Notes under the pieces: model-generated | Told to the model about the DNA's origin: nothing | The model's database searches: none | The model's input: only the letters and a program-made list of their open reading frames with translations | Part shown: piece by piece, positions 1 through 64,000 of the stretch | Numbering within the stretch: position 1 is the stretch's first letter | How the letters are laid out: every line of letters starts with the position of its first letter | Made by a program: the position numbers and the translations under genes | From: an uncultured virus (IMG/VR IMGVR_UViG_3300013112_000606) | Taxonomy: Duplodnaviria > Heunggongvirae > Uroviricota > Caudoviricetes | Virus record (IMG/VR): IMGVR_UViG_3300013112_000606 | Length of the DNA: 64,000 nucleotides | Direction: 5' to 3' (one strand)

Positions 1-878
1 GGACACGAGGTCCGTCTCCTCCGCGGGTGAACCTTGGGTCAACCCACAGGACCTGGAGTCCCAGGTTCTGCACCCCGGAGAGGCTTTCCGCGGACCCTAC
101 GTCGGCATGCGGGTTCAATCCCTCGACAGAACCCCAGCCCATTCCGGGGTCCATACGATGTGCCGTGCTCCCGTACCTGGTGCCCGTGCCTCCCGCAGGG
201 GTCCAACCCTCCGGAGGGCCTCTGGGATGGTGGACCACGGGATCCACCGCCGCCACCATCTGTAGCTCCAGCCTACTGAGCCTCGAACCTCCGCCGTGGC
301 GCAGGGACCTACGAAGGGTCTGTCCCCGGGTCAAACGGCGGCACCAACACCCTGTCTGGCCCCCGCAGCGCTCGCCTGTGGCGGCCGCGGGGCGTCCTGG
401 ATGCTGGGAAAGCTGGCGGCCCCCGGGTTGCCCCAGGGACCGCGTGAGAGCGTGGGGGGTCGCCACGCAGACAGCACATGAGCTGGCCCCCGTTTCCAAG
501 CCTCCGGGAAACCGCCGGATCAGCTGAGGTGCATAGCGCTGAGGGTTCCGCCCTTCCGAGCAAGGCACCGCACAACACGGTTGCGCGCCCTCCTTGGCCC
601 ATCTCCAGCGACCACCGAACGCGTCTGCGTACCCGCGGAGGCACCAACGACAGGGCGGGTGGCCCTCGCCGCGAGGCCCCGTACCCATGGAGGTTCCCTG
701 GAACTTTCCGGCCGACGCGGAATCGAAGGATCCCACGATGGGCCACACTCTCTCCGCCGCCACAGCGACTTGGGCCGTGACTTCGGTCTGTCGCCTGGTG
801 GTCCGAGTGCCCCACCGATGGAACAGTCCAAGATTCCCACCGCGCAACGGGCCATCCAACGTGCTCCCACGGCACACA
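1..878 (-). ncRNA. candidate large structured non-coding RNA (may continue beyond window start)
   Basis: No ORF with the strong GC3 codon bias of neighbouring genes. Many hairpins (e.g. 416-443 with a GCAA loop on the minus strand, 361-392) and a long-range complement 159-167/868-876. Confidence 0.5.
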
Positions 879-901
879 CCCCCCGGAGTATCCGGGGGGG
901 G
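879..901 (-). terminator. GC hairpin just after the RAMP gene stop (terminator or processing site)
   Basis: CCCCCCGGA-gta-TCCGGGGGG inverted repeat; no U-tract. Confidence 0.4.
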
Positions 902-917
902 CGGCCGAGGGACGCTA

Positions 918-2378
918 CTACGCGGCCGGCTGCGTCGGCTCGGGCTCCGGGTCCTCCTTGAAGGAGTACCCGCCGTCGCCGTTGGTGGCACCGATCTCCT
1001 TGAGGTCGGTGTAGAGGGTGGCGTTGCTCGGGCGGTCCAGGCCCGTGCGGGACTCGAAGGCCTCCGCGATCTGGGCCACGGTCACGTGGCCGTTCTCGCG
1101 GATGTACTCCGACATCCACTCGCGCCGCATCTCGGGGGTCCACCGCCTGGTGTTCTCCCGGCGGCCCGACTCCAGCACGGCGGCCTTGACGTTCTTGGCC
1201 GCCTCCTCGACGTCCTCGACGGTGGTGATGGGCTGCGTCGAGGGCATCTGGACCCGCAGGGTGCTGGCGAGGAACGCCGCGTGCTCGGCGGCCAGCTCGC
1301 CACCCGCCATCTCCTCGATGGCGTCCATGTCGATGCCGTTGCCGAGCTCCTCGAAGTGGGTCAGCAGCATCTTGCCGACCGCGGCGCCCTTGGCCGGCGA
1401 CATGGAGCGGGCGTTGAGCAGCCCCATCTCCAGCGCGGCGCGCTTGAACTGGGCGGGCTCGATGCCGTTGGTCCGCGGGAAGCCCACGGTCATGGTGAAC
1501 GTCTCCAGGGGCTGGAGGGTCTCCATGGAGGACAGGCCCTTGCCGTCGCCGCCGACCTTGACCGGGTCCTCACCGATGATGGGGACCTGGTTGATGAGCA
1601 GCGGCTTGGTGGGGGTGATGTGGACGGTGGGTGCCGCCATCTTCTTCTGGAAGGCGGGCGACATGTTGAGGCGGGCCAGCAGCTGGCGGAGGAACCCGCG
1701 CACGATCTGGCTGTGGAGGGCGAGGCGGCCGTCGTGGCTGCGCAGGAAGTAGAGCATCCCGTGCCGCATCACGTCGATGTCCGTCTTGGACGGAGCCTTC
1801 TTGACCTTCCCCTCGCGCTTCAGGACCTGGCCGGCCGCCCGGCTGACCTCGGCGTCCTTGCACTTGAAGGGGGAGCGGGCGAGCATCTCGGCCAGGAAGG
1901 GGCTCAGCGGCCAGCCGCCGAACATGGGCTCGAGCGTCACGAACCACAGGCGCACGTAGTACATGTCCCGCGGCCAGCCCGGGTCCTTCTTCTTGCCGGT
2001 GTTCTCCAGGTGCTCCAGGACCTCGGCGACGACGACGGACCCATCGGACGCCATCACCGCCGCGATGATGTCCTTGTAGTGCGCGGTCTCCCGCGCCTTG
2101 CCGAGGTTGATGGCCTGCTCCATCGACCACACGGTCTTCTGCTGCAGGTCCTCCTCGCGCGACCGCTTGGCGATGATGCGCCGGCGGTACAGCGCGTCCA
2201 GGAACCCCTCGACGGTCCCCGGGGCGATGATGACGGAGACCCGCGTGCGGATGGCGTCGCAGATCTCCTTGGTGGTTGCCGTTCCGAGTGCCTGGATGAA
2301 GTACACGAGGAGGGCGGTGATCTCCTCGCGCTTGTCCTTGGCCAGGCGGACGGTGCTCGGCTTCTTCGGTCTGGGCAT
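918..2378 (-). CDS. wHTH + RAMP/Cas7-like domain + ArgR/DeoR-like wHTH fusion protein
   Basis: RAMP-like motifs YVRLWFVTLEPMFGG, FLRSHDGRLALHSQIVRGFLR, SMETLQPLETFTMTV and a degenerate G-loop PAKGAAVGKM. N-terminal wHTH (aa ~20-85). C-terminal SNATLYTDLKEIG resembles the ArgR HTH. Confidence 0.6.
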   Translation of the reverse strand: MPRPKKPSTVRLAKDKREEITALLVYFIQALGTATTKEICDAIRTRVSVIIAPGTVEGFLDALYRRRIIAKRSREEDLQQKTVWSMEQAINLGKARETAHYKDIIAAVMASDGSVVVAEVLEHLENTGKKKDPGWPRDMYYVRLWFVTLEPMFGGWPLSPFLAEMLARSPFKCKDAEVSRAAGQVLKREGKVKKAPSKTDIDVMRHGMLYFLRSHDGRLALHSQIVRGFLRQLLARLNMSPAFQKKMAAPTVHITPTKPLLINQVPIIGEDPVKVGGDGKGLSSMETLQPLETFTMTVGFPRTNGIEPAQFKRAALEMGLLNARSMSPAKGAAVGKMLLTHFEELGNGIDMDAIEEMAGGELAAEHAAFLASTLRVQMPSTQPITTVEDVEEAAKNVKAAVLESGRRENTRRWTPEMRREWMSEYIRENGHVTVAQIAEAFESRTGLDRPSNATLYTDLKEIGATNGDGGYSFKEDPEPEPTQPAA

Positions 2379-2412
2379 GTTGGCAGTCTCCTCTGCTCTA
2401 GGTGTTGAACCT

Positions 2413-2417
2413 CTTAT
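2413..2417 (-). promoter_or_regulatory. ATAAG phage promoter motif (first of 13 intergenic/gene-boundary copies; see findings)
   Basis: GCTATAAGAG on the minus strand upstream of the gene start at 2378. Confidence 0.65.
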
Positions 2418-2481
2418 AGCTGCGGGATCACTGCGTTTTCTGAGGGCTAATTGGAGGCGGCTGCGGCCTCCGAGCCCGGCG

Positions 2482-3117
2482 CTAGGCCGGTCTGTGGTCT
2501 CCGGTGAGCAGGAACTCGACCATGATGGCGGACTTCGCCTTCAGCGACGCCTTGTGGCTGAAGCCCCGCTGGATGGCGAGCTTGCGCAGGTCCATGCGGT
2601 TGAGCTTGCCGAGGTACTCCTCGCAGTACATGACCCCCCGGCACTCCATGCAGAGGTACGTCCCGCCCTTCTTCGACGGGGGGATCTGCCAGGTGCCGCA
2701 GTTCAGGCATCGGTGCTCCCCCGGCTGCCGGGGCGGCGGCTCGAAGTCCGCCTCCTCGTAGCCCGCAGGGATACCGTTGGGTGCCTCGAGGTACGCGAGG
2801 GGGACGGGGTGGGCCTTGGACATGGAGCTGAAGTAGTGCACCTGCCCATCGCGCATCCGGACTCCCGGGAAGCCACCCCTGCGGAGCATGTCGCGCGCCT
2901 CCGGGTTCCCCGGCTTGGTGCGGAGGTAGTCCCACGTGGTCCCGCCGGGCCCGTTCGCGGTGAACCCCATACCCTTGGCGACATCCCGGACGAGCCCGAG
3001 GGCCCCGGCCGGTCCCGCCTCCAGGTAGACGCAGGGCGTCAGGAGGACCCGTCGGTCCTCCGGGTAGGCGTGGGCGCCCTTGGTCAGGGGCACCCGTTTC
3101 CGAAGCCGAAGTCCCAT
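2482..3117 (-). CDS. hypothetical protein with Zn-ribbon (CLNC...CMEC)
   Basis: Codon bias, RBS GGAGG, two CxxC pairs. Confidence 0.75.
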   Translation of the reverse strand: MGLRLRKRVPLTKGAHAYPEDRRVLLTPCVYLEAGPAGALGLVRDVAKGMGFTANGPGGTTWDYLRTKPGNPEARDMLRRGGFPGVRMRDGQVHYFSSMSKAHPVPLAYLEAPNGIPAGYEEADFEPPPRQPGEHRCLNCGTWQIPPSKKGGTYLCMECRGVMYCEEYLGKLNRMDLRKLAIQRGFSHKASLKAKSAIMVEFLLTGDHRPA

Positions 3118-3123
3118 GTCCTC

Positions 3124-3474
3124 CTACATCTCGTCCTTGGTTGCCTCGCCGCCCAGCACGTGCGACGAGGTGAGCATCACCATGTGCCCTTCGACCAGCC
3201 CCCGGAGCTCCTGGGTGACCTGGGCGTGCTGGCCCACCAGCTTGTCGAAGCGCGCCTGCATCCCATCGCGCTTGTACGGCGGGAGCTCCTTCAGGTAGTC
3301 CACCATGCCGACGCAGATGGTCAGGCTGTACACCATCAGCGGCGCGATGGTGTCGTGCAGCAGGAGGAGCTCCTCCTTGCTGACGTCCTCCTGTGCGGTC
3401 AGGGTGTCCTGCACGCACATCAGTTGCCTCGTGGCCTCCTGGAGGCCCTTCAGCATCAACTTCCCGTCGTCCAT
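3124..3474 (-). CDS. hypothetical protein
   Basis: Codon bias, RBS GAGGAGG. Confidence 0.75.
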   Translation of the reverse strand: MDDGKLMLKGLQEATRQLMCVQDTLTAQEDVSKEELLLLHDTIAPLMVYSLTICVGMVDYLKELPPYKRDGMQARFDKLVGQHAQVTQELRGLVEGHMVMLTSSHVLGGEATKDEM

Positions 3475-3506
3475 ATCACGCCTCCTCTGCGTGGTTGTTG
3501 TAGGTA

Positions 3507-3690
3507 CTGTTCAGCGCGGCCGGGATACCCCACCGCCGACTCCCTCCGTTACTCACAGCCCGAAGGCCGGTCGCTCCATCCACATGGCAGCACAACTCTA
3601 TCGACGAGACCAGTGTTGGGGGTTGAGGATTGTGACTGGGGTCTCATGCGTCGATAGCACGCTGAACAGGCCGGACGTAGAGCCGCCCGG
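3507..3690 (-). ncRNA. structured leader or small RNA
   Basis: Closing stem 3507-3516/3660-3669, inner stem ~3596-3657; lies downstream of the ATAAG motif at 3700. Confidence 0.45.
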
Positions 3691-3754
3691 ACTGTATCTC
3701 TTATGCCACGATGGTCTGTCGCATTTCCGGATAATCAGCGACGGGGAGGGGGTT

Positions 3755-3782
3755 CGGTGCGGGGGCCGAAGCCCCCGCACCA
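3755..3782 (-). terminator. stem-loop after the 3818 gene
   Basis: GGTGCGGGGG...CCCCCGCACC with a cUUCGg loop on the minus strand. Confidence 0.55.
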
Positions 3783-3817
3783 GGCGAGGCAGAGGAGGGT
3801 CAGAACTCGCCCGAAGG

Positions 3818-4225
3818 TCAGTCGCTCAGGGCCTCGAGCTCCTTCTTGATGGCGTCCTCGTCCATGCCCTCGAGGGCGGCGTCCTGCTTGCGCTCCAGGG
3901 CGTCCATCAGCTTCTCGCGGCGCTTCGCGCGGTCGGCCCGCTGCTCAGCCTTCTCCTCCTCGGCGAGCTTGACCTCGATGACGTGCTTGACGATGTCGAG
4001 GCGGAGCTCGGCCACGGACTGCTTGGGGCTCCGGCGGGTGCGGACGAAGCTCTCCTCGCTCACCGCCTTGACCTCCCGGTTGGCGGCCTGGGCGACGGCA
4101 TCGAGGTCGAACCCGTTGCGCGAGCGCAGGGGGACGTCCCAGAGCATCTCGAGGGACAGCTGCCCCTTGCTGCTCTCGAAGCGGAGCTTCTGGCGGAGTG
4201 CGATGTCATACATGCTGGCGTTCAT
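3818..4225 (-). CDS. conserved phage hypothetical protein (coiled coil)
   Basis: KLRFESSKGQLSLEMLWDVPL...EESFV pattern typical of a phage family found beside the upstream gene. Confidence 0.8.
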   Translation of the reverse strand: MNASMYDIALRQKLRFESSKGQLSLEMLWDVPLRSRNGFDLDAVAQAANREVKAVSEESFVRTRRSPKQSVAELRLDIVKHVIEVKLAEEEKAEQRADRAKRREKLMDALERKQDAALEGMDEDAIKKELEALSD

Positions 4226-4237
4226 GGGTCTCTCCTT

Positions 4238-6316
4238 CTACGCGCCGAACCGGACCCGGTACAGGCGCTGGTTGTCGATCCTGACGATCACGGAGTCGGG
4301 CTTGGTCGACGAGAAGCCGAGGCCCGACAGCTGGCCCTCAGTGGGCTGGCACTTGGTCTTGTCCCCGATGACCTCGAACACCTTGCGGTGCGGGATCAGC
4401 CGAGGGTGCAGGAACTCGTTGTAGATGCCGCGGCAGGACTCGTCGTTCTTCGCGCCGTCGAGGACGAAGAGCGTGTGCTTGTTGCCCACAGCGTTGTCTC
4501 CCCAGTGGTTGGGGCTCAGGGTCACGAAGTTGACCTTCACGAACCTCTCGGACGTCAGGCCCCACTTCTCCTGCGCGGCCGTGCCGCACTCCATGTGGTG
4601 CTCGATGGTGAACTCGCCGTCCTTCAGAGTCACCGTGGCGACCGTCACCCACTCCTTGTGTTTGAGCGGCCGCTCCCGTTCGTAGGCGAACACCTGGCCG
4701 CCGAACTCGATCTCGGCCTGGAAGCCGCCTTCCGTGGGGGGCCGATGGGACCAGTTGTGGATCTTGCAGACGTACGTGCCCACAGGCATCCGCGCGATGT
4801 CGGGGAACGTGATGTTCTCGACGGGGATGTACCCCTTCGGTGCGGGGTCCGTGTAGTCCACGTCCTGGATGCCGCCGGACCGGGGGTGCTGTCGGTTGTT
4901 CCAGCCCACGCGCTCGTTGTTGCCGTAGCGGTCGTTGGTCGTTCCCGGCTTGGAGTACAGGATGGGGGATCCAGGCATGAAGACGTGGAGATCCATCAGA
5001 GAGGCGTTGCGCCTGTCGTGGTTCCACGAGTGGGAGAAGCGGAACGCTCCATCCACCCGACCACCTGCAGCGGACACTCGACGCCTCAGCTCCGAGTCGG
5101 CGAGGTTGCCGGCATAGGACCAGGCGAAGTCGTTGTCCCACTGGAACAGCTGGTTGGGCGCCGGGTGGACGGGAGCCGTCAAGGACATCAGGTTGCCCAG
5201 GTGGGCGGTCCTCAGCAGCACCTCCACGGCGGTAGCGTCGGTGAGCACGTCTGCCAGGAACTCGTCGATGGGGATGTCCTCGGCGCGCTTCTCGTCGAGG
5301 TCGTGACCCTGCGCCGCCTGGGCGTGGTCCATGAGCATGTCGCCGAGACCGCCGGCCATCAGCGGCTGGACCGTGTTGTCCACCCACAGCACGTCGTTGA
5401 CGCTGACGTCCTCGACGCGGGCGAACCGACGCTCCAGGGCGGGCTCCAAGCCCATCTCAGTGACCGTTTCCATGGCCGCCTTGACCATGCCGGGGGTGAT
5501 CACGGCCGTGGTGCGCTTGTAGTTCTCCGGCGCGACCTTGGTCTCGAACTTCTTGACCGCGAGCGTGAGGTCCGTTCCCTCGCTCAGGTCCTGGACCAGG
5601 GTGCCGATGGCGGTGTTGCGGAAGCGGGTGGCCGGGTCCTTGGCTCGCGCCCAGACGAAGAGGTCTCGGTCTTCGGCCTCGAGGTACAGCCGCTGGGCGG
5701 CCAGGAACCCCGCGACCTTCTCGCGGTGCTCCTCACCGCGGTAGAGGTTGTTGGCGTCGATCAGAGCCAGGACAGTCTCCAACGCCTCTGTGGTCAGCTC
5801 GTCCAGCCCGCGCTGGAAGACCTGAACGGTGGTGCGGTACTCGCCCTGGGCCTCGCCCGGGCTGGCCGCACGGAACTTCCGCGGGATGCTGCCCGTGTGG
5901 AAGTGGTTCCAGCGCTCGACCTGGTCGGACGGGCTCAGGCCGCGGGTCTTGGCGGACCCGATGCCGCTCTCCTTGACCCGGAAGACCCGGTCGATAGGCG
6001 CAGCGCGGACCAGCTCGGCCATGGCCTCGGCCACCACGTTGTGCGGGTAGGGAGCCTCGATTGCAGCCTTGTCCCAGACCGTGTGGCGCTCCTGGTCGAT
6101 GACCATGCCCACACGACGGATGAAGTGCTTGCAGTTGCTGCAGTCGTGCTCGGTGCGCTCCCGGAAGATGGGGTTGGTGCCATCGGGGAAGGAGTCCAGG
6201 TAGTGCCTGTACAGGTCGTCCCCGTCGATGTCGACGACGAAGAGGTCTCCCTTCGCCATCTTCTGGAACTGCTCGCGCACAGGCGCCGAGAACTGGTCGA
6301 AATCACTCATGGGCAA
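4238..6316 (-). CDS. conserved large phage protein (HDCxxCxxF motif; YfaP/DUF2135-like segment)
   Basis: 692 aa, strong codon bias, RTEHDCSNCKHFI and RFSHSW...MDLHV motifs. Confidence 0.8.
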   Translation of the reverse strand: MPMSDFDQFSAPVREQFQKMAKGDLFVVDIDGDDLYRHYLDSFPDGTNPIFRERTEHDCSNCKHFIRRVGMVIDQERHTVWDKAAIEAPYPHNVVAEAMAELVRAAPIDRVFRVKESGIGSAKTRGLSPSDQVERWNHFHTGSIPRKFRAASPGEAQGEYRTTVQVFQRGLDELTTEALETVLALIDANNLYRGEEHREKVAGFLAAQRLYLEAEDRDLFVWARAKDPATRFRNTAIGTLVQDLSEGTDLTLAVKKFETKVAPENYKRTTAVITPGMVKAAMETVTEMGLEPALERRFARVEDVSVNDVLWVDNTVQPLMAGGLGDMLMDHAQAAQGHDLDEKRAEDIPIDEFLADVLTDATAVEVLLRTAHLGNLMSLTAPVHPAPNQLFQWDNDFAWSYAGNLADSELRRRVSAAGGRVDGAFRFSHSWNHDRRNASLMDLHVFMPGSPILYSKPGTTNDRYGNNERVGWNNRQHPRSGGIQDVDYTDPAPKGYIPVENITFPDIARMPVGTYVCKIHNWSHRPPTEGGFQAEIEFGGQVFAYERERPLKHKEWVTVATVTLKDGEFTIEHHMECGTAAQEKWGLTSERFVKVNFVTLSPNHWGDNAVGNKHTLFVLDGAKNDESCRGIYNEFLHPRLIPHRKVFEVIGDKTKCQPTEGQLSGLGFSSTKPDSVIVRIDNQRLYRVRFGA

Positions 6317-6361
6317 AACTCCGTTGGTGGTGCGGGTTGTGGTTGTAGAGGAGGCAGCAGT

Positions 6362-6799
6362 TGGTGGAGGCGGTGGGAGTCGAACCCACGTCCTGACTGT
6401 GCTCAGGAGAGGCGTCTACGGGAGTAGTCGTCGCTTCAATTCCAGACCAGCTTGAGCGTCGACCGAATGGGCTGGTCAGGTGGTTCCGTCTACTGGGTCT
6501 GCCCTGGCCGGCGGTTTCCGTTCACGCCAGGGTCCGTCCTCAGATGAACACGCCCTGCAGGTGGTCAGAGGCAACACCCTCCTGCAGCACGACGGCCGTC
6601 AAGCGACCGCGAGAACCTCCATCGGGGTGGAGGCGGCCGGGGCGGGGAGATGGGTCATCTCGTCCGCCACGGTGCCCAGGCACCAGATGGGGGCACCCAC
6701 CGTGTCATCGGTGGCATTTGACAGTTGCTCCTGTAGGCCAGAGCACGCCTTCCCGCAACCTCTCCAGTGTTGCACGCCAGTCGAAACCGTTTCGCCCCC
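6362..6799 (-). ncRNA. ssrA: tmRNA
   Basis: 5' GGGGGCGAAACGGTTTCGAC; 3' GGGTTCGACTCCCACCGCCTCCACCA; acceptor stem with the G3:U Ala determinant; internal tag frame 6715-6599 ending LAVA-stop. Confidence 0.95.
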
Positions 6800-6974
6800 A
6801 GAGGGGCCCGGCCGGGTAACTACTCCGGCCGGGCCCCCAACCACACTGCCAACGTGGTACGTACTGGATACGTAGGTTCCTGGGGCTACCAGAAGTACTT
6901 ATAGCCTGCAAGCGGAATCTTTTACCGCTACGGAATGGGCGCGCAGAGCGCGCCCGACACCCCGGACGGGGTGC

Positions 6975-8369
6975 CTATCGTGGGTCGGCCTCGAGGGCGA
7001 TGGCGAGGAGCTTGGTCTTGTCGGTCTCGCCGTCGAGCTGGGCCTCGTACGCGGCCTGCAGCATCGGGCCGAAGTGCTGGCCACCGGGGATCCCCTCGGC
7101 GATGAGGTCCTTGCCCTCGAGGACCTTGGCGATGGGCTCCGGGCCCAGCTCCTCGAAGAAGCGCCAGGCGTACTCGGAGGGCTTGTGGTCCTCCATGACG
7201 ACCACCTCGATGCCCGGCCGCATCCTGGAGGCGAGACCGTCGCAGCGGGAGAACCATCCCGCGACGTCGAGGCGGTACTTGTTGTGCAGGCGTCGCCACA
7301 TGGGGTGGGGCCGCTTCACCGTCTGCATCGCGAACGAGAGGTTGCTCACGTTCATGTGCTGCCGGGTGATGGTGACCACCTGCTGGGTCAGCTCCTTCTG
7401 GTTCGTGAGCCGCCCCATGAAGGCCCTGGCGGGGTCCTCACCGGCCTTGTCGTGGCCGTGGGCCTTCAGCTCCTCGTCGGTGACCAGGGGCTTGCCCATG
7501 TCGTGGCACAGCGCGCCGAACATGAACCCCTCGTGCCACTCCTCGGGGAGCTCGGGCAGCTCCTTCCGCTGGCCGCGGATGGCCCAGGCCGCGGCGTCGA
7601 CCACCCGCAGGGTGTGCTCCCACACGTCCCCCTCCGGGTGCCACTGCGGGTTCTGCTCGCACCCGATGAGCGAGCCGAGCTCGGGGAACACCTCGAGCCC
7701 GCCGATGGCCAGCAGGAACCGGAGCCCCTGGCTGGGCTGCTCGGCCAGCATCAGCAGCTTGCGCCACTCCTCGTAGAGCCGCTCGCGCGGGAGGGTGCGG
7801 AGCAGGGGGACCAGCTGAGCGCACAGCGCCTCGGTCTGGTACTCCACCATCTCACACTTGCGCGCCAGGAGCTGAGCGCCGCGGAGCGCGCGGATGGGGT
7901 CCTCCACGAAGGTCACCGGGTCGGTGGCCCGCAACAGCCCGTTCTGGACGTCCTTGAGGCCGTCGAAGTGGTCGCCCACCGTGTCGGTCTCCGGGTCGTA
8001 GAACATGCTGTTGATGGAGAAGTCCCGCCGGCGCGCGGCCTCCAGCGGGGTCATCGTGGGGTCCAGGGTGACCTGGTCCTTGATCCCCGCGAAGTTCGTC
8101 AGGCGGGGAACCGACACGTCGATGTCGATGCTCTTGATCCCCCGGAGCTTCACGATGCCGAACGCCTTGCCCACCTCCACCGGGCGGTACTCCTCCACGG
8201 CTCGAGTCAGGTCGGACATCGAGAGGCCGTATACCTCGATGTCCCAGTCTTTGGGGTCTCTGCCCATCAACAGGTCTGCCACCGCGCCCCCCACCAGCAG
8301 CGGCTTGCCACTGGCGGCGCGGATGACACTCATGACCTGCAAGAGCTTGTTGGGAAGATCGAATCGCAC
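6975..8369 (-). CDS. cca: CCA-adding tRNA nucleotidyltransferase with HD domain
   Basis: LVGGAVAD...KDWDIEV, RRDFSINSM, EDPIRALRG, WHPEGDVWEHT, HDMGKP. GTG start after a GAGGAGG RBS. Confidence 0.92.
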   Translation of the reverse strand: MRFDLPNKLLQVMSVIRAASGKPLLVGGAVADLLMGRDPKDWDIEVYGLSMSDLTRAVEEYRPVEVGKAFGIVKLRGIKSIDIDVSVPRLTNFAGIKDQVTLDPTMTPLEAARRRDFSINSMFYDPETDTVGDHFDGLKDVQNGLLRATDPVTFVEDPIRALRGAQLLARKCEMVEYQTEALCAQLVPLLRTLPRERLYEEWRKLLMLAEQPSQGLRFLLAIGGLEVFPELGSLIGCEQNPQWHPEGDVWEHTLRVVDAAAWAIRGQRKELPELPEEWHEGFMFGALCHDMGKPLVTDEELKAHGHDKAGEDPARAFMGRLTNQKELTQQVVTITRQHMNVSNLSFAMQTVKRPHPMWRRLHNKYRLDVAGWFSRCDGLASRMRPGIEVVVMEDHKPSEYAWRFFEELGPEPIAKVLEGKDLIAEGIPGGQHFGPMLQAAYEAQLDGETDKTKLLAIALEADPR

Positions 8370-8567
8370 TCTTCCTCCTCTGTTGCTCCTCTTATACCCA
8401 GGCACCTGTGCGGATGTTCAGGGGTAAAGAACCCGTTGCGGGTTCAGTCGTCCCCCTTCGACGGGGGTACAGCTCTCCATGGTCGCGGGGCGGCGGCTAT
8501 GGTGCGGAGAGCCGCGGGACCCCGGCGGCGGCTGCCGGAGGGTCAGGTTGTGGTGGGCGCGGGGGCG

Positions 8568-9164
8568 CTAGCTGCGGGGGCCGACGCGGACGCGGTTGCG
8601 GTGGAACCAGACGGAGTCCGCCCACTGCTCGGGCGTGTAGGTGCCGCCCTCGGGGGCGGTGCCGCCGGGCAGCTCCTTCTGGTTCCGCGCCATCGTCACC
8701 GGGTGCATGGGCTCCTCGCCTGGCGTCAGCTGCGTGTTCAGCGACACCAGGTAGAACTCGTGCTCGCCGATCCGCTCGTCCTTCCCCGGCTCACCCGTAG
8801 CCGGGTGCGGCTGGGGCTCCAGCAGCGCGGACGGGTAGAAGACGGCGTAGGCCCAGTCGCACTCGGCCTTCTCGCCCTCCATCTCGTCGAGGGGGATGGT
8901 GTCCTCCCCCTTGGTCCCCGTGCGCTCGCCGAAGCCGCGCTCGTAGGACTCGCCGGCCTGCATCTCCCGGTAGACGCTGCGGAAGCGGCCGGGGGCGCAC
9001 AGCTCGACGACCATGGCGTCCGGGTTGAAGCTGGAGGGCTGACGGTTCCCCCAGTTCTCGGTGCACAGGACGAGCAGCTCCTCGAAGCTGCCGTCGAAGT
9101 CACCGAAGGGCTGGGCGGGGACGTGACGTCCCGCCGCGTAGTGGGTGTTACCCAAAATACTCAT
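8568..9164 (-). CDS. hypothetical protein (possibly DUF3228-like)
   Basis: Codon bias, RBS, EPMHPVTMARN...GGT motif. Confidence 0.7.
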   Translation of the reverse strand: MSILGNTHYAAGRHVPAQPFGDFDGSFEELLVLCTENWGNRQPSSFNPDAMVVELCAPGRFRSVYREMQAGESYERGFGERTGTKGEDTIPLDEMEGEKAECDWAYAVFYPSALLEPQPHPATGEPGKDERIGEHEFYLVSLNTQLTPGEEPMHPVTMARNQKELPGGTAPEGGTYTPEQWADSVWFHRNRVRVGPRS

Positions 9165-9290
9165 GTGGCCTTCCTCCTCTGTTTGATGACCGAGGTGGCC
9201 TTTCCTCGGTCATAATTCTTATCCCCGGACGCCCCCCAGAAGTTGCACCTAATGGAGCGCGGGGGCTCCTGGGTGACGCCCCGGACGGGG

Positions 9291-10157
9291 CTAGTGGTTC
9301 TCCTCGAGGGGGGAGACAGCCAGCTCGGCCAGCTCGAGGATCTGGGGGAGGGGGAGCCGCTCCTTGGTCTTGCCGATGAAGCCGCCCACGTGGACGAACT
9401 CCATGTCGGCGCGGCCGTGGAGCACGGTGAAGTCGACGGCGGGGTGGTTGTCGAAGCGGTACAGGCTCCAGCCGGGGCCCCGGTCGGGGTCGTCGTAGCT
9501 GATGCTCATCCCGATCACCTCGTCGTGCGCCTCCATCCACTCGTCCCGCATGATCTCGGAGGCCGCGGGGTGCGCGTTGGCCAGGTGCACCAGCGTCGGC
9601 AGCCCCTTGACCCGCAGGACCTGTGAGCACCCCTTGAGCTCCGTCAGGTGGGTGTGTACGGTCCTGGCCCACTCGATGTGGTCCTCGGCCACGGTGCGCA
9701 GGATGCGGCAGAAGAACGTGGGGACGGGGGTGTCCCCGGAGAACTCCTCCAGGATGCGCAGCGGCGTGGTCTCGAACGGCGAGATCATGCCGGGGTGGAG
9801 CTTCGGGACCTCGAAGTGCTTGGCCAGCGCTGCGGGGCCCTTGCTGTCGAGGATGGCCACCGCGTCGTACCACGCCAGGCCGGCGAGCGCCTCGGACAGC
9901 CCGAAGTACTCCGCCACCAGGGTCATGGCGCAGGTGGGCGGGTGGTCCGCCGGGAACTGGTGGTGGTCGAAGTTGTGCAGCTCCGGGTGGTGCTGCTCGC
10001 CGACGTCGACCACCCAGACGTCGGGGTCGGCCAGGTCCGCCGGGGTGGGATTCCGGCGGAAGACCTGGGCGGAGGTGGGCTTCTTCTCCGCCAAGATGAG
10101 GCCAACCGCGAGGGCCTCATCCCGGTGAGCACGGCCCGGGTGCGTGATGATCTTCAT
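9291..10157 (-). CDS. MYG1-family metal-dependent nuclease/hydrolase
   Basis: IITHPGRAHRDE, VDVG, FDHHQ and FVHVGGFIG motifs. Confidence 0.85.
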   Translation of the reverse strand: MKIITHPGRAHRDEALAVGLILAEKKPTSAQVFRRNPTPADLADPDVWVVDVGEQHHPELHNFDHHQFPADHPPTCAMTLVAEYFGLSEALAGLAWYDAVAILDSKGPAALAKHFEVPKLHPGMISPFETTPLRILEEFSGDTPVPTFFCRILRTVAEDHIEWARTVHTHLTELKGCSQVLRVKGLPTLVHLANAHPAASEIMRDEWMEAHDEVIGMSISYDDPDRGPGWSLYRFDNHPAVDFTVLHGRADMEFVHVGGFIGKTKERLPLPQILELAELAVSPLEENH

Positions 10158-10263
10158 CGAGATCACCTCCTTTCGAGTCTCTTATGACTGAAGACGGGTG
10201 GCGGCTTTCGATCTGACAGCTAACGATGCCCCGGCCGAAGCCGGGGCGGGCCGCCGGGGCGGC

Positions 10264-10785
10264 CTAGTCGTTGCCGAACTGCTCGTGCTCCTCCATCTGC
10301 GCCTGGAGGGAGCCGATGTCCGCGGAGAGTTCGACGAGCTTCTCCTCGATGGGGGTGAGCGTGTCGGGGTCGTAGCCTCCCGGACGGGGCAGGTCCGAGA
10401 TGGCCGAGTCCACCAGCTCATCGACACGTGCCTTGAGCACGTCCGTCATCTCCTCGATGGTCCGGTGGAGCTCGGCGTTCCCGGTCTGCCGCGCGGTGGT
10501 GAGGCGGTACATCTCCTCCTCGTGGCGGTTGGCCTCCGCCGTCGCCGCCAGATCGTCCTGCGCCTTCTGGGACTCGACGTCCGCGGCGACGTGCGCCTTG
10601 GAGGTCTCCGCCGCCAGGCCGATACCGAAGTCCAGCAGGGTCGTCAGGATCTTGTTGAGCCCCTTGCCGAACCCCACGAGCTCCTCGTGGCGTGCCTGAC
10701 GCTCGGCCGCCAGCTCCTGGGTGTACTTCTCCACGAAGGAGTGGAGATCGTCACGCGAGAGCGTGACTGCGTTGGTGTCTTCCAT
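10264..10785 (-). CDS. hypothetical coiled-coil protein
   Basis: Codon bias, RBS, ATAAG motif upstream. Confidence 0.75.
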   Translation of the reverse strand: MEDTNAVTLSRDDLHSFVEKYTQELAAERQARHEELVGFGKGLNKILTTLLDFGIGLAAETSKAHVAADVESQKAQDDLAATAEANRHEEEMYRLTTARQTGNAELHRTIEEMTDVLKARVDELVDSAISDLPRPGGYDPDTLTPIEEKLVELSADIGSLQAQMEEHEQFGND

Positions 10786-10995
10786 GGGATGTTCCTCCTC
10801 TGGTTGATGGCAGGAGTCCCAGTCCTGCCACAGCTCTTATGCCGATTGGAGGTAACAGACTTGCCTGAAATGGAGACGGGGCGCGGTTGCCCGCGCCCCG
10901 TCTGAGGGGGAGACCCACACAGCCCGGAAGGGCACAGAGGAGGGGAGTCTCCCGACCAATACTCACGCGCTCCTACGCGAGTGTCAACGGATTTA

Positions 10996-11024
10996 TTGAC
11001 AGTGCGACAGACTGTCGCTACCCT
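10996..11024 (+). promoter_or_regulatory. sigma70-type promoter with palindromic operator in the spacer
   Basis: TTGACA-17-TACCCT; the spacer contains GCGACAG-A-CTGTCGC. Confidence 0.65.
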
Positions 11025-11041
11025 GAAGGTAGGAGAAGTCG

Positions 11042-11290
11042 ATGAGTACCGAGACGACCGGGTCGCAGCGAGAGCTGCTCGGCCGGCTGCTGCAGCTGGA
11101 CGAGGAGATCCGCGGCCGTCTCATCTGGAGCCAGGTCCAGGGAGACTCCGACGCCAAGGGTCGGAAGGCCGTGGAGCAACTCCGCGTTCAGCGGCATCGG
11201 CTGGAGAACGAGCTCATGCGTGCACGCCAGGACTCCCCCGTCCCCCTCCCGAGCCGGGAGGGAGACATGGAGTTCCTGCTGACCGCGTGA
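11042..11290 (+). CDS. hypothetical protein
   Basis: RBS AGGAG, promoter upstream. Confidence 0.7.
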   Translation: MSTETTGSQRELLGRLLQLDEEIRGRLIWSQVQGDSDAKGRKAVEQLRVQRHRLENELMRARQDSPVPLPSREGDMEFLLTA

Positions 11291-11297
11291 GCGTGAG

Positions 11298-11465
11298 CTA
11301 GAGGGGCAGCTCCGTCTGGGAGCGCTCCTCCTCGTACCCACACTGCGGGCAGACCAGGATGACCCGCTTGGGGGCCTTGCGGCCCTTCAGGACCATCTCC
11401 TGATCGCAGCTGGGGCACTTGATGCCCACTTCGTCATCAGATCTGTTGACACGTCTCAGCTCCAT
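11298..11465 (-). CDS. small Zn-ribbon protein
   Basis: CPSC...CPQC, RBS GAGGAGG, ATAAG motif at 11487. Confidence 0.7.
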   Translation of the reverse strand: MELRRVNRSDDEVGIKCPSCDQEMVLKGRKAPKRVILVCPQCGYEEERSQTELPL

Positions 11466-11558
11466 CGTGGTATCCTCCTCACTGCTCTTATGCCACAAAG
11501 ACAGCCCCCTTCTTCTGGTATCCGCGTCCTCCACTTCGCGAGGACCCGCGGCCCCCAC

Positions 11559-12662
11559 ATGCGGCTGCTCCGCAGCATCGTCAAGAACGAGCCGTACAAC
11601 GAGCACGTCTTCGCCCCCAGGGCCAACGACGCGCTCCGGATGGGCCTGATCGGCAAGAACGCCATCGGGGTCACGAACCGCTCCCTCACCCGCCACCGGC
11701 GGGTCCAGATGGAGAGCGCCTACATCGGCCGGACGGTCCGGTTGCAGAACCCCGACCTCGTGGTCTTCCACACGCCCACGCAGGACGAGGCGATGGCTCG
11801 CATCGCTGTCGGTGCGCTCCACGGGACGCGCCAGCGGATGATGACGTACAGGTACGACGCCCGCCCGGTCCAGCGTGGAGCCCTCCGGCGCATCGTCCTG
11901 TCCCGCATCAGCATGTGGGTCGTCCCGACGGCCCCGGCCGGCCGTGTCCTCGAGGCCGCTGGCATCGACCGTGAGCGCATCCGGGTGCTCCGGCCCCCCG
12001 TGCGGCGCCCGCGTACTATCGAGAGGGACAAGGCACGCAGGCGCCTGAACATCCCCACGGGGAAGCCCGTGGTGACGGTGTCGTCTCCGTCCCCCGACGA
12101 GGCGGAGCTCCTGGTGCCCACGCTGGAGCTGATGCAGGACTACGAGCAGGGGTACACGCTGGTCGTGTCCGACGCCAACGAGACGGTGCTGACCACGGTG
12201 GCGCCGCTGGTGGCCGCGTCTCAGGGCCAGGCCGTGCTCGTGCAGACCAACGAGCCCGAGCTGACCTCCCTCCAGCCCACGCTGCCCGCCCCCGTCGCCC
12301 TCGACCGCGGCGAGCTGCTGGCGTCAGCATCTGACGCGGCCCTGGTCCTGGACTGGGACCAGTCAGTCCCGCAGACGGCCATCGAGATCGCGATGGGCGG
12401 CCGGGAGATCCTGACGGTTCGGACCGAGGAGAGCGAGGAGGCCACGGGAGGCACGGCCACGTTCATCCAGGCGGACACCCCCGCCCAGGTAGCCTCCTCC
12501 CTGACGTCCTACGCCCCCGACCCGGCCAAGGGCCAGGGAGCCGCGGTCTTCGTGCGCCAGGAGTACGACGAGGACTCGAGGACCAAGGAACACCGCCAGG
12601 TACACCTGGACACCCTCCCCATTCGCGCCCGCCAGCGGGGAGATGCGGTTCCGGCCGCGTAG
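11559..12662 (+). CDS. GT-B (GT4-like) glycosyltransferase, divergent
   Basis: ERIRVL, ARRRLNIP, LASASDA, IEIAMGGREIL resemble the GT4 C-terminal motifs; start codon uncertain. Confidence 0.55.
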   Translation: MRLLRSIVKNEPYNEHVFAPRANDALRMGLIGKNAIGVTNRSLTRHRRVQMESAYIGRTVRLQNPDLVVFHTPTQDEAMARIAVGALHGTRQRMMTYRYDARPVQRGALRRIVLSRISMWVVPTAPAGRVLEAAGIDRERIRVLRPPVRRPRTIERDKARRRLNIPTGKPVVTVSSPSPDEAELLVPTLELMQDYEQGYTLVVSDANETVLTTVAPLVAASQGQAVLVQTNEPELTSLQPTLPAPVALDRGELLASASDAALVLDWDQSVPQTAIEIAMGGREILTVRTEESEEATGGTATFIQADTPAQVASSLTSYAPDPAKGQGAAVFVRQEYDEDSRTKEHRQVHLDTLPIRARQRGDAVPAA

Positions 12663-12669
12663 GAGAGCC

Positions 12670-12948
12670 ATGCCGACCATCCCACCCAGCAACCCCAAGG
12701 TGGCCCCGACGCTGCGGCGGGCCGCACGAGTCGAGCGCTACACGCGCCCGGCCGCGCGAGACAACCGTGACGCGTACCGGCTCATGAAGCACCTCTCCTC
12801 GCTGAAGGAGTACACCAACACCGACCTCCGCAACAGCACCCTGGGCAACCTCATGTTCGAGGTCCTGGAGCACGAGCGCGTCCAGGACACCCAGTGGGCA
12901 CGTACCCTCACCCGGTTCCTGGACACCGGCCTGGAGCCGACCTCGTGA
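12670..12948 (+). CDS. hypothetical protein
   Basis: RBS, codon bias. Confidence 0.7.
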   Translation: MPTIPPSNPKVAPTLRRAARVERYTRPAARDNRDAYRLMKHLSSLKEYTNTDLRNSTLGNLMFEVLEHERVQDTQWARTLTRFLDTGLEPTS

Positions 12949-13235
12949 TCCCGACGGCCACCGTCGTCCCGCTCGTCGACGCCGACGACAAGCAGCTCGC
13001 CACAGAGATCGAGGCACACCTCCAGGGGCTGGACTACCCGTTCGTCCGGTTCGTCTCCGTCTACCCGAAGCCCCACCTGCAGAACGAGAAGCCGACGATG
13101 TCGATCTTCATCGGGACGGACGGCACCCACCGCGACAAGTCCGTAGAGGACGTCGTGCACCTGGCGCTCAAGCAGGAACACATCCATCTGCAGTGCGACT
13201 TCGAGGTGGAAGCAAGGAGAGGACGTGTCCGGTGA
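12945..13235 (+). CDS. hypothetical protein
   Basis: GTGA overlap, codon bias. Confidence 0.7.
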   Translation: MIPTATVVPLVDADDKQLATEIEAHLQGLDYPFVRFVSVYPKPHLQNEKPTMSIFIGTDGTHRDKSVEDVVHLALKQEHIHLQCDFEVEARRGRVR

Positions 13236-13396
13236 AAGTGCGCATGCTCAACGTACCGCAGTGCCCGAGGTGCAAGCGGAAGGACGTGATCGTCCGGCTG
13301 GGGGCTCGGGCGGCACGAGGGACCTCCGGCTACTTCTGCGGAAGGTGCAAGAAGCCGTTCGAGATCCCGTCTCTGGTCATGAAGCCCAAGACGTGA
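13232..13396 (+). CDS. small Zn-ribbon protein
   Basis: CPRC...CGRC, GTGA overlap. Confidence 0.65.
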   Translation: MKVRMLNVPQCPRCKRKDVIVRLGARAARGTSGYFCGRCKKPFEIPSLVMKPKT

Positions 13397-13605
13397 GCCC
13401 CATCGTCAGGGAGCTCCGGCTACTTCGCGACAAGCGCTCCCTGGCGTGCGTGGCGGGCGCTGCCGGGATGAAGCGGCAGCAGCTCCACAACATCGAGTCC
13501 GGCCTCACCCAGAACCCCGGCATCCGTACCGTCAGCCGCATCGCGGCCGCTCTCGGGTACGAGCTCGTGCTGGTCCCACTTGACGACGCTGACGAAACCC
13601 TGTAA
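13393..13605 (+). CDS. XRE-family HTH regulator
   Basis: SLACVAGAAGMKRQQLHNIESG...NPGIRTVSRIAAALG. Confidence 0.85.
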   Translation: MSPIVRELRLLRDKRSLACVAGAAGMKRQQLHNIESGLTQNPGIRTVSRIAAALGYELVLVPLDDADETL

Positions 13606-13635
13606 GTACGTACGTTGTACTCACCTGGAGTCACG

Positions 13636-14355
13636 ATGACTGAAGGCCTCCTTGCCTCAAGGGCTGCCCGCGAGACCCCCGAGCACTTCAAGACCAACAT
13701 CGGGACCTACGTTCACCGCGTATTCGGAGACGGCATCCAGGCCGCGGTGCGTCCGGCGTTCATGACCGTCCTCGGGCAACTGGGGGCGGCGGGGGAGCAC
13801 GCTGTCGTCGAGGGGGAGGAGGAGTTCGCCCTCCACCTGATGACGTTGCCTCAGCTCCAGGCGAAGATCGACCAGCTCATCCTCGACGCCTCCCTCGCCA
13901 TCGACCAGGCCGCCTGCCGGCTGGTGTCGGCGCACAACGGCGGGGACGACTGGGAGCAGGCCCTGCGGGTCGGCCGAAAGATGCTGGGCCGGACAGACCT
14001 CGTGTGGGTCTCCGGGCCCGAGACGGCGCATGAGGTCCTCGACGCTGGGCTCAACCGGCGCGCCGTCGAGACCAAGGCCCTGGTGCCGAAGCTGCAGCCC
14101 GACTTCTCCATGATGGGGAGCCCCTACTACTACAGGCCGGGGATCCCCGAGGACGGGGCCTACGGCTTCAAGGTGAAGGCGGGCAACATCTGGTTCCCGC
14201 ACCCGATGCAGGTCGACCTGGGCCTTCGGGAGGACCCAGAGCTGGGCTCCCCCGACGGCAAGGGCGGACTGCTCCTGTCCCTCCGCTTCCGCCGCGAGGC
14301 CGGGCTCACGCTCCATGGCCCCCGCATGGCCAGGAGGGTCAGCCTTGCCTCTTGA
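13636..14355 (+). CDS. hypothetical protein
   Basis: Codon bias, RBS GGAG. Confidence 0.75.
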   Translation: MTEGLLASRAARETPEHFKTNIGTYVHRVFGDGIQAAVRPAFMTVLGQLGAAGEHAVVEGEEEFALHLMTLPQLQAKIDQLILDASLAIDQAACRLVSAHNGGDDWEQALRVGRKMLGRTDLVWVSGPETAHEVLDAGLNRRAVETKALVPKLQPDFSMMGSPYYYRPGIPEDGAYGFKVKAGNIWFPHPMQVDLGLREDPELGSPDGKGGLLLSLRFRREAGLTLHGPRMARRVSLAS

Positions 14356-14740
14356 CGCCGAACGCTTCTCGCTCCTGCAGAAGCTCCGGCAGGTCCCGCC
14401 GGACAAGCGGACTGCCCGTGAGCAGCAGCTGATCGACGACCTCGAGCACCAGCACGGGGTGAGCAGCATCACGGACGCCATCGAGGCCGGAGGGCACCGC
14501 ACGGCGAAGCCGACGAACGGCTGCCCGAAGTGCGGGAGCGGGAACACGACGGGCCGAACAACGCCCACCGAGCTCAAGAAGTGGTGCCTCGACTGCGGGA
14601 ACAAGTGGTCAGGTGCCGTCGGCGGCACGCTGCGCGGCGCGGCGCAACCCCCCGTGGAGCGCACCCCGGTTCGACGACTGGACTACTTCCCCTCTGGGGG
14701 TGGACGATTCCGACTCGGGCAACCGAGCGAGGAGGAATGA
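14345..14740 (+). CDS. Zn-ribbon protein
   Basis: CPKCGS...CLDCGNKW; TTG start after AGGAGG. Confidence 0.7.
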   Translation: MPLDAERFSLLQKLRQVPPDKRTAREQQLIDDLEHQHGVSSITDAIEAGGHRTAKPTNGCPKCGSGNTTGRTTPTELKKWCLDCGNKWSGAVGGTLRGAAQPPVERTPVRRLDYFPSGGGRFRLGQPSEEE

Positions 14741-15684
14741 CTGTGGATGACCGAAAGACCGTCGAGTTCGACGACGCCCCCGACAGGGAGCAGATCGCGG
14801 ACTACAAGGCGCGCATCGAGGCAGCCCGCCAGCGCACGCAGGTAGGCGGTGCTCCCCCGCTGGATGGCCTGCCCAACATGGTGGAGGCCGCCGAGGAAGC
14901 GCGCTCCCCCCAGCTCCCCGAGCAGGACCGGGCCTACCAGCCCGACGAGCTCCGCACCCTCATCGAGCAGGGGCGGGCCGTGCCCGGCGTCGGGGCCGGT
15001 ATCCCGGCGGCGCAGGAGGCGTCCCTGGGGAAGAAGCCCACCGTGGGCCTCCGACCGGAGACCGTGGAGGGGCTCGAGGCCCTCGAGGCGCAGGCCCAGG
15101 CCGCCCAGGCGGCGCAGTCCCCGGAGCAGACCGGCACCCCCGAGGAGGAGCCCGAGGGGACGCCCTCCGTGGACCCGGAGTTCCTCCAGGCCCTGATGGG
15201 CGGGTACACCGACAAGATGCAGCGCAAGGAGCGCCGCGACGCCATCGAGGCGCGCGTGGGCAAGGTCGACCTCCGCGACTTCCTCTTCGGGTCGGGGGGC
15301 ACCCAGACGGTGCCCATCATCCCCGACGTGTTCGAGGTGGACTACCGGCTCATCAGCGGGCAGGAGGACCTCTTCTCCAAGCGGTTCGCCTGGGAGATGT
15401 GCCAGGAGGCCGGGACGGGGAAGGACAAGGAGACCAGCCAGGCCTTCTACGACACGGTCACCGGCCTGGTGAACGTGGTCCTCTCGGTCCAGGCCATCAA
15501 CACCGAGGACATCCCCGACCACCGGAAGCCGGACGGCTCGGTGGACGAGAAGGTCTTCAGCAAGAAGTTCACGGACTTCTGCACCCGCCCCTTCCTGGTC
15601 CTGCAGGACATGTGGGTGAACTTCTCGTGGTTCAACGAGAGGGTCCGTGACCAGCTCGACGTGGAGTCGTTGGGAAATGGCTGA
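14737..15684 (+). CDS. putative tail assembly chaperone (gpG-like)
   Basis: Ends LGNG-stop over the slippery heptamer G GGA AAT (15672-15678). Confidence 0.6.
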   Translation: MTVDDRKTVEFDDAPDREQIADYKARIEAARQRTQVGGAPPLDGLPNMVEAAEEARSPQLPEQDRAYQPDELRTLIEQGRAVPGVGAGIPAAQEASLGKKPTVGLRPETVEGLEALEAQAQAAQAAQSPEQTGTPEEEPEGTPSVDPEFLQALMGGYTDKMQRKERRDAIEARVGKVDLRDFLFGSGGTQTVPIIPDVFEVDYRLISGQEDLFSKRFAWEMCQEAGTGKDKETSQAFYDTVTGLVNVVLSVQAINTEDIPDHRKPDGSVDEKVFSKKFTDFCTRPFLVLQDMWVNFSWFNERVRDQLDVESLGNG

Positions 15685-16175
15685 ACACCTCCGTCAACTG
15701 GGCGCTGGCGAATGTCTTCTACGACAAGCACGCCGGCATGCCCGAGCCTGGGAGTTGGCAGGAGGTCCTGATGGTGCTGGTCTGGCGCCGGCGGCAGCAA
15801 GCCGCGCAGGCGCAGGCAAGGCTGGCGGCCCAGGCAGTGATGACGCCGGACGACAAGAAGATCGTGCAGGAGGCGCTCGATGACGTGACGCACAGCCTGT
15901 ATCCGTACATGAAGCGGCAGCAGAAGGACCGGGACACCGAGCAGGCCGAGCTGCTCACCAAGTGGGTGGCGCAGGGCCCGGTGGCGATCACGCCGGAGAT
16001 CCCGACGAAGACGGAGATGCAGGCACAGCGGCTCGTCCAGAAGGGGCAGCAGGACCGACACAAGAAGAGCGCGGAGGTCGAGGCCGGGAAGCTGGTCAAG
16101 CTCCGCAAGAAGGCATGGCGCGCAGCAACAGGAGCCCGACCGCTCCGGGTGAAGAGGGCCAAGAGGAGACGATGA
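15678..16175 (+). CDS. -1 frameshift extension (gpT-like) of the 14737 gene
   Basis: The -1 frame is open from the slippery site through the ATG at 15738 to 16175. Confidence 0.6.
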   Translation, partial: WLNTSVNWALANVFYDKHAGMPEPGSWQEVLMVLVWRRRQQAAQAQARLAAQAVMTPDDKKIVQEALDDVTHSLYPYMKRQQKDRDTEQAELLTKWVAQGPVAITPEIPTKTEMQAQRLVQKGQQDRHKKSAEVEAGKLVKLRKKAWRAATGARPLRVKRAKRRR

Positions 16176-16558
16176 TTCGGATCGTACGACTTCAGGACGT
16201 CGTGGACCTCGAGAACGGGGGCGGGGTCAGCTCCGTGATGGTGCTGGCCAACGACAGCGGCCTGTCCGCTGAGATCCCCGTCACCGCCGAGCAGATGGCT
16301 CTCATCGTCCGCCTCGTACAGGCGGAGGACCAGGCCGCGGACCCGCAGCCGGACCCTGAGCCCGAGCAGCCTCGTCTGGCTCCCGGCCAGATCGCGGAGA
16401 CGGTGCTCCCGCCACGGGAGGTCAGCGTGTTCGAGCCCACGGATCCCGATGCGCCAGCCCCCACGCAGCGACTGGACATGCAGTCCGTTCTGGACATGGT
16501 GCAGCCCGACTCCGGGGACGACATCCCTGGTGAGTGGGGCGGGGCGGGCCAGCTGTGA
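16172..16558 (+). CDS. hypothetical protein
   Basis: RBS, ATGA overlap. Confidence 0.7.
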   Translation: MIRIVRLQDVVDLENGGGVSSVMVLANDSGLSAEIPVTAEQMALIVRLVQAEDQAADPQPDPEPEQPRLAPGQIAETVLPPREVSVFEPTDPDAPAPTQRLDMQSVLDMVQPDSGDDIPGEWGGAGQL

Positions 16559-17139
16559 CCTACGTCTGCCGCCACTGCCTCGCAGCCGTCTCCATCGTCC
16601 TGGACGGCACCACGTTCAAGCTGTTCGACGACGACGAGCCTGTCTCCTGCCCCTGGTGCGGGGAGGAGGAGGCCATGCGGTACCACCCGATTCTGGGGAA
16701 GGCCGCCCGGCAGGGAGGCCCGTTCCAGCATCAGGTGATGTCGGCCGAGGACTTCTACCGGGCGTGCCGCGGCCTGGGCCTCCCTGGCTCCTACGGGGCG
16801 GACCCTGAGCTGGTCAAGGCCCTGTTCGGGATGGGCCGCGTCTGTGGCCTGAGCATGGAGAAGGTGGGGGAGCCCTCGAAGACCCTGCTGCACTCCATCA
16901 GGGTGGAGACCGCCGACGGGCGGTTCGACCTCCACCTGGGACCCAGCACGCACGGTGCGGTCATCTACCGCATCTCGGAGGTGCAAGATGGACGAACAGC
17001 TGAAGCAACAGCTGAACAGGATCGAGCACAAGCTGGACCTGCTCCTGCATCATCTGCCGGGTACGGCGGTGATGCTCTCTATGCAGGATCCGACGATGCA
17101 CTGCCCGATCTGCCAGAGCCCGATCAAGTACGAACCTGA
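16555..17139 (+). CDS. hypothetical Zn-finger protein
   Basis: CRHC...CPWC. Confidence 0.7.
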   Translation: MTYVCRHCLAAVSIVLDGTTFKLFDDDEPVSCPWCGEEEAMRYHPILGKAARQGGPFQHQVMSAEDFYRACRGLGLPGSYGADPELVKALFGMGRVCGLSMEKVGEPSKTLLHSIRVETADGRFDLHLGPSTHGAVIYRISEVQDGRTAEATAEQDRAQAGPAPASSAGYGGDALYAGSDDALPDLPEPDQVRT

Positions 17140-17290
17140 CCCCTTCGGGGGCGGCGTGTCGCGCAAGTGCGCATGCCACCCAGGGGTCCACGGGGTAGGT
17201 ATCCCCGAAGCACTGGAGGTAGAAGATGGTACTCCCAACCGAGCAGCGCCTGGGACTCAGCGGTCAGGTGGAGGTGACGGCACTGCGTGA
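16988..17290 (+). CDS. hypothetical Cys-rich protein
   Basis: RBS GGAGG; CPIC...CAC. Confidence 0.6.
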   Translation: MDEQLKQQLNRIEHKLDLLLHHLPGTAVMLSMQDPTMHCPICQSPIKYEPDPFGGGVSRKCACHPGVHGVGIPEALEVEDGTPNRAAPGTQRSGGGDGTA

Positions 17291-17489
17291 GGCCCGCCTG
17301 ATGGACATGGAGTTCGTCGAGCAGGGGCAGACCAAGCACCGGATCGTCCTGCAGGTCGGCTCCGAGGCCGGGAAGCGTGCGTTCTTCGTGCTGCCCGAGA
17401 AGCTCGGGACGAACCTGGAGATCTGGCCACTGAGCGACGGCGTGGCCGCCGACATCGCCGACCGCATCGACCGAGGAGAGGGCCCCTGA
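17226..17489 (+). CDS. hypothetical protein
   Basis: RBS GGAGG, codon bias. Confidence 0.65.
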   Translation: MVLPTEQRLGLSGQVEVTALREARLMDMEFVEQGQTKHRIVLQVGSEAGKRAFFVLPEKLGTNLEIWPLSDGVAADIADRIDRGEGP

Positions 17490-17833
17490 TGCTCCCCGAC
17501 CCCCGCACACTCAAGCCCGTCGGTCCCCGCGTCGTCATCGAGGTCGAGGGACGCCCCGGCGTCTCCAAGGGCGGCATCGCCCTGCCCGAGGAGCTGAACA
17601 TCGAGAAGGTCAAGCCGAAGGCCGGCCGGGTCATCGCGGTGGGCACCGGGAAGCAGACCAGCAAGGCGCTCCTCCCGATGCCCGTGGCCGTGGGCGACCG
17701 CGTCGTCTTCGACGCCTTCCTGCGCGAGAACGGCACGCCGCTGGCGACGGTCGACGGCAAGGAGCACTGCCTCCTCAACGCCTTCGACCTCATCGCCATC
17801 ATCGACGACGACGTCGACATCAGCGTGCTCTGA
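17489..17833 (+). CDS. groES: GroES-family co-chaperonin
   Basis: LKPVGPRVVI, SKGGIALP, GRVIAVGTG, VAVGDRVVF. Confidence 0.9.
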   Translation: MLPDPRTLKPVGPRVVIEVEGRPGVSKGGIALPEELNIEKVKPKAGRVIAVGTGKQTSKALLPMPVAVGDRVVFDAFLRENGTPLATVDGKEHCLLNAFDLIAIIDDDVDISVL

Positions 17834-17843
17834 GGAGAACACC

Positions 17844-18179
17844 ATGAAGCACCGACGAATCGACGAGGGGCCGCCCCGCGCGGGCCGCCGGCCGGACGCG
17901 CACCTCAACTTCCCCATCATCATCCACGTGGGCGAGAAGCCCGAGGACACCGTGCTCGAGGTGGACGGCCAGGTCGTCCGCCACGTCAAGCAGGTGGAGC
18001 TCGCCAAGTACGTGCTGACCGACACCCCCCACAAGGTCGTGCAGCGGTTGCTGCTGCGCCTGTGGGACCGGGACGACCAGGGTGTGCGGGCCGAGCTGGT
18101 GGACCGCCTCCACGAGATGACCGACCACAACCCCGACTTCGAGCTCGACTTCGACATCGTGCCCTGGGGTGAGGAGTAG
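17844..18179 (+). CDS. hypothetical protein
   Basis: RBS, codon bias. Confidence 0.7.
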   Translation: MKHRRIDEGPPRAGRRPDAHLNFPIIIHVGEKPEDTVLEVDGQVVRHVKQVELAKYVLTDTPHKVVQRLLLRLWDRDDQGVRAELVDRLHEMTDHNPDFELDFDIVPWGEE

Positions 18180-18182
18180 ACC

Positions 18183-18848
18183 ATGGCCTCCATCGCAGAA
18201 CTCAAGACGAAGTTCCGAGACGGGTATTCCTCGGGCGACATCCTGTCGGTGGACCCCGACGAGCTGCGGGCGCGCAGGGAGCGCACCAGCGGGTGCGACT
18301 ACCTGGAGATCTTCCACAAGGCCATCGCGCCCCACATCGCGGGGAAGGCGCAGGTACTGGAGATCGGGCCAGGCCGCGGGTCCTGGACCAAGGCCATGCT
18401 GTCCTTCAACCCCGAGTGCACGGTGCATGCCCTGGACTTCCTGGACCTCACCCAGTTCTTCCCGGAGGACCTGTACGACGGGCGCCTGAAGCTCGTCCGC
18501 ATCCAGGGGAACACCTTCAAGGAGGTCCCGGACGACCACTTCGACTTCTTCTGGTCCTTCGGTGTCCTGTGCCACTGCGAGATGCCGCACGTGCAGCGCA
18601 TCCTGGAGCGGTCGCTGAAGAAGGTGAAGCCCGGGTGCTCTGCCATTCACCAGCACGGCGAGTGGGGGAAGACCGACCGCTACGAGAAGGGGCTCGCCGC
18701 CGGCAAGCCCTGGATCAAGTGGTGGCCACGCAACACCACCGAGAACATGGTGAAGATAGCGAAGGCGGCCGGCTGGGAGGTCGTGGAGCCTGACATGGGG
18801 CTCGTCGCGCGGGACGGGCTCATCCACCTGAGACGCCCCATCGAGTAG
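18183..18848 (+). CDS. class I SAM-dependent methyltransferase
   Basis: VLEIGPGRGSWT; FDFFWSFGVLCH. Confidence 0.85.
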   Translation: MASIAELKTKFRDGYSSGDILSVDPDELRARRERTSGCDYLEIFHKAIAPHIAGKAQVLEIGPGRGSWTKAMLSFNPECTVHALDFLDLTQFFPEDLYDGRLKLVRIQGNTFKEVPDDHFDFFWSFGVLCHCEMPHVQRILERSLKKVKPGCSAIHQHGEWGKTDRYEKGLAAGKPWIKWWPRNTTENMVKIAKAAGWEVVEPDMGLVARDGLIHLRRPIE

Positions 18849-19468
18849 TGGCCTACGGCATCAAGCGAGGGTACCGCTCACGGAAGCGGCCGACGAGGTA
18901 CGTGAGCTCCCCCGAGACCGAGGGGGAGTACCAGGCTGGTGTGTACGCCTACGTGCAGGAGCTCTGCTCCTCCGCCACGCGCCCTCTGCACGTCCTGGAC
19001 ATCGGGTGTGGTCTCGGGGTGAAGACCGCCGACTTCGTGCCTGTGGCCGCGTCCGTGGTGGGCATGGACTACCCGGGGGTCGTCCGGCGCTGTGAGCCTG
19101 TGGATGGGGTGGAGTGGTTCGGCGCGGACATCGAGGACCTCCCGGACCTCGAGCGCAACTTCGACCTCATCCTCGCTGCGGATGTCATCGAGCACCTGGT
19201 GTGGCCGAGCCGTCTGCTACGCGTGATGCGCGCCCATGCCCATGCCCGCACCCGCTTCGTGCTGTCCACCCCAGAGCGGGATGTCCTCCGGGGGGAGGCA
19301 CACCTGGGACCGCCGGCGAACCCAGCACACGTTCGTGAGTGGAACAGCGAGGAGTTCGTCTCGTACCTGAGCTCTGCGCGCTTCCACGTTGTGCAGCACC
19401 AGGTCATCTACAGCAGAGAGGACGCCCCACTGCGGTGGTGTCAGGTGGCACTATGCCGGCTGAAGTAG
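18848..19468 (+). CDS. class I SAM-dependent methyltransferase
   Basis: VLDIGCGLG; FDLILAADVIEHL; STP; NPAHVREW. Confidence 0.85.
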   Translation: MAYGIKRGYRSRKRPTRYVSSPETEGEYQAGVYAYVQELCSSATRPLHVLDIGCGLGVKTADFVPVAASVVGMDYPGVVRRCEPVDGVEWFGADIEDLPDLERNFDLILAADVIEHLVWPSRLLRVMRAHAHARTRFVLSTPERDVLRGEAHLGPPANPAHVREWNSEEFVSYLSSARFHVVQHQVIYSREDAPLRWCQVALCRLK

Positions 19469-21675
19469 GCGGAACGACTGTCATCATCCCCATGCGGAAC
19501 CGCGGCGGTGGCCGGCTGTGGAACTGCCTCAACGCTCTTCGGCGGCAGAAGGTCTCCCCACAGGAGGTCCTCGTCTGTGACTTGGGGAGCGAGCCGAAGC
19601 AGAAGGAGAACATCAAGCGCCTGACCTTGGAGGCGGGGTTCTCCTTCCTCGGCATCCAGTGGACTGACCCCCTGTTCAGCCGTGCCGTGGCCATCAACTG
19701 TGGCATCCGCGCCGCCCGCACCAAGTACGTGCTGGTCCTGGACGCCGATGCCATCGTGTCCCCGCGGTGCATCGAGGTGTTCGAGCGCCGCGTCCGGCCC
19801 CGCACCATGGTGCTTGCCGAGCATCTCCGCGGCCGTGGTCCGAAGGGGATGGAGGACATCTCCACCACTTGGGGGAAGCTGCGAGCGGAGTCGACCCCGC
19901 CGCAGTGGTCGCACTGGGCGTCTGGCATCTTCATGGGCGCCGAGAGGACCTTCTGGGCGGAGATTGGAGCGTTCGACGAACGCTTCATCGGGTGGGGAGG
20001 CGAGGACGACTACGTCGTCCACAAGGCCCGCCAGGCGGGTACGGTGCAGTGGATCAAGGAGCCCCTCCTCATCCACCAGAGGCACGCGAACGTACCAGGG
20101 AAGGTCCAGCAGCAGGAGAAGAACTGGGCACTCCTCCGGACGTTGATGCGTAGGCCCATGAGTGTTGCAACGAATCCGTGGGGCCGTAGGCGGCTCACGG
20201 ACGTCGTGCGTTCCGAGGCCCCCCCACCTGCCCAACCCACCCACGGCCGCTGCCTCGTCTTCGGGCTGGGGACGGGACGGTGTGGGACCCAGTCGTTGAG
20301 CCACCTGCTCTCGAACCAGGACGGTGGGAGGGTGACCCACGAGGGGGACGAGGACGCCTACGGCGGCCATCTCTCCTGGGGCAGCGACTGGCCGAAGCTG
20401 AAGCGACAGATTGGCGTATGGAGACGCGATCTCAGGGCGGGGAAGGTCAACGTCGTAGGGGACGTGGCATTGTACTACCTCCCCTACGTCGACCGCATCC
20501 TCGGGGAGGCCCCCGAGGCCAAGTTCATCTGCCTGGAACGGCCCAAGGCCGAGGTGGTAGCGAGCTACCTGAAGAAGACCCCCAGGACCAACCCGTGGAT
20601 GGTTCACGATGGGGCAGAGTGGTTCATCGACGAGCCGTGGGACAGGTGCTACCCGAAGCATCCGGGCCCCTCCAAGGAGGAGGCCATCGGGCAGTACTGG
20701 GACGACTACCACGACGCGGCCAAGCACTTGGAGGGGAAGTACCCGGACAACTTCCGCGTGTTCCCAATCAGCTCGCTCAACACCCCGGCGGGCAGGCGCA
20801 GGATCCTGGACTTCGTGGGCGTCCCATCCCGGCTGCAGGAGGCCGAGACGACGTTCCACACCAACGTGTTGTTGGGCGGATCCAAGGCGCGCCGCTCGGC
20901 GGAGGAGTGCCTGGCCGATACGACGCTCATCGTGAAGGCGTTCGAGCGGCCGGAGGTGGTCGACCGCCTGCTCCTGTCCATCGACAAGTACTACGGCGTG
21001 CTTGGGGAGTCCCTCCGCATCGTCATCGCAGATGACAGCAAGGAGCCCGTCCCGCCGAGCGTCCGGACGCGAAACCGGGTGGACTACCTGACCCTACCCT
21101 ACGACGTCGGGCTCAGCGCCGGCCGGAACTTCCTGGTCGACCAGGTTGAGACCGACTTCTTCATCCTGCTCGACGACGACATGGTCTTCACGGACAAGAC
21201 CAAGATCGAGGGGATGGTCTACGCCCTCGACAACAACGACAACTTCGACATCGTGGGGGGCAACCTGCTCGACGGCCGGGGGAACGAGCAGAAGTACGTG
21301 GGGCAGCTCCAGCTGCGCAACGGCGTCCTCACCGTGCGAAACGACCCGAAGGACATCTACGGGCGGTTCCACGTGTACGACTTCGTCATCAACTTCTTCG
21401 CGGCGCGGACGAAGACGGTCCGGAAGGTGAAGTGGCCCGCGGAGCTGAAGCTCGGCGAGCACGTCTTCTTCTTCCTCGACGCGCAGAAGGCGGGGCTCAC
21501 GGTAGTCCAGCACCCGCTCGTGACGGCTTCCCACCTACCCGTCACGAACGAGCACTACGCCAGCCTGCGCAGCCGGGCCATGCAGTTCCTCGAGAAGGGC
21601 AGAGGCATGTACGGCATCCGGAAGATCCGAAACCTCACCGACCGTGTGGTCATGATGGAGCCCCCATGTACCTGA
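19453..21675 (+). CDS. GT2 - sulfotransferase - GT2 triple-domain fusion
   Basis: GT2: IIPMRNR, LDAD, FDERFIGWGGEDD. Sulfotransferase 5'-PSB-like loop GLGTGRCGTQSL. Second GT2: KAFERP, IADDS, GLSAGRN, LLDDD. Confidence 0.85.
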   Translation: MPAEVGGTTVIIPMRNRGGGRLWNCLNALRRQKVSPQEVLVCDLGSEPKQKENIKRLTLEAGFSFLGIQWTDPLFSRAVAINCGIRAARTKYVLVLDADAIVSPRCIEVFERRVRPRTMVLAEHLRGRGPKGMEDISTTWGKLRAESTPPQWSHWASGIFMGAERTFWAEIGAFDERFIGWGGEDDYVVHKARQAGTVQWIKEPLLIHQRHANVPGKVQQQEKNWALLRTLMRRPMSVATNPWGRRRLTDVVRSEAPPPAQPTHGRCLVFGLGTGRCGTQSLSHLLSNQDGGRVTHEGDEDAYGGHLSWGSDWPKLKRQIGVWRRDLRAGKVNVVGDVALYYLPYVDRILGEAPEAKFICLERPKAEVVASYLKKTPRTNPWMVHDGAEWFIDEPWDRCYPKHPGPSKEEAIGQYWDDYHDAAKHLEGKYPDNFRVFPISSLNTPAGRRRILDFVGVPSRLQEAETTFHTNVLLGGSKARRSAEECLADTTLIVKAFERPEVVDRLLLSIDKYYGVLGESLRIVIADDSKEPVPPSVRTRNRVDYLTLPYDVGLSAGRNFLVDQVETDFFILLDDDMVFTDKTKIEGMVYALDNNDNFDIVGGNLLDGRGNEQKYVGQLQLRNGVLTVRNDPKDIYGRFHVYDFVINFFAARTKTVRKVKWPAELKLGEHVFFFLDAQKAGLTVVQHPLVTASHLPVTNEHYASLRSRAMQFLEKGRGMYGIRKIRNLTDRVVMMEPPCT

Positions 21676-22496
21676 TCACCGGCGGCGCGGGGTTCATCGG
21701 CTCCCACGTGGCCCACCATCTCCTGGCGGGGGGCGCGGCCGTCCGGGTACTCGACAACCTCTCCACGGGCCTGCCGGGGAACCTCCCAGAGGGCGTGGAG
21801 CTTGTCGTCGGAGACGTCCGGGACCTTCAGTGCGTGCGCGAGGCCACCTACGGGATGCGCCACATCATCCACCTCGCGGCGCAGGTGTCTGTCCCGGACT
21901 CCGTCACGGACCCGGACACCACGTACCGAATCAACGTCGGCGGGACGATGAACGTCATCGAGGCAGCTCGAGCCGCAGGCATCAGGGTGTCCCTGGCGTC
22001 CTCGTGTGCCGTGTACCACCCGCCGTGGCCTTCCCCCTACGCGTTCAGCAAGAAGATCGCCGACGACATGTGCCTGCGCGCCAGCCACCAGGTGTTGCGC
22101 TTCTTCAACGTCTACGGCCCTCGTCAGCTGGCGGCCGGTGGGTACGCGGGGGTCGTGCCCTCGTTCATCCGTGAGGCCGAGAAGGGGGAGCCCCTGTGGG
22201 TCTACGGGGACGGGGAGCAGACTCGGGACTTCATCTTCGTCGAGGACGTCGCCAAGAAGATCGTGGAGCTCGCGGGGTCGGGCAGGAACTGGCAGCACGA
22301 CGTAGGCACGGGGGTGTCTACCTCCATCTTGAGCCTGGTCGAGGCCGTGGCCGACATCTACGGAACGCAGGTGGTCCGACACCTCCCGGAGCGGGAGGGG
22401 GACATCAAGCACGCGGAAGTGGCCTCGGTCAAGCCGGGGGGCACACCCCTGGCCGTGGGGCTGCAGAAGACGGTGGACTGGTTCCGTGGAGCTTGA
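21666..22496 (+). CDS. NAD-dependent nucleotide-sugar epimerase/dehydratase
   Basis: ITGGAGFIGSH, HLAA, YAFSK, RFFNVYGPRQ, GDGEQTRDF. Confidence 0.92.
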   Translation: MYLITGGAGFIGSHVAHHLLAGGAAVRVLDNLSTGLPGNLPEGVELVVGDVRDLQCVREATYGMRHIIHLAAQVSVPDSVTDPDTTYRINVGGTMNVIEAARAAGIRVSLASSCAVYHPPWPSPYAFSKKIADDMCLRASHQVLRFFNVYGPRQLAAGGYAGVVPSFIREAEKGEPLWVYGDGEQTRDFIFVEDVAKKIVELAGSGRNWQHDVGTGVSTSILSLVEAVADIYGTQVVRHLPEREGDIKHAEVASVKPGGTPLAVGLQKTVDWFRGA

Positions 22497-22521
22497 CAGG
22501 TACGTACGCCGTATGTACCCT
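22493..22521 (+). promoter_or_regulatory. sigma70-type promoter
   Basis: TTGACA-17-TACCCT, the same hexamers as at 10996. Confidence 0.6.
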
Positions 22522-22538
22522 GCGTGACGAGGACAGAG

Positions 22539-22724
22539 ATGGTAGAGCAGAACGGCAAGGGCACCGGCGACGCCCGCATCAACCTGAAGCTGAGCGACGA
22601 GCTCAAGGCGTTCGCCGACGAGTACGCGAGGAAGCGCGAGACCAGCGTCAGCCAGCTGCTGCGCGACTACCTCATCTACCTCCAGAAGGAAGAGGAACGA
22701 AATGCCCGAGGTCAGGGTTTCTGA
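22539..22724 (+). CDS. ribbon-helix-helix regulator
   Basis: RINLKLSDELK...ARKRETSVSQLLRDYL. Confidence 0.8.
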   Translation: MVEQNGKGTGDARINLKLSDELKAFADEYARKRETSVSQLLRDYLIYLQKEEERNARGQGF

Positions 22725-23364
22725 GAAGTTCCCGATGCCCGCCACCGTCGACGAGGTGGCCGAGGCAGTCAGGAAGATCCTCTCCCTCGGGGGAGTCGAG
22801 CACCTGTCGTTGAACCTCGGGGAGCAGATCTACGTCGAGCGGCGCAAGGACGTCCGCGACACCGCGCTCCCCGACGATCCCGCCTTCGCCGAGTTCACCC
22901 TCGACGACATGATCACCCGGGTCGCCCTGGGGGAGTACACCCCGCCAAACGACAGTCTGTCGCCGACGGCGCAGATGTTCGAGATGATGGCCCTGGTCGG
23001 GACCGGCGGCTACGTCGTCACCCACGTCCTGTGCTACGACAAGATCAACCTCCGGCGCTGGCTGGGCATGGAGGGGGTCCTCCCAGACGACTACCGCCTG
23101 CTCAACGCCCACGTCGTCGAGTCCCGGATGATGAGCCCCGACGCCGTCATCGTATTCGGTAGCCACAGGTCCGGCGCGGCCCCCTCCGACGTGAAGGTGG
23201 CCCTCAAGCTGACCGTAGGAGCCACCCATGTGCGAGAGGAACCGAGTCATCCAGCTCCTGCTCCAGAACAACATCATCCCGGCGGACACAGTCCGTTTCC
23301 TGCAGACGAGGGGGATGCTCCCCAGGGAGATGGCGCTCCCCCCTGGTTCGGCCCCGCCGACTGA
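22702..23364 (+). CDS. hypothetical protein
   Basis: Codon bias. Confidence 0.7.
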   Translation: MPEVRVSEKFPMPATVDEVAEAVRKILSLGGVEHLSLNLGEQIYVERRKDVRDTALPDDPAFAEFTLDDMITRVALGEYTPPNDSLSPTAQMFEMMALVGTGGYVVTHVLCYDKINLRRWLGMEGVLPDDYRLLNAHVVESRMMSPDAVIVFGSHRSGAAPSDVKVALKLTVGATHVREEPSHPAPAPEQHHPGGHSPFPADEGDAPQGDGAPPWFGPAD

Positions 23365-23653
23365 CCCGGAGGACCTGGCCCGTGACATCGACGACGCCCT
23401 CCCGGACACCGCCCGCCTCGACACCGAGGTGCTGCTGGACATGCCCGACGTCTTCGTGCACGTCCTCGTGGGGTCCCTGGCCGTGAGGTGCTTCGTGGAC
23501 AGGGCCGGGGCCGTGTACCTGCGCTGCAGCCTGCAGCGGCTGCTGAACCACGACGTGGTGCTGGAGGACAAGACCAGGCTGCGCCTCGTGGCGGCGACAC
23601 CCGTGCGGCTCGGCGACGAGCACTGGCAGCGCGTCGAGCTGGAGGTCGCATGA
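23228..23653 (+). CDS. hypothetical protein
   Basis: RBS AGGAG, codon bias. Confidence 0.6.
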   Translation: MCERNRVIQLLLQNNIIPADTVRFLQTRGMLPREMALPPGSAPPTDPEDLARDIDDALPDTARLDTEVLLDMPDVFVHVLVGSLAVRCFVDRAGAVYLRCSLQRLLNHDVVLEDKTRLRLVAATPVRLGDEHWQRVELEVA

Positions 23654-24174
23654 TTCGCACACGGCTGCTCCGGCTCCATCAGAAGCTCAGGAACCGCGTC
23701 TACGACGCCTGGGTCCGTCACGGGTTCCCAGACCACGCAGAGCAGCTCCGCCAGGCCCAGCTGCGCTGTGACGAGGCCCAGGCGGACGTGGAGCCCGAGC
23801 TGTGGAACCACGAGAAGCCGTGGTCCAAGGACAACGACTACATCGTGAAGGAGGTCGAGAAGCCGGCCTGGGTACTCAAGACCCGCCGCGGCCCCGAGGA
23901 GGTCCCCTACAGCTTCGTGCCGGAGCCTGAGCCCGCGCCCGCGCCGTCGGACCTGGAGAAGTTCATCATGGACGAGCTGCCGGAGACCCCGCTGGGCGCC
24001 GGACACCAAGGCAGCGCGGTCGCCGGGTACGAGTTCGAGGCCCAGATGTTGAGCGGCTGCCTCAACCAGGACGGGGATGCCGACGGCAACTGCCCCGGTC
24101 GGGAGGACCCGGACAACTGCGACCGGATACCCGACGTGTTCCGGTGCCCGCTGAAGGAGGAGCAGCGTGTCTGA
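23650..24174 (+). CDS. hypothetical protein
   Basis: ATGA overlap, codon bias. Confidence 0.7.
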   Translation: MIRTRLLRLHQKLRNRVYDAWVRHGFPDHAEQLRQAQLRCDEAQADVEPELWNHEKPWSKDNDYIVKEVEKPAWVLKTRRGPEEVPYSFVPEPEPAPAPSDLEKFIMDELPETPLGAGHQGSAVAGYEFEAQMLSGCLNQDGDADGNCPGREDPDNCDRIPDVFRCPLKEEQRV

Positions 24175-24760
24175 CGTCACCTCCATCACCCTCTACAAGA
24201 CCGACGAGGGGTTCGAGCTCAGCTACGAGCGCAAGGGGGAGATCCGGAAGTCCGGGCGGGAGAAGGTGCCGCACCTGCGTGGTGTCGTGCAGGCCATCCG
24301 CAAGGCCGGCCTGGAGATGGTACCCACACCCTCCTCGAACATCCTCGGCCCGCCGATGCCCCAGGGCAAGATCGACGAGCTGATGGAGGCGCAGAAGCGC
24401 TCTGACGCGGCGACGGTGGGGGAGCTGGCACCACACACGGCCGACCTGGGAGAGCACGTGGAGGCTCTGCGAGAGGCCCGGCCGGAGTTTCTCAAGAGGC
24501 CGCTGCCCGAGCGCTGCCTCATGCTGAACCCGGTGCCCCGGACCTTCCCCCTGCTGGTCAGGGCGAACCCGGGATCCATCATCCTGGACGAGCACGAGGA
24601 GCGGGAACTGAACCGAGTGGCGGCGTTGCCGGCAGGTCCCGGCCACTGGATGGGGGAGCCTATGCACCTCCACCTGGACCGCTCCAAGCCGGTCGAGATC
24701 GAGCGTGACGGCCTGACGTTCATCAAGCACAGCGCCGATCTGAGGAGCCTGTTCCGATGA
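24167..24760 (+). CDS. hypothetical protein
   Basis: RBS GGAGGAG, codon bias. Confidence 0.7.
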   Translation: MSDVTSITLYKTDEGFELSYERKGEIRKSGREKVPHLRGVVQAIRKAGLEMVPTPSSNILGPPMPQGKIDELMEAQKRSDAATVGELAPHTADLGEHVEALREARPEFLKRPLPERCLMLNPVPRTFPLLVRANPGSIILDEHEERELNRVAALPAGPGHWMGEPMHLHLDRSKPVEIERDGLTFIKHSADLRSLFR

Positions 24761-25041
24761 GCGACGAGCAGTACAAGAGGGAGCTGAGGCAGCAGGTCCG
24801 CAACGACCTCACGACCTTCCGGCGCATGAACAGCGTGCTCTCGCGCCGGCTCGAGGCGGTGAAGCTCCTCCGCAAGAACGGGGAGACCTACTCGCCCCTG
24901 GAGGACTTCGCGGGGACGACGACTGTCCAGGGCGCCCTGTCGTTGTCCATCACCCAGATGGAGTACATGCTCGCTGCGCTGGATGCTCAGCTCGAGGACG
25001 AGGGAGCCAACGTCGTGCCGCTCCCGGAGAGGGAATCATGA
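24757..25041 (+). CDS. hypothetical protein
   Basis: ATGA overlap. Confidence 0.7.
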   Translation: MSDEQYKRELRQQVRNDLTTFRRMNSVLSRRLEAVKLLRKNGETYSPLEDFAGTTTVQGALSLSITQMEYMLAALDAQLEDEGANVVPLPERES

Positions 25042-25601
25042 ACGCCGAGATGTTGGCCGGGGTCATCAACTGGCTCCCGTTCGCGGAGGTTGTCTGGCAG
25101 GGCGGCGACGACCAGGTGAGCACCGTGCTGTGCCGCGTGTCGCCCTCCCAGGAGCTCAACTGGGAGAAGCTCGCCGAGAAGTGGCTGCGCAACCTGCGCT
25201 CCGGCCGCCTGCTCATCGCCAAGCAGCTGATGGTGCGCCAGGGGCGCCTGGGCTACCTGTGGAACATCTCCCTGTTCAGCAACGACCCCGGTGGGGCCAT
25301 GGAGATGATGCTGGGGGCGGCCCAGCGGATGTTCTCCGAGGGTGGGACCGGCCCGCAATCGGAGATCCCGAAGGAGCGAGGCGGGGCGCCCACCGCAGGC
25401 CCCCAGGTGCTCGTTGACAGGACCATGCGGTCGGACAAGGTGTCGATGGACCACGTCCGCGCGCAGAAGCAGCAGAAGCAGTTCTACGAGGTCGACGTCC
25501 CCCTCCCCGGAGGTGACCCCCGACGGAACATGCCGCGGGGCACCACCGTTGGCGCGCAGGGGCGCGAGATCGCGAGCATCAAGGGGGCAGGGTACCTGTA
25601 A
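25038..25601 (+). CDS. hypothetical protein
   Basis: ATGA overlap, codon bias. Confidence 0.7.
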   Translation: MNAEMLAGVINWLPFAEVVWQGGDDQVSTVLCRVSPSQELNWEKLAEKWLRNLRSGRLLIAKQLMVRQGRLGYLWNISLFSNDPGGAMEMMLGAAQRMFSEGGTGPQSEIPKERGGAPTAGPQVLVDRTMRSDKVSMDHVRAQKQQKQFYEVDVPLPGGDPRRNMPRGTTVGAQGREIASIKGAGYL

Positions 25602-26266
25602 TGCCGAAGCACAAGCATCTTGCCTCGACGCCGGAGATGATCGAGGGGGTCACCCCCGCCGGGTGGCACGGGGGTCTGACGCGCTACATGGAGGCCAAGG
25701 CGGACGAGCCGGCCACGGCCAGCTACCGCGTGCAGGTGAACTTCGGCACGGGCCGGACACCCCAGGGCCCGAACAAGGGTGCCATCACCCTGTGGGCCAG
25801 CGGCCGCAAGCTCCACGGCGGCGGCGACGAGATGATCTACCTCTGCAAGGAGGTCGACTTCGGATCCAGCGAGTACGTCGACTTCAAGGTCGGCCGAAGC
25901 ACGGGGGGAGGCGGCTGCGGGGCCTACATCCTGCCGGATTTCATTCGCGGTGGCGTGGCCGTCTGCCCCCGGTGCAACAAGCTGATCGCGGCCGAGCGCC
26001 TGACCGGGCAGGTCTACTTCCGGTCGACCACCCGGGACCTGGCGGCGGCCGTGGCCGGCTACGTCCGGCTGCTGGACTTCGACGCGGACGTGGTGGTGAA
26101 GTACGCCGAGGACGACATCCGCTACCACACGGTCGTCCAGCAGAAGGGCGTCGCCGAGGCCCGCAAGCTCCGGGGCATGCTCATCTACAAGCTGGACCGC
26201 ATCATCCAGGACGTCGCCGGCGGGGCCGACCTGGAGAACCGCTGCTTCGCGCTGCTGAGCGCTTGA
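25601..26266 (+). CDS. hypothetical protein with Zn-ribbon
   Basis: TAATG overlap; CG...CPRC. Confidence 0.75.
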   Translation: MPKHKHLASTPEMIEGVTPAGWHGGLTRYMEAKADEPATASYRVQVNFGTGRTPQGPNKGAITLWASGRKLHGGGDEMIYLCKEVDFGSSEYVDFKVGRSTGGGGCGAYILPDFIRGGVAVCPRCNKLIAAERLTGQVYFRSTTRDLAAAVAGYVRLLDFDADVVVKYAEDDIRYHTVVQQKGVAEARKLRGMLIYKLDRIIQDVAGGADLENRCFALLSA

Positions 26267-26395
26267 GGGCTAACAAAATGTCACGGGTAGGGACGCGACA
26301 CCCTTCTCCCGAACCGTCAGGGTCACTGGTGTCGCGCCGGCGTTCCATCCACTCACTCCGCTGGCGCCTCCGCGAAGCGCAGATGTTCAGCCACA
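26267..26395 (-). ncRNA. candidate small structured RNA
   Basis: Intergenic; ATAAG motif at 26399-26403 points into it; CGCGACACC/GGTGTCGCG stem. Confidence 0.4.
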
Positions 26396-26432
26396 ACCCT
26401 TATGGCACAGAGCCGGAGGTTTTTGCAGAGCG

Positions 26433-26696
26433 ATGACAACCGTACAAGACACCCTGGATGAGCTCCAGGGAAAGCAGCACGACCTGGCCATCTTCGCCGC
26501 CGTGGTGGAGTTCCTCGACGGGGAGTTCCTGCCCCACTCTGGGACCAAGGCCAGGCGCGTCATCCAGGCCGAGGGGTGCCAGGTCCCCACCGTCCCGGAG
26601 TCGGCCATCGAGAGCGTCCGTGACCTGCTGATGGAAAACCACGTTGGGCCCCTCGAGCAGGGGATCGCCAAGCTGATGGCGAAGAAGGTGAAGTAG
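26433..26696 (+). CDS. hypothetical protein
   Basis: Codon bias. Confidence 0.7.
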   Translation: MTTVQDTLDELQGKQHDLAIFAAVVEFLDGEFLPHSGTKARRVIQAEGCQVPTVPESAIESVRDLLMENHVGPLEQGIAKLMAKKVK

Positions 26697-27224
26697 ATGC
26701 CGGAGAGCAAGAAGCCGAAGCGGAAGAAGGGCAAGCAGGGCCGAATCGGAGAGCAGATCCGCGGCCTTCGCCAGCAGCTGGCCGGAGTGCAGCAGAACCT
26801 CGAGCGGACGCACCAGCTGCTCGGGACCATGTCGGCGACGTACATCGGCAACGACCAGAAGCTGCACCAGCACTCCAACGACATCGAGGACAAGCTGGTG
26901 GGCCTGGCCAACGCCCTGTGCACCTACACCGACATCCTGGCCTCGGCCCTCGAGGAGGCCCACGGGATGGAGGAGGGGTACCTCCCGCGGCTCAACGAGG
27001 AGATCCTGGTGGCGGCGGCCAACGGCGCGCAGCAAGACCGCATCGCGGCCATCGAGGCGCAGAAGGCGGCCGAGGAGGCGGCCAAGAAAGCGGGGGAAGA
27101 GGCCCCCGAGGACGGGCCGCCGGACCTCGAGGCGATGACCCAGGAGCAGATCGCCGCGGAAACGGACAAGACATCCGAGGGCGGCGCAGAGTATCCTGAC
27201 GGGGCCCAGTTCTTCGGGGAGTAG
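26697..27224 (+). CDS. hypothetical coiled-coil protein
   Basis: Codon bias. Confidence 0.75.
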   Translation: MPESKKPKRKKGKQGRIGEQIRGLRQQLAGVQQNLERTHQLLGTMSATYIGNDQKLHQHSNDIEDKLVGLANALCTYTDILASALEEAHGMEEGYLPRLNEEILVAAANGAQQDRIAAIEAQKAAEEAAKKAGEEAPEDGPPDLEAMTQEQIAAETDKTSEGGAEYPDGAQFFGE

Positions 27225-27227
27225 ACG

Positions 27228-27410
27228 ATGCCACGAATCCGAACCACGACCGCGACGACCCCGAAGACGAAGGCAGGCAAGGTGCGTCTCGCGCCGACGG
27301 GCATCTGCCCGAAGTGCCGCATGTCCAACCTCATCCCCTTCCGCCGAGAGGGCGACCACTTCGCCCGCTGCCCCCGCTGCAAGCGGGAGTTCCGTCGGCA
27401 GATCCTGTAG
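27228..27410 (+). CDS. small Zn-ribbon protein
   Basis: CPKC...CPRC. Confidence 0.7.
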   Translation: MPRIRTTTATTPKTKAGKVRLAPTGICPKCRMSNLIPFRREGDHFARCPRCKREFRRQIL

Positions 27411-27471
27411 GAGGCCCCGATGACCATCCGTATGTAGCCCGCCGCAACATCCCGGCGGGCGGGAGGTCATC

Positions 27472-27663
27472 ATGGCTCACCACAAGCGGCGTCGGCCGAA
27501 GGACCGACGTGCGGGCTGCCTCATGTGCAAGCCCCAGAAGTCCACAGCAGTCAAGAAGCGCGGCGAGGTCAGCAACGGCTGGGGCGGCCGGGTGCGCACC
27601 TGGCGGCAGGAGTACTTCGGCTGGCTCGACGAGAAGGAGCAGAAGGAGGACGAGGGCCTGTAG
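27472..27663 (+). CDS. small basic hypothetical protein
   Basis: RBS GGAGG; RRAGCLMCKP. Confidence 0.65.
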   Translation: MAHHKRRRPKDRRAGCLMCKPQKSTAVKKRGEVSNGWGGRVRTWRQEYFGWLDEKEQKEDEGL

Positions 27664-27701
27664 GGGTTGACATCTCCGTGCGGCCATGTTGGAGTTCCGG
27701 C

Positions 27702-27761
27702 ATGCACACCTCCGACATCCAAGTCCTCGGATTGTCGCTCCAGCTTCTGGGTATCCAGTAG
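27702..27761 (+). CDS. leaderless mini-ORF (MHTSDIQ..., 19 aa) heading a tRNA operon
   Basis: TTGACA(27667)-17-TGGAGT-6nt-ATG. Confidence 0.4.
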   Translation: MHTSDIQVLGLSLQLLGIQ

Positions 27762-27816
27762 TCGCCGCCCCCGTACGCCCGAACCCCGGGTAGCCGGGGG
27801 CGGGAGAAGTGCGTGT

Positions 27817-27901
27817 GGGAGAGTGGCGGAATTGGTAGACGCGCGGGTTTCAGGGGCTCGTGTCTTCGGGCGTGAGGGTTCGACTCCCTCCTCTCCTACC
27901 A
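27817..27901 (+). tRNA. trnL: tRNA-Leu(CAG)
   Basis: Cloverleaf, long variable arm, CCA. Confidence 0.9.
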
Positions 27902-27905
27902 CCGT

Positions 27906-27990
27906 GCCAGGGTGGCGGAATTGGTAGACGCGCAGGCTTGAGGGGCTTGTGTCTTCGGGCGTCCGGGTTCGACTCCCGGTCCTGGTACCA
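27906..27990 (+). tRNA. trnL: tRNA-Leu(GAG)
   Basis: Cloverleaf, CCA. Confidence 0.9.
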
Positions 27991-28003
27991 ACAAGAAGAC
28001 CGT

Positions 28004-28081
28004 GTGGGTGTAGCTCAGCTAGCGGAGAGCACCAGCCTTCCAAGCTGGATGTCGGGGGTTCGATTCCCCCTACCCACACCA
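28004..28081 (+). tRNA. trnG: tRNA-Gly(TCC)
   Basis: Cloverleaf, CCA. Confidence 0.92.
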
Positions 28082-28083
28082 GT

Positions 28084-28160
28084 GTGGATGTAGCTCAGAT
28101 GGCTAGAGCGCCGGGTTGCCAATCCGGAGGCCGTGGGTTCGAGACCCACCTTCCACACCA
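28084..28160 (+). tRNA. trnG: tRNA-Gly(GCC)
   Basis: Cloverleaf, CCA. Confidence 0.9.
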
Positions 28161-28167
28161 GATACGT

Positions 28168-28257
28168 GGGAGTCTGGCGGAAATGGTAGACGCACCCGGC
28201 TCAAGATCGGGCGTCCCGAGAGGGCACTTCAGGGTTCGACCCCCTGGGCTCCTACCA
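28168..28257 (+). tRNA. trnL: tRNA-Leu(CAA)
   Basis: Cloverleaf, long variable arm, CCA. Confidence 0.9.
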
Positions 28258-28262
28258 GGTGG

Positions 28263-28338
28263 TGGCGTGTAGTTCAACTGGCGGAACGGCTGACTCTGGA
28301 TCAGCAGGTTGGAGGTTCGAGTCCTCCCACGCCAGCCA
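28263..28338 (+). tRNA. trnQ: tRNA-Gln(CTG)
   Basis: Cloverleaf, CCA. Confidence 0.92.
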
Positions 28339-28343
28339 CACCT

Positions 28344-28419
28344 GGGGGCGTAGTTCAACTGGTGGAACACCGGGCTTTGGTCCCGGACGTTGGAGGTTCG
28401 AGCCCTCCCGCCCCTTCCA
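28344..28419 (+). tRNA. trnQ: tRNA-Gln(TTG)
   Basis: Cloverleaf, CCA. Confidence 0.92.
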
Positions 28420-28451
28420 CTCCTACTCGCGCCTGTGCTACAGTCTCATTT

Positions 28452-28528
28452 CGCGGGATGGACAAGTCCGGTAAGTCGCTGGGCTCATAACCCGGAGATC
28501 GGTGGTTCAAATCCACCTCCCGCTACCA
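28452..28528 (+). tRNA. trnM: tRNA-fMet(CAT), initiator
   Basis: Unpaired C1, GGG/CCC pairs in the anticodon stem, CCA. Confidence 0.9.
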
Positions 28529-28734
28529 GATTCATCCCCCAGGGCATGACCCTGGGGCACCAGCAGCCCACGGGCTGAGGGTAACCGCCGGAGGGGCGGG
28601 TGAGGCAGAGCCGGGGCGCCCCGGCCTGCCACCCTCTACGGAGGACCGATGCTGAGCCTCAGCGCCAGCGCAGTGGTCGCCATCTAGCTCCCCGGTTCGG
28701 GGAGCGACTCCCTACATCTGTATCTGCATCGCAC

Positions 28735-28811
28735 GGGCCGCGTAGCTCAGCTGGGAGAGCGTCTGGTTTGCACCCAGAAGGTCCCGGGTTCGATCCCCGG
28801 CCGGTCCACCA
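28735..28811 (+). tRNA. trnA: tRNA-Ala(TGC)
   Basis: G3:U70, one bulged base in the acceptor stem, CCA. Confidence 0.88.
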
Positions 28812-28814
28812 CGT

Positions 28815-28891
28815 ACCTCGGTAGCTCAGCCAGGGAGAGCAAACGCCTTACAAGCGAGAGGTCGGGGGTTCGATTCCCTCCCGGGGTACCA
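28815..28891 (+). tRNA. trnV: tRNA-Val(TAC)
   Basis: Cloverleaf with two mismatches at the top of the anticodon stem, CCA. Confidence 0.8.
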
Positions 28892-28933
28892 CTTTCCAAT
28901 CCCATGCAAACCGTGATTTCATGGGGGTATGGG

Positions 28934-29715
28934 ATGGAAGAAGGCCACTCAGACGGGGACCGAGTGGGCGAGGGTCAGCGCGTCAGGATGGGCCGCTCGC
29001 TGTGGGAGCATGTGCCCTTCACCAAGATCCTCCCCTTCCTGCTGATCATCGGGGCCGCCTACATCATCTTCACCGGCGTCGTCAGCGGGTACACCACCCA
29101 CACCATGGGCTGGTGGGATGAGCGGCACCCGTCGGTGGAGGAGATCAACCTCGTCGAGGCCTGCCGGGACCACCACCCCACCCCCTTCCTGGGGGCACCC
29201 GCCTCATCGAGCAGGTGGACAAGGCGCGGGGCATGGGGAGGCACCACTTCAAGGAGATGCGCTTCTACATGGCGCTGAACTTCGGGTTCATCCTCACGGC
29301 CTTCGTGCTGGGCAGCTTCGACGTCGCGGTCGTCATCCTCGTGCTCAAGAAGGGCTTCGACGACGTCTCCACGGCCACCAAGGGGGCCGTGCTGGCGCTC
29401 ACCATCTCGGCCACGCTCTTCGGGGGGTCCGCGGCCGTGCTCAAGACGGACGCCAACAGCGACGGGAACCAGGAGCTCTACACGAAGTACATGGCGCTGT
29501 ACAACCGCGGCCGTACCTACGCCATGATCGGCGAGGACATGGTCTGGGGCGACATCGAGGTTGTCACCTACATCCGGCGCCTGGACAAGCTGCTCGACGA
29601 GTACGACCAGATCTACGTCGAGGTGGACTCGAGCAAGGCCGTGGTGCCGTCGTCCTTCACGCACTCGGGTGGGTCCGGGGACGAGGAGGTTGACGCCGAT
29701 GACGACGCCGAGTAG
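28934..29715 (+). pseudogene. membrane protein split by a 1-nt frameshift at the G run 29191-29195 (error or pseudogene)
   Basis: Adding one G joins ...HPTPFL to GGTRLIEQVDKARG...; several hydrophobic segments. Confidence 0.6.
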
Positions 29716-29811
29716 GCTCGTCCGCATGTGGAAGCGAACTCCCACACCTACGCCAATTATCTAGCCGGCCGGTCGGTCGGCTCCCCCATGCCCAAAACTG
29801 AATAGTTCCGT

Positions 29812-29898
29812 ACCACCGTAGCTCAGTGGTCAGAGCGCCCGCCTGATAAGCGGGAGGCCTTCGGGAATTCACTGGTTCAATCCCAGTCGGTGGTACCA
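29812..29898 (+). tRNA. trnI: tRNA-Ile(GAT) with an expanded variable region
   Basis: CCCGC-CT GAT AA-GCGGG; 16-nt variable region; CCA. Confidence 0.85.
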
Positions 29899-29902
29899 CC
29901 TG

Positions 29903-29979
29903 GGTGCCGTAGCTCAGCTAGGCAGAGCAGCTGTTTCGTAATCAGCAGGTCCTCGGTTCGATTCCGAGCGGTACCTCCA
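29903..29979 (+). tRNA. trnT: tRNA-Thr(CGT)
   Basis: Cloverleaf, CCA. Confidence 0.88.
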
Positions 29980-29982
29980 GGT

Positions 29983-30058
29983 GTGGGTGTAGCGCAGGTG
30001 GCAGCGCGCCTGGTTCGGGACCAGGAGGTCGTCGGTTCGAGCCCGACCACCCGCACCA
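29983..30058 (+). tRNA. trnP: tRNA-Pro(CGG)
   Basis: Cloverleaf, CCA. Confidence 0.9.
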
Positions 30059-30062
30059 ACCA

Positions 30063-30134
30063 CGGGGTGTAGCGCAGCGGTAGCGCGCCGGTTCGGGGGA
30101 CCGGAGGTCGCTGGTTCGATCCCAGCCACCCCGA
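30063..30134 (+). tRNA. trnP: tRNA-Pro(GGG), C33, no encoded CCA
   Basis: CCGGT-TC GGG GG-ACCGG. Confidence 0.8.
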
Positions 30135-30139
30135 GGCAC

Positions 30140-30168
30140 TTGACCTCACCACCATCCTGCTCTACGCT
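30140..30168 (+). promoter_or_regulatory. sigma70-type promoter of a tRNA operon
   Basis: TTGACC-17-TACGCT. Confidence 0.6.
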
Positions 30169-30174
30169 CCCCCC

Positions 30175-30225
30175 ATGACTTTCGTCAGCCCCACCTTCAT
30201 GCACCGCTGGAACAAGCACAGGTAA
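30175..30225 (+). CDS. leaderless mini-ORF MTFVSPTFMHRWNKHR
   Basis: ATG 6 nt after the -10 box. Confidence 0.45.
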   Translation: MTFVSPTFMHRWNKHR

Positions 30226-30291
30226 TTCTGCGTCCGCCCCTCCGTCTGCTTGTCGCCCGAAGGGGCGGCAGGTGGGACTGGCGAGGTGCGT

Positions 30292-30367
30292 GCGCCTCTA
30301 GCTCAACAGGTAGAGCACTGGACTCTTAATCCGGGGGTTCGGGGTTCGATTCCCCGGGGGCGTGCCA
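30292..30367 (+). tRNA. trnK: tRNA-Lys(CTT)
   Basis: Cloverleaf, CCA. Confidence 0.92.
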
Positions 30368-30370
30368 GGA

Positions 30371-30445
30371 TGCTGCGTAGCTCAGCGGTAGAGCAGCCGG
30401 CTCATAACTGGCAGGTCGGTGGTTCGAGCCCACCCGTAGCAACCA
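30371..30445 (+). tRNA. tRNA-Met(CAT) elongator (or Ile2)
   Basis: Cloverleaf, CCA. Confidence 0.88.
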
Positions 30446-30447
30446 GC

Positions 30448-30523
30448 GGTGTCATAGCTCAGTTGGTAGAGCGTCGGCCTGTTAAGTCGATGGTCCTTGG
30501 TTCGAGTCCAAGTGGCACCGCCA
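30448..30523 (+). tRNA. trnN: tRNA-Asn(GTT)
   Basis: Cloverleaf, CCA. Confidence 0.92.
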
Positions 30524-30535
30524 TCTTTGAAAATC

Positions 30536-30610
30536 GGCCCCGTAGCTCAGTGGATCGAGAGCAGCGCACTCCGGATGCGCAGGTCGCAGGTTCGAGTCCT
30601 GCCGGGGTCA
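30536..30610 (+). tRNA. trnR: tRNA-Arg(CCG), no encoded CCA
   Basis: Cloverleaf. Confidence 0.9.
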
Positions 30611-30613
30611 CGT

Positions 30614-30691
30614 GCCCGTGTAGCTCAGCGGACTCAGAGCGTCCGGCTACGAACCGGAAGGTCGCAGGTTCGATCCCTGCCGCGGGTGCCA
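30614..30691 (+). tRNA. trnR: tRNA-Arg(ACG)
   Basis: Cloverleaf, CCA. Confidence 0.92.
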
Positions 30692-30698
30692 TATATGT

Positions 30699-30775
30699 GG
30701 GGACAGAGCTCGGATGGAAGTAGCGCCCGGATGTGGCCCGGGAGGTTCCAGGTTCGACTCCTGGTGTCCCTACCA
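30699..30775 (+). tRNA. trnH: tRNA-His(GTG), atypical (T at -1, A73)
   Basis: CCCGG-AT GTG GC-CCGGG; CCA. Confidence 0.8.
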
Positions 30776-30777
30776 GA

Positions 30778-30855
30778 GTGCCAGTAGCTCAGTGGAACGA
30801 GAGCAGCGGGTTTCTACCCCGCCGGTCGTGGGTTCGAGCCCCACCTGGCACCCCA
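30778..30855 (+). tRNA. trnR: tRNA-Arg(TCT)
   Basis: GCGGG-TT TCT AC-CCCGC; CCA. Confidence 0.85.
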
Positions 30856-30856
30856 T

Positions 30857-30930
30857 GCGGGCGCATGTTCCAAGGCAGGCGACGGGGGCTCCAAACCCCT
30901 GTGCGGTGGGTTCGATTCCCTCGGTCCGTG
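30857..30930 (+). tRNA. trnW: tRNA-Trp(CCA), atypical D arm, no encoded CCA end
   Basis: GGGGG-CT CCA AA-CCCCT; T-loop TTCGATT. Confidence 0.75.
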
Positions 30931-30945
30931 GGGTATACTGTGAGG

Positions 30946-31236
30946 ATGCGACCAGGCGAGAAGATGGTGAGGGAGCTCGGGCTCTCCACGGACGCGGAGA
31001 ACGCGTTGGTGGACGCCATGGCCTCGACCTGCCTGCTCTCTCGGGAGACGGCCCTGTCACAGCCCATCTGGATCTTCCAGAAGCACTCCCGGACGGCCTA
31101 CCGGCGGAAGATGGGGGAGGCCCTCTTCTGGGAGCTCGAGGCCGCGCTGGCTGGCCGCGGCATCTTCTTCAGCGGGTATGATGGCGGAGAGGGTGGGAAT
31201 CGAACCCACAGGCCCCGTGAAGGACCGTCCGCTTAG
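30946..31236 (+). CDS. RNA polymerase alpha-CTD-like small protein
   Basis: VRELGLSTDAENALV...KMGEALFWELEAALAGRGIFF; leaderless start after TATACT (30934); 3' end overlaps the antisense tRNA-Ser. Confidence 0.5.
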   Translation: MRPGEKMVRELGLSTDAENALVDAMASTCLLSRETALSQPIWIFQKHSRTAYRRKMGEALFWELEAALAGRGIFFSGYDGGEGGNRTHRPREGPSA

Positions 31237-31274
31237 CAGGCGGATACGGCTCAGCCAGTCTCCGTCGCCCCTCC
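31182..31274 (-). tRNA. trnS: tRNA-Ser(GCT)
   Basis: Cloverleaf with long variable arm, CCA. Confidence 0.85.
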
Positions 31275-31275
31275 A

Positions 31276-31361
31276 TGGCGGGTAGGACAGGAGTCGAACC
31301 TGCGGAGCTTTCGCTCGGCGCCTTTCCAGGACGCTGCCATCGGCCACTCGGCCACCTACCC
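31276..31361 (-). tRNA. trnS: tRNA-Ser(GGA)
   Basis: Cloverleaf, CCA. Confidence 0.9.
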
Positions 31362-31550
31362 ATACATCTCCCTGCGCAGGCGCCGCAGCTTCTTCTGGAG
31401 CTTGCTGGCCTTGATGCCGCGGCACTGGCCCTCGAAGTCGCAGACGACCACGGCGTGCGACAGAGCGTCGAGGGTCCCGCGCGACAGCATCTGGTAGGCC
31501 AGCTTGCCGATGCGTGCGTATCGGAAGATGTTCAGCATCTTGTTGCTCAC
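31356..31550 (-). CDS. small hypothetical protein within the tRNA operon
   Basis: 64-aa ORF with GC3 bias. Confidence 0.5.
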   Translation of the reverse strand: MSNKMLNIFRYARIGKLAYQMLSRGTLDALSHAVVVCDFEGQCRGIKASKLQKKLRRLRREMYG

Positions 31551-31639
31551 CGATCAGTGTTTCGCGCTAAGCAAGGAAACTTGCGTAGCGCACGTGATCG
31601 ACAACCGTTATGAAGGTTTCGGGCTCGAAACTTTCATAG

Positions 31640-31731
31640 TGGAGGAGGGCAGGGGACTCGAACCCCCACGCCCAGGGTCACTGGACTCGCCTGTTTTCGA
31701 GACAGGTGCCTTACCATTCGGCCAACCCTCC
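31640..31731 (-). tRNA. trnS: tRNA-Ser(CGA)
   Basis: Cloverleaf, CCA. Confidence 0.92.
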
Positions 31732-31893
31732 ATCCGGGTGAGTGTCAAACCACGGTGGACGGTTGACTCACCTGGCTTCAGCGCGGCCATCTTCTCGTGG
31801 AGCCCGGGCTCCTTCCACGGCCATGGCGCATCAGCCAGCACCTCCTCGAGGGTCTCTCGACGTTCGTCTGTCATCGGCTCGTCCTCGTACAGT

Positions 31894-31983
31894 TGGTCCA
31901 GGAGGAGGGAGTTGAACCCCCACAGCGCTCGGCGACGGAGTTACGGTCCGCTGGGCTCAGCCACATGCCCTGGGTGCTCCTGG
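31894..31983 (-). tRNA. trnY: tRNA-Tyr(GTA), atypical (C33, enlarged D arm)
   Basis: GCGGA-CC GTA AC-TCCGT; CCA. Confidence 0.75.
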
Positions 31984-31995
31984 GTATTCAGGTGT

Positions 31996-32071
31996 TGGCG
32001 GTGCCGACGGGGCTCGAACCCGCTACCTCCGGCGTGACAGGCCGGCGTCCTTCCTCCAGGACTGCGACACC
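31996..32071 (-). tRNA. trnD: tRNA-Asp(GTC)
   Basis: Cloverleaf, CCA. Confidence 0.9.
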
Positions 32072-32074
32072 ACG

Positions 32075-32150
32075 TGGTGGGAAGGGGAGGACTCGAACCT
32101 CCAACACCGAGATCTTCAGTCCCGTGCTCTGCCCGTTGAGCTACCGACCC
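32075..32150 (-). tRNA. trnF: tRNA-Phe(GAA)
   Basis: Cloverleaf with two acceptor-stem mismatches, CCA. Confidence 0.85.
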
Positions 32151-32154
32151 ACGT

Positions 32155-32228
32155 TGGACCAGGCACTCGGAATCGAACCGAGGATACGGGAGTTGCAGTC
32201 CCGCGCCTTACCTCTTGGCTATGCCCGG
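32155..32228 (-). tRNA. trnC: tRNA-Cys(GCA)
   Basis: Cloverleaf, U73, CCA. Confidence 0.92.
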
Positions 32229-32230
32229 TC

Positions 32231-32307
32231 TGGTACGGCAGTCGGGGCTTGAACCCGATCACACCGGGATGAAAACCCGGCGGCTCGACCGCTTCGCCTT
32301 CTGCCGC
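32231..32307 (-). tRNA. trnE: tRNA-Glu(TTC)
   Basis: Cloverleaf, CCA. Confidence 0.85.
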
Positions 32308-32309
32308 GC

Positions 32310-32386
32310 TGGTACAGCAGGCGGGATTTGAACCCGCGATCTCCGACGTGAGAGGCCGGTGCCCTTGACCACTAGGCTACTGCTGC
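32310..32386 (-). tRNA. trnE: tRNA-Glu(CTC)
   Basis: Cloverleaf, CCA. Confidence 0.9.
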
Positions 32387-32456
32387 ACGTGCACACCCGT
32401 TCCACCTCCCTGCCCCCATCGGGGCCAGGAAAGGTCACGGAAGGGGGCAGGCGTAC

Positions 32457-32519
32457 CTAGAGGGACTCGCTATCGAAGCAATAGGACGAAGATTCGAGGC
32501 AGGTATGCGAGGTGTGCAT
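32457..32519 (-). CDS. leaderless mini-ORF (MHTSHTC..., 20 aa) heading the minus-strand tRNA operon
   Basis: TATAGT-CCCCCC-ATG on the minus strand. Confidence 0.45.
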   Translation of the reverse strand: MHTSHTCLESSSYCFDSESL

Positions 32520-32592
32520 GGGGGGACTATACCGAGGACCTGACGGGTTGTACAGCTTGACGTGACCGAACGCGTGACTACGGTGGTTGCAA

Positions 32593-32667
32593 GGGCCTAT
32601 AGCTCAGTGGAGAGCAGCCGGGGTTCTAACCTTGGTGGCCGAGGTTCAACTCCTCGTAGGCCCACCA
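32593..32667 (+). tRNA. atypical suppressor-type tRNA (anticodon UCUA or CUA)
   Basis: Perfect acceptor stem GGGCCTA/TAGGCCC-A-CCA, T arm CGAGG-TTCAACT-CCTCG, enlarged anticodon arm GCCGGG-GTTCTAAC-CTTGGT; own promoter TTGACG...TACGGT at 32557-32584. Confidence 0.8.
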
Positions 32668-32678
32668 CCGGAGACACC

Positions 32679-33021
32679 ATGATCGGCTTCACGTAGATAC
32701 CGCTGGAAACAGACCGCCCTGGAGTCAGGGCGTGAAGTTCACCTCCTCGAGGACCTGGCCAAGGTCCTCTACGTTCGCCCACAGATGTGGCGTGTCCTGT
32801 GCCGGCAGAAGCCGGCGTCCGACCTCGTTTCCATAGGCACCACCAACTCGCTGCACGACGCCCAGGCCCTCGCCGAGGAGCACCTGGAGGAGTGCGGCCT
32901 TCTGCCCTTGGAGGGCTCCCATGACCGAGCGCATCCGACACCTGAAAATCAAGATCGTGAACCTGGCCGACGAGGCGAGGACCATCCGGGCCGAGGAGCG
33001 GAAGCTGAAGCCGCGCCATGA
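32679..33021 (+). CDS. hypothetical protein requiring a +1 shift at TAGA (32694-32697)
   Basis: GGAG RBS then ATG ATC GGC TTC ACG TAGA TAC CGC TGG..., continuing into ORF 32785-33021. Confidence 0.55.
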
Positions 33022-33274
33022 CGGCTCCGGCTACAACCGCGCCTACTTCGACCTCCACGACCACCGCGTAGGGATCGTCCGCGACGCGGCCCGGACCAAC
33101 CTGCTGGCCTACGCCTTCCTCCGCGGCCGGCCCTACAGCTCGGTGGAAGGCCCCAACACCCGCAAGTCCGTCGACTGGAAGCGGGTGAAGCGCACCGTGC
33201 GCCGGTTCGGTGGGGACGAGGCCGCCTTCGAGGAGTGGATGCCCGAGGCCGCGGAGGAGCGCGAGGCAGCGTGA
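32921..33274 (+). CDS. conserved phage hypothetical protein
   Basis: LKIKIVNLADEARTIRAEE...LAYAFLRGRPYSSVE. Confidence 0.8.
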   Translation: MTERIRHLKIKIVNLADEARTIRAEERKLKPRHDGSGYNRAYFDLHDHRVGIVRDAARTNLLAYAFLRGRPYSSVEGPNTRKSVDWKRVKRTVRRFGGDEAAFEEWMPEAAEEREAA

Positions 33275-33321
33275 TTCAGGGATAACGAGAGGCCAGCCGG
33301 GATCGGCTGACCCCTCTGGGG

Positions 33322-34650
33322 TCACAGCTTGGGGTTCACGCACTCGTGGGGCTCCTTGTCGTCCCGGATCCGCTTGATGCGCGGGAACCGGAGGGAGCCC
33401 TTGGGGGTCCAGCCGTCGAACTCGACCTGGACCACGATGGGGAACTTGCTGGGGTCAGCGAGCTGGCGCTTCATCTGATCGGTCAGGCCGCTGCCTGCCT
33501 GCGCGATGCGCACGAGCTCGCCCTTGCTGTCGTACTGGAAGAGGGCCAGGGACTTCACGCACCCCTGGTGCCGGCCGGTGCCGTACTCGCCGAGCCCCTC
33601 GGAGGGATCCCAGTACGCCACGAAGTCGTCCTCGTAGATGGGCTTGAGCTTGCCAGCGAACGGGGGCCGGTCGGTCTTGCCTCGGAGGTTCCAGGCGCGG
33701 TCACCCATCACCCCCTTGGGGTCGACGACGACCCAGCCTTCCCACCCCAGCCGCTCGGCCTCGGCGCGCAGCGCCTCGACCGGCCCGGTGTCGTGCCGAC
33801 GACGCATCGCCTGGATCTCGTCGTTGTCGAAGATGTCGACGGGGTCGATGTAGTCGCAGTTGTGGAACAGGTCGTGGATGAGCCCGTAGCGCCACTGCAG
33901 GGGCAGCTCGGCGCAGGCCGGGTTGCCGCCCCAGAAGGCGATGTCCCAGACGTAGTACCGCAGCCGGCCCAGCTCGGCCTGGGCCTCGAGGGCGGCGGGA
34001 GTCAGGCTCTTGGTGACGGACTCGACGAGGGCGAAGTCGTCGAGGTCGGTGTCCGGCTTGTCGGCGACCACCTCGCCGAGGAACAGTGTCCGCGTCGGCA
34101 CGCTGTGCATGCGACAGACTGTCGCGACCTCGTCGGCGATGTGAGGGAACCGCTCGTTCCAGGGGATGTCCGGCTCGTTCTTGTGCGTCGGGAGCATCAC
34201 CCGCGAGTACATCTGGACGACGCCGAGCTCGTCGTGGAGGATGGGGTAGGCCATCCCGTCGCGCTTGCGCAGCGCCCAGGCCTCGCCGTCCCTGAGCTGG
34301 GTGATGAGCCCCTTCCGCATCTGGTTGGTGGGCTTCCAGAAGCGCAGGCTGATGGGGAGAGCCTCCCAGTTGATGGTCTTGTCGAACCTGCCCACGGGCA
34401 CGCCGTCGACGTGCTCGATGTACCCCTGACGCCGCTTCAGGAGGATCTGCCTCTCGGCATGCTCCTGGGCGACGACCTCGGGGGTCTTCTCGTTGGCCTT
34501 GCCGACGTTGACGGCCTTCTTGGTGTCCTGGGTCGGGGTGAGGATGCCGCCGAGCATCCCGTGCTTGGTGAAGACGGTGGGCCCCTCGACCTTGATGTGC
34601 CAGGTCCTGGTGTTGACCCTGCCGGCCTGACGGAACTCGCGGTAGCTCAC
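33322..34650 (-). CDS. ATP-dependent DNA ligase with an N-terminal WGR-like domain
   Basis: KRDG (motif I), WDI, EGWVV, GSGLTD, SLRFPRIKRIRDDK. Confidence 0.9.
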   Translation of the reverse strand: MSYREFRQAGRVNTRTWHIKVEGPTVFTKHGMLGGILTPTQDTKKAVNVGKANEKTPEVVAQEHAERQILLKRRQGYIEHVDGVPVGRFDKTINWEALPISLRFWKPTNQMRKGLITQLRDGEAWALRKRDGMAYPILHDELGVVQMYSRVMLPTHKNEPDIPWNERFPHIADEVATVCRMHSVPTRTLFLGEVVADKPDTDLDDFALVESVTKSLTPAALEAQAELGRLRYYVWDIAFWGGNPACAELPLQWRYGLIHDLFHNCDYIDPVDIFDNDEIQAMRRRHDTGPVEALRAEAERLGWEGWVVVDPKGVMGDRAWNLRGKTDRPPFAGKLKPIYEDDFVAYWDPSEGLGEYGTGRHQGCVKSLALFQYDSKGELVRIAQAGSGLTDQMKRQLADPSKFPIVVQVEFDGWTPKGSLRFPRIKRIRDDKEPHECVNPKL

Positions 34651-34988
34651 TTCACCACGCGGGGCCGGGAGTAGAGGCGTCCCCGCCGACGCTTCGGCGT
34701 GGGGGGTGGGGTGACGTGGGCCTGAGCCAGGCGGCGGGCCATCCGGCGGCAGCGCTTCCGCTGACCACCCGAGAGGGGCTTGTCGTAGCCGTGCTCGCCC
34801 TCGCTCGCCACCAGGGCGGCGGACTCGCGGTGCTCCAGCTCCTGCTGCATCAGGGCGGCGTAGAGCTGGTGGAACAGCTTGTGCTTGTCCGGTCCGGGGA
34901 CGACGCCGCCGGGCAGGGCGACCAGGGACCGCTCGGGGTTGACGATGGCACCGGACTTCTCGTCGCGGTAGTACTGGGTATTGGGCAT
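34647..34988 (-). CDS. hypothetical protein
   Basis: RBS GGAGGAG, ATAAG motif at 35013. Confidence 0.7.
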   Translation of the reverse strand: MPNTQYYRDEKSGAIVNPERSLVALPGGVVPGPDKHKLFHQLYAALMQQELEHRESAALVASEGEHGYDKPLSGGQRKRCRRMARRLAQAHVTPPPTPKRRRGRLYSRPRVVK

Positions 34989-35038
34989 GGATCTCCTCCG
35001 TTTGTTGGTCCGCTTATACCCACAGGAGAGTGGGAGTT

Positions 35039-35563
35039 CTACGTGGCTTCGTTCTCGGGGAACCAGTGGCGCAGGGACTGGATGAGGCGGATGAGCTCGT
35101 AGGTGCTGGAGACGAGGCCGACCTCGGTGTCGCCGTTGGCCATGTTCACCACGTCGGCGTCGTCGAACCAGTGGTTGTACTCCTGGTCCTCCGGCAGGTA
35201 GCTCGCGTCAGTGTCGTCCCGCGCCTGGTAGCAGCACCGAGCCTCGTCGGTGGTGAGGTCCGCCCAGAAGACGTGCAGGGTGCACGGGGGGAACGGGACG
35301 ACGATGTTGCCGCGGAGCCGCTCGGCCGGCAGGTCCAGGCCCGCCTCCTCCCGGAACTTCCGGAGGGCGATGTAGCGGTCGAGGGGCCAGTGCCCACGCT
35401 CCTCGGTGATGTCGAGGTTGCGTGCGGCTGTGTCCTCGAGGTTGCCCTGTCCGCCGAGCCCGTTCCAGAGCTCGTGCTGCCAGGTGGGGCGCTTCTTCCG
35501 CCGGAGGAGCACGTTGCCCTCCGGGTCGAAGGCGAAGATCAGTACGTAGACGGTGTCATCCAT
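35039..35563 (-). CDS. NUDIX-like hydrolase
   Basis: VLLRRKKRPTWQHELWNGLGG...RKFREEAGL. Confidence 0.7.
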   Translation of the reverse strand: MDDTVYVLIFAFDPEGNVLLRRKKRPTWQHELWNGLGGQGNLEDTAARNLDITEERGHWPLDRYIALRKFREEAGLDLPAERLRGNIVVPFPPCTLHVFWADLTTDEARCCYQARDDTDASYLPEDQEYNHWFDDADVVNMANGDTEVGLVSSTYELIRLIQSLRHWFPENEAT

Positions 35564-35570
35564 GGTTCTC

Positions 35571-36346
35571 CTAGTGTACTCCCGGCCACAGCTTTTGCTG
35601 AGGCAGCCTGGACAGGGCGCCATCGCGGAACCCGTGAGCTCGGATGGCGATGTGGTTCTTCGGGGGGCGTCGGCGCAGCGCGTTGCAGAGCTTGCACCGC
35701 GCGCAGGTGACGCTGTAGTCGTCGACGCTGGCGGCCGGGCACATGACCTCGATGGGTAGAGGGTCCTCCACGGAGGACAGGGTGCGGAAGGTCCGCCACC
35801 CGGCGCGGGCTGCCAGGTCCACCGCCTCCGCCCCAACGACTGAGGCCATGCACCAGGACCACGCCGTCGGGTCCAGGTGCCGCCACTGCTGGGTGTAGGC
35901 CAGGCAGCCCTCCAGGCCGAGGTTGACCTCCTCGTAGACGTAGAGTGGGATGGCGGCTGGGTCGCCCCAGGCCCCCCCAGCGGACGGCCTGCCCGCTCAG
36001 CAGCTCCCGGGCCCGGCCCGTCGACACCCACTGGTACCCCCCGGTTCATGTGGGTGTACCAGATGCGCTGAGGTCCCCACTGGACGGTGACGTAGCAGCC
36101 CCCGTCGATGACCGAGGGGCGGTGGATGCAGTTGCCACAGACAGAGCCCTCCCGGCCCTCGCGCACGGCGTCGTTCAGGTTCCCCTGGTCGATGGGGATG
36201 ATGTAGCCCTGGGGCATGTCGCCCGTCTTGCGGTTGGTGGTGCGCCTCTTGCCCAGGCCGGTGACGATGAGTGCCACGTCGCCCGTCTGTCCGGGGAGCT
36301 GTGTGGGCCCCTCGTACAGGAGGATGCCCTCGGGAGGGGTGCTCAT
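35571..36346 (-). pseudogene. conserved Cys-rich phage protein broken by two 1-nt insertions in G runs
   Basis: NRKTGDMPQ, CGNC, GCYV; deleting one G at 36037-36042 and one at 35972-35978 restores VRWGAWGDP...YTQQW...MAS...GWRTFR...CARCKLC. Confidence 0.7.
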
Positions 36347-36525
36347 TTCCTGACGGTGCCCCAGAGGTCCAGGGCGGCGTTCACGGTCAGGCCGCCGAAG
36401 AATCCTAGCGCCGCGTACACCCAGGGGCTCTCAGGCCAGGGGACCTCGACGTAGATCAGCAGCCAGATCCCGAGGGTGAGCCCGAAGATGGCCAGTCTGG
36501 TTGCTGCCGCCGTTGTGGCATCCAT
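36343..36525 (-). CDS. small two-TM membrane protein
   Basis: Two hydrophobic segments; TGATG overlap. Confidence 0.6.
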   Translation of the reverse strand: MDATTAAATRLAIFGLTLGIWLLIYVEVPWPESPWVYAALGFFGGLTVNAALDLWGTVRK

Positions 36526-36878
36526 CAGCGGCGCCAGCCGTCCAGGCCGTTCTCCCAGCGCTCGACGCCAGCGATCTGGGCGTCGGTGATGTGCTGGTGC
36601 TCCTTGGCCCAGCGCTTGACTCCCTCCAGGAAGGAGCGGGCGCTGCCGGCGAAGTCGTCGGCGGCCTCGGGCAGGTCGTCCAGCTCGCCGAGGAGGTCGT
36701 CGATGCGCTCGACCTGCTCCTCCCAGGGCTCGAGCGCGACGTCTCCGGTAGTCCAGGCCGCGTGCACGACGTCCAGCGAGAGCCGTGCTCCGCACTTCTC
36801 GCACTCGGCAGTGAAGGAGGTCATGATCTCGCTCTGAGTCTCGACCTCGATGTCGTAGGGTTCGTGTCGGCAGGTCAC
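36525..36878 (-). CDS. hypothetical protein
   Basis: Codon bias, overlaps. Confidence 0.7.
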   Translation of the reverse strand: MTCRHEPYDIEVETQSEIMTSFTAECEKCGARLSLDVVHAAWTTGDVALEPWEEQVERIDDLLGELDDLPEAADDFAGSARSFLEGVKRWAKEHQHITDAQIAGVERWENGLDGWRR

Positions 36879-37429
36879 TTCAGCAGCTCCTCGAGCTGGT
36901 CAGGGGTCTTGTCTTCCAGGGGGAGCAGCGCAGTCGCGCTCAGCTCCTGCTGTCCGGTTCGGATGCGCCCACACAGGTAGTCGACCAGCCGGTAGGCCAG
37001 CCTGTGCTGGTGTTCGCTGAGCTGGGTGCGGATCTCGGCGATGTGGGTGCGGTGCTTCGCATCGTAGGGACGCGCGGCGACGTTGATGGAGATGGCACGG
37101 TCGGTGGTCATCTCGTGCAGGAAGTCCTCGGGGTAGGCTCGGGTGTCGAGGCGGACGTAGACGCCGTTGGGGTCGGTGACCCCCTGGCGATAGTCGTCGT
37201 AGGTGGCGGGATCCAGCCAGATGTCGCGGAAGAGCAGGGCCTTGTGGATGACATCCCAGTTGTCGGCCAGCCACTCCCCGGACGCGAGGCGGTCGAGGAA
37301 CTTGTTGAGGTCCAGGGGGTGGATCTCGATGACGACGGGCTTCACCAGGCCAGGCGCGTTGATGTTCAGGGTGACGTCCTTGTCGTCGTAGACCAACTCG
37401 AGCTCGTCGGAGGTGATGTGGCGCATCAT
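36875..37429 (-). CDS. hypothetical protein
   Basis: Codon bias, overlaps. Confidence 0.75.
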   Translation of the reverse strand: MMRHITSDELELVYDDKDVTLNINAPGLVKPVVIEIHPLDLNKFLDRLASGEWLADNWDVIHKALLFRDIWLDPATYDDYRQGVTDPNGVYVRLDTRAYPEDFLHEMTTDRAISINVAARPYDAKHRTHIAEIRTQLSEHQHRLAYRLVDYLCGRIRTGQQELSATALLPLEDKTPDQLEELLK

Positions 37430-37869
37430 GTGCCCTCCCCCGCGATCTTCTCCAGCGTGGCCTTGGAGATGCTCCCGGACTCCAGGCGGACGCTGGAGTG
37501 CTTGAGGATGGCCTGCCAGTACACGCGGTCATCGCAGACGTTGATGGTCTCGCACTCCATGCGGACCTTGTTCTCCAGGTACTCGGCGACCCGCGGGTCC
37601 TTGTCGTCGAGGGGAGCCGCCCGGTCGTCCCAGACATCCCCCTCGTACTCCTCGTCCACGCCAGCCGCGACGTAGGAGACGTCGTAGTTCCACAGGACCA
37701 GCTTGTAGAGGCTGGTGCCCAGGTTGCTGTCGTCGCGCGCCTTGGCAAAGGCGTCGATGAGCCGGAGGTAGCGCCGGGCGTCCTCGGGTGTGATGGTGAT
37801 GACGGCGAAGTCGCCGTCCCCGTTGTAGTGCTCGTTGGACGAGCAGGTACGGGTGACGATGGTGGTCAT
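37426..37869 (-). CDS. hypothetical protein
   Basis: Codon bias, ATGA overlaps. Confidence 0.75.
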   Translation of the reverse strand: MTTIVTRTCSSNEHYNGDGDFAVITITPEDARRYLRLIDAFAKARDDSNLGTSLYKLVLWNYDVSYVAAGVDEEYEGDVWDDRAAPLDDKDPRVAEYLENKVRMECETINVCDDRVYWQAILKHSSVRLESGSISKATLEKIAGEGT

Positions 37870-38531
37870 CCGGTCTGGTCCATTTCTTCCATCTCCTCCC
37901 AGTCGTTCCAGCAGTCGCAGCTGGTGGCGTAGGGGTACTTCTCGTGGTCGATTCCGTCGAAGACGTCCCCGAGCACCGGGGAGTCCTCACAGCCGCAGGC
38001 CTTGATGTGGCCGTCGGGGAGCACCATCCATCCTTCGCAGGGGCACCCATCCCTGGTCTCCCAGTCGAGCAGCTGCTTGGCCCGTCCGACCCGAATGGGT
38101 GCGCGGATGGTGCGAACAGACACTGCCGCCTGCCCCTCTCGCGGGAAGCCCTTGGGCTCCAACAGGCGGAAGCGGTCAATCACCTGCTGGTCGATGGGGT
38201 CGTGCCACTCGTCGAGGGACAGGTCGACCCCCACCTTGTCCGGCATGTCGACTGCGCGGTCCAGCAGGCGGAACGTGTCCTCCTTGCGGGAGCCGTTGGT
38301 GGCCAGCCAGACGTAGAAGCCCCAGGCGAGGGCGAGGCCCAGCATCTCCCAGAACTGGGGGTGCAGGGTGGGTTCTCCGCCGCCGAGTGAGATGCCCTCT
38401 GAGCCGTAGTCGCTGGAGAAGTTCAGCGCCTGCTTGTAGGTCTCCATCGACATGTCCTCGCCCTCGGGGCCGTAGGCCCCACAGCAGTGGCCGCAGGTCA
38501 TGTTGCAGCGGGAAGTGAGCATCAGGTACAT
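37866..38531 (-). CDS. radical SAM protein
   Basis: CNMTCGHC (CxxxCxxC), GGGEPTLHP, ATNG, C-terminal Cys cluster. Confidence 0.9.
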   Translation of the reverse strand: MYLMLTSRCNMTCGHCCGAYGPEGEDMSMETYKQALNFSSDYGSEGISLGGGEPTLHPQFWEMLGLALAWGFYVWLATNGSRKEDTFRLLDRAVDMPDKVGVDLSLDEWHDPIDQQVIDRFRLLEPKGFPREGQAAVSVRTIRAPIRVGRAKQLLDWETRDGCPCEGWMVLPDGHIKACGCEDSPVLGDVFDGIDHEKYPYATSCDCWNDWEEMEEMDQTG

Positions 38532-38752
38532 CAGGCGGACCCGAAGCGGTACGAGGCGAAGCCGTTGTCGCCGACGTCGTCGCCCAGCCCGCGCTCGAAC
38601 CCGAGCTCCTTGAGCGTTGCCTCGTCCTCTGGCGTGACGGCGTCGTGGTCGATGTTGCAGATGTAGAGCACGTCGTGCTCGCAGTGGGTGGGGGCGTACG
38701 GGTTGCCGTACTTCAGGAAGATCTGCAGTGCCTTGATCAGGTCCTCCATCAC
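38531..38752 (-). CDS. small conserved phage protein
   Basis: DLIKALQIFLKYGN...PTHCEHD...SYRFGS. Confidence 0.75.
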   Translation of the reverse strand: MMEDLIKALQIFLKYGNPYAPTHCEHDVLYICNIDHDAVTPEDEATLKELGFERGLGDDVGDNGFASYRFGSA

Positions 38753-39708
38753 ACTCCTTTCATCTCAGCCCTGGCCCGCTCCGGGCACTGGCTGTAGGTC
38801 TTCGCCAGCACGTCGGCGACGGTGGCGTGGGGGTTCTTCTCGCGCCAGGAGCGGACCATCTCCACGATGGTGCCTGGCTTGCCCTTCCGCTTGAATCCAG
38901 TGGCGGCCATGCGCGGGTTGCGCTCCATGGCGATGGTCTCGTAGGTGACGGCGCGGCCCCACAGCTCGGGCTCCGCGACGGAGAGGGCCCACCACCAGCC
39001 GGCCGGCTGGTACGGGCAGATGAAGCAGCCGGACTTCATCACGTGGTCCAGGCCCCACATGCGCAGCACCTGAGCCTCGCGGGCCTTGCTGATGTCCATG
39101 TCGATGAGTGGGAACGCCTCCGAGGCGTAGGCCGGGGTCCGGCCCTCCCCGTTGTTCAGGCGCCGCTGCTCGTCGGCCGCGTACCCGATGAGCGCGACGT
39201 GTGGCTGCCGGTTGCCCTTGCGCACCTGGTTGGCGTAGCGGCGGTTGTTCAGGCCGAAGCGGTGCTGGGACAGGTCGTTCAGGAACCGCCGGATGGGCTG
39301 GATCTTGTGGTTGTCCGTGCAGTCGCCCTTGCCGAGGGACGCGACAGTCTGTCGCGACTGGAAGTCCTCGAGCACGCTGAGCCGGTAGTGGTAGGCCCCG
39401 GCGCCGATCTTGTCGGTCCAGTCCTCCTCGCCGGCGTGCTGGTACTTGGCGTCCTGGAGGCAGCCCGGCTTGGCCAGGGTGATGAAGGGCAGCCCGTGCT
39501 TGGCGCACAGCCGCGCCAGCTGGGGCTCCAGCTCGTAGGTGTGCGGCCACTCGCAGCCGGTGTCGCTGAAGACGGCCGCGTCGATGTCCTCGACCCCCAG
39601 GGTCCCGAGACCATCCACGTGGAGCTGGCCTGCGAAGAGCAGACACAGCATCGTGGTGGAGTCCCGGCCGACCCCGCAGTTCAGGGTGATGATGCGCTCG
39701 TCGTTCAC
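38749..39708 (-). CDS. PAPS-reductase/PP-loop family protein
   Basis: CGVGRDST PP-loop-like motif, FSDTGCEWPHTY, CT..HKIQPI, KSGCFICPYQ. Confidence 0.8.
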   Translation of the reverse strand: MNDERIITLNCGVGRDSTTMLCLLFAGQLHVDGLGTLGVEDIDAAVFSDTGCEWPHTYELEPQLARLCAKHGLPFITLAKPGCLQDAKYQHAGEEDWTDKIGAGAYHYRLSVLEDFQSRQTVASLGKGDCTDNHKIQPIRRFLNDLSQHRFGLNNRRYANQVRKGNRQPHVALIGYAADEQRRLNNGEGRTPAYASEAFPLIDMDISKAREAQVLRMWGLDHVMKSGCFICPYQPAGWWWALSVAEPELWGRAVTYETIAMERNPRMAATGFKRKGKPGTIVEMVRSWREKNPHATVADVLAKTYSQCPERARAEMKGV

Positions 39709-40106
39709 CGGCACGGGAAGACTGCGGCCTTCTCCCCCAGCTCGAGGGTAGTGGGGCTGACCACACGGGCCTCCGCAGACCACGCCCCCTCATCATCGCT
39801 CCAGGTGCAGACGATCTTCTGGGGCTCGGCCGTAGGCTCGATGTCGACAGGAGCCGAGTGCCAGCGGTGGATCTCCGCCTCAAGGTCTCTGAGCGTCTCG
39901 GCGTCCACCTCGTCGGCGATGTCCTGGGCCATCCCAGCGACGACCTTCTCCATCAGCGGGCGGAGCCGGTAGATGGGCCAGTACTTCAGGTACCGGCCGC
40001 GGAAGACGATCTCGATGTCCCAGCCGTCACGGCCGCGCTCGATGTGGATGCAGTGCTTGGCCAGCGTGAACTGGGTGTTGAAGTAGAGCCAGCTCTTGGC
40101 TCTCAT
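39705..40106 (-). CDS. hypothetical protein
   Basis: Overlaps, codon bias. Confidence 0.65.
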   Translation of the reverse strand: MRAKSWLYFNTQFTLAKHCIHIERGRDGWDIEIVFRGRYLKYWPIYRLRPLMEKVVAGMAQDIADEVDAETLRDLEAEIHRWHSAPVDIEPTAEPQKIVCTWSDDEGAWSAEARVVSPTTLELGEKAAVFPCR

Positions 40107-40699
40107 CAGCTTGCCTCCCTGGCGGCCCACGCCTCATCCATGCGCCGTGCCCGTGCGAACGCGCGCTTGCACCAGCGGGCGTAGCCGTCACCCCAGTAGG
40201 GGTGCTTGTCCTGCCAGACGCCTCGGGCGGCCAGGGGGATCTTGGTGAAGTGCCGGTGGCCACCGTCGCAGCCGTAGTGGTCGATGACGGCGCGCCGGAT
40301 GCGTTCCCAGCGCTCCTCGGTGATGTTGATGCCGAGGACCTCGGGGATGGGGGTGACGTACATCGACTGGATGGCCTCGGGGTCCTCGGCGTTGAAGGCG
40401 ATGGCCGGAGCGCACCAGACCTCGGGGAAGAGGCCGGGCGCGCCGATGGAGCCCATCGTCTCGACGTCCTCGGCGTAGAGCCCGCAGTCCTCGACGAGCG
40501 CCTCGAAGTGGGGGCGGATGAGGAGGCCGACCAGCTTGCGGTGCTTGCCCTTCTCCCAGCAGCCCTCGAGGTAGTCGTACTCGTACTCCTCGTCGCCCTC
40601 CGTGCAGTCCATGTGGCGGAGCACGGAGCGGCGCGGAAGGAAGCCCCGGATGGAGGCGTAGCTGGGCACGTCGACGCTGTAGATGACACTGAACAGCAT
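40106..40699 (-). CDS. hypothetical protein
   Basis: RBS GGAGG, codon bias. Confidence 0.7.
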   Translation of the reverse strand: MLFSVIYSVDVPSYASIRGFLPRRSVLRHMDCTEGDEEYEYDYLEGCWEKGKHRKLVGLLIRPHFEALVEDCGLYAEDVETMGSIGAPGLFPEVWCAPAIAFNAEDPEAIQSMYVTPIPEVLGINITEERWERIRRAVIDHYGCDGGHRHFTKIPLAARGVWQDKHPYWGDGYARWCKRAFARARRMDEAWAAREAS

Positions 40700-40968
40700 C
40701 AGGTCCTCCTGTTCGGGTAGCAATCCCGGTGGGCTCCGTCGAGGACACCGGGGTCGATGATGGCGTCCCGCCCCATCTTGGCGAGACGGGCGAGCAGGAA
40801 GGCCAGCTTTCGGTCGCTCTGGATCTCCGGGAATCGGTAGGGGACGATCCCCCGCCGGTGCACGATGACCTCGGACCTGTTGTACCCCGGCCGGACCTCG
40901 ACCTGCCCAACAGGCAGATCCAGGTGCATGGCAGGGATACCGATGTGGACGCCGGACCGCATGTGCAT
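40699..40968 (-). CDS. hypothetical protein
   Basis: TGATG overlap. Confidence 0.6.
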   Translation of the reverse strand: MHMRSGVHIGIPAMHLDLPVGQVEVRPGYNRSEVIVHRRGIVPYRFPEIQSDRKLAFLLARLAKMGRDAIIDPGVLDGAHRDCYPNRRT

Positions 40969-41258
40969 CAGCGCTTCCTCCTCACCACGCGGCCGGTGGG
41001 TAGGTCGAAGACCGCGTCGGCTCCCGACTCCCGGAGAATCCTCTGGAGTCGGCGGTTGTGGAACCAGGACAGCCCGGCCCCGATGACGGCCGCGAGCAGG
41101 CACACCCCCGAGAACGCGTTGGGTGCTCCGCTCTGGGCCACGGAGATGACGAACGAGGAGAGGAAGCCGCTGCCTCCGGCGATGAGCAGCACCCGTGGCA
41201 GCAGCCCGAAGACCAGTGCGTACCACAGGGGCGGCTTGAACTCGGCGAGCAGGGTCAT
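40968..41258 (-). CDS. small membrane protein
   Basis: MTLLAEFKPPLWYALV..., hydrophobic segments. Confidence 0.6.
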   Translation of the reverse strand: MTLLAEFKPPLWYALVFGLLPRVLLIAGGSGFLSSFVISVAQSGAPNAFSGVCLLAAVIGAGLSWFHNRRLQRILRESGADAVFDLPTGRVVRRKR

Positions 41259-41552
41259 CAGCGGCAGCCCCGGCAGTAGGACTGGCGGACCGGCCGGTTG
41301 TTGACGGTGCGGTAGCCGAACAGGCGAGCCACCTCGGTGTCCCCGCGGGCGATCTTCCCGCACTTGGGGCAGGTGGCCACGATGTGCTTCTTCAGGTTGC
41401 GGACGCGCGAGGAGCAGGCGCAGGACGATGCGCCGGGCCTGGCCGGTCTCCTCGAGCTTGTAGACGGCGTTGACCAGGCCCACGCGCTCCAGCTTGCGGA
41501 CGGCGTTGCGGGCCTGAACGCCGTTCAGGTTCACGATGTCACTCGGTCTCAT
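41258..41552 (-). pseudogene. Zn-finger protein with an internal +1 frameshift (~41405-41420)
   Basis: MRPSDIV...RRIVLRLL continues in the +1 frame as SRVRNLKKHIVATCPKCG...FGYR...QSYCRGCR-stop. Confidence 0.55.
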
Positions 41553-42018
41553 CTTCCTTCTCCATGTGCAGGGGGGTCTTGGTCTTGCAGAGGGGGCACC
41601 ACACCCACGCGGCGGCCCCGGCGTCCAGGTCCTCCATCTTGACCAGGAAGTGGTGGGAGCACTCCTCCTTGGGGCACACGAGCTGCTCGAACATGTCGCG
41701 TCCGACGCGGACCTCGTGGGCCTCGAACACCTCGTGGGGCTCGGAGTGGTGCAGCGGGGAGCCCTGCCCCAGCAGGTGCAGAGCGCGCTGGAGGTGGTGG
41801 CTCAGCCCAGAGCCCAGCCCGGACTCGATGGCCTGGATGGCGCCCGGGATGTCGACGGCCTGAGCGTACACGACCCGAGCCTCCTTGGTGGGCATCTGCG
41901 TCTCTTGCAGGTCGTTGCGGCGCTTCAGCTCCTTCACGAGCCGCTCCATGTGGGGGAGGAAGCGGTACTGGAGGAGCTGGGTGAAGGCCTGGAGCCCGAT
42001 GACGTTGATGGAGGTCAC
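41539..42018 (-). CDS. hypothetical protein with C-terminal Zn-ribbon
   Basis: GTGA overlap; CPKEEC...CPLC. Confidence 0.65.
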   Translation of the reverse strand: MTSINVIGLQAFTQLLQYRFLPHMERLVKELKRRNDLQETQMPTKEARVVYAQAVDIPGAIQAIESGLGSGLSHHLQRALHLLGQGSPLHHSEPHEVFEAHEVRVGRDMFEQLVCPKEECSHHFLVKMEDLDAGAAAWVWCPLCKTKTPLHMEKEDETE

Positions 42019-42989
42019 GCCTTCTCCAGCAGCAGGCCCAGGGCCTTGCGGTTCATGGTGGCAGCCGGACCGAACCACAGCCCCTTCATGCGGGTGACCT
42101 GCTTGGCGACGTCGTCGTCGCCGCGGGCGGAGCGCATGTGGGAGTTGTAGTTGAGCACGGCGCAGAGGAGACCCCAGGCCGTGCCCTCGCGGGTCTCCAG
42201 CGCGGCCCCGTCGCCGATCTCGTACAGCTCCTTGATGTCCTCGCGCTTCTTCTTGGCGCGAGCGTTGGACCGCTCCGTCCCGTCGGCCTTGGGCTTCGGG
42301 TTGGGGATCAGCTCCTCCAGGACCTCGTCGACCTCGGTGTACGGGAGGTAGCGCTTGGCCAGGTGCTGGGCAGCCTCGCCGAAGTTGGAGAAGGCGGCCG
42401 TGGCGGCGGTGAGGACGCGCTTGGCCTCCTTCACCTTGGTCTTGGGGTCCCCGGAGTGACGGATCTTGACGCCGTCGGCGTGGCCGAACATGGCGACGTT
42501 GGTGACCGCGTCGCACTGCGACACGTTGGCCTGGAGCAGCGCCCCGAGGGTGCGGCTGCCGTCGTGGGAGGTGTACATGTGGACGTAGCCCGCGACCTGG
42601 TCCTGCTCGTCGACGGTGATGGGGTTGGGCAGCCTCGCCACGACGAAGACCAGCTTGCCGCCATCGACGGCGCCGGCGTGGGTGAACTTCAGGTCGCCGT
42701 CCTTGGCGATGTCGTCGAAGAGGGAGAAGGCCAGCTGGTTGGAGATGTCCACGTAGCGCGCGCCGACGATGCCCAGGAACTCCTGGGTGTCCAGACGCAG
42801 CACGCCGCGGTAGCCCTCGATGGTGGTCTGCTCCGGTGCGCCGGTGTCGGGGTTGCCAACGTCGGAGTAGACGGGGAGGAGGTCACAGTCCCAGTCGCAT
42901 CCCGCAGCCAGCAGTGCCTCGTTGGTGTTTGCCGCCTTGTCGACGGTGGTGAGTACGGTGTCCCAAGGTACGCCCATTCGCAGCTCCAA
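42015..42989 (-). CDS. DUF932 family protein
   Basis: AGCDW, LGIVGARY, AGAVDGGK, TSHDGS, IRHSG, GTAWGLL. Confidence 0.85.
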   Translation of the reverse strand: MELRMGVPWDTVLTTVDKAANTNEALLAAGCDWDCDLLPVYSDVGNPDTGAPEQTTIEGYRGVLRLDTQEFLGIVGARYVDISNQLAFSLFDDIAKDGDLKFTHAGAVDGGKLVFVVARLPNPITVDEQDQVAGYVHMYTSHDGSRTLGALLQANVSQCDAVTNVAMFGHADGVKIRHSGDPKTKVKEAKRVLTAATAAFSNFGEAAQHLAKRYLPYTEVDEVLEELIPNPKPKADGTERSNARAKKKREDIKELYEIGDGAALETREGTAWGLLCAVLNYNSHMRSARGDDDVAKQVTRMKGLWFGPAATMNRKALGLLLEKA

Positions 42990-43071
42990 TTCTGGGGTTC
43001 AATTCAGGGCTCTTATGACGCGCTTGCTCGAATTCTTCCAGTGCGCGAGACTGTCGCAGAGGAGGCCTTCG

Positions 43072-43275
43072 ATGCTGGTGGTTCGCAAGGAAGACGGCAC
43101 GCTCCCGGAGACAGAGAACGAGGCCCTGGAGCTGGCGGCACAGGAGCTCACCGAGTTCGACACGGCGATGGTCAAGCTCGGCGAGGCGCCCCTGTCTGCG
43201 TACGAGCGGTCGCTGGTCCGTTCCTACCTGATGCTCAAGCTGAACAGGCAGCTCCCCAACGGGAGTTCGAGCTAA
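43072..43275 (+). CDS. hypothetical protein
   Basis: RBS GAGGAGG, codon bias. Confidence 0.6.
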   Translation: MLVVRKEDGTLPETENEALELAAQELTEFDTAMVKLGEAPLSAYERSLVRSYLMLKLNRQLPNGSSS

Positions 43276-43431
43276 GAAACGTCTGTCACTCGTGACCCCG
43301 CCACACCCCTCCGTGCGCTGCGTGTGCTCTTGGCCGGCAGGCACACTACGCCTGGATGCAACGGGTGACGCGCGGGACCGGGACCTTTGTCCGGTCTTCA
43401 CTCTTATGCCGCGCATCACCCGTTTCTTGCA

Positions 43432-43794
43432 TCACGCCGCCGGCCTGTGGGACAGGTGTCCAGCCTGGATGAAGGCCTGACCCAGCATCTTGCCCTCAGC
43501 CAGGAGCTGGCTGAACCGCTCATCGGTGATGAGCTCGGGGATGTAGTCGGGCTTCTCCCGCTGCGCCACGTAGTACCCGAACTCGAGGAGATCGTCCTCG
43601 GGCAGGGCCATCGTGGTGCTCCCCGACTGGAAGGTGATGATGTCCGGAGGAGCTTCCTCCTCCTGAGCCGTTCTCCGGTTGGCGGCGAACCCACCAACCA
43701 CGGTCAGCGTCGGTATCGCGGCGGTTTTCACCGCGATAGTCCCCCCGAATCCGGCTGCGAGGGTACCGACCACAGCAATCATGAAGACCAACAA
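43432..43794 (-). CDS. hypothetical protein with N-terminal hydrophobic segment
   Basis: RBS and ATAAG motif at 43830. Confidence 0.6.
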   Translation of the reverse strand: MLVFMIAVVGTLAAGFGGTIAVKTAAIPTLTVVGGFAANRRTAQEEEAPPDIITFQSGSTTMALPEDDLLEFGYYVAQREKPDYIPELITDERFSQLLAEGKMLGQAFIQAGHLSHRPAA

Positions 43795-43899
43795 AGCGCA
43801 CCTCCTCTCTCGCGTGCCTGTGCTAGTCTCTTATAGCGTTCCAACATCCTTGAATTTCGAGCGAAGCTCTGCGAGGTTGACACCAGGAGCCCTCCAGGC

Positions 43900-46800
43900 A
43901 TGACCGTCGTCACCAGCACCCAGGCCGGCCAGCTTTTTGCTCAGCAACAGCAGGCCATGCAGATGTCCATGGGCGCTGGCATGAGCCCCATCCCCACACT
44001 GGCCTCCGGATCCGTCAGCAAGGGTGTGGCCTCCACGGTCATGTCGGGGATGCAGCACCTCCCTGGTGCCTTGACGACCGTGGGGACCGTGGGAGGCCTC
44101 GCGGCGGGGGCCGCGGGGATGACCTCCCTCTCCGCTGGTGGTGCTGCCCTGGGTGGCGGGCTCGGTCTGCTCATGGGCGGGCCGGCGGGGCTCATTGGTG
44201 GTGCGGCGATGGGGGCTCTCCCCGTCGCGCCGGTGCTCGCCGGCATGGCTGCGGTCGGGTTCGGGGCCTATGGCCTTGGTCAGATGCAGCAGGGACTGGG
44301 CCAGGCCAACACGATGCAGCAGGCCTTGGGCGGCTACGGGTTCGGCAACCCCAGCTCCATGACGGGCCGCGGCTTCAACATGGGGCAGGCCGGTCAGATC
44401 ACCAACATGGTGCGCAGCATGGGGGCCGGCATCGGCCAGGGGGGCTTCAACGAGATTGCGCAGATCGCTGCGTCCCTCCCCGAGATGGGGATGATGCAGG
44501 GTGTACGTGACGCCGAGGAGTTCCAGCGGAAGTTCAGGGGACTCATCGACACCGTGAAGTCCATGACCACGGTGCTCGGTGTCTCCATGCAGGAGGCCCT
44601 CCCGTTCTTCCAGGGGCTCCGCGCCTCGGGCTTCTACAACCAGCAGGACATCGTGGCCCAGTCGGTGAACCGACAGCTGGCCGGATCCGTAGGCATCACG
44701 GGTCCGCAGTTCATGGGCTCGATGCAACAGGGGGCCGGCATCGCTCAGGCGTATGGGGCACGCCGTGCCGCTGGGGCGTCCCTGAACCAGTCGGTGGCCA
44801 CGGGCATCGGCATGGGGGTGCAGGAAGGCATCCTCAGCGAGGACCTGGTGACCGAGGCTGCCGGCGGCCGGATGGGCGGGGAGGCATACACCTTCCTGGC
44901 TGACCGGATGACGCAGCAGACCATGCAGTTCACGACGGGGGCCAAGGGCCGGAAGATGCTCCGGGCCCTGGGGGAGATCAAGGACGGGCGCTACACTGGA
45001 CGCATCGACAGGGGGCAGCTCACCCGGTGGCGCGCCGGGGAGATCGGGCTGGACAACCTCGGGGGCGACCGGGGCGGGTCCGACAAGTCCTTCAAGGCGA
45101 TGGAGTCCCGCCTCCGGGGCGGCGCGGCAGCCGCCATGGGCACCGACATCATCGGCGAGATGGTCGAGTCGGCCATGGGGGACAAGGACCTCGAGGGCCT
45201 GGAGCGGGATGATGCTGTCTCGGTCCTCATGCAGAAGTACACCCGCCTGGGGCAGGCCGAGGCGGAGTTGTACACGGACATGGCCCGTGAGTCTCGGACG
45301 CTCAGCAGGCAGCGGCGGATTCGGGCCTCCCAGGAAGTAGACCGGCAGATCTCCGAGGCCCAGCTGCGCCGCACGGGAGTCAAGGCCCTGTACCGCAAGC
45401 ACGTGGGGGCCCCGTGGTCGAGCGGTGTCGCGCAGCCCTTCCAGCACATGGGCCAGATCCTTGGCGGGAACATCGAGAGGGAGACACAGGGCTTCTTCGA
45501 CAGCGTCTACGGGCGGTACACCGCGGAGGTCACCCAGGAGTCCCGGGATGCGTTCCAGTTCGGTACGGGGCTCCAAGGGGGTGGCAGGAACATGGGCACC
45601 ATGGGCGGGCTCCGGCACGGAACGGCCGGGGGAATCGCCGGTGCTCTGAGTGGCGCAGCTGCCGGGGCGGGGATTGGAGCGGGGACGGGCTTGATCCTGG
45701 GTTCCTGGCTGGGGCCTGGGGCGTTGGCCGGGGCGGGAATCGGAGCGGGGGTTGGTGCCGTCGCAGGGGGGATTGGTGGCGCCTTCGCGGGGAGCAACAT
45801 CGCCATGGGCGGTACCGATGCGTACCGGGCGTCTGTCCGCGCCGCCCGCAACGCCTATGGGGGTGACATCCCGGTTTCTGTGGTCGAGAGCATCCAGGGG
45901 ATGGAGAACCGGCGTGCCGGCTTGGGCGGCGGGCTCACTGCCGCTGATGTTGGGATCAGCACTGAGGCGCTGGCCACCGGCAGCAGAAGCATGATGGGCG
46001 CCATCGCCATGGACAAGGGCACGGCAAATTGGTTCACCCGCGAGCAGGATATGGGGATCATGAACGCGGAGAACCTCCGGGAGAAGCTGCGGTACACCGA
46101 CTGGGGCAGGACGCACCTCAGAGGGAGGAGCAAGCGGCAGCAGCGGGAGATCGTCCGGGCCATGGCACAGAAGGCCGGGATCAGCCTCAGCGGCGAGGAT
46201 TACGCAAACGCGGTAGGCCGAGGTTTCGCCCGAGGGAGGAAGGGCGCCCTCGAGGATCTCGTGGACGCCGGGACAGGATTCATGAGCTCTAAGGCGCATG
46301 CGGCAGACTACCGTGCTGTGCTGTCGGGGCCGAACGGGAACAAGGTAGCTGCCTTCCTCGGGGGTATGGGGACCGCCGACGAGAAGATCAACAAGCTGCG
46401 GACCTACATGGGGCTCAGAGACGCAAAGGACAGGACGAAGGAAGAAGACATCATCCTGTCCCAGCTCAAGGCTGAGCTGGGTGACATCGACCTTGCAGGA
46501 GCCTCCTCGCTCATCCGCGCACTGCAGATGTACGACGGGGACGAGCTGCGCGGCGCAGCCCAGAGTTACTACTACGCCCAGCACGAGGAGGCAGCTGCCG
46601 CCTTCTCCGCCTCCGCAAACAAGCTGGGGGCCTCGCTCACCAACCAAATCTCCACCGCGGGTGAGGGCTACGCGGAGCTGCCGCAAGAGGCCCGTGACGC
46701 CTTGGAGGGGTGGGCCGCAGGCATGACCAACCTGACTGCGGAAGGTGCCATGGACATCATGGAGGGCCGCGGCACGGGCTCGGGCCTCACAGGTGAGGCC

Positions 46801-47361
46801 TTGTCGTCGGCCATGAGGGGGATGACCGACGAGCAGAAGGGCCAGATTGCCGCAATTCTGGGAGGCATGGGGGATACGGGAGCGCAGATGTACTCTGCTC
46901 TCCTGCTCCGGGGGAAGGGTGGAGCCGCGCTCAAGGGTGTCTCGGGGAAGGGCGCAGCCATGCGTTCCGCCATGGACAAGGCGGCGGGGCTGGGCTCAGG
47001 TACCATCGACGCGTATCTCTCCAGCGTGAACGCCATGGGCGCGGATGCGAGCCAGGAGGCGAGGACGGCTGTCAGCATCATCAAGGAGGCGGAGAGGGTG
47101 GGGTCGATCAGCGACGCGGACGCCACAACCCTGGTAGACTCCCTCGCCACCGCGGTCGAGAGGGGCCTCATCTCGGGTACGGCCGCGGGAGGCAAGAAGT
47201 CCGGCTCCATGGCAGGTGACCTGGTCGACCTGTCCACTTCGATGAAGGACGCGATGACGGCCAACCGGCTGTTCGTCCAGGCGGTCTCCGACGCCCTGCC
47301 CGAGCTGGCGTCCATCGAGGAGCTGAGCGTGAAGTACAACAGCAGACCCGAGGACGAGTGA
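43900..47361 (+). CDS. tape-measure-like tail protein
   Basis: 1153 aa, Gly/Ala/Met-rich, helical, with GxxxG hydrophobic tracts; heads the structural operon. Confidence 0.7.
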   Translation: MTVVTSTQAGQLFAQQQQAMQMSMGAGMSPIPTLASGSVSKGVASTVMSGMQHLPGALTTVGTVGGLAAGAAGMTSLSAGGAALGGGLGLLMGGPAGLIGGAAMGALPVAPVLAGMAAVGFGAYGLGQMQQGLGQANTMQQALGGYGFGNPSSMTGRGFNMGQAGQITNMVRSMGAGIGQGGFNEIAQIAASLPEMGMMQGVRDAEEFQRKFRGLIDTVKSMTTVLGVSMQEALPFFQGLRASGFYNQQDIVAQSVNRQLAGSVGITGPQFMGSMQQGAGIAQAYGARRAAGASLNQSVATGIGMGVQEGILSEDLVTEAAGGRMGGEAYTFLADRMTQQTMQFTTGAKGRKMLRALGEIKDGRYTGRIDRGQLTRWRAGEIGLDNLGGDRGGSDKSFKAMESRLRGGAAAAMGTDIIGEMVESAMGDKDLEGLERDDAVSVLMQKYTRLGQAEAELYTDMARESRTLSRQRRIRASQEVDRQISEAQLRRTGVKALYRKHVGAPWSSGVAQPFQHMGQILGGNIERETQGFFDSVYGRYTAEVTQESRDAFQFGTGLQGGGRNMGTMGGLRHGTAGGIAGALSGAAAGAGIGAGTGLILGSWLGPGALAGAGIGAGVGAVAGGIGGAFAGSNIAMGGTDAYRASVRAARNAYGGDIPVSVVESIQGMENRRAGLGGGLTAADVGISTEALATGSRSMMGAIAMDKGTANWFTREQDMGIMNAENLREKLRYTDWGRTHLRGRSKRQQREIVRAMAQKAGISLSGEDYANAVGRGFARGRKGALEDLVDAGTGFMSSKAHAADYRAVLSGPNGNKVAAFLGGMGTADEKINKLRTYMGLRDAKDRTKEEDIILSQLKAELGDIDLAGASSLIRALQMYDGDELRGAAQSYYYAQHEEAAAAFSASANKLGASLTNQISTAGEGYAELPQEARDALEGWAAGMTNLTAEGAMDIMEGRGTGSGLTGEALSSAMRGMTDEQKGQIAAILGGMGDTGAQMYSALLLRGKGGAALKGVSGKGAAMRSAMDKAAGLGSGTIDAYLSSVNAMGADASQEARTAVSIIKEAERVGSISDADATTLVDSLATAVERGLISGTAAGGKKSGSMAGDLVDLSTSMKDAMTANRLFVQAVSDALPELASIEELSVKYNSRPEDE

Positions 47362-47603
47362 TGCCAGTCGCCGCGTTGCCGTGGGACGAGATTCGCAGCC
47401 GCCGGAGCCGCAGCTCCGGGGTCGTGGTGAAGCGCAAGGGCCGCTGGGTCACCACCGCCTACGACCGCTTCACCATCGACGACATCATGGTGACGCTGGC
47501 CAAGGCGGAGGTGATGAAGCAGGCGACGGGCAAGGGGAACGTCCCCAAGGTGCCCACGGCCATGAAGGACTACCTGCTGAAGCAGGACAGGAGCGTGAGG
47601 TGA
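47358..47603 (+). CDS. hypothetical protein
   Basis: Overlap, codon bias. Confidence 0.6.
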   Translation: MMPVAALPWDEIRSRRSRSSGVVVKRKGRWVTTAYDRFTIDDIMVTLAKAEVMKQATGKGNVPKVPTAMKDYLLKQDRSVR

Positions 47604-47604
47604 C

Positions 47605-49194
47605 ATGGTAGCCGTCTTCCTGGAGCCGGACCCGTTCGGGGGCAACGTCGACACCGTCGCCTCGGACGACCTGGATCCCTCGGCCAACTTCCGGTCGGGC
47701 GGGAGGATGGACTACTCCCATGTGCGCCGGCCGCTCCGGGGCATCCAGATCAAGAACAACACCTACGCCACCCTCCAGGTGTGGACCGCGGACAACCGCC
47801 GGGTGGGGCTGTACGACTCCGGCGGGCTCGCCGGCCTGGCAGGGACCGAGGACTCCGACGTAGACCAGGGACTCAAGAACGGCTGGCGGATGCAGAGCAT
47901 GGCCGCCAACTTCCTGATCCACCGGATCACCCGGCGGCAGTCGGAGAAGCTCCACCTCATCGAGACGTTCGGTGACCAGGACTTCGGGTTCTTCTACGGC
48001 CAGAAGCCCATCCAGATGGACTTCCAGGGCACCCTGATGAACACCGAGGACTTCAACTGGCGCTCCGAGTGGTGGGCCAACTACCAGGAGGTCCTGCGCG
48101 GCACGAAGCTGGTGGAGCGCGGCGCGCGCATCTACCTGACCTACGACACGTACACGCTGGAGGGGTACCTCCTGAGCTCGTCGACGACGGAGATGGCGGA
48201 CACCCCCTACCACGCCGTGTTCCAGTTCTCGATGTGGGTGACCCGGTGGGAGGACTCCTCCTCCATCGGGAACGGCCGGTTCCCCTCCCCGGAGGCCGGC
48301 CCCGGACTGCTCAACAGCATCGACAAGACCCCCGAGTCCCCCCTCCTGGCCACGCGGAGGATGAACAGCATCGCCTTCCACGTCCGCAGCGCAATCGACG
48401 CGGTGCGGTGGGGCATCACCAGCATGGGCGCTGGGATGAGTGGAACGGTGCAGAGCCTCTACGACACGGTGAAGTCGTTCGCCTTCGGGAGCACGCAGAA
48501 CATCCCCATGGTGGTGGGTCCCGACCCGACGACGGGCTTCCCTACCCCGATGAGTCCCGCCGTGGGCATCCATGAGCTTGTGGCGTCTGGGACGCACTTC
48601 GCCCCGGGGTCGTCCCCCGATGGGGTGGTGGCTGCGGCCAACTTCGGCCAGATCCTCATCAAGGGGGCGGGCACGGCACCGATGCGCCAGGTCAACATGA
48701 ACCGCATCCGGGGCTCGTTCCGCCTCAACTACGACGAGTACCCGGAGGGGGCAGTCAGCACGAGCCTGGAACAGGCGGGGCTGGGCGCCTTCCTGCGCGA
48801 CCCCATTGCCGAGAAGCTGCAGAAGCAGAAGGACCTCACCGACGCCACGCTCAGGACCTTCGGCAATTTCGCGAAGTACGGCATCAACATGTACGCCATC
48901 CCGGTCGACTTCATCTACGGGCAGGTCCAGGGGTTCCAGTCGATGGCCCTGGCGGCGGAGGCCAGCATGCTCCGCACCGAGGCGGAGATCGAGTCCCAGG
49001 GTGGTCCGTCCTTCACCGAGGGGGCCACCGACGGTGACCCGCTGGGGCTGCTGGGGCTGCCCGACACCTCCGTCCTCGAGGAGGAGCAGGAAGACCGCGC
49101 CGAGGCTGCCGCAGCCGAGGACGCCGCGGCCGCCGCTGGCCAGGACGCACTGACCGGAGCGTTCCCGCCCGATCCCACCTTCTCCGGGAGCTGA
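47605..49194 (+). CDS. putative tail/baseplate protein
   Basis: Position after the tape measure gene; ETFGDQDFGFFYG beta-rich pattern. Confidence 0.6.
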   Translation: MVAVFLEPDPFGGNVDTVASDDLDPSANFRSGGRMDYSHVRRPLRGIQIKNNTYATLQVWTADNRRVGLYDSGGLAGLAGTEDSDVDQGLKNGWRMQSMAANFLIHRITRRQSEKLHLIETFGDQDFGFFYGQKPIQMDFQGTLMNTEDFNWRSEWWANYQEVLRGTKLVERGARIYLTYDTYTLEGYLLSSSTTEMADTPYHAVFQFSMWVTRWEDSSSIGNGRFPSPEAGPGLLNSIDKTPESPLLATRRMNSIAFHVRSAIDAVRWGITSMGAGMSGTVQSLYDTVKSFAFGSTQNIPMVVGPDPTTGFPTPMSPAVGIHELVASGTHFAPGSSPDGVVAAANFGQILIKGAGTAPMRQVNMNRIRGSFRLNYDEYPEGAVSTSLEQAGLGAFLRDPIAEKLQKQKDLTDATLRTFGNFAKYGINMYAIPVDFIYGQVQGFQSMALAAEASMLRTEAEIESQGGPSFTEGATDGDPLGLLGLPDTSVLEEEQEDRAEAAAAEDAAAAAGQDALTGAFPPDPTFSGS

Positions 49195-49196
49195 CG

Positions 49197-52100
49197 ATGA
49201 CCACGGCTCGCCGGCTCCTGTTCCGCCTGTTCCTGGAGGGTGTCGAGGTCCCTGTCGTGGGCGCGCGCATCTCCTCGGCAGCCGGCGCGCCCTCGGCGGC
49301 CATCATCCAGGTGGTGCCGACGGACAGAGCCCTGGACTTCCACCCCCGGACGATGGTGCACCTGTTCTCCCTGGACATCACCAACCCCTCGTTGGACGGG
49401 GAGTTGGTCCCGGTCGAGGGGGTTCGGCGGAACTCCCTGGCCGTCCTGAAGAACTACAAGCTCTGCTTCCACGGGGTCTCCGTGGGGTTCCGCGTCCTCA
49501 AGGAGGGCGCCCGGCGACAGACCTTCCTGCAGTGCGTAGGGCCCTCCTCGTCGTGGGACAACGTTCACCAGTACTCGATGGCCTACGGACCGCGTGGGAG
49601 CGCCTGGGGAAACACCTACACCGAGGAGGGCGAGGCTGTCCTCTTCGACGACATCACGGGGAACCCGGCCGAGGCCGCGGCCAAGTTCCTCCAGGACACC
49701 CCGGAGTACGGCGGCTTCCGCGACGTGGAGGAGGGCGTCCTCGCCGGCGTCCTCTCCTTCCTCGAGGCTGTGGGGGGCGTCCCCGACGCCTTCAAGGGGG
49801 TCAACGACTTCACCACTGTCGAGGAGCTTCGGCTCCACGTACTCGACCAGATCGCCTACATCCCCCAGGACGAGTCCGCCCTGAAGCTGTTCGACAGGGG
49901 AGCGTTCAAGAAGTGGCTGAAGAACCAGCTGGGCAGGATGGGCGCGTTGGCCTCGGTGCGCGACATCGTCAACCTCGTGCTGGCCTACATCTATCACAGC
50001 GTGTCGACGAACCCGGCCCCCAAGTACGAGCCCGGTGGCGAGGACTACACCACGGAGGAGACCGTCTCGGTCTCCAACCTCAGCTCCGAGGCCCAGGACC
50101 TGGTGGAGGCCCTCATCGAGACCCTGGAGGACCTCGACAAGCAGACGACCGAGGCGACGACGCAGCTCCGGGGCGGAGGCTCTGGGGCGAGCACCGGGCC
50201 CAGCGGGTACCGAGAGGGCGCGTTCGGGCAGTCGGACACCTCGGAGTACGGGGGGCAGGTCAAGGTCCTGTTCCCGGCGTCGGCCCACAACGCCTTCCTG
50301 GGGCTGGAGCCCATCAAGCAGTACGTGATCTCGGGGCCCACGGGGGCGCACGTGGACTCCGAGCACAGCTACGTGACCTACCCCCACGCCGTCTACCCGA
50401 CCTTCCTGTTCCACGGGGAGTACATCGCCAAGCTGGGGACGTCGTGCGAGCGGGTCAAGCGCGTGGTCCGCCGTGCGCTGTTCCCGCTGGTCTCCAACGC
50501 GGGGACCGACGTGGTGGAGAACCTGGAGAGCTGCATCGCGGAGCTGGGCAAGGCGGCCAACTACACCCCGACGACGGAGGTGCGGACGGTCGAGGAGACC
50601 GAGGAGTACGTCCCGGACTGGATGCTGAGCTCGTCGGGCGGGATGGCCCCGGTCGCGGCCGGGACGGGCACGGAGGTGACCGAGACGGTGGAGACCGTGC
50701 ATGGCACCTCCTTGGGCGCGATGCAGGAGTACATCCGTCAGGCCATCGACCATCTCCGCTCGGCCAACGGGACCCACCCCGAGACGGTCACGCACAACCA
50801 CGTGACCATGCCAAAGCTCAAGACCCTCATCGTCCACCCGGACACGTGGTTCGTGGCCCCGCCGCGGTGCAACGTCCTGTTCCCCGAGCAGTACACCCGC
50901 TTCGAGCTGTCGCGCGGGCACATGCAGGAGATCTCCCGCTACCAGATCCGGTCCGGTCTGGAGAAGAAGGGGAAGGACACGCTCGAGTGGTACTACTCGG
51001 CGCCGAACCTCCTGGACTACCTGGAGAAGGAGGACGAGTTCTTCAAGCAGTCCCCGGCCATCCTCCCCCACGAGGAGTACACCGGCATCATCGCCAAGAT
51101 GCACTCGATGGAGGAGCTGGCCCTGTACCTCACCGACGCGCAGAAGGCGCAGGCCCTGGAGGCAGCCGGTGAGGGGAAGGACCGAGTGGCGTTCACCCAG
51201 CGGGTGGCCCACTTCAACTTCTACACGCACCGCTTCGCCCCGCGCACCGCACGTGTGTCCGCGCTGTTCAACTACCACCTGGTGTGTGGGTTCCCGCTGC
51301 TCCTCATCGACAAGCCGTTCCTCACCCCCTACGGGATGAACACGTCCGACCTGTTGTGGGACATCCAGCACTCCGCTGCACAGGCTGTCGTCGCCGAGGC
51401 CCTGATCCCCTGGGGCGGGCTCCCCAACCAGTTCCTGGGGCAGATCAGCAGCCTGGACCACAACATCGACCAGAACGGCGGGGGCACGGTCCTGCACCTG
51501 ACCCATGTGCGGACTCACCGCACCGCGTACGGGACGGACGACGAGTTCCTCAACGCCCGGCTCGCCTCGGAGGACCAGCCCCTCGAGTCGGTCAAGGCGA
51601 TGGCCGTCGTGCTCAACTTCGACCAGCTGATGGCGGCCGGGAACAAGACCGCCCTGACGGTGCTGCGTGACTGCACCCCCAACCCCTCGCTGCTCGGAGG
51701 CGGGACCATCCCGGAGAACATCCCGGTCCCCGTCCAGTACGCAGGCCCCGAGGAGGGCAACAACGCCCTGGGCATCCCCGCGGACTCTGCGATTGCCACG
51801 GAGGCGGAGATCGAGGCGGGCACCGAGGATGACTGCTCCATCGCCATCGGCGCGCCGGCCGGCCAGTGGAAGGGGCTGATGTCCGCCACGGAGGTGCGCA
51901 ACCTCGAGTTCAACGACGCGGCCACGGTGAAGTACCTCCGGTCCAACGGCATCATCCGGCGCGAGGAGGTCGATGGTCAGCTGTGGAACTTCTACGACTC
52001 CGTGACCCTGATCATCGAGGGGTTCGTCAAGGCTGACGCCACGGTGCGCACGGCCGTGCCCGTCGAGGAGGCCATCCGGCCGGACTGGGTGGGTGAGGTC

Positions 52101-53321
52101 TACGGGAACGACCAGATTGGCGAGGAGGTCTACCAGAACTTCTTCGGCACCGGGTCCGTTGTCGACGAGCAGATCTTCCTCGTGAACCGGATCGCCACGG
52201 AGGCTGCCCTGGCCGAGGAGGTGGCGGCCGAGACCGAGCCCACCGCCGACGTCGATGAGGACGCCGGGTACGTCCCCAGAGGCGGGCTCTTCGCCTCGCA
52301 GAATGAGGCGGACGCGGGCGGCACCGAGGTCCAGACGACGTACACGGGGGACCAGTACGCCGAGAACTACGAGGAGTTCGGTGCGGTCAGCAACACGCGC
52401 CCAGACGGCGGTCCCATCACGGACGTGGCCGCGGTGCAGCGCGACGCCGACGGCATCCTCTCCAACGTCGTGGCCGTGGAGCTGGACTCGGACGTTCCAC
52501 GCGTGACCTCCGTGGCCTCCGCAGTGGACTCCCTGGCCGTCATCTACGGCGCTGCCATCCGGAACAACCTGGATGTGCACAGGTTCGTGTGGGAGTACGG
52601 CTACAGGCCCGTGGCCACCCTCGTCGACATCTTCGGCGACCCGGCCTACCAGCTGGACGAGACCGGCCGGGCGCTGAGCCAGAAGGAGATCGACGACGAA
52701 GCCATCGCCGGGCTCTCCCCTGCACGCACCGCCGCCGAGGTGCTGACGGACTGGTCGCAACACGGGAAGGGGTACGTGTCTCCCGCCCTGGAGGACGCCG
52801 ACAAGCTGATGCTGCAGGAGCGCTGGGCGCGCATCCGAGCAGGCTCGGTGGGTGCGTTCGAGACCCTGGGCGACCTCGATGTGGTCCCCCCGCTGGATGC
52901 TGGAGGGGAGATGACCTCGACGGCGTCCGTGGCACCGGCCACCTCGGTGGACGACGCCCCTGCGGTTGACGACGGCCTCGGGCCAGCCCCGGAGACCGTC
53001 GACGCCTGGGAGGAAGAGGCCGAGGAGGTGGCTGAGCTGGAGGCGGAGATCGCCGGAGCTCAGGCGGACGCCCCGGACGAGAACGAGGAGTACCCGCAGG
53101 AGGGGTTCCATGGGCGGGCACTGGCCGACCTCTCTGGGCTGGTCGGGCTCATCACGGACGAGACGGGCGCGCCCATCGACATCGCCAGCAAGTCGTACCA
53201 CCGGCGGGACGGCCTGGGGGAGAAGGAGCCCATCACTCCGGCCGTGGATCACCGCAAGGAGCGAAAGGAGCGTGTCTTGGAGTACTTGGCCGGGTTGAAG
53301 CTCCGAGGCATCCGTGGCTAA
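49197..53321 (+). CDS. large putative baseplate hub protein
   Basis: 1374 aa; RLFLEGVEVPV N-terminus, PPRCNVLFP; structural context. Confidence 0.6.
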   Translation: MTTARRLLFRLFLEGVEVPVVGARISSAAGAPSAAIIQVVPTDRALDFHPRTMVHLFSLDITNPSLDGELVPVEGVRRNSLAVLKNYKLCFHGVSVGFRVLKEGARRQTFLQCVGPSSSWDNVHQYSMAYGPRGSAWGNTYTEEGEAVLFDDITGNPAEAAAKFLQDTPEYGGFRDVEEGVLAGVLSFLEAVGGVPDAFKGVNDFTTVEELRLHVLDQIAYIPQDESALKLFDRGAFKKWLKNQLGRMGALASVRDIVNLVLAYIYHSVSTNPAPKYEPGGEDYTTEETVSVSNLSSEAQDLVEALIETLEDLDKQTTEATTQLRGGGSGASTGPSGYREGAFGQSDTSEYGGQVKVLFPASAHNAFLGLEPIKQYVISGPTGAHVDSEHSYVTYPHAVYPTFLFHGEYIAKLGTSCERVKRVVRRALFPLVSNAGTDVVENLESCIAELGKAANYTPTTEVRTVEETEEYVPDWMLSSSGGMAPVAAGTGTEVTETVETVHGTSLGAMQEYIRQAIDHLRSANGTHPETVTHNHVTMPKLKTLIVHPDTWFVAPPRCNVLFPEQYTRFELSRGHMQEISRYQIRSGLEKKGKDTLEWYYSAPNLLDYLEKEDEFFKQSPAILPHEEYTGIIAKMHSMEELALYLTDAQKAQALEAAGEGKDRVAFTQRVAHFNFYTHRFAPRTARVSALFNYHLVCGFPLLLIDKPFLTPYGMNTSDLLWDIQHSAAQAVVAEALIPWGGLPNQFLGQISSLDHNIDQNGGGTVLHLTHVRTHRTAYGTDDEFLNARLASEDQPLESVKAMAVVLNFDQLMAAGNKTALTVLRDCTPNPSLLGGGTIPENIPVPVQYAGPEEGNNALGIPADSAIATEAEIEAGTEDDCSIAIGAPAGQWKGLMSATEVRNLEFNDAATVKYLRSNGIIRREEVDGQLWNFYDSVTLIIEGFVKADATVRTAVPVEEAIRPDWVGEVYGNDQIGEEVYQNFFGTGSVVDEQIFLVNRIATEAALAEEVAAETEPTADVDEDAGYVPRGGLFASQNEADAGGTEVQTTYTGDQYAENYEEFGAVSNTRPDGGPITDVAAVQRDADGILSNVVAVELDSDVPRVTSVASAVDSLAVIYGAAIRNNLDVHRFVWEYGYRPVATLVDIFGDPAYQLDETGRALSQKEIDDEAIAGLSPARTAAEVLTDWSQHGKGYVSPALEDADKLMLQERWARIRAGSVGAFETLGDLDVVPPLDAGGEMTSTASVAPATSVDDAPAVDDGLGPAPETVDAWEEEAEEVAELEAEIAGAQADAPDENEEYPQEGFHGRALADLSGLVGLITDETGAPIDIASKSYHRRDGLGEKEPITPAVDHRKERKERVLEYLAGLKLRGIRG

Positions 53322-53325
53322 TTCT

Positions 53326-53340
53326 AGCCCTTACGGGCTA
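53326..53340 (+). terminator. short hairpin after the 49197 gene
   Basis: TAGCCC-tta-CGGGCTA. Confidence 0.4.
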
Positions 53341-53372
53341 CGAGACGGTATAACAGAGCACGAGGTGAGACC

Positions 53373-53696
53373 ATGAGCAGCACACACTCCGAGACCGTTC
53401 GGGCCGCCTTCTGGGACGAGCTCGAGAAGATCTCGGCGAAGCGGGAGAACCGCTCCGTGAAGACGGCCCCGCGCAAGTTCAACACCACGCGCAAGGGCAG
53501 CATCGGCATCCGGCCGCACAACCTCCTCAAGGAGGCCTCCGGTGCGGCGCTGGCGAACTTCCTCAAGGGCGTCACCGTCCCGGGCCTCGCCGTCGGCACC
53601 CTGGCCGGGATCCCCCTGACCCTGGGTGGCCTCAAGGGCTTCCAGGACTGGCAGATGGGGCGACGCATCCGCCGGATGCAGAGGCAGCAGCAGTAG
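53373..53696 (+). CDS. hypothetical protein with FWDELEKISA tag and a TM-like segment
   Basis: RBS GAGG, motif at aa 13-22. Confidence 0.7.
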   Translation: MSSTHSETVRAAFWDELEKISAKRENRSVKTAPRKFNTTRKGSIGIRPHNLLKEASGAALANFLKGVTVPGLAVGTLAGIPLTLGGLKGFQDWQMGRRIRRMQRQQQ

Positions 53697-54308
53697 ATGA
53701 GCAGGGACTCCGCCCTCCTCCAGCTGTACAAGCTGGCGGCTCCCACCGCCGCGGAGATGGCCGTGCTCCCTGCCCTCGAGGCGACCGAGGAGAAGCTGCT
53801 CGACCCGAAGGACCCCCTGAAGCCCATCCCCGTGTCCCACGAGGGGCGGATGAAGACGATGGACACCATCATCAGCACCGCGCCCCTCTTCCAGTACGGC
53901 CTCATCACCCTGGGTGCCCTCCACCCCTCCGCGACCCCCCAGATGTACACGGTGCTGCGCAACCTGCAGGGGGCGGCGAAGCGGACCAAGGAGGTCACGA
54001 AGATCCTGCGGGAGCAGGAGCGGAAGGCGCGGGCCGCCGAGGGCGTCTACGGTTCCCCGGAGCTGGCGAAGTCGGCCGCCGAGCTGAGCCCCGGGTGGTC
54101 GCCCGGGCGGCCGCGGAAGCGGTCGGTGCCGGCACCCAAGGGGGACGGTGGGTCCCTCATCACCCAGATGCTCCGGGACGAGCAGAGTGTGGCGGCGGGG
54201 GTGCCCAGCCGGTCGTACACCTCCATCGAGGCCCAGTCCGCCATCCCGGGCATGGGCAACAAGGGCAAGCCCCCCGAGAAGATGACCTCGGGCATGAGAC
54301 TGACGTAG
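53697..54308 (+). CDS. hypothetical protein
   Basis: Codon bias. Confidence 0.7.
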   Translation: MSRDSALLQLYKLAAPTAAEMAVLPALEATEEKLLDPKDPLKPIPVSHEGRMKTMDTIISTAPLFQYGLITLGALHPSATPQMYTVLRNLQGAAKRTKEVTKILREQERKARAAEGVYGSPELAKSAAELSPGWSPGRPRKRSVPAPKGDGGSLITQMLRDEQSVAAGVPSRSYTSIEAQSAIPGMGNKGKPPEKMTSGMRLT

Positions 54309-54317
54309 GAGACGACC

Positions 54318-55073
54318 ATGGACGTACCCAAGAAGGCGGACACGTCGCTGCTGGCGCCCAACGAGGACAAGCCCCTCGCGGCCCTCAAGGCGGACCTGCG
54401 GTGGAGCGAGGCCACGGGCAAGGGCGACGACAGACTGTCGCCGGACGCGCACAAGAACCACAAGGACGCCCACGGTGCCTTCCTGAGCGCGCACTTCAAG
54501 AACTCGACGGACCGCTCGGTCCCACTGGACCACGACATGCACAAGACCTCGGCGCTGCGCCTGACGGCGCGGGCGCTGATGGCGGCGCAGGCCGACGAGC
54601 CCACGGACTCGGCGCTGCGGAAGACCGCCCAGCAGCTGGTCAAGGTGGCGCTCCACCCCGGTGCGGCCGCGGGTCTCGGCGCCCTCGCAGGTGCCCCGAC
54701 CGGGCTCGGCCTGAGCGCGGCCAAGCAGGGCGGGGAGATGTACACCGGCGAGCGGGAGAAGATGGACCCCTACCTGCTGGCCAGAGCCGCCGTCCTCGGC
54801 GCGCTGCTCGGCGGCGGTGGTGGCCTGGGGCTCAAGTACGCCCCCGAGGTCCTGGCCAAGGGGCGGCAGGCCGTGGAGTCCACCTCGGCGCTGGGCCAGG
54901 CGGCCCGAGAGCTGGCCCCCGAGATCCAGTCGGCCGCTGGCGCGACCACCAGGGCGGCGGAGCAGGTGTCGGAGGCGCTCCCGGCGGCGGCAGAGGCCAT
55001 CGGCCACACCGGGCGTGCCGCTGACCGCGTCGCCAACGAGAGCCTCCTTCGCATGCTGTTCAAGGGCGGATAG
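54318..55073 (+). CDS. hypothetical protein with Gly-zipper hydrophobic segments
   Basis: GAAAGLGALAG and GALLGGGGGLG. Confidence 0.7.
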   Translation: MDVPKKADTSLLAPNEDKPLAALKADLRWSEATGKGDDRLSPDAHKNHKDAHGAFLSAHFKNSTDRSVPLDHDMHKTSALRLTARALMAAQADEPTDSALRKTAQQLVKVALHPGAAAGLGALAGAPTGLGLSAAKQGGEMYTGEREKMDPYLLARAAVLGALLGGGGGLGLKYAPEVLAKGRQAVESTSALGQAARELAPEIQSAAGATTRAAEQVSEALPAAAEAIGHTGRAADRVANESLLRMLFKGG

Positions 55074-55076
55074 GTA

Positions 55077-55844
55077 GTGGACGCTGTTGCCTCCTTCGAC
55101 GAACTCCTCAAGCTGTCGGCTGGACGGAAGCGCCTGTCTGCGCGCCAGCAGCGTGAGATCAAGCTGTGGGAGGACTGGAAGGCGTCCAACGAGGACCCCC
55201 AGAAGTTCGAGCCCCTGCTCACGTCGTTCCAGCCCCTGCTCCAGAAGCGCATCCGGGTCTTCTCCGGGAGGACCCCACTTCCTCCGGCCGCGGTAGAGGC
55301 CGAGTTCAACAAGCGGTTCCTCCACGCCGCTCGCACCTACGACCCCAACCGAGGGGCCAAGCTCAGCACGCACGTCCAGAACCAGCTCAAGTCGGCGCAG
55401 CGCTTCATCACGCGCTACCAGAACGTGGGGCGCATCCCTGAGCCCCGCGCGTACAACATCGGGAAGTTCACGACAGCACGAGGGGAGCTCGAGCAGAAGT
55501 TCGGGCGCCCGGCATCATCTCTGGAGCTTGCCGACCGCCTGCAGTGGAACATCGACGAGGTCCACCGCATGGAGGCGGAGCTCTCCCACGGCGACCTCCC
55601 GACCTCCGGCTTCCTGGATGACCCCACCGTGGTCGTCCCGAGCCGGGAGCGGGAGGTCCTCAAGATGCTACAGTTCGAGTTGACCCCCGACGAGAGCGTC
55701 GTGTACGAGCACTTGTTGGGTGTGGGTGGAAGGCCGTCGCTGTCAGCCACGCAGATCGCCAAGAAGATGGGGTGGTCTGACTCCAAGGTCTCGCGCATCC
55801 GGGCGAAGATCGCCAAGAAGGCGCAGAGAACGGGGCTGGCATGA
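55077..55844 (+). CDS. RNA polymerase sigma factor (sigma70 family, FliA/SigF-like)
   Basis: Region 2 YDPNRGAKLSTHV; region 3 FGRPASSLELADRL; region 4 HTH SATQIAKKMGWSDSKVSRIR. Confidence 0.85.
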   Translation: MDAVASFDELLKLSAGRKRLSARQQREIKLWEDWKASNEDPQKFEPLLTSFQPLLQKRIRVFSGRTPLPPAAVEAEFNKRFLHAARTYDPNRGAKLSTHVQNQLKSAQRFITRYQNVGRIPEPRAYNIGKFTTARGELEQKFGRPASSLELADRLQWNIDEVHRMEAELSHGDLPTSGFLDDPTVVVPSREREVLKMLQFELTPDESVVYEHLLGVGGRPSLSATQIAKKMGWSDSKVSRIRAKIAKKAQRTGLA

Positions 55845-56059
55845 CGATCAGCCAGACCGAAGCGCTCTCCGAGCTCGAGTCCGCCTGGGAGGCGTACTAC
55901 GATGCCGAGAAGGAGCGCATCGAGAACGAGGTGGAGTTCCTGAAGGCGGTACACGCCGGACGGACGGGCTCCGCCTCGATGGAGATGGCTGTCGTACAGA
56001 GCGCGTCGGCGTTCCTGATTGCTGACATCAACAACTTCCTGAGTGACCTGGAGGAATAG
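55841..56059 (+). CDS. hypothetical protein
   Basis: ATGA overlap. Confidence 0.65.
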   Translation: MTISQTEALSELESAWEAYYDAEKERIENEVEFLKAVHAGRTGSASMEMAVVQSASAFLIADINNFLSDLEE

Positions 56060-56063
56060 ACCG

Positions 56064-56390
56064 ATGGCGGAAGCCGAGAAGAGCAAGACAATCGTGGCCG
56101 TGGTGGACCTGGACGAGACCGACGCGCTCCGCGTCGAGAACGCCCAGCTGAAGCTGACGATGGTCGCGCGCGACATGGACATGGCTCGCCGCGCCTACGC
56201 GGACGAGATGCGCAACCAGGCCGAGGTGGTGACGGCCCTGAGCGAGAAGTACGACATCGACGCCACCCAGTACGACTTCGACCCCGACACCAAGAAGCTG
56301 CGTCTCCGGCAGCGCCCGCACCCGGGCATGCCGCCGGTGGCCCCGACCCCGATCATCCCACCGGACGCCATCGGCGACCAGGGGGAGTGA
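56064..56390 (+). CDS. hypothetical protein
   Basis: RBS GGAGG, codon bias. Confidence 0.7.
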   Translation: MAEAEKSKTIVAVVDLDETDALRVENAQLKLTMVARDMDMARRAYADEMRNQAEVVTALSEKYDIDATQYDFDPDTKKLRLRQRPHPGMPPVAPTPIIPPDAIGDQGE

Positions 56391-56393
56391 CCC

Positions 56394-57410
56394 ATGGCAC
56401 TCGTCGCCGTACTCGACCAGACCTTCACCGACCCCGACGACTTCATCGACGGGGCCAGTGGCCTGCACGCCACCCTGCTGGGTGCCGGGTGGACGATGCT
56501 GGAGGAGCTCGACGCGGCCTCCGGCCAGCAGGACCGCGTGTACACGAGCACCGGCGAGTCCGGCGACGAGGCCCTCTTCCTCCGCGCCACCCACGACAGC
56601 GCCAACGACCGTGTCAACTTCCGCGCCTACTCCTGGTGGGATGACGCGCTCAGCGCCGGCTACAACGTCGTCGGCGACGTCGCGGGCAACAGCTGCATCC
56701 AGCTGGTCGCGGCCCAACACGACGCGTGGCTCGTCGCCGACGGTGACGCCATCGCCATCGTCTGCAACCCCGACGCCACCAGCACCTACAACAAGTTCTT
56801 CGGGGGCAACCTCGAGCGCCTGCTGCCCTCCCAGCTGACGGGCAGGACCACGCTGGCTGCGCCGGTCGGCGGCTGGAACGGCCAGGGCGACGCTCAGCTG
56901 CTGTGCAACACGGGCACGGACTTCACCAAGTTCGCCATCGACCAGTACATCTGGCTCGTCAGCCAGGACGACAGCGCCCCGACCATCGCCGAGCGCGTGC
57001 AGATCCTGGGCCTCGACGCCCCCACCTACACCATCTTCCTGACCGCGGCGCTCACCTACGACTTCGCCCTCGGGACGCTGGTGGGTACGGACCCGCAGCC
57101 GATGGTCCTGTGGGGCGACAGCAACGGGCTCCTCAGCACGGCGACCCCGCTGGGGCTGCACGACGGCGCCGACTACGACCCGGTCAACCTCTCTTTCACC
57201 TTCCCGTCCTTGGCCGTGACGCCGGACGGGTACGTCCCCGTGTACCCCATCCGCCTGGACGACGCCGTCACCGACTACCTGGCAGGGCAGTGCCCGTTCT
57301 TCCTCGGCACGGCTTCCGGCCTGGCCGATGAGGACGACCTGGTGGACGGCACGACGCAGTACGTCGTCTTCGACGACGGCGCCTCGGTGGTGGCGCTGAA
57401 GCACACGTAG
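56394..57410 (+). CDS. putative virion structural protein
   Basis: Acidic, beta-rich; GWT...YTSTGESG pattern. Confidence 0.6.
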   Translation: MALVAVLDQTFTDPDDFIDGASGLHATLLGAGWTMLEELDAASGQQDRVYTSTGESGDEALFLRATHDSANDRVNFRAYSWWDDALSAGYNVVGDVAGNSCIQLVAAQHDAWLVADGDAIAIVCNPDATSTYNKFFGGNLERLLPSQLTGRTTLAAPVGGWNGQGDAQLLCNTGTDFTKFAIDQYIWLVSQDDSAPTIAERVQILGLDAPTYTIFLTAALTYDFALGTLVGTDPQPMVLWGDSNGLLSTATPLGLHDGADYDPVNLSFTFPSLAVTPDGYVPVYPIRLDDAVTDYLAGQCPFFLGTASGLADEDDLVDGTTQYVVFDDGASVVALKHT

Positions 57411-57418
57411 GAGGCCCC

Positions 57419-58771
57419 ATGCGCCCGAACATGCAGACGTTCGGAGACGAGCTCCAGAAGATCGCGGCCGACGACGCCAAGCGCCGCGGCATGGGGTGGC
57501 GCGTGCCCCTCGCGGTTGGCGGCGCGACGGCGGCGGGGGCGATCCCTGCCGGGCTGGCCTACCTGCTGATGCGTCGGTTCAAGCCGGCGGTGGAGCCCGG
57601 GATGCGGGCCCTGCAGGAGGCTGCAGCCGGCAAGGCCCTGACCGTCTCGCACGAGATGTCTCCGGGACGTGCAGCAGAGTTTGGGCGTGGGTGGGGGGAC
57701 TACCTGAAGAACCTCGGCCGTGCAGCCCTGCAGCGGGACAAGGAGGGCGTCGGTAGGGCCGTCAAGGGCATGCCCTGGTGGCGGGACATGACTCCGGTGC
57801 CCAAGCGTGGGTGGAAGACGCGCACTCCAGAAGCTCTGGAAGAGGCAGCCAAGCAGGCGAGGGACAAGGTCGTTGTTCCCCGCTACCCCGGGGCACACGT
57901 GGATGCCCCTGGGGCCGTCAACATCAACGCTGGACCGCTCCGCCACATCCTGGATGACAAGTGGCTGATGCACCAGTACCTCTCAGGGAAGCCGCTCATG
58001 GGGGCGATGGGCAAGACCCCGGAGGGTACCCTGGCGACTGTGGGAGCGGGTGTCGAGCACCTGCTCCCCAAGACCCGCCTCCTGTCCGAGGCCTTGGAGA
58101 GCGTAGGGGGAGACGCAGCCAAGCTGAAGACGCTCTTCGACGACGCCGGGTACCTCATCAAGCCGCGCACTGGTGCCATGGGGCGCGGGGAGAGCTTCGT
58201 CCAGGACATCACGCCGGTGACCGCACCGCAGTTCCAGGAGGTCCTCAAGGACCCAGGCAAGTACATCATCCAGAAGAAGCTGCCCGCGGGGTTCAAGGAG
58301 TACCGCGTCCACACGTTGGCGGACAAGCCTCTGACGGCTACGCACCGCTTCCTCCCCGAGAGCCTCCAGGACCTGTGGCACTCCACCTCTGGGTCCCCGG
58401 GAGGTGGTGGGGCCTTCATGCCGGTCCTCAACCCACTCACGCGTAGGGGGCTGAAGGACACGGCGCGGAAGGCCGCGACGCAGACGCAGGTGGAGGGTGG
58501 CCGCCTCAGTGCCGGACTGCCCGAGACCCACTTCGCCTGGGACATCGCCAAGCTGCCGGACGGGACGTTCAAGATCATCGAGGCCAATCCGTACCCTGGG
58601 ACCATGCGCAGCCCGTTCGTGATGAGCAAGCTGGAAGGCGCCCTGGCAGGCAAGACCCCGCGCTTCGTGGCGGCCCCCGCTGCGGCCGGGGTCGGCCTGG
58701 CGGGCACCGGCGTCGCCGCAGGCGCCACGGTGCCGCTCTCCCTCATCGGCTCCAAGAAGAAGGGGGAGTAG
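57419..58771 (+). CDS. ATP-grasp (RimK-like) ligase with FGDELQKIAA tag and terminal hydrophobic segments
   Basis: DDKWLM, PKT, IKPRTGAMGRG, IIQKKL, EYRVH, FAWDI, IIEANPYPG. Confidence 0.8.
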   Translation: MRPNMQTFGDELQKIAADDAKRRGMGWRVPLAVGGATAAGAIPAGLAYLLMRRFKPAVEPGMRALQEAAAGKALTVSHEMSPGRAAEFGRGWGDYLKNLGRAALQRDKEGVGRAVKGMPWWRDMTPVPKRGWKTRTPEALEEAAKQARDKVVVPRYPGAHVDAPGAVNINAGPLRHILDDKWLMHQYLSGKPLMGAMGKTPEGTLATVGAGVEHLLPKTRLLSEALESVGGDAAKLKTLFDDAGYLIKPRTGAMGRGESFVQDITPVTAPQFQEVLKDPGKYIIQKKLPAGFKEYRVHTLADKPLTATHRFLPESLQDLWHSTSGSPGGGGAFMPVLNPLTRRGLKDTARKAATQTQVEGGRLSAGLPETHFAWDIAKLPDGTFKIIEANPYPGTMRSPFVMSKLEGALAGKTPRFVAAPAAAGVGLAGTGVAAGATVPLSLIGSKKKGE

Positions 58772-59185
58772 ATGGCCACCTACCCCGCCATCCTGATCCA
58801 GCCCCTCGCTGTTGCGGCGAAGTACTACCTCCCGCTGCACGAGAGCCACCTCTGCCGGGTGTACTGGAAGCTCGCGACGCTGACAGGCCGGCCCGCCGAG
58901 AACGTGGTGGTGGCCTTCTCCTCGACCTTCTCCCTCCCCATCGTGGGCCGTGCAGGGCTCTCCGGCGCAGTCGCCGAGGGCCAGACGGACTCCCACGGCG
59001 AGGGGGAGCTCAACCTCGTCCGCGGTGCCACCCTGGAGGTGAGCATCTACGGCACGCGCTACACCAGGACCATCGAGATCCCTGACAGGGCAGAGCAGGA
59101 CCTGTTCTACCTGCTGGCCGACGCGCCGGACGCGCTCAGCGTCCAGATCGCCCAGGTGATGTCCGTGCCGAGGGAGTCGCCCTGA
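58772..59185 (+). CDS. hypothetical structural protein
   Basis: Codon bias; beta-sandwich-like. Confidence 0.65.
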   Translation: MATYPAILIQPLAVAAKYYLPLHESHLCRVYWKLATLTGRPAENVVVAFSSTFSLPIVGRAGLSGAVAEGQTDSHGEGELNLVRGATLEVSIYGTRYTRTIEIPDRAEQDLFYLLADAPDALSVQIAQVMSVPRESP

Positions 59186-60078
59186 TGGTTGCCGTCAGCT
59201 TCCACGTCATCGACCAGCACGCCGCCGACGTCGAGGGCCTCGTCATCCGGGTCTACGACGAGGACAACGTCTACCGGCAGGACGAGCAGTCCACGGACGC
59301 TGCGGGCCTGGCCAACTTCAACCTGGCGGCCGGGCGCTGGTACGCGCGCTTCTACGGGGAGCCGGCCGAGGCCACGGTCGAGACCCCGATGGTCTTCACC
59401 GTCATCGACCCGGGGACCAACAGCTTCGAGCTCGAGGTGGCGGTGTTCGAGCACCCGCAGGCTGCGGACCCACGCTACTGCACCCTCTCCGGGTTCTTCC
59501 GGGACGGCTCCGGCCGCCCGCAGAAGGGCCTGCCCATCCACGTCCACACCAAGTGGTCCCCCGCGGTGGCGGCGAACCCCGTGTCCGGGTACCACCCCGA
59601 CACGATGCACCTCAGCACGGACGACGATGGGTATGTCCAGTTCGACATGCTGCGCGGTGCCAAGGTCGACGTCATCTTCGGTCCCATCGCCGACCAGCTC
59701 ATCGACTGCGAGGTCCCGGACCAGGCGGCGGTCGACGTCGTGGACTGGATCTTCCCGTGGGTCGCCTCGGTGGCCTACGTCCCACCCGGGCCCCTGGCCA
59801 TGGTGGTCGGAGACACCCAGAACGTGGTCCCCTCGGCCGTCCTGACCAACGGGCTCCCCCTCGCGGTGGGGACGGACTGCACCCCCTGGGAGGCCCTGGA
59901 GTTCACCTCGTCTGACGAGGATGTCCTCACGGTGACCCCGGTGGGGACGCACTTCGTGGTCACGGCCGTCGGCGCCGGGGCTGCCACGGTGACCGCCGCC
60001 GTCCGCGAGGACGTGTTCATGGAGCGCCTCCCCCTCCCCACCCTCACGGGGGCCGTCCTGTCTGTCGTGGTGACCTGA
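59185..60078 (+). CDS. Ig-like domain structural protein
   Basis: C-terminal Big_2-like FTSSDEDVLTV...VTAVGAGAATVTA. Confidence 0.7.
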   Translation: MVAVSFHVIDQHAADVEGLVIRVYDEDNVYRQDEQSTDAAGLANFNLAAGRWYARFYGEPAEATVETPMVFTVIDPGTNSFELEVAVFEHPQAADPRYCTLSGFFRDGSGRPQKGLPIHVHTKWSPAVAANPVSGYHPDTMHLSTDDDGYVQFDMLRGAKVDVIFGPIADQLIDCEVPDQAAVDVVDWIFPWVASVAYVPPGPLAMVVGDTQNVVPSAVLTNGLPLAVGTDCTPWEALEFTSSDEDVLTVTPVGTHFVVTAVGAGAATVTAAVREDVFMERLPLPTLTGAVLSVVVT

Positions 60079-60467
60079 TGCGCGTGATGTCCAACGGCAG
60101 CACCCTCGCCGTCATCGACGGGGAAACGCGGTCGGTGCAGCTCGTCGAGATGGAGCAGCCCGCACCCCACGTTGCCGAGGTGGACGCCGTCCGGAGCCGC
60201 CGGCTCTGGCTGTGTGTCATCCGCCAGGCCATCCACGACTTCGTGTCCACCAAGGGCTCGGATCGCGTGGAGAAGCGGAAGCTCCACTCCGAGGCAAAGC
60301 GGTGGCTGTTCGGCGAGGACGACCTGACGCTGTCCAACTCCTACGCGTCACTCTGCCTGGAGCTGGGCATCCCAACCAGCCTGGGCAGGCAGTTGGCCCT
60401 CGCCATGGACCCCAAGAAGGTGTGGCGGGTAGAGATGCTGGGGAGGCGGAAGCGTGGCCGCGTATGA
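60078..60467 (+). CDS. conserved phage hypothetical protein
   Basis: RRLWLCVIRQAIHD...AKRWL...SYASLCLELGI. Confidence 0.65.
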   Translation: MRVMSNGSTLAVIDGETRSVQLVEMEQPAPHVAEVDAVRSRRLWLCVIRQAIHDFVSTKGSDRVEKRKLHSEAKRWLFGEDDLTLSNSYASLCLELGIPTSLGRQLALAMDPKKVWRVEMLGRRKRGRV

Positions 60468-63000
60468 CTCCGACAAGCTGGCAGGCTCCCTCGCTCGCGC
60501 GCTGACCCCGCAGAACACGCTGCAGCGCACGCGCTCGGGCACCCCTGCGACCGAGTCGGACTTCTACCGCATCCACGAGGAGGCCTGCACCCTCCTCCTC
60601 CTGCAGCCCCAGCTGGCCTACTGGTTCGCGCACCGGGCGACCAACCAGACCCGGGCGTACCTGCGACAGACTGTCGCGACGCTCGAGACCATCATCATCT
60701 CCCTCGTCGACTCCCTGACGCCGGCGGTCCCCGTGTCCTCCACGGAGTCGCTCACGGCCGCGCTGCAGCACCTGCAGACCGCAGACAGGGTGGCCTCCGT
60801 CACCGGCGGATCCACGCGCACGGTCGAGCACTCCATGTCCCGGGCCCTCGACGAGATCGACGCCTTCTCCAGGGAGCTGCTCCCGAACGTCGCCCCGCGG
60901 GTAGGTGGCCGGACGGTGGACACCGCCTACGCCATCGGCAACGAGGCCATGGAGACGGCTCGGGAGGCCATGGAGACGGCGGACAAGCAGTACCTGCGGC
61001 TCAACGAGATGTTGAGCGCCCTGCGGAGCTCCGTCCCCCAGCTCTCTGTGGAGTCCATGCGCCAGAAGGTCTCCCCCTCGCTGATGCAGCGAGCAGAGGG
61101 AGCCGTGGCCAGCGCCATCAGCTACTACGACCGCACGGCACCCGAGGAGGCCACGAAGGTGTCGTCGGCGGTGCTCGCCAACCTGCAGGCCTTCTCCACG
61201 GGCACCCGCCTGGTCGACGCGGCGCGGAGCCCCCTGGTCCCGAAGGTGCTCAGCAAGCAGCTGCAGCTGGACGACGCACGGGCGCGCCCCTCTGGCAGCG
61301 ACCTCCGCCTGGTCCCCGCGGGGGACCCTGAGCCCCTCACCGTCGAGCTGACCCCGGCGGATGTCCTCCCGGTGGGGACGACCCTGAGCTACGCGCGTGA
61401 CGGCGGCCCGGATGTGTCGGTGGCCATCCCTGGCTCCGGGCTGTGGAGCATGCTGGGCAACACGGACCTGAGCTCGGTGGTGATCCCCAACCCCTCGTAC
61501 CTGTACGTGGAGCAGGGCGGCACCCTGACGCCCATCCCACTCACTCCGGGGACCCAGAACATCAACCAGGTGGTGAGCGACATCAACGCGGTCATCCCCG
61601 GCTTCGCTTCCCAGTTTGGGAACACCGGCAGGCTGTCCCTGGTCAGCACCGCGGAGTTCTCGCTGGCGTCGACGTTCACCTTCGACGCCGTCCCCTCTGT
61701 CACCTCCGACACCATCCCGCTCCCCAGTGGGACCGACTGGCAGAACACTGAGCTGATGGTGGTGGTGTCGGACTCGGCAGGGGTGCACTACCAGTCGCAC
61801 ACGTTCCCCGCCCCATTCACCCCCGCGGACATCGCGGCCGTGGTGGCGGAGCTGAGCGTGGCCTCCTTCACCGACGACGGGGGGACCCCCGTGCTGTCCG
61901 TGAGCAACTCCGGCGACGCCCTCGTCCTGTCCTCCGTGGAGTCCGGGGGCGTGACCATCACCGTCAACCTGTTCTCCACCGTCATCACGGGCGGGCACCT
62001 CCCCTGGACCCACGGGGCGGCCTACGGGCGAGGATCCCAGGGGGACGCAGCGGGCACCGTGCTGGGGCTGCTGACCCCCGAGTCGACGGAGCGGACGAAC
62101 CCACAAGACATCGCGGACGCCGTCAACGACGCGGACAGCGCCCTCAACGCCTCGCTGACGGAGACGGGGACCGTGCTGGTGCAGGCCGTGAGCCCCACCC
62201 TGTCGTCCAGCCTCGAGGTGAAGGCCAGCACCGGCTCCACCGAGCTCGGGGCCACGCCAGGCCTGACCCGTGCCAGCACGACCCACATGGAGATCCGCGG
62301 GGTCGCCGCCGACGGCGCCAGCTCGGAGACGCACGACCCAGAGCTCCTGGGGGTGCAGGAGGGCGACCGCGTCCGCATCGCCTCGGGGAGCGAGGAGTTC
62401 GATGTCAGCGTCGCCTCGGTCAGCGACGGCGAGATCGTCGTGGCCACGGGGGTCCCGGGTGACCTGGGCGAGTCGAACACGCGCATCGACGACGGTGCCC
62501 AGCAGCAGTTCGTCGACATGAGCCAGTCCCTGCGGCGTGTCCCGGTGTCCCAGATGGGTGTGCGGGGCCCGCGGGAGCTCCGGGACTTCCACCAGCAATG
62601 GCTGGCCCGCCTTACGGGGCGCCAGGCCAGCCCGGGGGATGTCAAGAAGGCCGTCACCGTCTACGTCGGGATCCTCGACGCGCTCACGGACACGCCTGCC
62701 CACCCCAGCGAGCTGCAGGAGCGGCTGGCCCTCCTCAACCTGGCGCTGTCTCCCGTGTCCCCGACGGTCGAGGCCAGCCTGGTGGTGAACGACGCCCCCA
62801 CCTGGGCGCCAGGCACGGAGGACGCGGCCAAGGCCATGCTCCAGTCCTTCGAGGAGCGCGGGTACGACCGGGCGGCGGACTTCCTGAGCGAGGGGAGGCT
62901 GCTCGACTTCGTAGAACTCACTCCCCTGCAGGCGTCCCGCTCCGGTAGGGTGGAGGATGCCCTCTACAGCTCGGTCGAGGCCATGAGAGGCAGAACATGA
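60454..63000 (+). CDS. large putative structural protein
   Basis: 848 aa, Ser/Thr-rich beta core, structural context. Confidence 0.65.
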   Translation: MAAYDSDKLAGSLARALTPQNTLQRTRSGTPATESDFYRIHEEACTLLLLQPQLAYWFAHRATNQTRAYLRQTVATLETIIISLVDSLTPAVPVSSTESLTAALQHLQTADRVASVTGGSTRTVEHSMSRALDEIDAFSRELLPNVAPRVGGRTVDTAYAIGNEAMETAREAMETADKQYLRLNEMLSALRSSVPQLSVESMRQKVSPSLMQRAEGAVASAISYYDRTAPEEATKVSSAVLANLQAFSTGTRLVDAARSPLVPKVLSKQLQLDDARARPSGSDLRLVPAGDPEPLTVELTPADVLPVGTTLSYARDGGPDVSVAIPGSGLWSMLGNTDLSSVVIPNPSYLYVEQGGTLTPIPLTPGTQNINQVVSDINAVIPGFASQFGNTGRLSLVSTAEFSLASTFTFDAVPSVTSDTIPLPSGTDWQNTELMVVVSDSAGVHYQSHTFPAPFTPADIAAVVAELSVASFTDDGGTPVLSVSNSGDALVLSSVESGGVTITVNLFSTVITGGHLPWTHGAAYGRGSQGDAAGTVLGLLTPESTERTNPQDIADAVNDADSALNASLTETGTVLVQAVSPTLSSSLEVKASTGSTELGATPGLTRASTTHMEIRGVAADGASSETHDPELLGVQEGDRVRIASGSEEFDVSVASVSDGEIVVATGVPGDLGESNTRIDDGAQQQFVDMSQSLRRVPVSQMGVRGPRELRDFHQQWLARLTGRQASPGDVKKAVTVYVGILDALTDTPAHPSELQERLALLNLALSPVSPTVEASLVVNDAPTWAPGTEDAAKAMLQSFEERGYDRAADFLSEGRLLDFVELTPLQASRSGRVEDALYSSVEAMRGRT

Positions 63001-63380
63001 CCATCGAGAACGCGACGGAATACGAGGCGTCTCTCCGCCGGGACCTGTCTCGGGTGTTCAACGCCATCACGTCCCAGGCCGCGACGCAGGCCCTGGCGGA
63101 CACCACGCTGGACCACCTCATCGTGTCGGCCCTGCACCAGCTGGACTCCTCCAGCGTGGAGCTCGAGGCCCAGGTGACCTCCCTGGAGGACAAGCCCGCG
63201 GCCCAGCAGGAGCTGGGGTGGGTGGCCGCCCGGGAGGGCCGCCTTCAGGAGCTCGAGGCCCTCAACGACCTGATGGCGGGGACCGAGGGGCAGGATGGCC
63301 TTATCAAGCGGGCGGAGGATTGGTACCCTACACCCGCAACAGCACAGGGGAATCTGTTCGCTGCCCTCGGAGGAGAATAG
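62997..63380 (+). CDS. hypothetical protein
   Basis: ATGA overlap. Confidence 0.7.
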   Translation: MTIENATEYEASLRRDLSRVFNAITSQAATQALADTTLDHLIVSALHQLDSSSVELEAQVTSLEDKPAAQQELGWVAAREGRLQELEALNDLMAGTEGQDGLIKRAEDWYPTPATAQGNLFAALGGE

Positions 63381-64000
63381 GTGTCGCTCGACCTCCAGTA
63401 CGTCCAGTATCAGGACCTCATTCCTGTGGCGAAGGTGGGCTTGATCAGTGGGTACTACCCGGCCGTGTTCGACATCTACGGCAGCGACTTCAGCAGTGTG
63501 TCCTCGGTGCTCCTCAATGGTCGGGAGGCCAAGGAGTACGTCATCCTGAACAATACGCGCCTCGTGGCGCAGATGCCCGACAGCATCGCCGACGCTCCCC
63601 TCCGGGAGGTCATGGTCCTCAGCCAGGGGTTCACCGCGACGGAGCGCAGCCTGCTGCGGTTCCGCATGTCCCGGGGGAACCGACTGGTCAAGGGGATGCC
63701 GAAGCTGGTGCAGACGTTCACCAAGCTGCTGCTCACCAGCCCCGGGTCGGACATCTACGACAAGGAGGCCGGCGGCGGCCTGCTCCAGGTGCTCCACGCG
63801 CGAGGAGGCAAGGACGACCGCGCGCTGTACGCGAGCGCCTTCGCCACCTGCGTGTCCAGGACCCAGGAACAGCTGGTGCGCGCACAGGCCCTGGACCAGT
63901 CTCTGCCCCTCGAGGAGAAGCTGATGGCGGCCCAGCTGCTGTCGGTCGACTTCGACTCGGAGACGCTCACCGTGTCGGGTAGAATCCGCCTCACGTCCAT
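63381..64000 (+). CDS. IPT/TIG-like plus gp25-like baseplate protein (partial, runs off the window)
   Basis: GTG after AGGAG; IYGSDFSSVSSVLLNG, GMPKLVQTFTKLLLTSPGSD...GGG. Confidence 0.6.
   Translation, partial: MSLDLQYVQYQDLIPVAKVGLISGYYPAVFDIYGSDFSSVSSVLLNGREAKEYVILNNTRLVAQMPDSIADAPLREVMVLSQGFTATERSLLRFRMSRGNRLVKGMPKLVQTFTKLLLTSPGSDIYDKEAGGGLLQVLHARGGKDDRALYASAFATCVSRTQEQLVRAQALDQSLPLEEKLMAAQLLSVDFDSETLTVSGRIRLTS

Follow-up and report, generated by a model that had tools for sequence, protein, structure and literature searches.

What does a protein with the fold of a CRISPR effector subunit do in a phage genome where no CRISPR system surrounds it? This question was raised by a gene of a large uncultured marine phage with a high-GC, tRNA-rich genome, of which a 64-kb stretch (64,000 nt, called the window here) was analysed. 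A sequence-only reading had described its product as a stand-alone Cas7/RAMP-like protein between two helix-turn-helix domains, and had proposed that it is an RNA-scaffolded or RNA-guided DNA-binding regulator or an anti-CRISPR decoy. As the protein joins a Cas7 fold to two flanking winged helices and no CRISPR system lies nearby, we regard it as probably a fused, new relative of the phage RNA-guided DNA silencers.

The gene and its surroundings

The gene and the elements next to it are the following.

918..2378, minus strand: gene P0001, coding for a 486-aa protein with a winged helix-turn-helix (wHTH), a RAMP and a second wHTH part (open reading frame list with translation, codon-position GC, 63 homologues at E ≤ 1e-3)
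2411..2440, minus strand: promoter-like element made up of ATAAGAG (2411-2417) and, 19 nt upstream of it, GAAA (motif over-representation)
879..899, minus strand: GC-rich hairpin with a 9-bp stem and a 3-nt loop, 19 nt past the P0001 stop (sequence; inverted-repeat arm 881-898)
1..878, no strand assigned: non-coding stretch 3' of the P0001 gene (no codon-phase GC bias)

The open reading frame is clearly a real gene, as indicated by its codon-position GC (0.63/0.44/0.98), an RBS-like GAGGAG located 9 nt 5' of the ATG, and its homologues. The genes of the window have a GC3 of 0.8-1.0. The stop codon of P0001 is the TAG at 918-920, and a second TAG follows; the gap upstream of the gene measures 103 nt. 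The window is phage-like, harboring 31 tRNAs, a tmRNA and a CCA-adding enzyme, and megablast of its positions 1-12000 against the GenBank phages matched nothing. The cumulative GC skew has its minimum at the left end of the window.

The first reading had given the gene an ATAAG promoter motif of its own, and as a motif this is real. The window has nine copies of ATAAGAG where 0.97 would be expected, every one of them on the minus strand, and none of 100 shuffles reached nine. One copy lies 33 nt upstream of the P0001 ATG, and GAAA at the same spacing, read by eye, is strict in five of the nine. At the other end of the gene, the sequence suggests that the hairpin is a likely transcript end, though no U-tract comes after it; the terminator scan did not call it.

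No CRISPR array was detected in the 64-kb window by repeat and tandem-repeat finders, and no Cas model matched its ORFs in PADLOC (57 ORFs) or Pfam (56 ORFs), which agrees with the earlier statement that neither cas genes nor an array occur there. The homologous loci L001 and L002 also showed no cas neighbours. All-against-all BLASTP of the ORFs from window positions 1-22000 and the loci L001, L002 and L009 revealed no conserved partner gene. Only the RAMP gene was shared, with links from the window to L001 and to L009 and among L001, L002 and L009, and none between the window and L002.

Fold, family and conservation

The AlphaFold (AF2) model of P0001 is confident (pLDDT 88.0) and consists of three parts, which are encoded as follows.

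1992..2342, minus strand: N-terminal PadR/IscR-type winged helix-turn-helix, aa 13-129 (VIA, profile against PDB)
1227..1973, minus strand: Cas7-type RAMP core, aa 136-384 (AF2 model, Foldseek, VIA)
1515..1598, minus strand: thumb-like beta-hairpin within the core, aa 261-288, tip GEDPVKVGGD (DSSP of the model, conservation)
1371..1418, minus strand: Gly-rich loop within the core, aa 321-336, SMSPAKGAAVGK (model, conservation)
942..1154, minus strand: C-terminal winged helix, aa 409-479 (VIA, weak Pfam)

In the model, the core begins with beta1 (aa 139-148), followed by G154-G155. The strand F211-x-R213...G217 leads into RRM helix-1 at aa 223-236, QIVRGFLRQLLARL, and further along come the long beta-hairpin of 261-268 and 279-288, which carries E286, the strand 293-301 and an element at aa 308-320, before loop 321-336 precedes the last strand (337-346). 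A helical insert at aa 170-210 varies between lineages, and the C-terminal winged helix is reached via a long helix (aa 387-412). The features by which the Cas7 group of RAMPs is recognized, namely an RRM (ferredoxin-like) core into which a thumb hairpin is inserted and whose last strand is preceded by a Gly-rich loop, are all present. The four RAMP signatures that had been read in order between aa ~139 and 345 (a beta1 strand with Gly, a helix, a strand with Glu and a G-loop) all sit on matching elements of the model and on positions conserved in the family.

Three independent structure searches agreed with the model that a wHTH domain lies on either side of a Cas7/RAMP core. Foldseek of the AlphaFold model, which had been proposed as a check, confirmed an RRM/RAMP fold with CRISPR RAMP matches: the best 50 of 120 PDB matches (E ≤ 0.001) were CRISPR RAMP effectors, and the core matched Cas7-11, Csm3, type VII Cas7 and Cmr at E 1.5e-7 to 1e-5. 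By VIA, P0001 reached Z 11.9 with 8s9u_D (rmsd 5.4, 169 aligned), 11.5 with type VII Cas7 8z4j_F (161 aligned of 193 residues) and 11.4 with Csm3 5yjd_B (rmsd 3.5, 148 of 182). A wide search of 48,161 PDB chains, which was independent of Foldseek, listed 50 matches. The RAMP core (aa ~136-384) was covered by 24 of the 50 listed, all 24 being CRISPR RAMPs with Z up to 11.5, and aa ~1-134 by 21, of which 20 are wHTH regulators or DNA-binding domains. The five listed matches to aa ~409-485 are winged-helix or putative nucleic-acid-binding domains. The odd one among the N-terminal matches is a mitoribosome assembly chain, 7aoi_XS.

Both winged helices postulated by the first reading were borne out by structure matches. 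The N-terminal domain gave a VIA Z of 9.8 to the IscR-DNA chain 4hf1_A (rmsd 2.2, 82 aligned) and of 8-9 to PadR, Pex and MarR chains, and the C-terminal domain gave Z 7.8-7.9 to the WH domains of 8uuc, 2od5, 4yii, 4kmf and 3w6k. Weak Pfam matches of P0001 point the same way: Penicillinase_R at E 0.054 (under the cut-off), and HTH_DeoR (E 0.11) and TnsA_C (E 0.0014), both of which concern the C-terminal winged helix. In the relative P0005, a weak match to Arg_repressor was found (E 7.8e-4). Searched against PDB, the family profile found PadR chains at E 0.0066-0.2, and its best match was Csm5 9g9a_H (E 0.0063) over the helix-1 motif 'F-R-D-G...I...V-x-G-x-l-R'. Taken together, the predicted structure and these searches show a three-domain fold of wHTH, Cas7-type RAMP and wHTH.

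Compared with PadR, IscR and MarR regulators, the N-terminal domain of P0001 has the same fold (Z 8-9.8) and weak profile similarity (E 0.0066), but it remains under the Pfam gathering thresholds and its partner domain is a RAMP. We found no description in the literature of a RAMP as the partner of such a winged-helix regulator. The type III and VII Cas7 proteins (Csm3, Cmr4, type VII Cas7 and the Cas7-11 domains) are the best structural matches across the whole core, with Z 10-11.9 over 75-85% of the target chains, and the helix-1 motif of type III Csm5 aligns with that of the P0001 family. Unlike them, P0001 has no cas operon, no CRISPR array, no match to a curated RAMP model and no conserved Asp for target-RNA cleavage. 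To our knowledge, winged-helix fusions are not a feature of type III and VII Cas7 proteins. The curated RAMP sequence models were searched in Pfam at E ≤ 1 with P0001 and at E ≤ 0.01 with 52 members, and in PADLOC, without a match. Among viral structures, those closest to the core are stand-alone RAMPs of ~190-300 aa, namely BFVD A0A8S5R426 (E 6.7e-8, TM 0.64) and three viral Atlas clusters (TM 0.46-0.68).

The P0001 family consists of 63 metagenomic proteins at E ≤ 1e-3, and neither P0001 nor the family is annotated in Pfam, PHROGs or PADLOC. Most members are wHTH-RAMP proteins, mainly of 340-420 aa, compared with 486 aa for P0001. The N-terminal wHTH occurs in nearly all of them, while the C-terminal winged helix is found only in P0001, its closest relatives P0003-P0005 and the fragment P0006. 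By tblastn with P0001, the L001 protein, P0013 and P0033, no member of the family was detected in 50,697 GenBank phage records. The IMG/VR contigs that carry homologues are 68-172 kb long; a search of viral contigs with P0001 alone and two scans of metagenome contigs found no homologous loci. RAMP-only relatives of 30-182 aa were not found, nor were larger fused relatives of 945-2695 aa in a weak search.

Conservation was counted in a family alignment of 52 sequences. E286, P301 and G335 are invariant, and conservation reaches 90% or more at G154, R213, P266, S327, P328, R330 and G331 (residue 330 is K in P0001). The consensus of the Gly-rich loop is RGxSPARGxxxG, and that of wHTH helix 53-65 is TLxxxLEALxxR, family-wide. 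Conservation peaks on the RNA-facing RAMP elements, that is, the G-loop SPARG...G, helix-1 and the thumb. Apart from E286, no His, Tyr or Asp catalytic candidate is conserved in the 52 sequences. In the loop after beta1, where Csm3 and Cmr4 have their catalytic Asp, no Asp is invariant or at least 90% conserved, and the loop reads GxQPxSP.

Predicted self-association and the downstream flank

When three copies of aa 133-390 were co-predicted, the ipSAE was 0.75 (0.76, 0.73 and 0.75 in the runs) against 0.00 for the best control, a value that could echo the predictor's memory of solved Cas7 filaments. In the calibration, 20 of 30 proteins with a solved structure of two identical chains attained this mark, compared with 1 of 23 whose solved structure is a single chain. 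The contacts agreed to at least 86%, with a partner pLDDT of at least 82. Side A of the interface comprises the thumb (261-266 and 282-291), helix 307-323 and the G-loop (332-342), and it meets side B of the next copy (156-164, 203-227, 245-251 and 348-381). Such a heterologous interface gives an open-polymer geometry. For the RAMP core, the prediction is head-to-tail self-association, and the thumb contacts in this packing are a further likeness to type III and VII Cas7.

Csf2 of type IV works with Cas11 and Csf1 partners encoded alongside it, unlike P0001, at whose locus no Cas11/Csf1-type neighbours were found. Structurally, the two are alike, with Z 9.9 for 7jhy and 9.0-9.3 for 8rc3 and 8rc2. 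It is reported that type IV-B Csf2 filaments form on heterogeneous non-CRISPR RNA, without a nuclease (PMC7937560, 10.1101/2020.07.31.231399), which is a precedent for Cas7 filaments without crRNA.

The first reading had suggested that the RNA used by the protein is encoded just downstream. The stretch from 1 to ~878 is indeed non-coding and would be a candidate source of an RNA partner. It extends past the edge of the window, where a 979-nt metagenome contig covers window positions 1-575 from its own position 404, giving at least 1.28 kb of non-coding DNA beside P0001 (878 nt in the window and 403 nt beyond). No Rfam family matched the flank (gathering threshold on the window; E ≤ 1 on 1-2500), no repeats of period 4-12 were found in 1-917, and Fourier analysis of the flank gave no period-5 signal. 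On the plus strand, C showed one signal of period 6 at ~96-170, the highest in the window, which a column-conservation scan with shuffles did not confirm. The fold z-score is -1.9 on the minus and -3.5 on the plus strand (20 shuffles each), so that the flank is only modestly more stable than its shuffles, and better on the strand opposite the gene.

A conserved downstream non-coding region had been named as a further check, and here the outcome was negative. The gap 3' of the homologue is 374 nt in L002, 319 nt in L009 and just 56 nt in L001. The long flank does not characterize the family as a whole, nor is its position conserved across it. A period 4-7 scan of the gaps beside the L001, L002 and L009 homologues was not significant (best, L009 at period 4, p ~0.07), and the flanks had no 10-nt k-mers in common. 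Among metagenome contigs compared over 1-3500, no diverged, alignable copy of the flank was found.

Likeness to VIPR and competing readings

Stand-alone phage RAMPs were first reported in 2026, and the VIPR preprints propose that they are older than CRISPR and use a new kind of RNA code. As described there, VIPR is a DNA-silencing system of a stand-alone RAMP (Vipr) with pentanucleotide-repeat guide RNAs, the vrRNAs, and Vap, one example being that of Escherichia phage SUSP1 (10.64898/2026.04.26.720920). Such RAMPs polymerise on RNA, bind dsDNA and repress transcription, with WH/HTH accessory proteins helping (10.64898/2026.04.26.720920, 10.64898/2026.04.26.720927, 10.64898/2026.10.15.759431). 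According to the same preprints, the arrays encode vrRNAs in ~9-16 YNNGG (or other XYZNN) repeats; in SUSP1 Vipr, H17, R138, D177, W178 and R179 read GGY (10.64898/2026.04.26.720927).

P0001 shares with VIPR a phage-encoded RAMP with RRM core, thumb and G-loop outside CRISPR loci. In both, the locus is minimal and flanked by long non-coding DNA, and the RAMP has WH/HTH partners for DNA binding. The mode of action would be expected to agree as well, in that protomers would polymerise on RNA and the complex would bind DNA and repress. On the other hand, Vipr is a single domain of ~195 aa (~20 kDa), whereas the P0001 family has the RAMP fused to one or two winged helices in 340-486 aa. The helical insert at aa 170-210 marks the P0001 core off from Vipr, and, by inspection, the G-loop is SPARG without D-W-R in the P0001 family as against GDWRPRFG in SUSP1-type proteins. 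In hhalign, no homology was detected between the family and five type II Viprs, the Vipr type used (E 0.15, misregistered alignment), or Vap1 (E 0.34 and 0.098). RAMPs often lack detectable sequence similarity. The main texts of the VIPR preprints mention only 'synthetic Vipr fusions' and no natural ones.

No counterpart of the VIPR arrays, YNNGG or XYZNN, was detected in the window, L001 or L002. A scan for pentanucleotide arrays with any fixed trinucleotide gave no score higher than shuffled sequence in the non-coding DNA of these three, and the SUSP1 arrays, as positive control, scored 20-23 in it against a shuffled maximum of 18. YNNGG runs of at least four units were absent from the window and L001; L002 has one four-unit run at 15392-15411, ~4 kb from the homologue and not adjoining it. 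In L009, the scan covered the downstream gap only.

From the fold, its conserved surfaces and the VIPR precedent, we infer that P0001 binds RNA, binds DNA and represses. It would be a CRISPR-independent, phage-borne member of the RAMP superfamily with a PadR-type winged helix and, in its sub-clade, a second one. Expressed from a phage promoter of the ATAAGAG class, its RAMP cores would stack head-to-tail along RNA, as in Cas7 and Vipr, and the winged helices of each subunit would hold double-stranded DNA. Since stacking on RNA would be combined with holding dsDNA, the RNA-protein filament would occupy the DNA and repress it; a rival mobile element, the host or the programme of the phage itself could be the target. 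We put this RNA-loaded, DNA-tethered repressor filament a little below an even chance. P0001 would then be a fused functional analogue of the Vipr and Vap pair, whose RNA would have to be something other than a GGYNN-type pentanucleotide array. The RNA-scaffolded or RNA-guided DNA binder of the first reading is thus plausible in view of VIPR and of the predicted head-to-tail polymer, although no RNA partner was identified to go with it.

It is also possible, on the doubtful side, that the family represents a hitherto undescribed class of phage machines for RNA-guided or RNA-templated DNA binding, in which a Vipr-like RAMP is fused in cis to a DNA-binding accessory domain and the RNA is unlike the GGYNN pentamers. 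The RNA for such a class could be a long or structured one from the flank of at least 1.28 kb, or a code of another period. If this is true, the seven VIPR types do not cover the diversity of nucleic-acid recognition by non-CRISPR RAMPs.

The plan of a wHTH with a sensor domain is that of the standard one-component regulator, which counts against the filament. P0001 might accordingly be a transcription factor that times phage genes, its PadR-type wHTH binding an operator as a dimer or oligomer and its RAMP acting, with no guide, as a sensor (of phage or host RNA, for example) or an oligomerisation module. In favour of this, regulators are most commonly built from a wHTH and an effector domain, the N-terminal part of P0001 resembles PadR, IscR and MarR, and no repeat-type guide RNA was found. 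The gene also has a promoter-like motif of its own, of a class common to eight other sites, and the 15-bp palindrome GCGACAGWCTGTCGC, present in six copies in the window against 0.04 expected, could be the operator of some HTH protein. We nevertheless consider a one-component factor unlikely, as the most conserved residues lie on RNA-facing RAMP elements and not in a ligand pocket, and the predicted self-interface is head-to-tail instead of a two-fold dimer. The family-wide pattern in wHTH helix 53-65 would likewise be unusual for regulators with different operators.

The P0001 family is a second viral RAMP family, with no detectable sequence homology to type II Vipr, a fused winged helix and no pentanucleotide arrays detected, and it is confined to large uncultured phages. 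It would widen the VIPR picture, either by another RNA-guided way of recognizing DNA, with a guide of a different kind, or by the first RAMP that serves as a transcription-factor domain. Either outcome bears on the recruitment of RAMPs into CRISPR effectors, and P0001 is a possible compact, natural fusion of a RAMP and a DNA binder for engineering.

The anti-CRISPR decoy of the first reading gained no support and is improbable. A Cas7 look-alike of this kind would poison CRISPR immunity by entering or capping the class 1 effector complex of the host or by sequestering crRNA. It would suit a phage-encoded Cas7 fold with predicted Cas7-like subunit contacts that appears among early-type genes (the L001 homologue has rIIA and rIIB as neighbours). 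P0001 shows no significant sequence similarity to any host-type Cas7, the best being the profile match to Csm5 at E 0.006, and a decoy would have no use for two DNA-binding domains. Nor do the loci share acr/aca-like neighbours. Moreover, as the members are ~20-30% identical to each other and come from phages of 52-69% GC, the family does not track one host system.

A role in handling RNA of the phage tRNA array or tmRNA, as a Cas6-like processing or chaperone RAMP tethered to transcribed DNA, was prompted by the tmRNA and CCA-adding enzyme ~4 kb from the gene and by the L001 homologue, which directly adjoins a 36-tRNA array. We think it very improbable, as no tRNA lies within 10 kb of the homologue in L002, L003 or L009, the fold is of Cas7 and not Cas6 type, and E286 is the only conserved catalytic candidate. 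Least credible is a replication-origin or architectural DNA-binding protein acting on the adjoining non-coding region, as plasmid Rep initiators do with two winged helices; the two WH domains beside at least 1.28 kb of non-coding DNA and the GC skew minimum at the window's left end would fit, but 1-917 holds only short imperfect repeats, with no iterons or AT-rich unwinding element, and in most of the family there is just one WH domain and the long flank is missing.

Lastly, metagenome contigs carry near-identical strains, with three differences in 1865 nt over 662-2526 and five differences and one indel over 1-575, and, in the comparison over 1-3500, a relative that is ~84% identical across parts of the P0001 gene.

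Fold and family of the protein

The 486-aa protein P0001 matches none of the curated families of Pfam, PHROGs or PADLOC. Its AlphaFold2 model was built from P0001 and 51 of its 63 metagenomic relatives, 12 being removed by eye either as short or fragmentary (P0006, P0016, P0022, P0051, P0053 and P0058) or for atypical length or patchy matches (P0035, P0037, P0047, P0054, P0055 and P0061), and it had a mean pLDDT of 88.0 and a pTM of 0.60. A Foldseek search of the PDB gave 120 matches at E≤0.001, those listed all being Cas7-11/gRAMP, Csm3, type VII Cas7 and Cmr entries (E from 1.5e-7). By VIA, aa ~136–384 aligned with 8s9u_D (Z 11.9; rmsd 5.4, 169 aligned), Cmr 6s6b_I (Z 11.5), the type VII Cas7 8z4j_F (Z 11.5; 161 aligned of 193 residues) and Csm3 5yjd_B (Z 11.4; rmsd 3.5, 148 of 182), and aa 15–129 with IscR (Z 9.8).

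A further search, independent of Foldseek and covering 48,161 representative chains, returned 43 at Z≥8. Among the 50 best chains listed, 24 matched the core and every one was a CRISPR RAMP (Cmr4, Csm3, Csm5, Cas7-11, Csf2, Cmr6, and the Cas7 of types VII, I-A, I-B, I-D, I-E, I-F and IV-A). Twenty-one fell on aa ~1–134, and all except the mitoribosome assembly chain 7aoi_XS were wHTH regulators or DNA-binding domains (IscR, PadR, Pex, MarR, Fur); five on aa ~409–485 were winged-helix or putative nucleic-acid-binding domains. The Cas7/RAMP core and the wHTH at each terminus proposed by the sequence-only reading are thus found in the model. The RAMP signatures it had named fall on beta1, helix-1, the thumb hairpin and the Gly-rich loop, where the family's most conserved columns also lie, so that both the observation and its structural interpretation are confirmed. 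The best match of the family profile among PDB sequences was Csm5 (E 0.0063), over the motif preceding and forming RRM helix-1.

Exhaustive phmmer searching found 63 relatives at E≤1e-3, 27 at E≤1e-10 and four at E≤1e-30. They are mostly 340–420 aa long and align to aa ~5–350, that is, the wHTH and the RAMP core; apart from P0001, the C-terminal helix and winged helix are confined to P0003 (77% identical), P0004, P0005 and the fragment P0006. Searches for family members made of the RAMP alone, or of much greater length, gave none. Homologues are present on IMG/VR contigs of 68–172 kb, and tblastn with four family members gave zero matches among 50,697 GenBank phage records.

The gene and its genomic context

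The gene and the elements around it are as follows.

918–2378, minus strand: P0001 gene, a 486-codon ORF
879–899: GC-rich hairpin after the stop codon
2411–2417, minus strand: promoter-like element ATAAGAG, 33 nt before the ATG
2411, 3698, 8389, 10179, 10834, 11485, 43010, 43401 and 43828, all minus strand: ATAAGAG copies

The ORF is coding, with an unmistakable signature of 0.63/0.44/0.98 GC at codon positions 1/2/3 in surrounding DNA of 66–69% GC, and GAGGAG stands 9 nt before its ATG. The ATAAG promoter motif noted earlier stands up as a motif, and the gene has its own promoter-like copy: ATAAGAG occurs nine times against 0.97 expected in the window. Every copy is on the minus strand and either precedes a minus-strand gene, mostly at close range, or falls where such a gene begins. 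By eye, GAAA, GAAG or GAAC usually lies 15–20 nt upstream in this phage promoter-like class.

Downstream of the gene, codon-phase bias is absent from 1–878, and one metagenome contig extends this flank by 403 nt or more beyond the left edge of the window; the non-coding stretch is unusually long for the phage's genome. No period of 4 to 12 was present in 1–917. Within this flank, at 96–170, is the highest period-6 base signal of the window (C on the plus strand, G on the minus), which a column-conservation test failed to separate from shuffled sequence. Immediately after the genes of two distant homologues, the gaps (L009:11192–11510 and L002:11099–11472, on viral contigs) are G-rich on the gene strand, the former with 40% G and 20% C; they have GGATGG/ATGGGAC-like words in common, and a periodicity scan of both found nothing significant.

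The window is phage-like, and besides neighbour genes matching the phage-only families phrog_1735 and phrog_2018 it carries the following.

6362–6799, minus strand: tmRNA (Rfam, 91 bits)
6975–8405, minus strand: CCA-adding tRNA nucleotidyltransferase with HD domain
27.8–32.7 kb (27817–32667): 31 tRNA genes (tRNA gene search)

The absence of a CRISPR locus noted earlier was borne out, as neither a CRISPR array in the 64 kb nor a Cas model match among 57 ORFs (PADLOC) or 56 ORFs (Pfam) was found; cas genes are also absent from the homologue loci L001 and L002. Four marine-metagenome runs from a single study contain near-identical DNA (0.86–0.93 of sampled words), and ~39% of the window's words also occur in one run of a second study.

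Comparison with VIPR and possible mechanisms

Three 2026 preprints (10.64898/2026.04.26.720920, 10.64898/2026.04.26.720927, 10.64898/2026.10.15.759431) describe VIPR, and 10.64898/2026.10.21.760802 was also drawn on. In these preprints, Vipr is a phage stand-alone RAMP of ~20 kDa; vrRNA comes from long intergenic flanks and has 9–16 YNNGG repeats and a structured tail, non-canonical XYZNN kinds being known too; and several of the accessory Vap proteins are WH/HTH DNA binders. Vipr polymerises so that each repeat takes one protomer, and the resulting complex both binds dsDNA and represses transcription.

In the VIPR-bearing Escherichia phage SUSP1, our positive control, the YNNGG scan recovered the arrays at 29170–29229 and 27802–27949, which flank a 195-aa vipr gene and a 146-aa vap1 gene, and a general period-5 scan ("three fixed, two free") scored them 20–23 against a shuffled maximum of 18. 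Neither scan found such a pentanucleotide array in the whole window, L001 or L002. Profile–profile comparison of the family gave E 0.15 with five type II Viprs and E 0.34 and 0.098 with four Vap1-like proteins. The family's G-loop reads SPARG, without the D-W-R residues to which the structural preprint (10.64898/2026.04.26.720927) assigns GGY reading in Vipr.

Among viral structures, those closest to the core belong to stand-alone viral RAMPs, namely a 194-aa "RAMP superfamily protein" as best BFVD match (E 6.7e-8, TM 0.64) and three ESM-Atlas clusters of 213–303 aa (89–100% viral, TM 0.46–0.68). P0001 thus shares its fold and biological niche with Vipr, but it was not filed as a VIPR member because the defining vrRNA was not recovered and the architecture differs, the winged helices being fused to the RAMP. 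The sequence comparison with VIPR covered type II, and a wHTH-fused form among types I and III–VII would lower the novelty. A literature search on Cas7/RAMP with winged-helix, PadR or HTH fusions, or as stand-alone phage proteins, found no such fusion described in the papers searched. The finding is real and well supported: P0001 varies the theme of phage stand-alone RAMPs in a new way, by fusion to wHTH domains.

Three copies of the core (aa 133–390, family alignment) were predicted to bind one another with ipSAE 0.75 (runs 0.76, 0.73, 0.75) against 0.00 for the best control, a pass that, as the tool warns, may reflect resemblance to Cas7 filaments of known structure; in calibration, 20 of 30 proteins solved as homo-pairs attained that mark, as did 1 of 23 solved as single chains. 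At least 86% of contacts agreed between runs, and partner pLDDT was at least 82. The predicted interface sets the thumb, helix 307–323 and G-loop against the post-beta1 loop, helix-1 start and C-terminal helices of the next copy, and two such unlike surfaces would be what an open, Cas7-like polymer needs.

Because of this predicted self-association and of conservation centred on the RNA-facing elements, we tentatively regard an RNA-templated filament as the most likely mechanism. RAMP cores would line up on an RNA and the one or two winged helices of each subunit would grip DNA, giving a filament that binds DNA multivalently and represses transcription; it would be the counterpart of Vipr plus Vap fused in cis, with a different RNA. 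The fold, the family, the context and the motif statistics are direct results, self-association is a prediction, and RNA binding, DNA binding and repression are inferred. A conventional wHTH regulator, in which the RAMP is merely a sensor or oligomerisation module, is an unlikely but serious alternative. We consider it improbable that the protein is an anti-CRISPR Cas7 decoy, since it bears no significant sequence resemblance to any real Cas7 and carries DNA-binding domains. A tRNA or tmRNA handling factor is somewhat more improbable still: in L001, a 137-kb phage contig, a 36-tRNA array (L001:864–9426) lies directly upstream of the family gene, but no tRNAs lie near the homologue in L002, L003 or L009, and this proximity is not a conserved trait. 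Least probable is a protein that acts at an origin, or architecturally, on the non-coding DNA beside the gene, as iterons were looked for and not found.

Neighbouring genes and other sequence elements

BLASTP of the ORFs in 1–22000 against those of L001, L002 and L009 showed no gene other than the RAMP gene in common with the window. Downstream of the family gene in L001 come topoisomerase, ThyX, rIIA, rIIB and a PARP-like gene, whose product (L001:18444–20072) has WGR, PARP regulatory and catalytic domains. The upstream neighbour of P0001 (2482–3117, minus strand, 211 aa) has a CxxC...CxxC zinc-ribbon-like motif and weak Pfam matches to zf-MYND, Prok-RING and MRNIP (E 0.05–0.16), and is not kept beside the homologues in L001, L002 or L009. 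Further upstream, a 340-nt gap (3475–3817, minus strand) contains a strong GC hairpin followed by an ATAAGAG promoter, after which a 224-nt untranslated leader precedes a 116-aa ORF (3124–3474); it could be a regulatory leader or small RNA.

A 15-bp palindrome occurs in six copies (≤1 mismatch) against 0.04 expected in the window.

11004–11018, 22949–22963, 34111–34125, 39341–39355, 54427–54441 and 60663–60677: GCGACAGWCTGTCGC, ≤1 mismatch

Related half-sites lie inside two ATAAGAG promoter regions (contexts 3698 and 43010). The palindrome may be the operator for some dimeric DNA-binding protein, or else serve as a modification or packaging signal. A radical-SAM protein with weak viperin/QueE-like matches (37866–38531, minus strand) adjoins an SspD/PAPS-reductase-like protein (38749–39783, minus strand), and the two may be nucleotide or DNA-modification genes.
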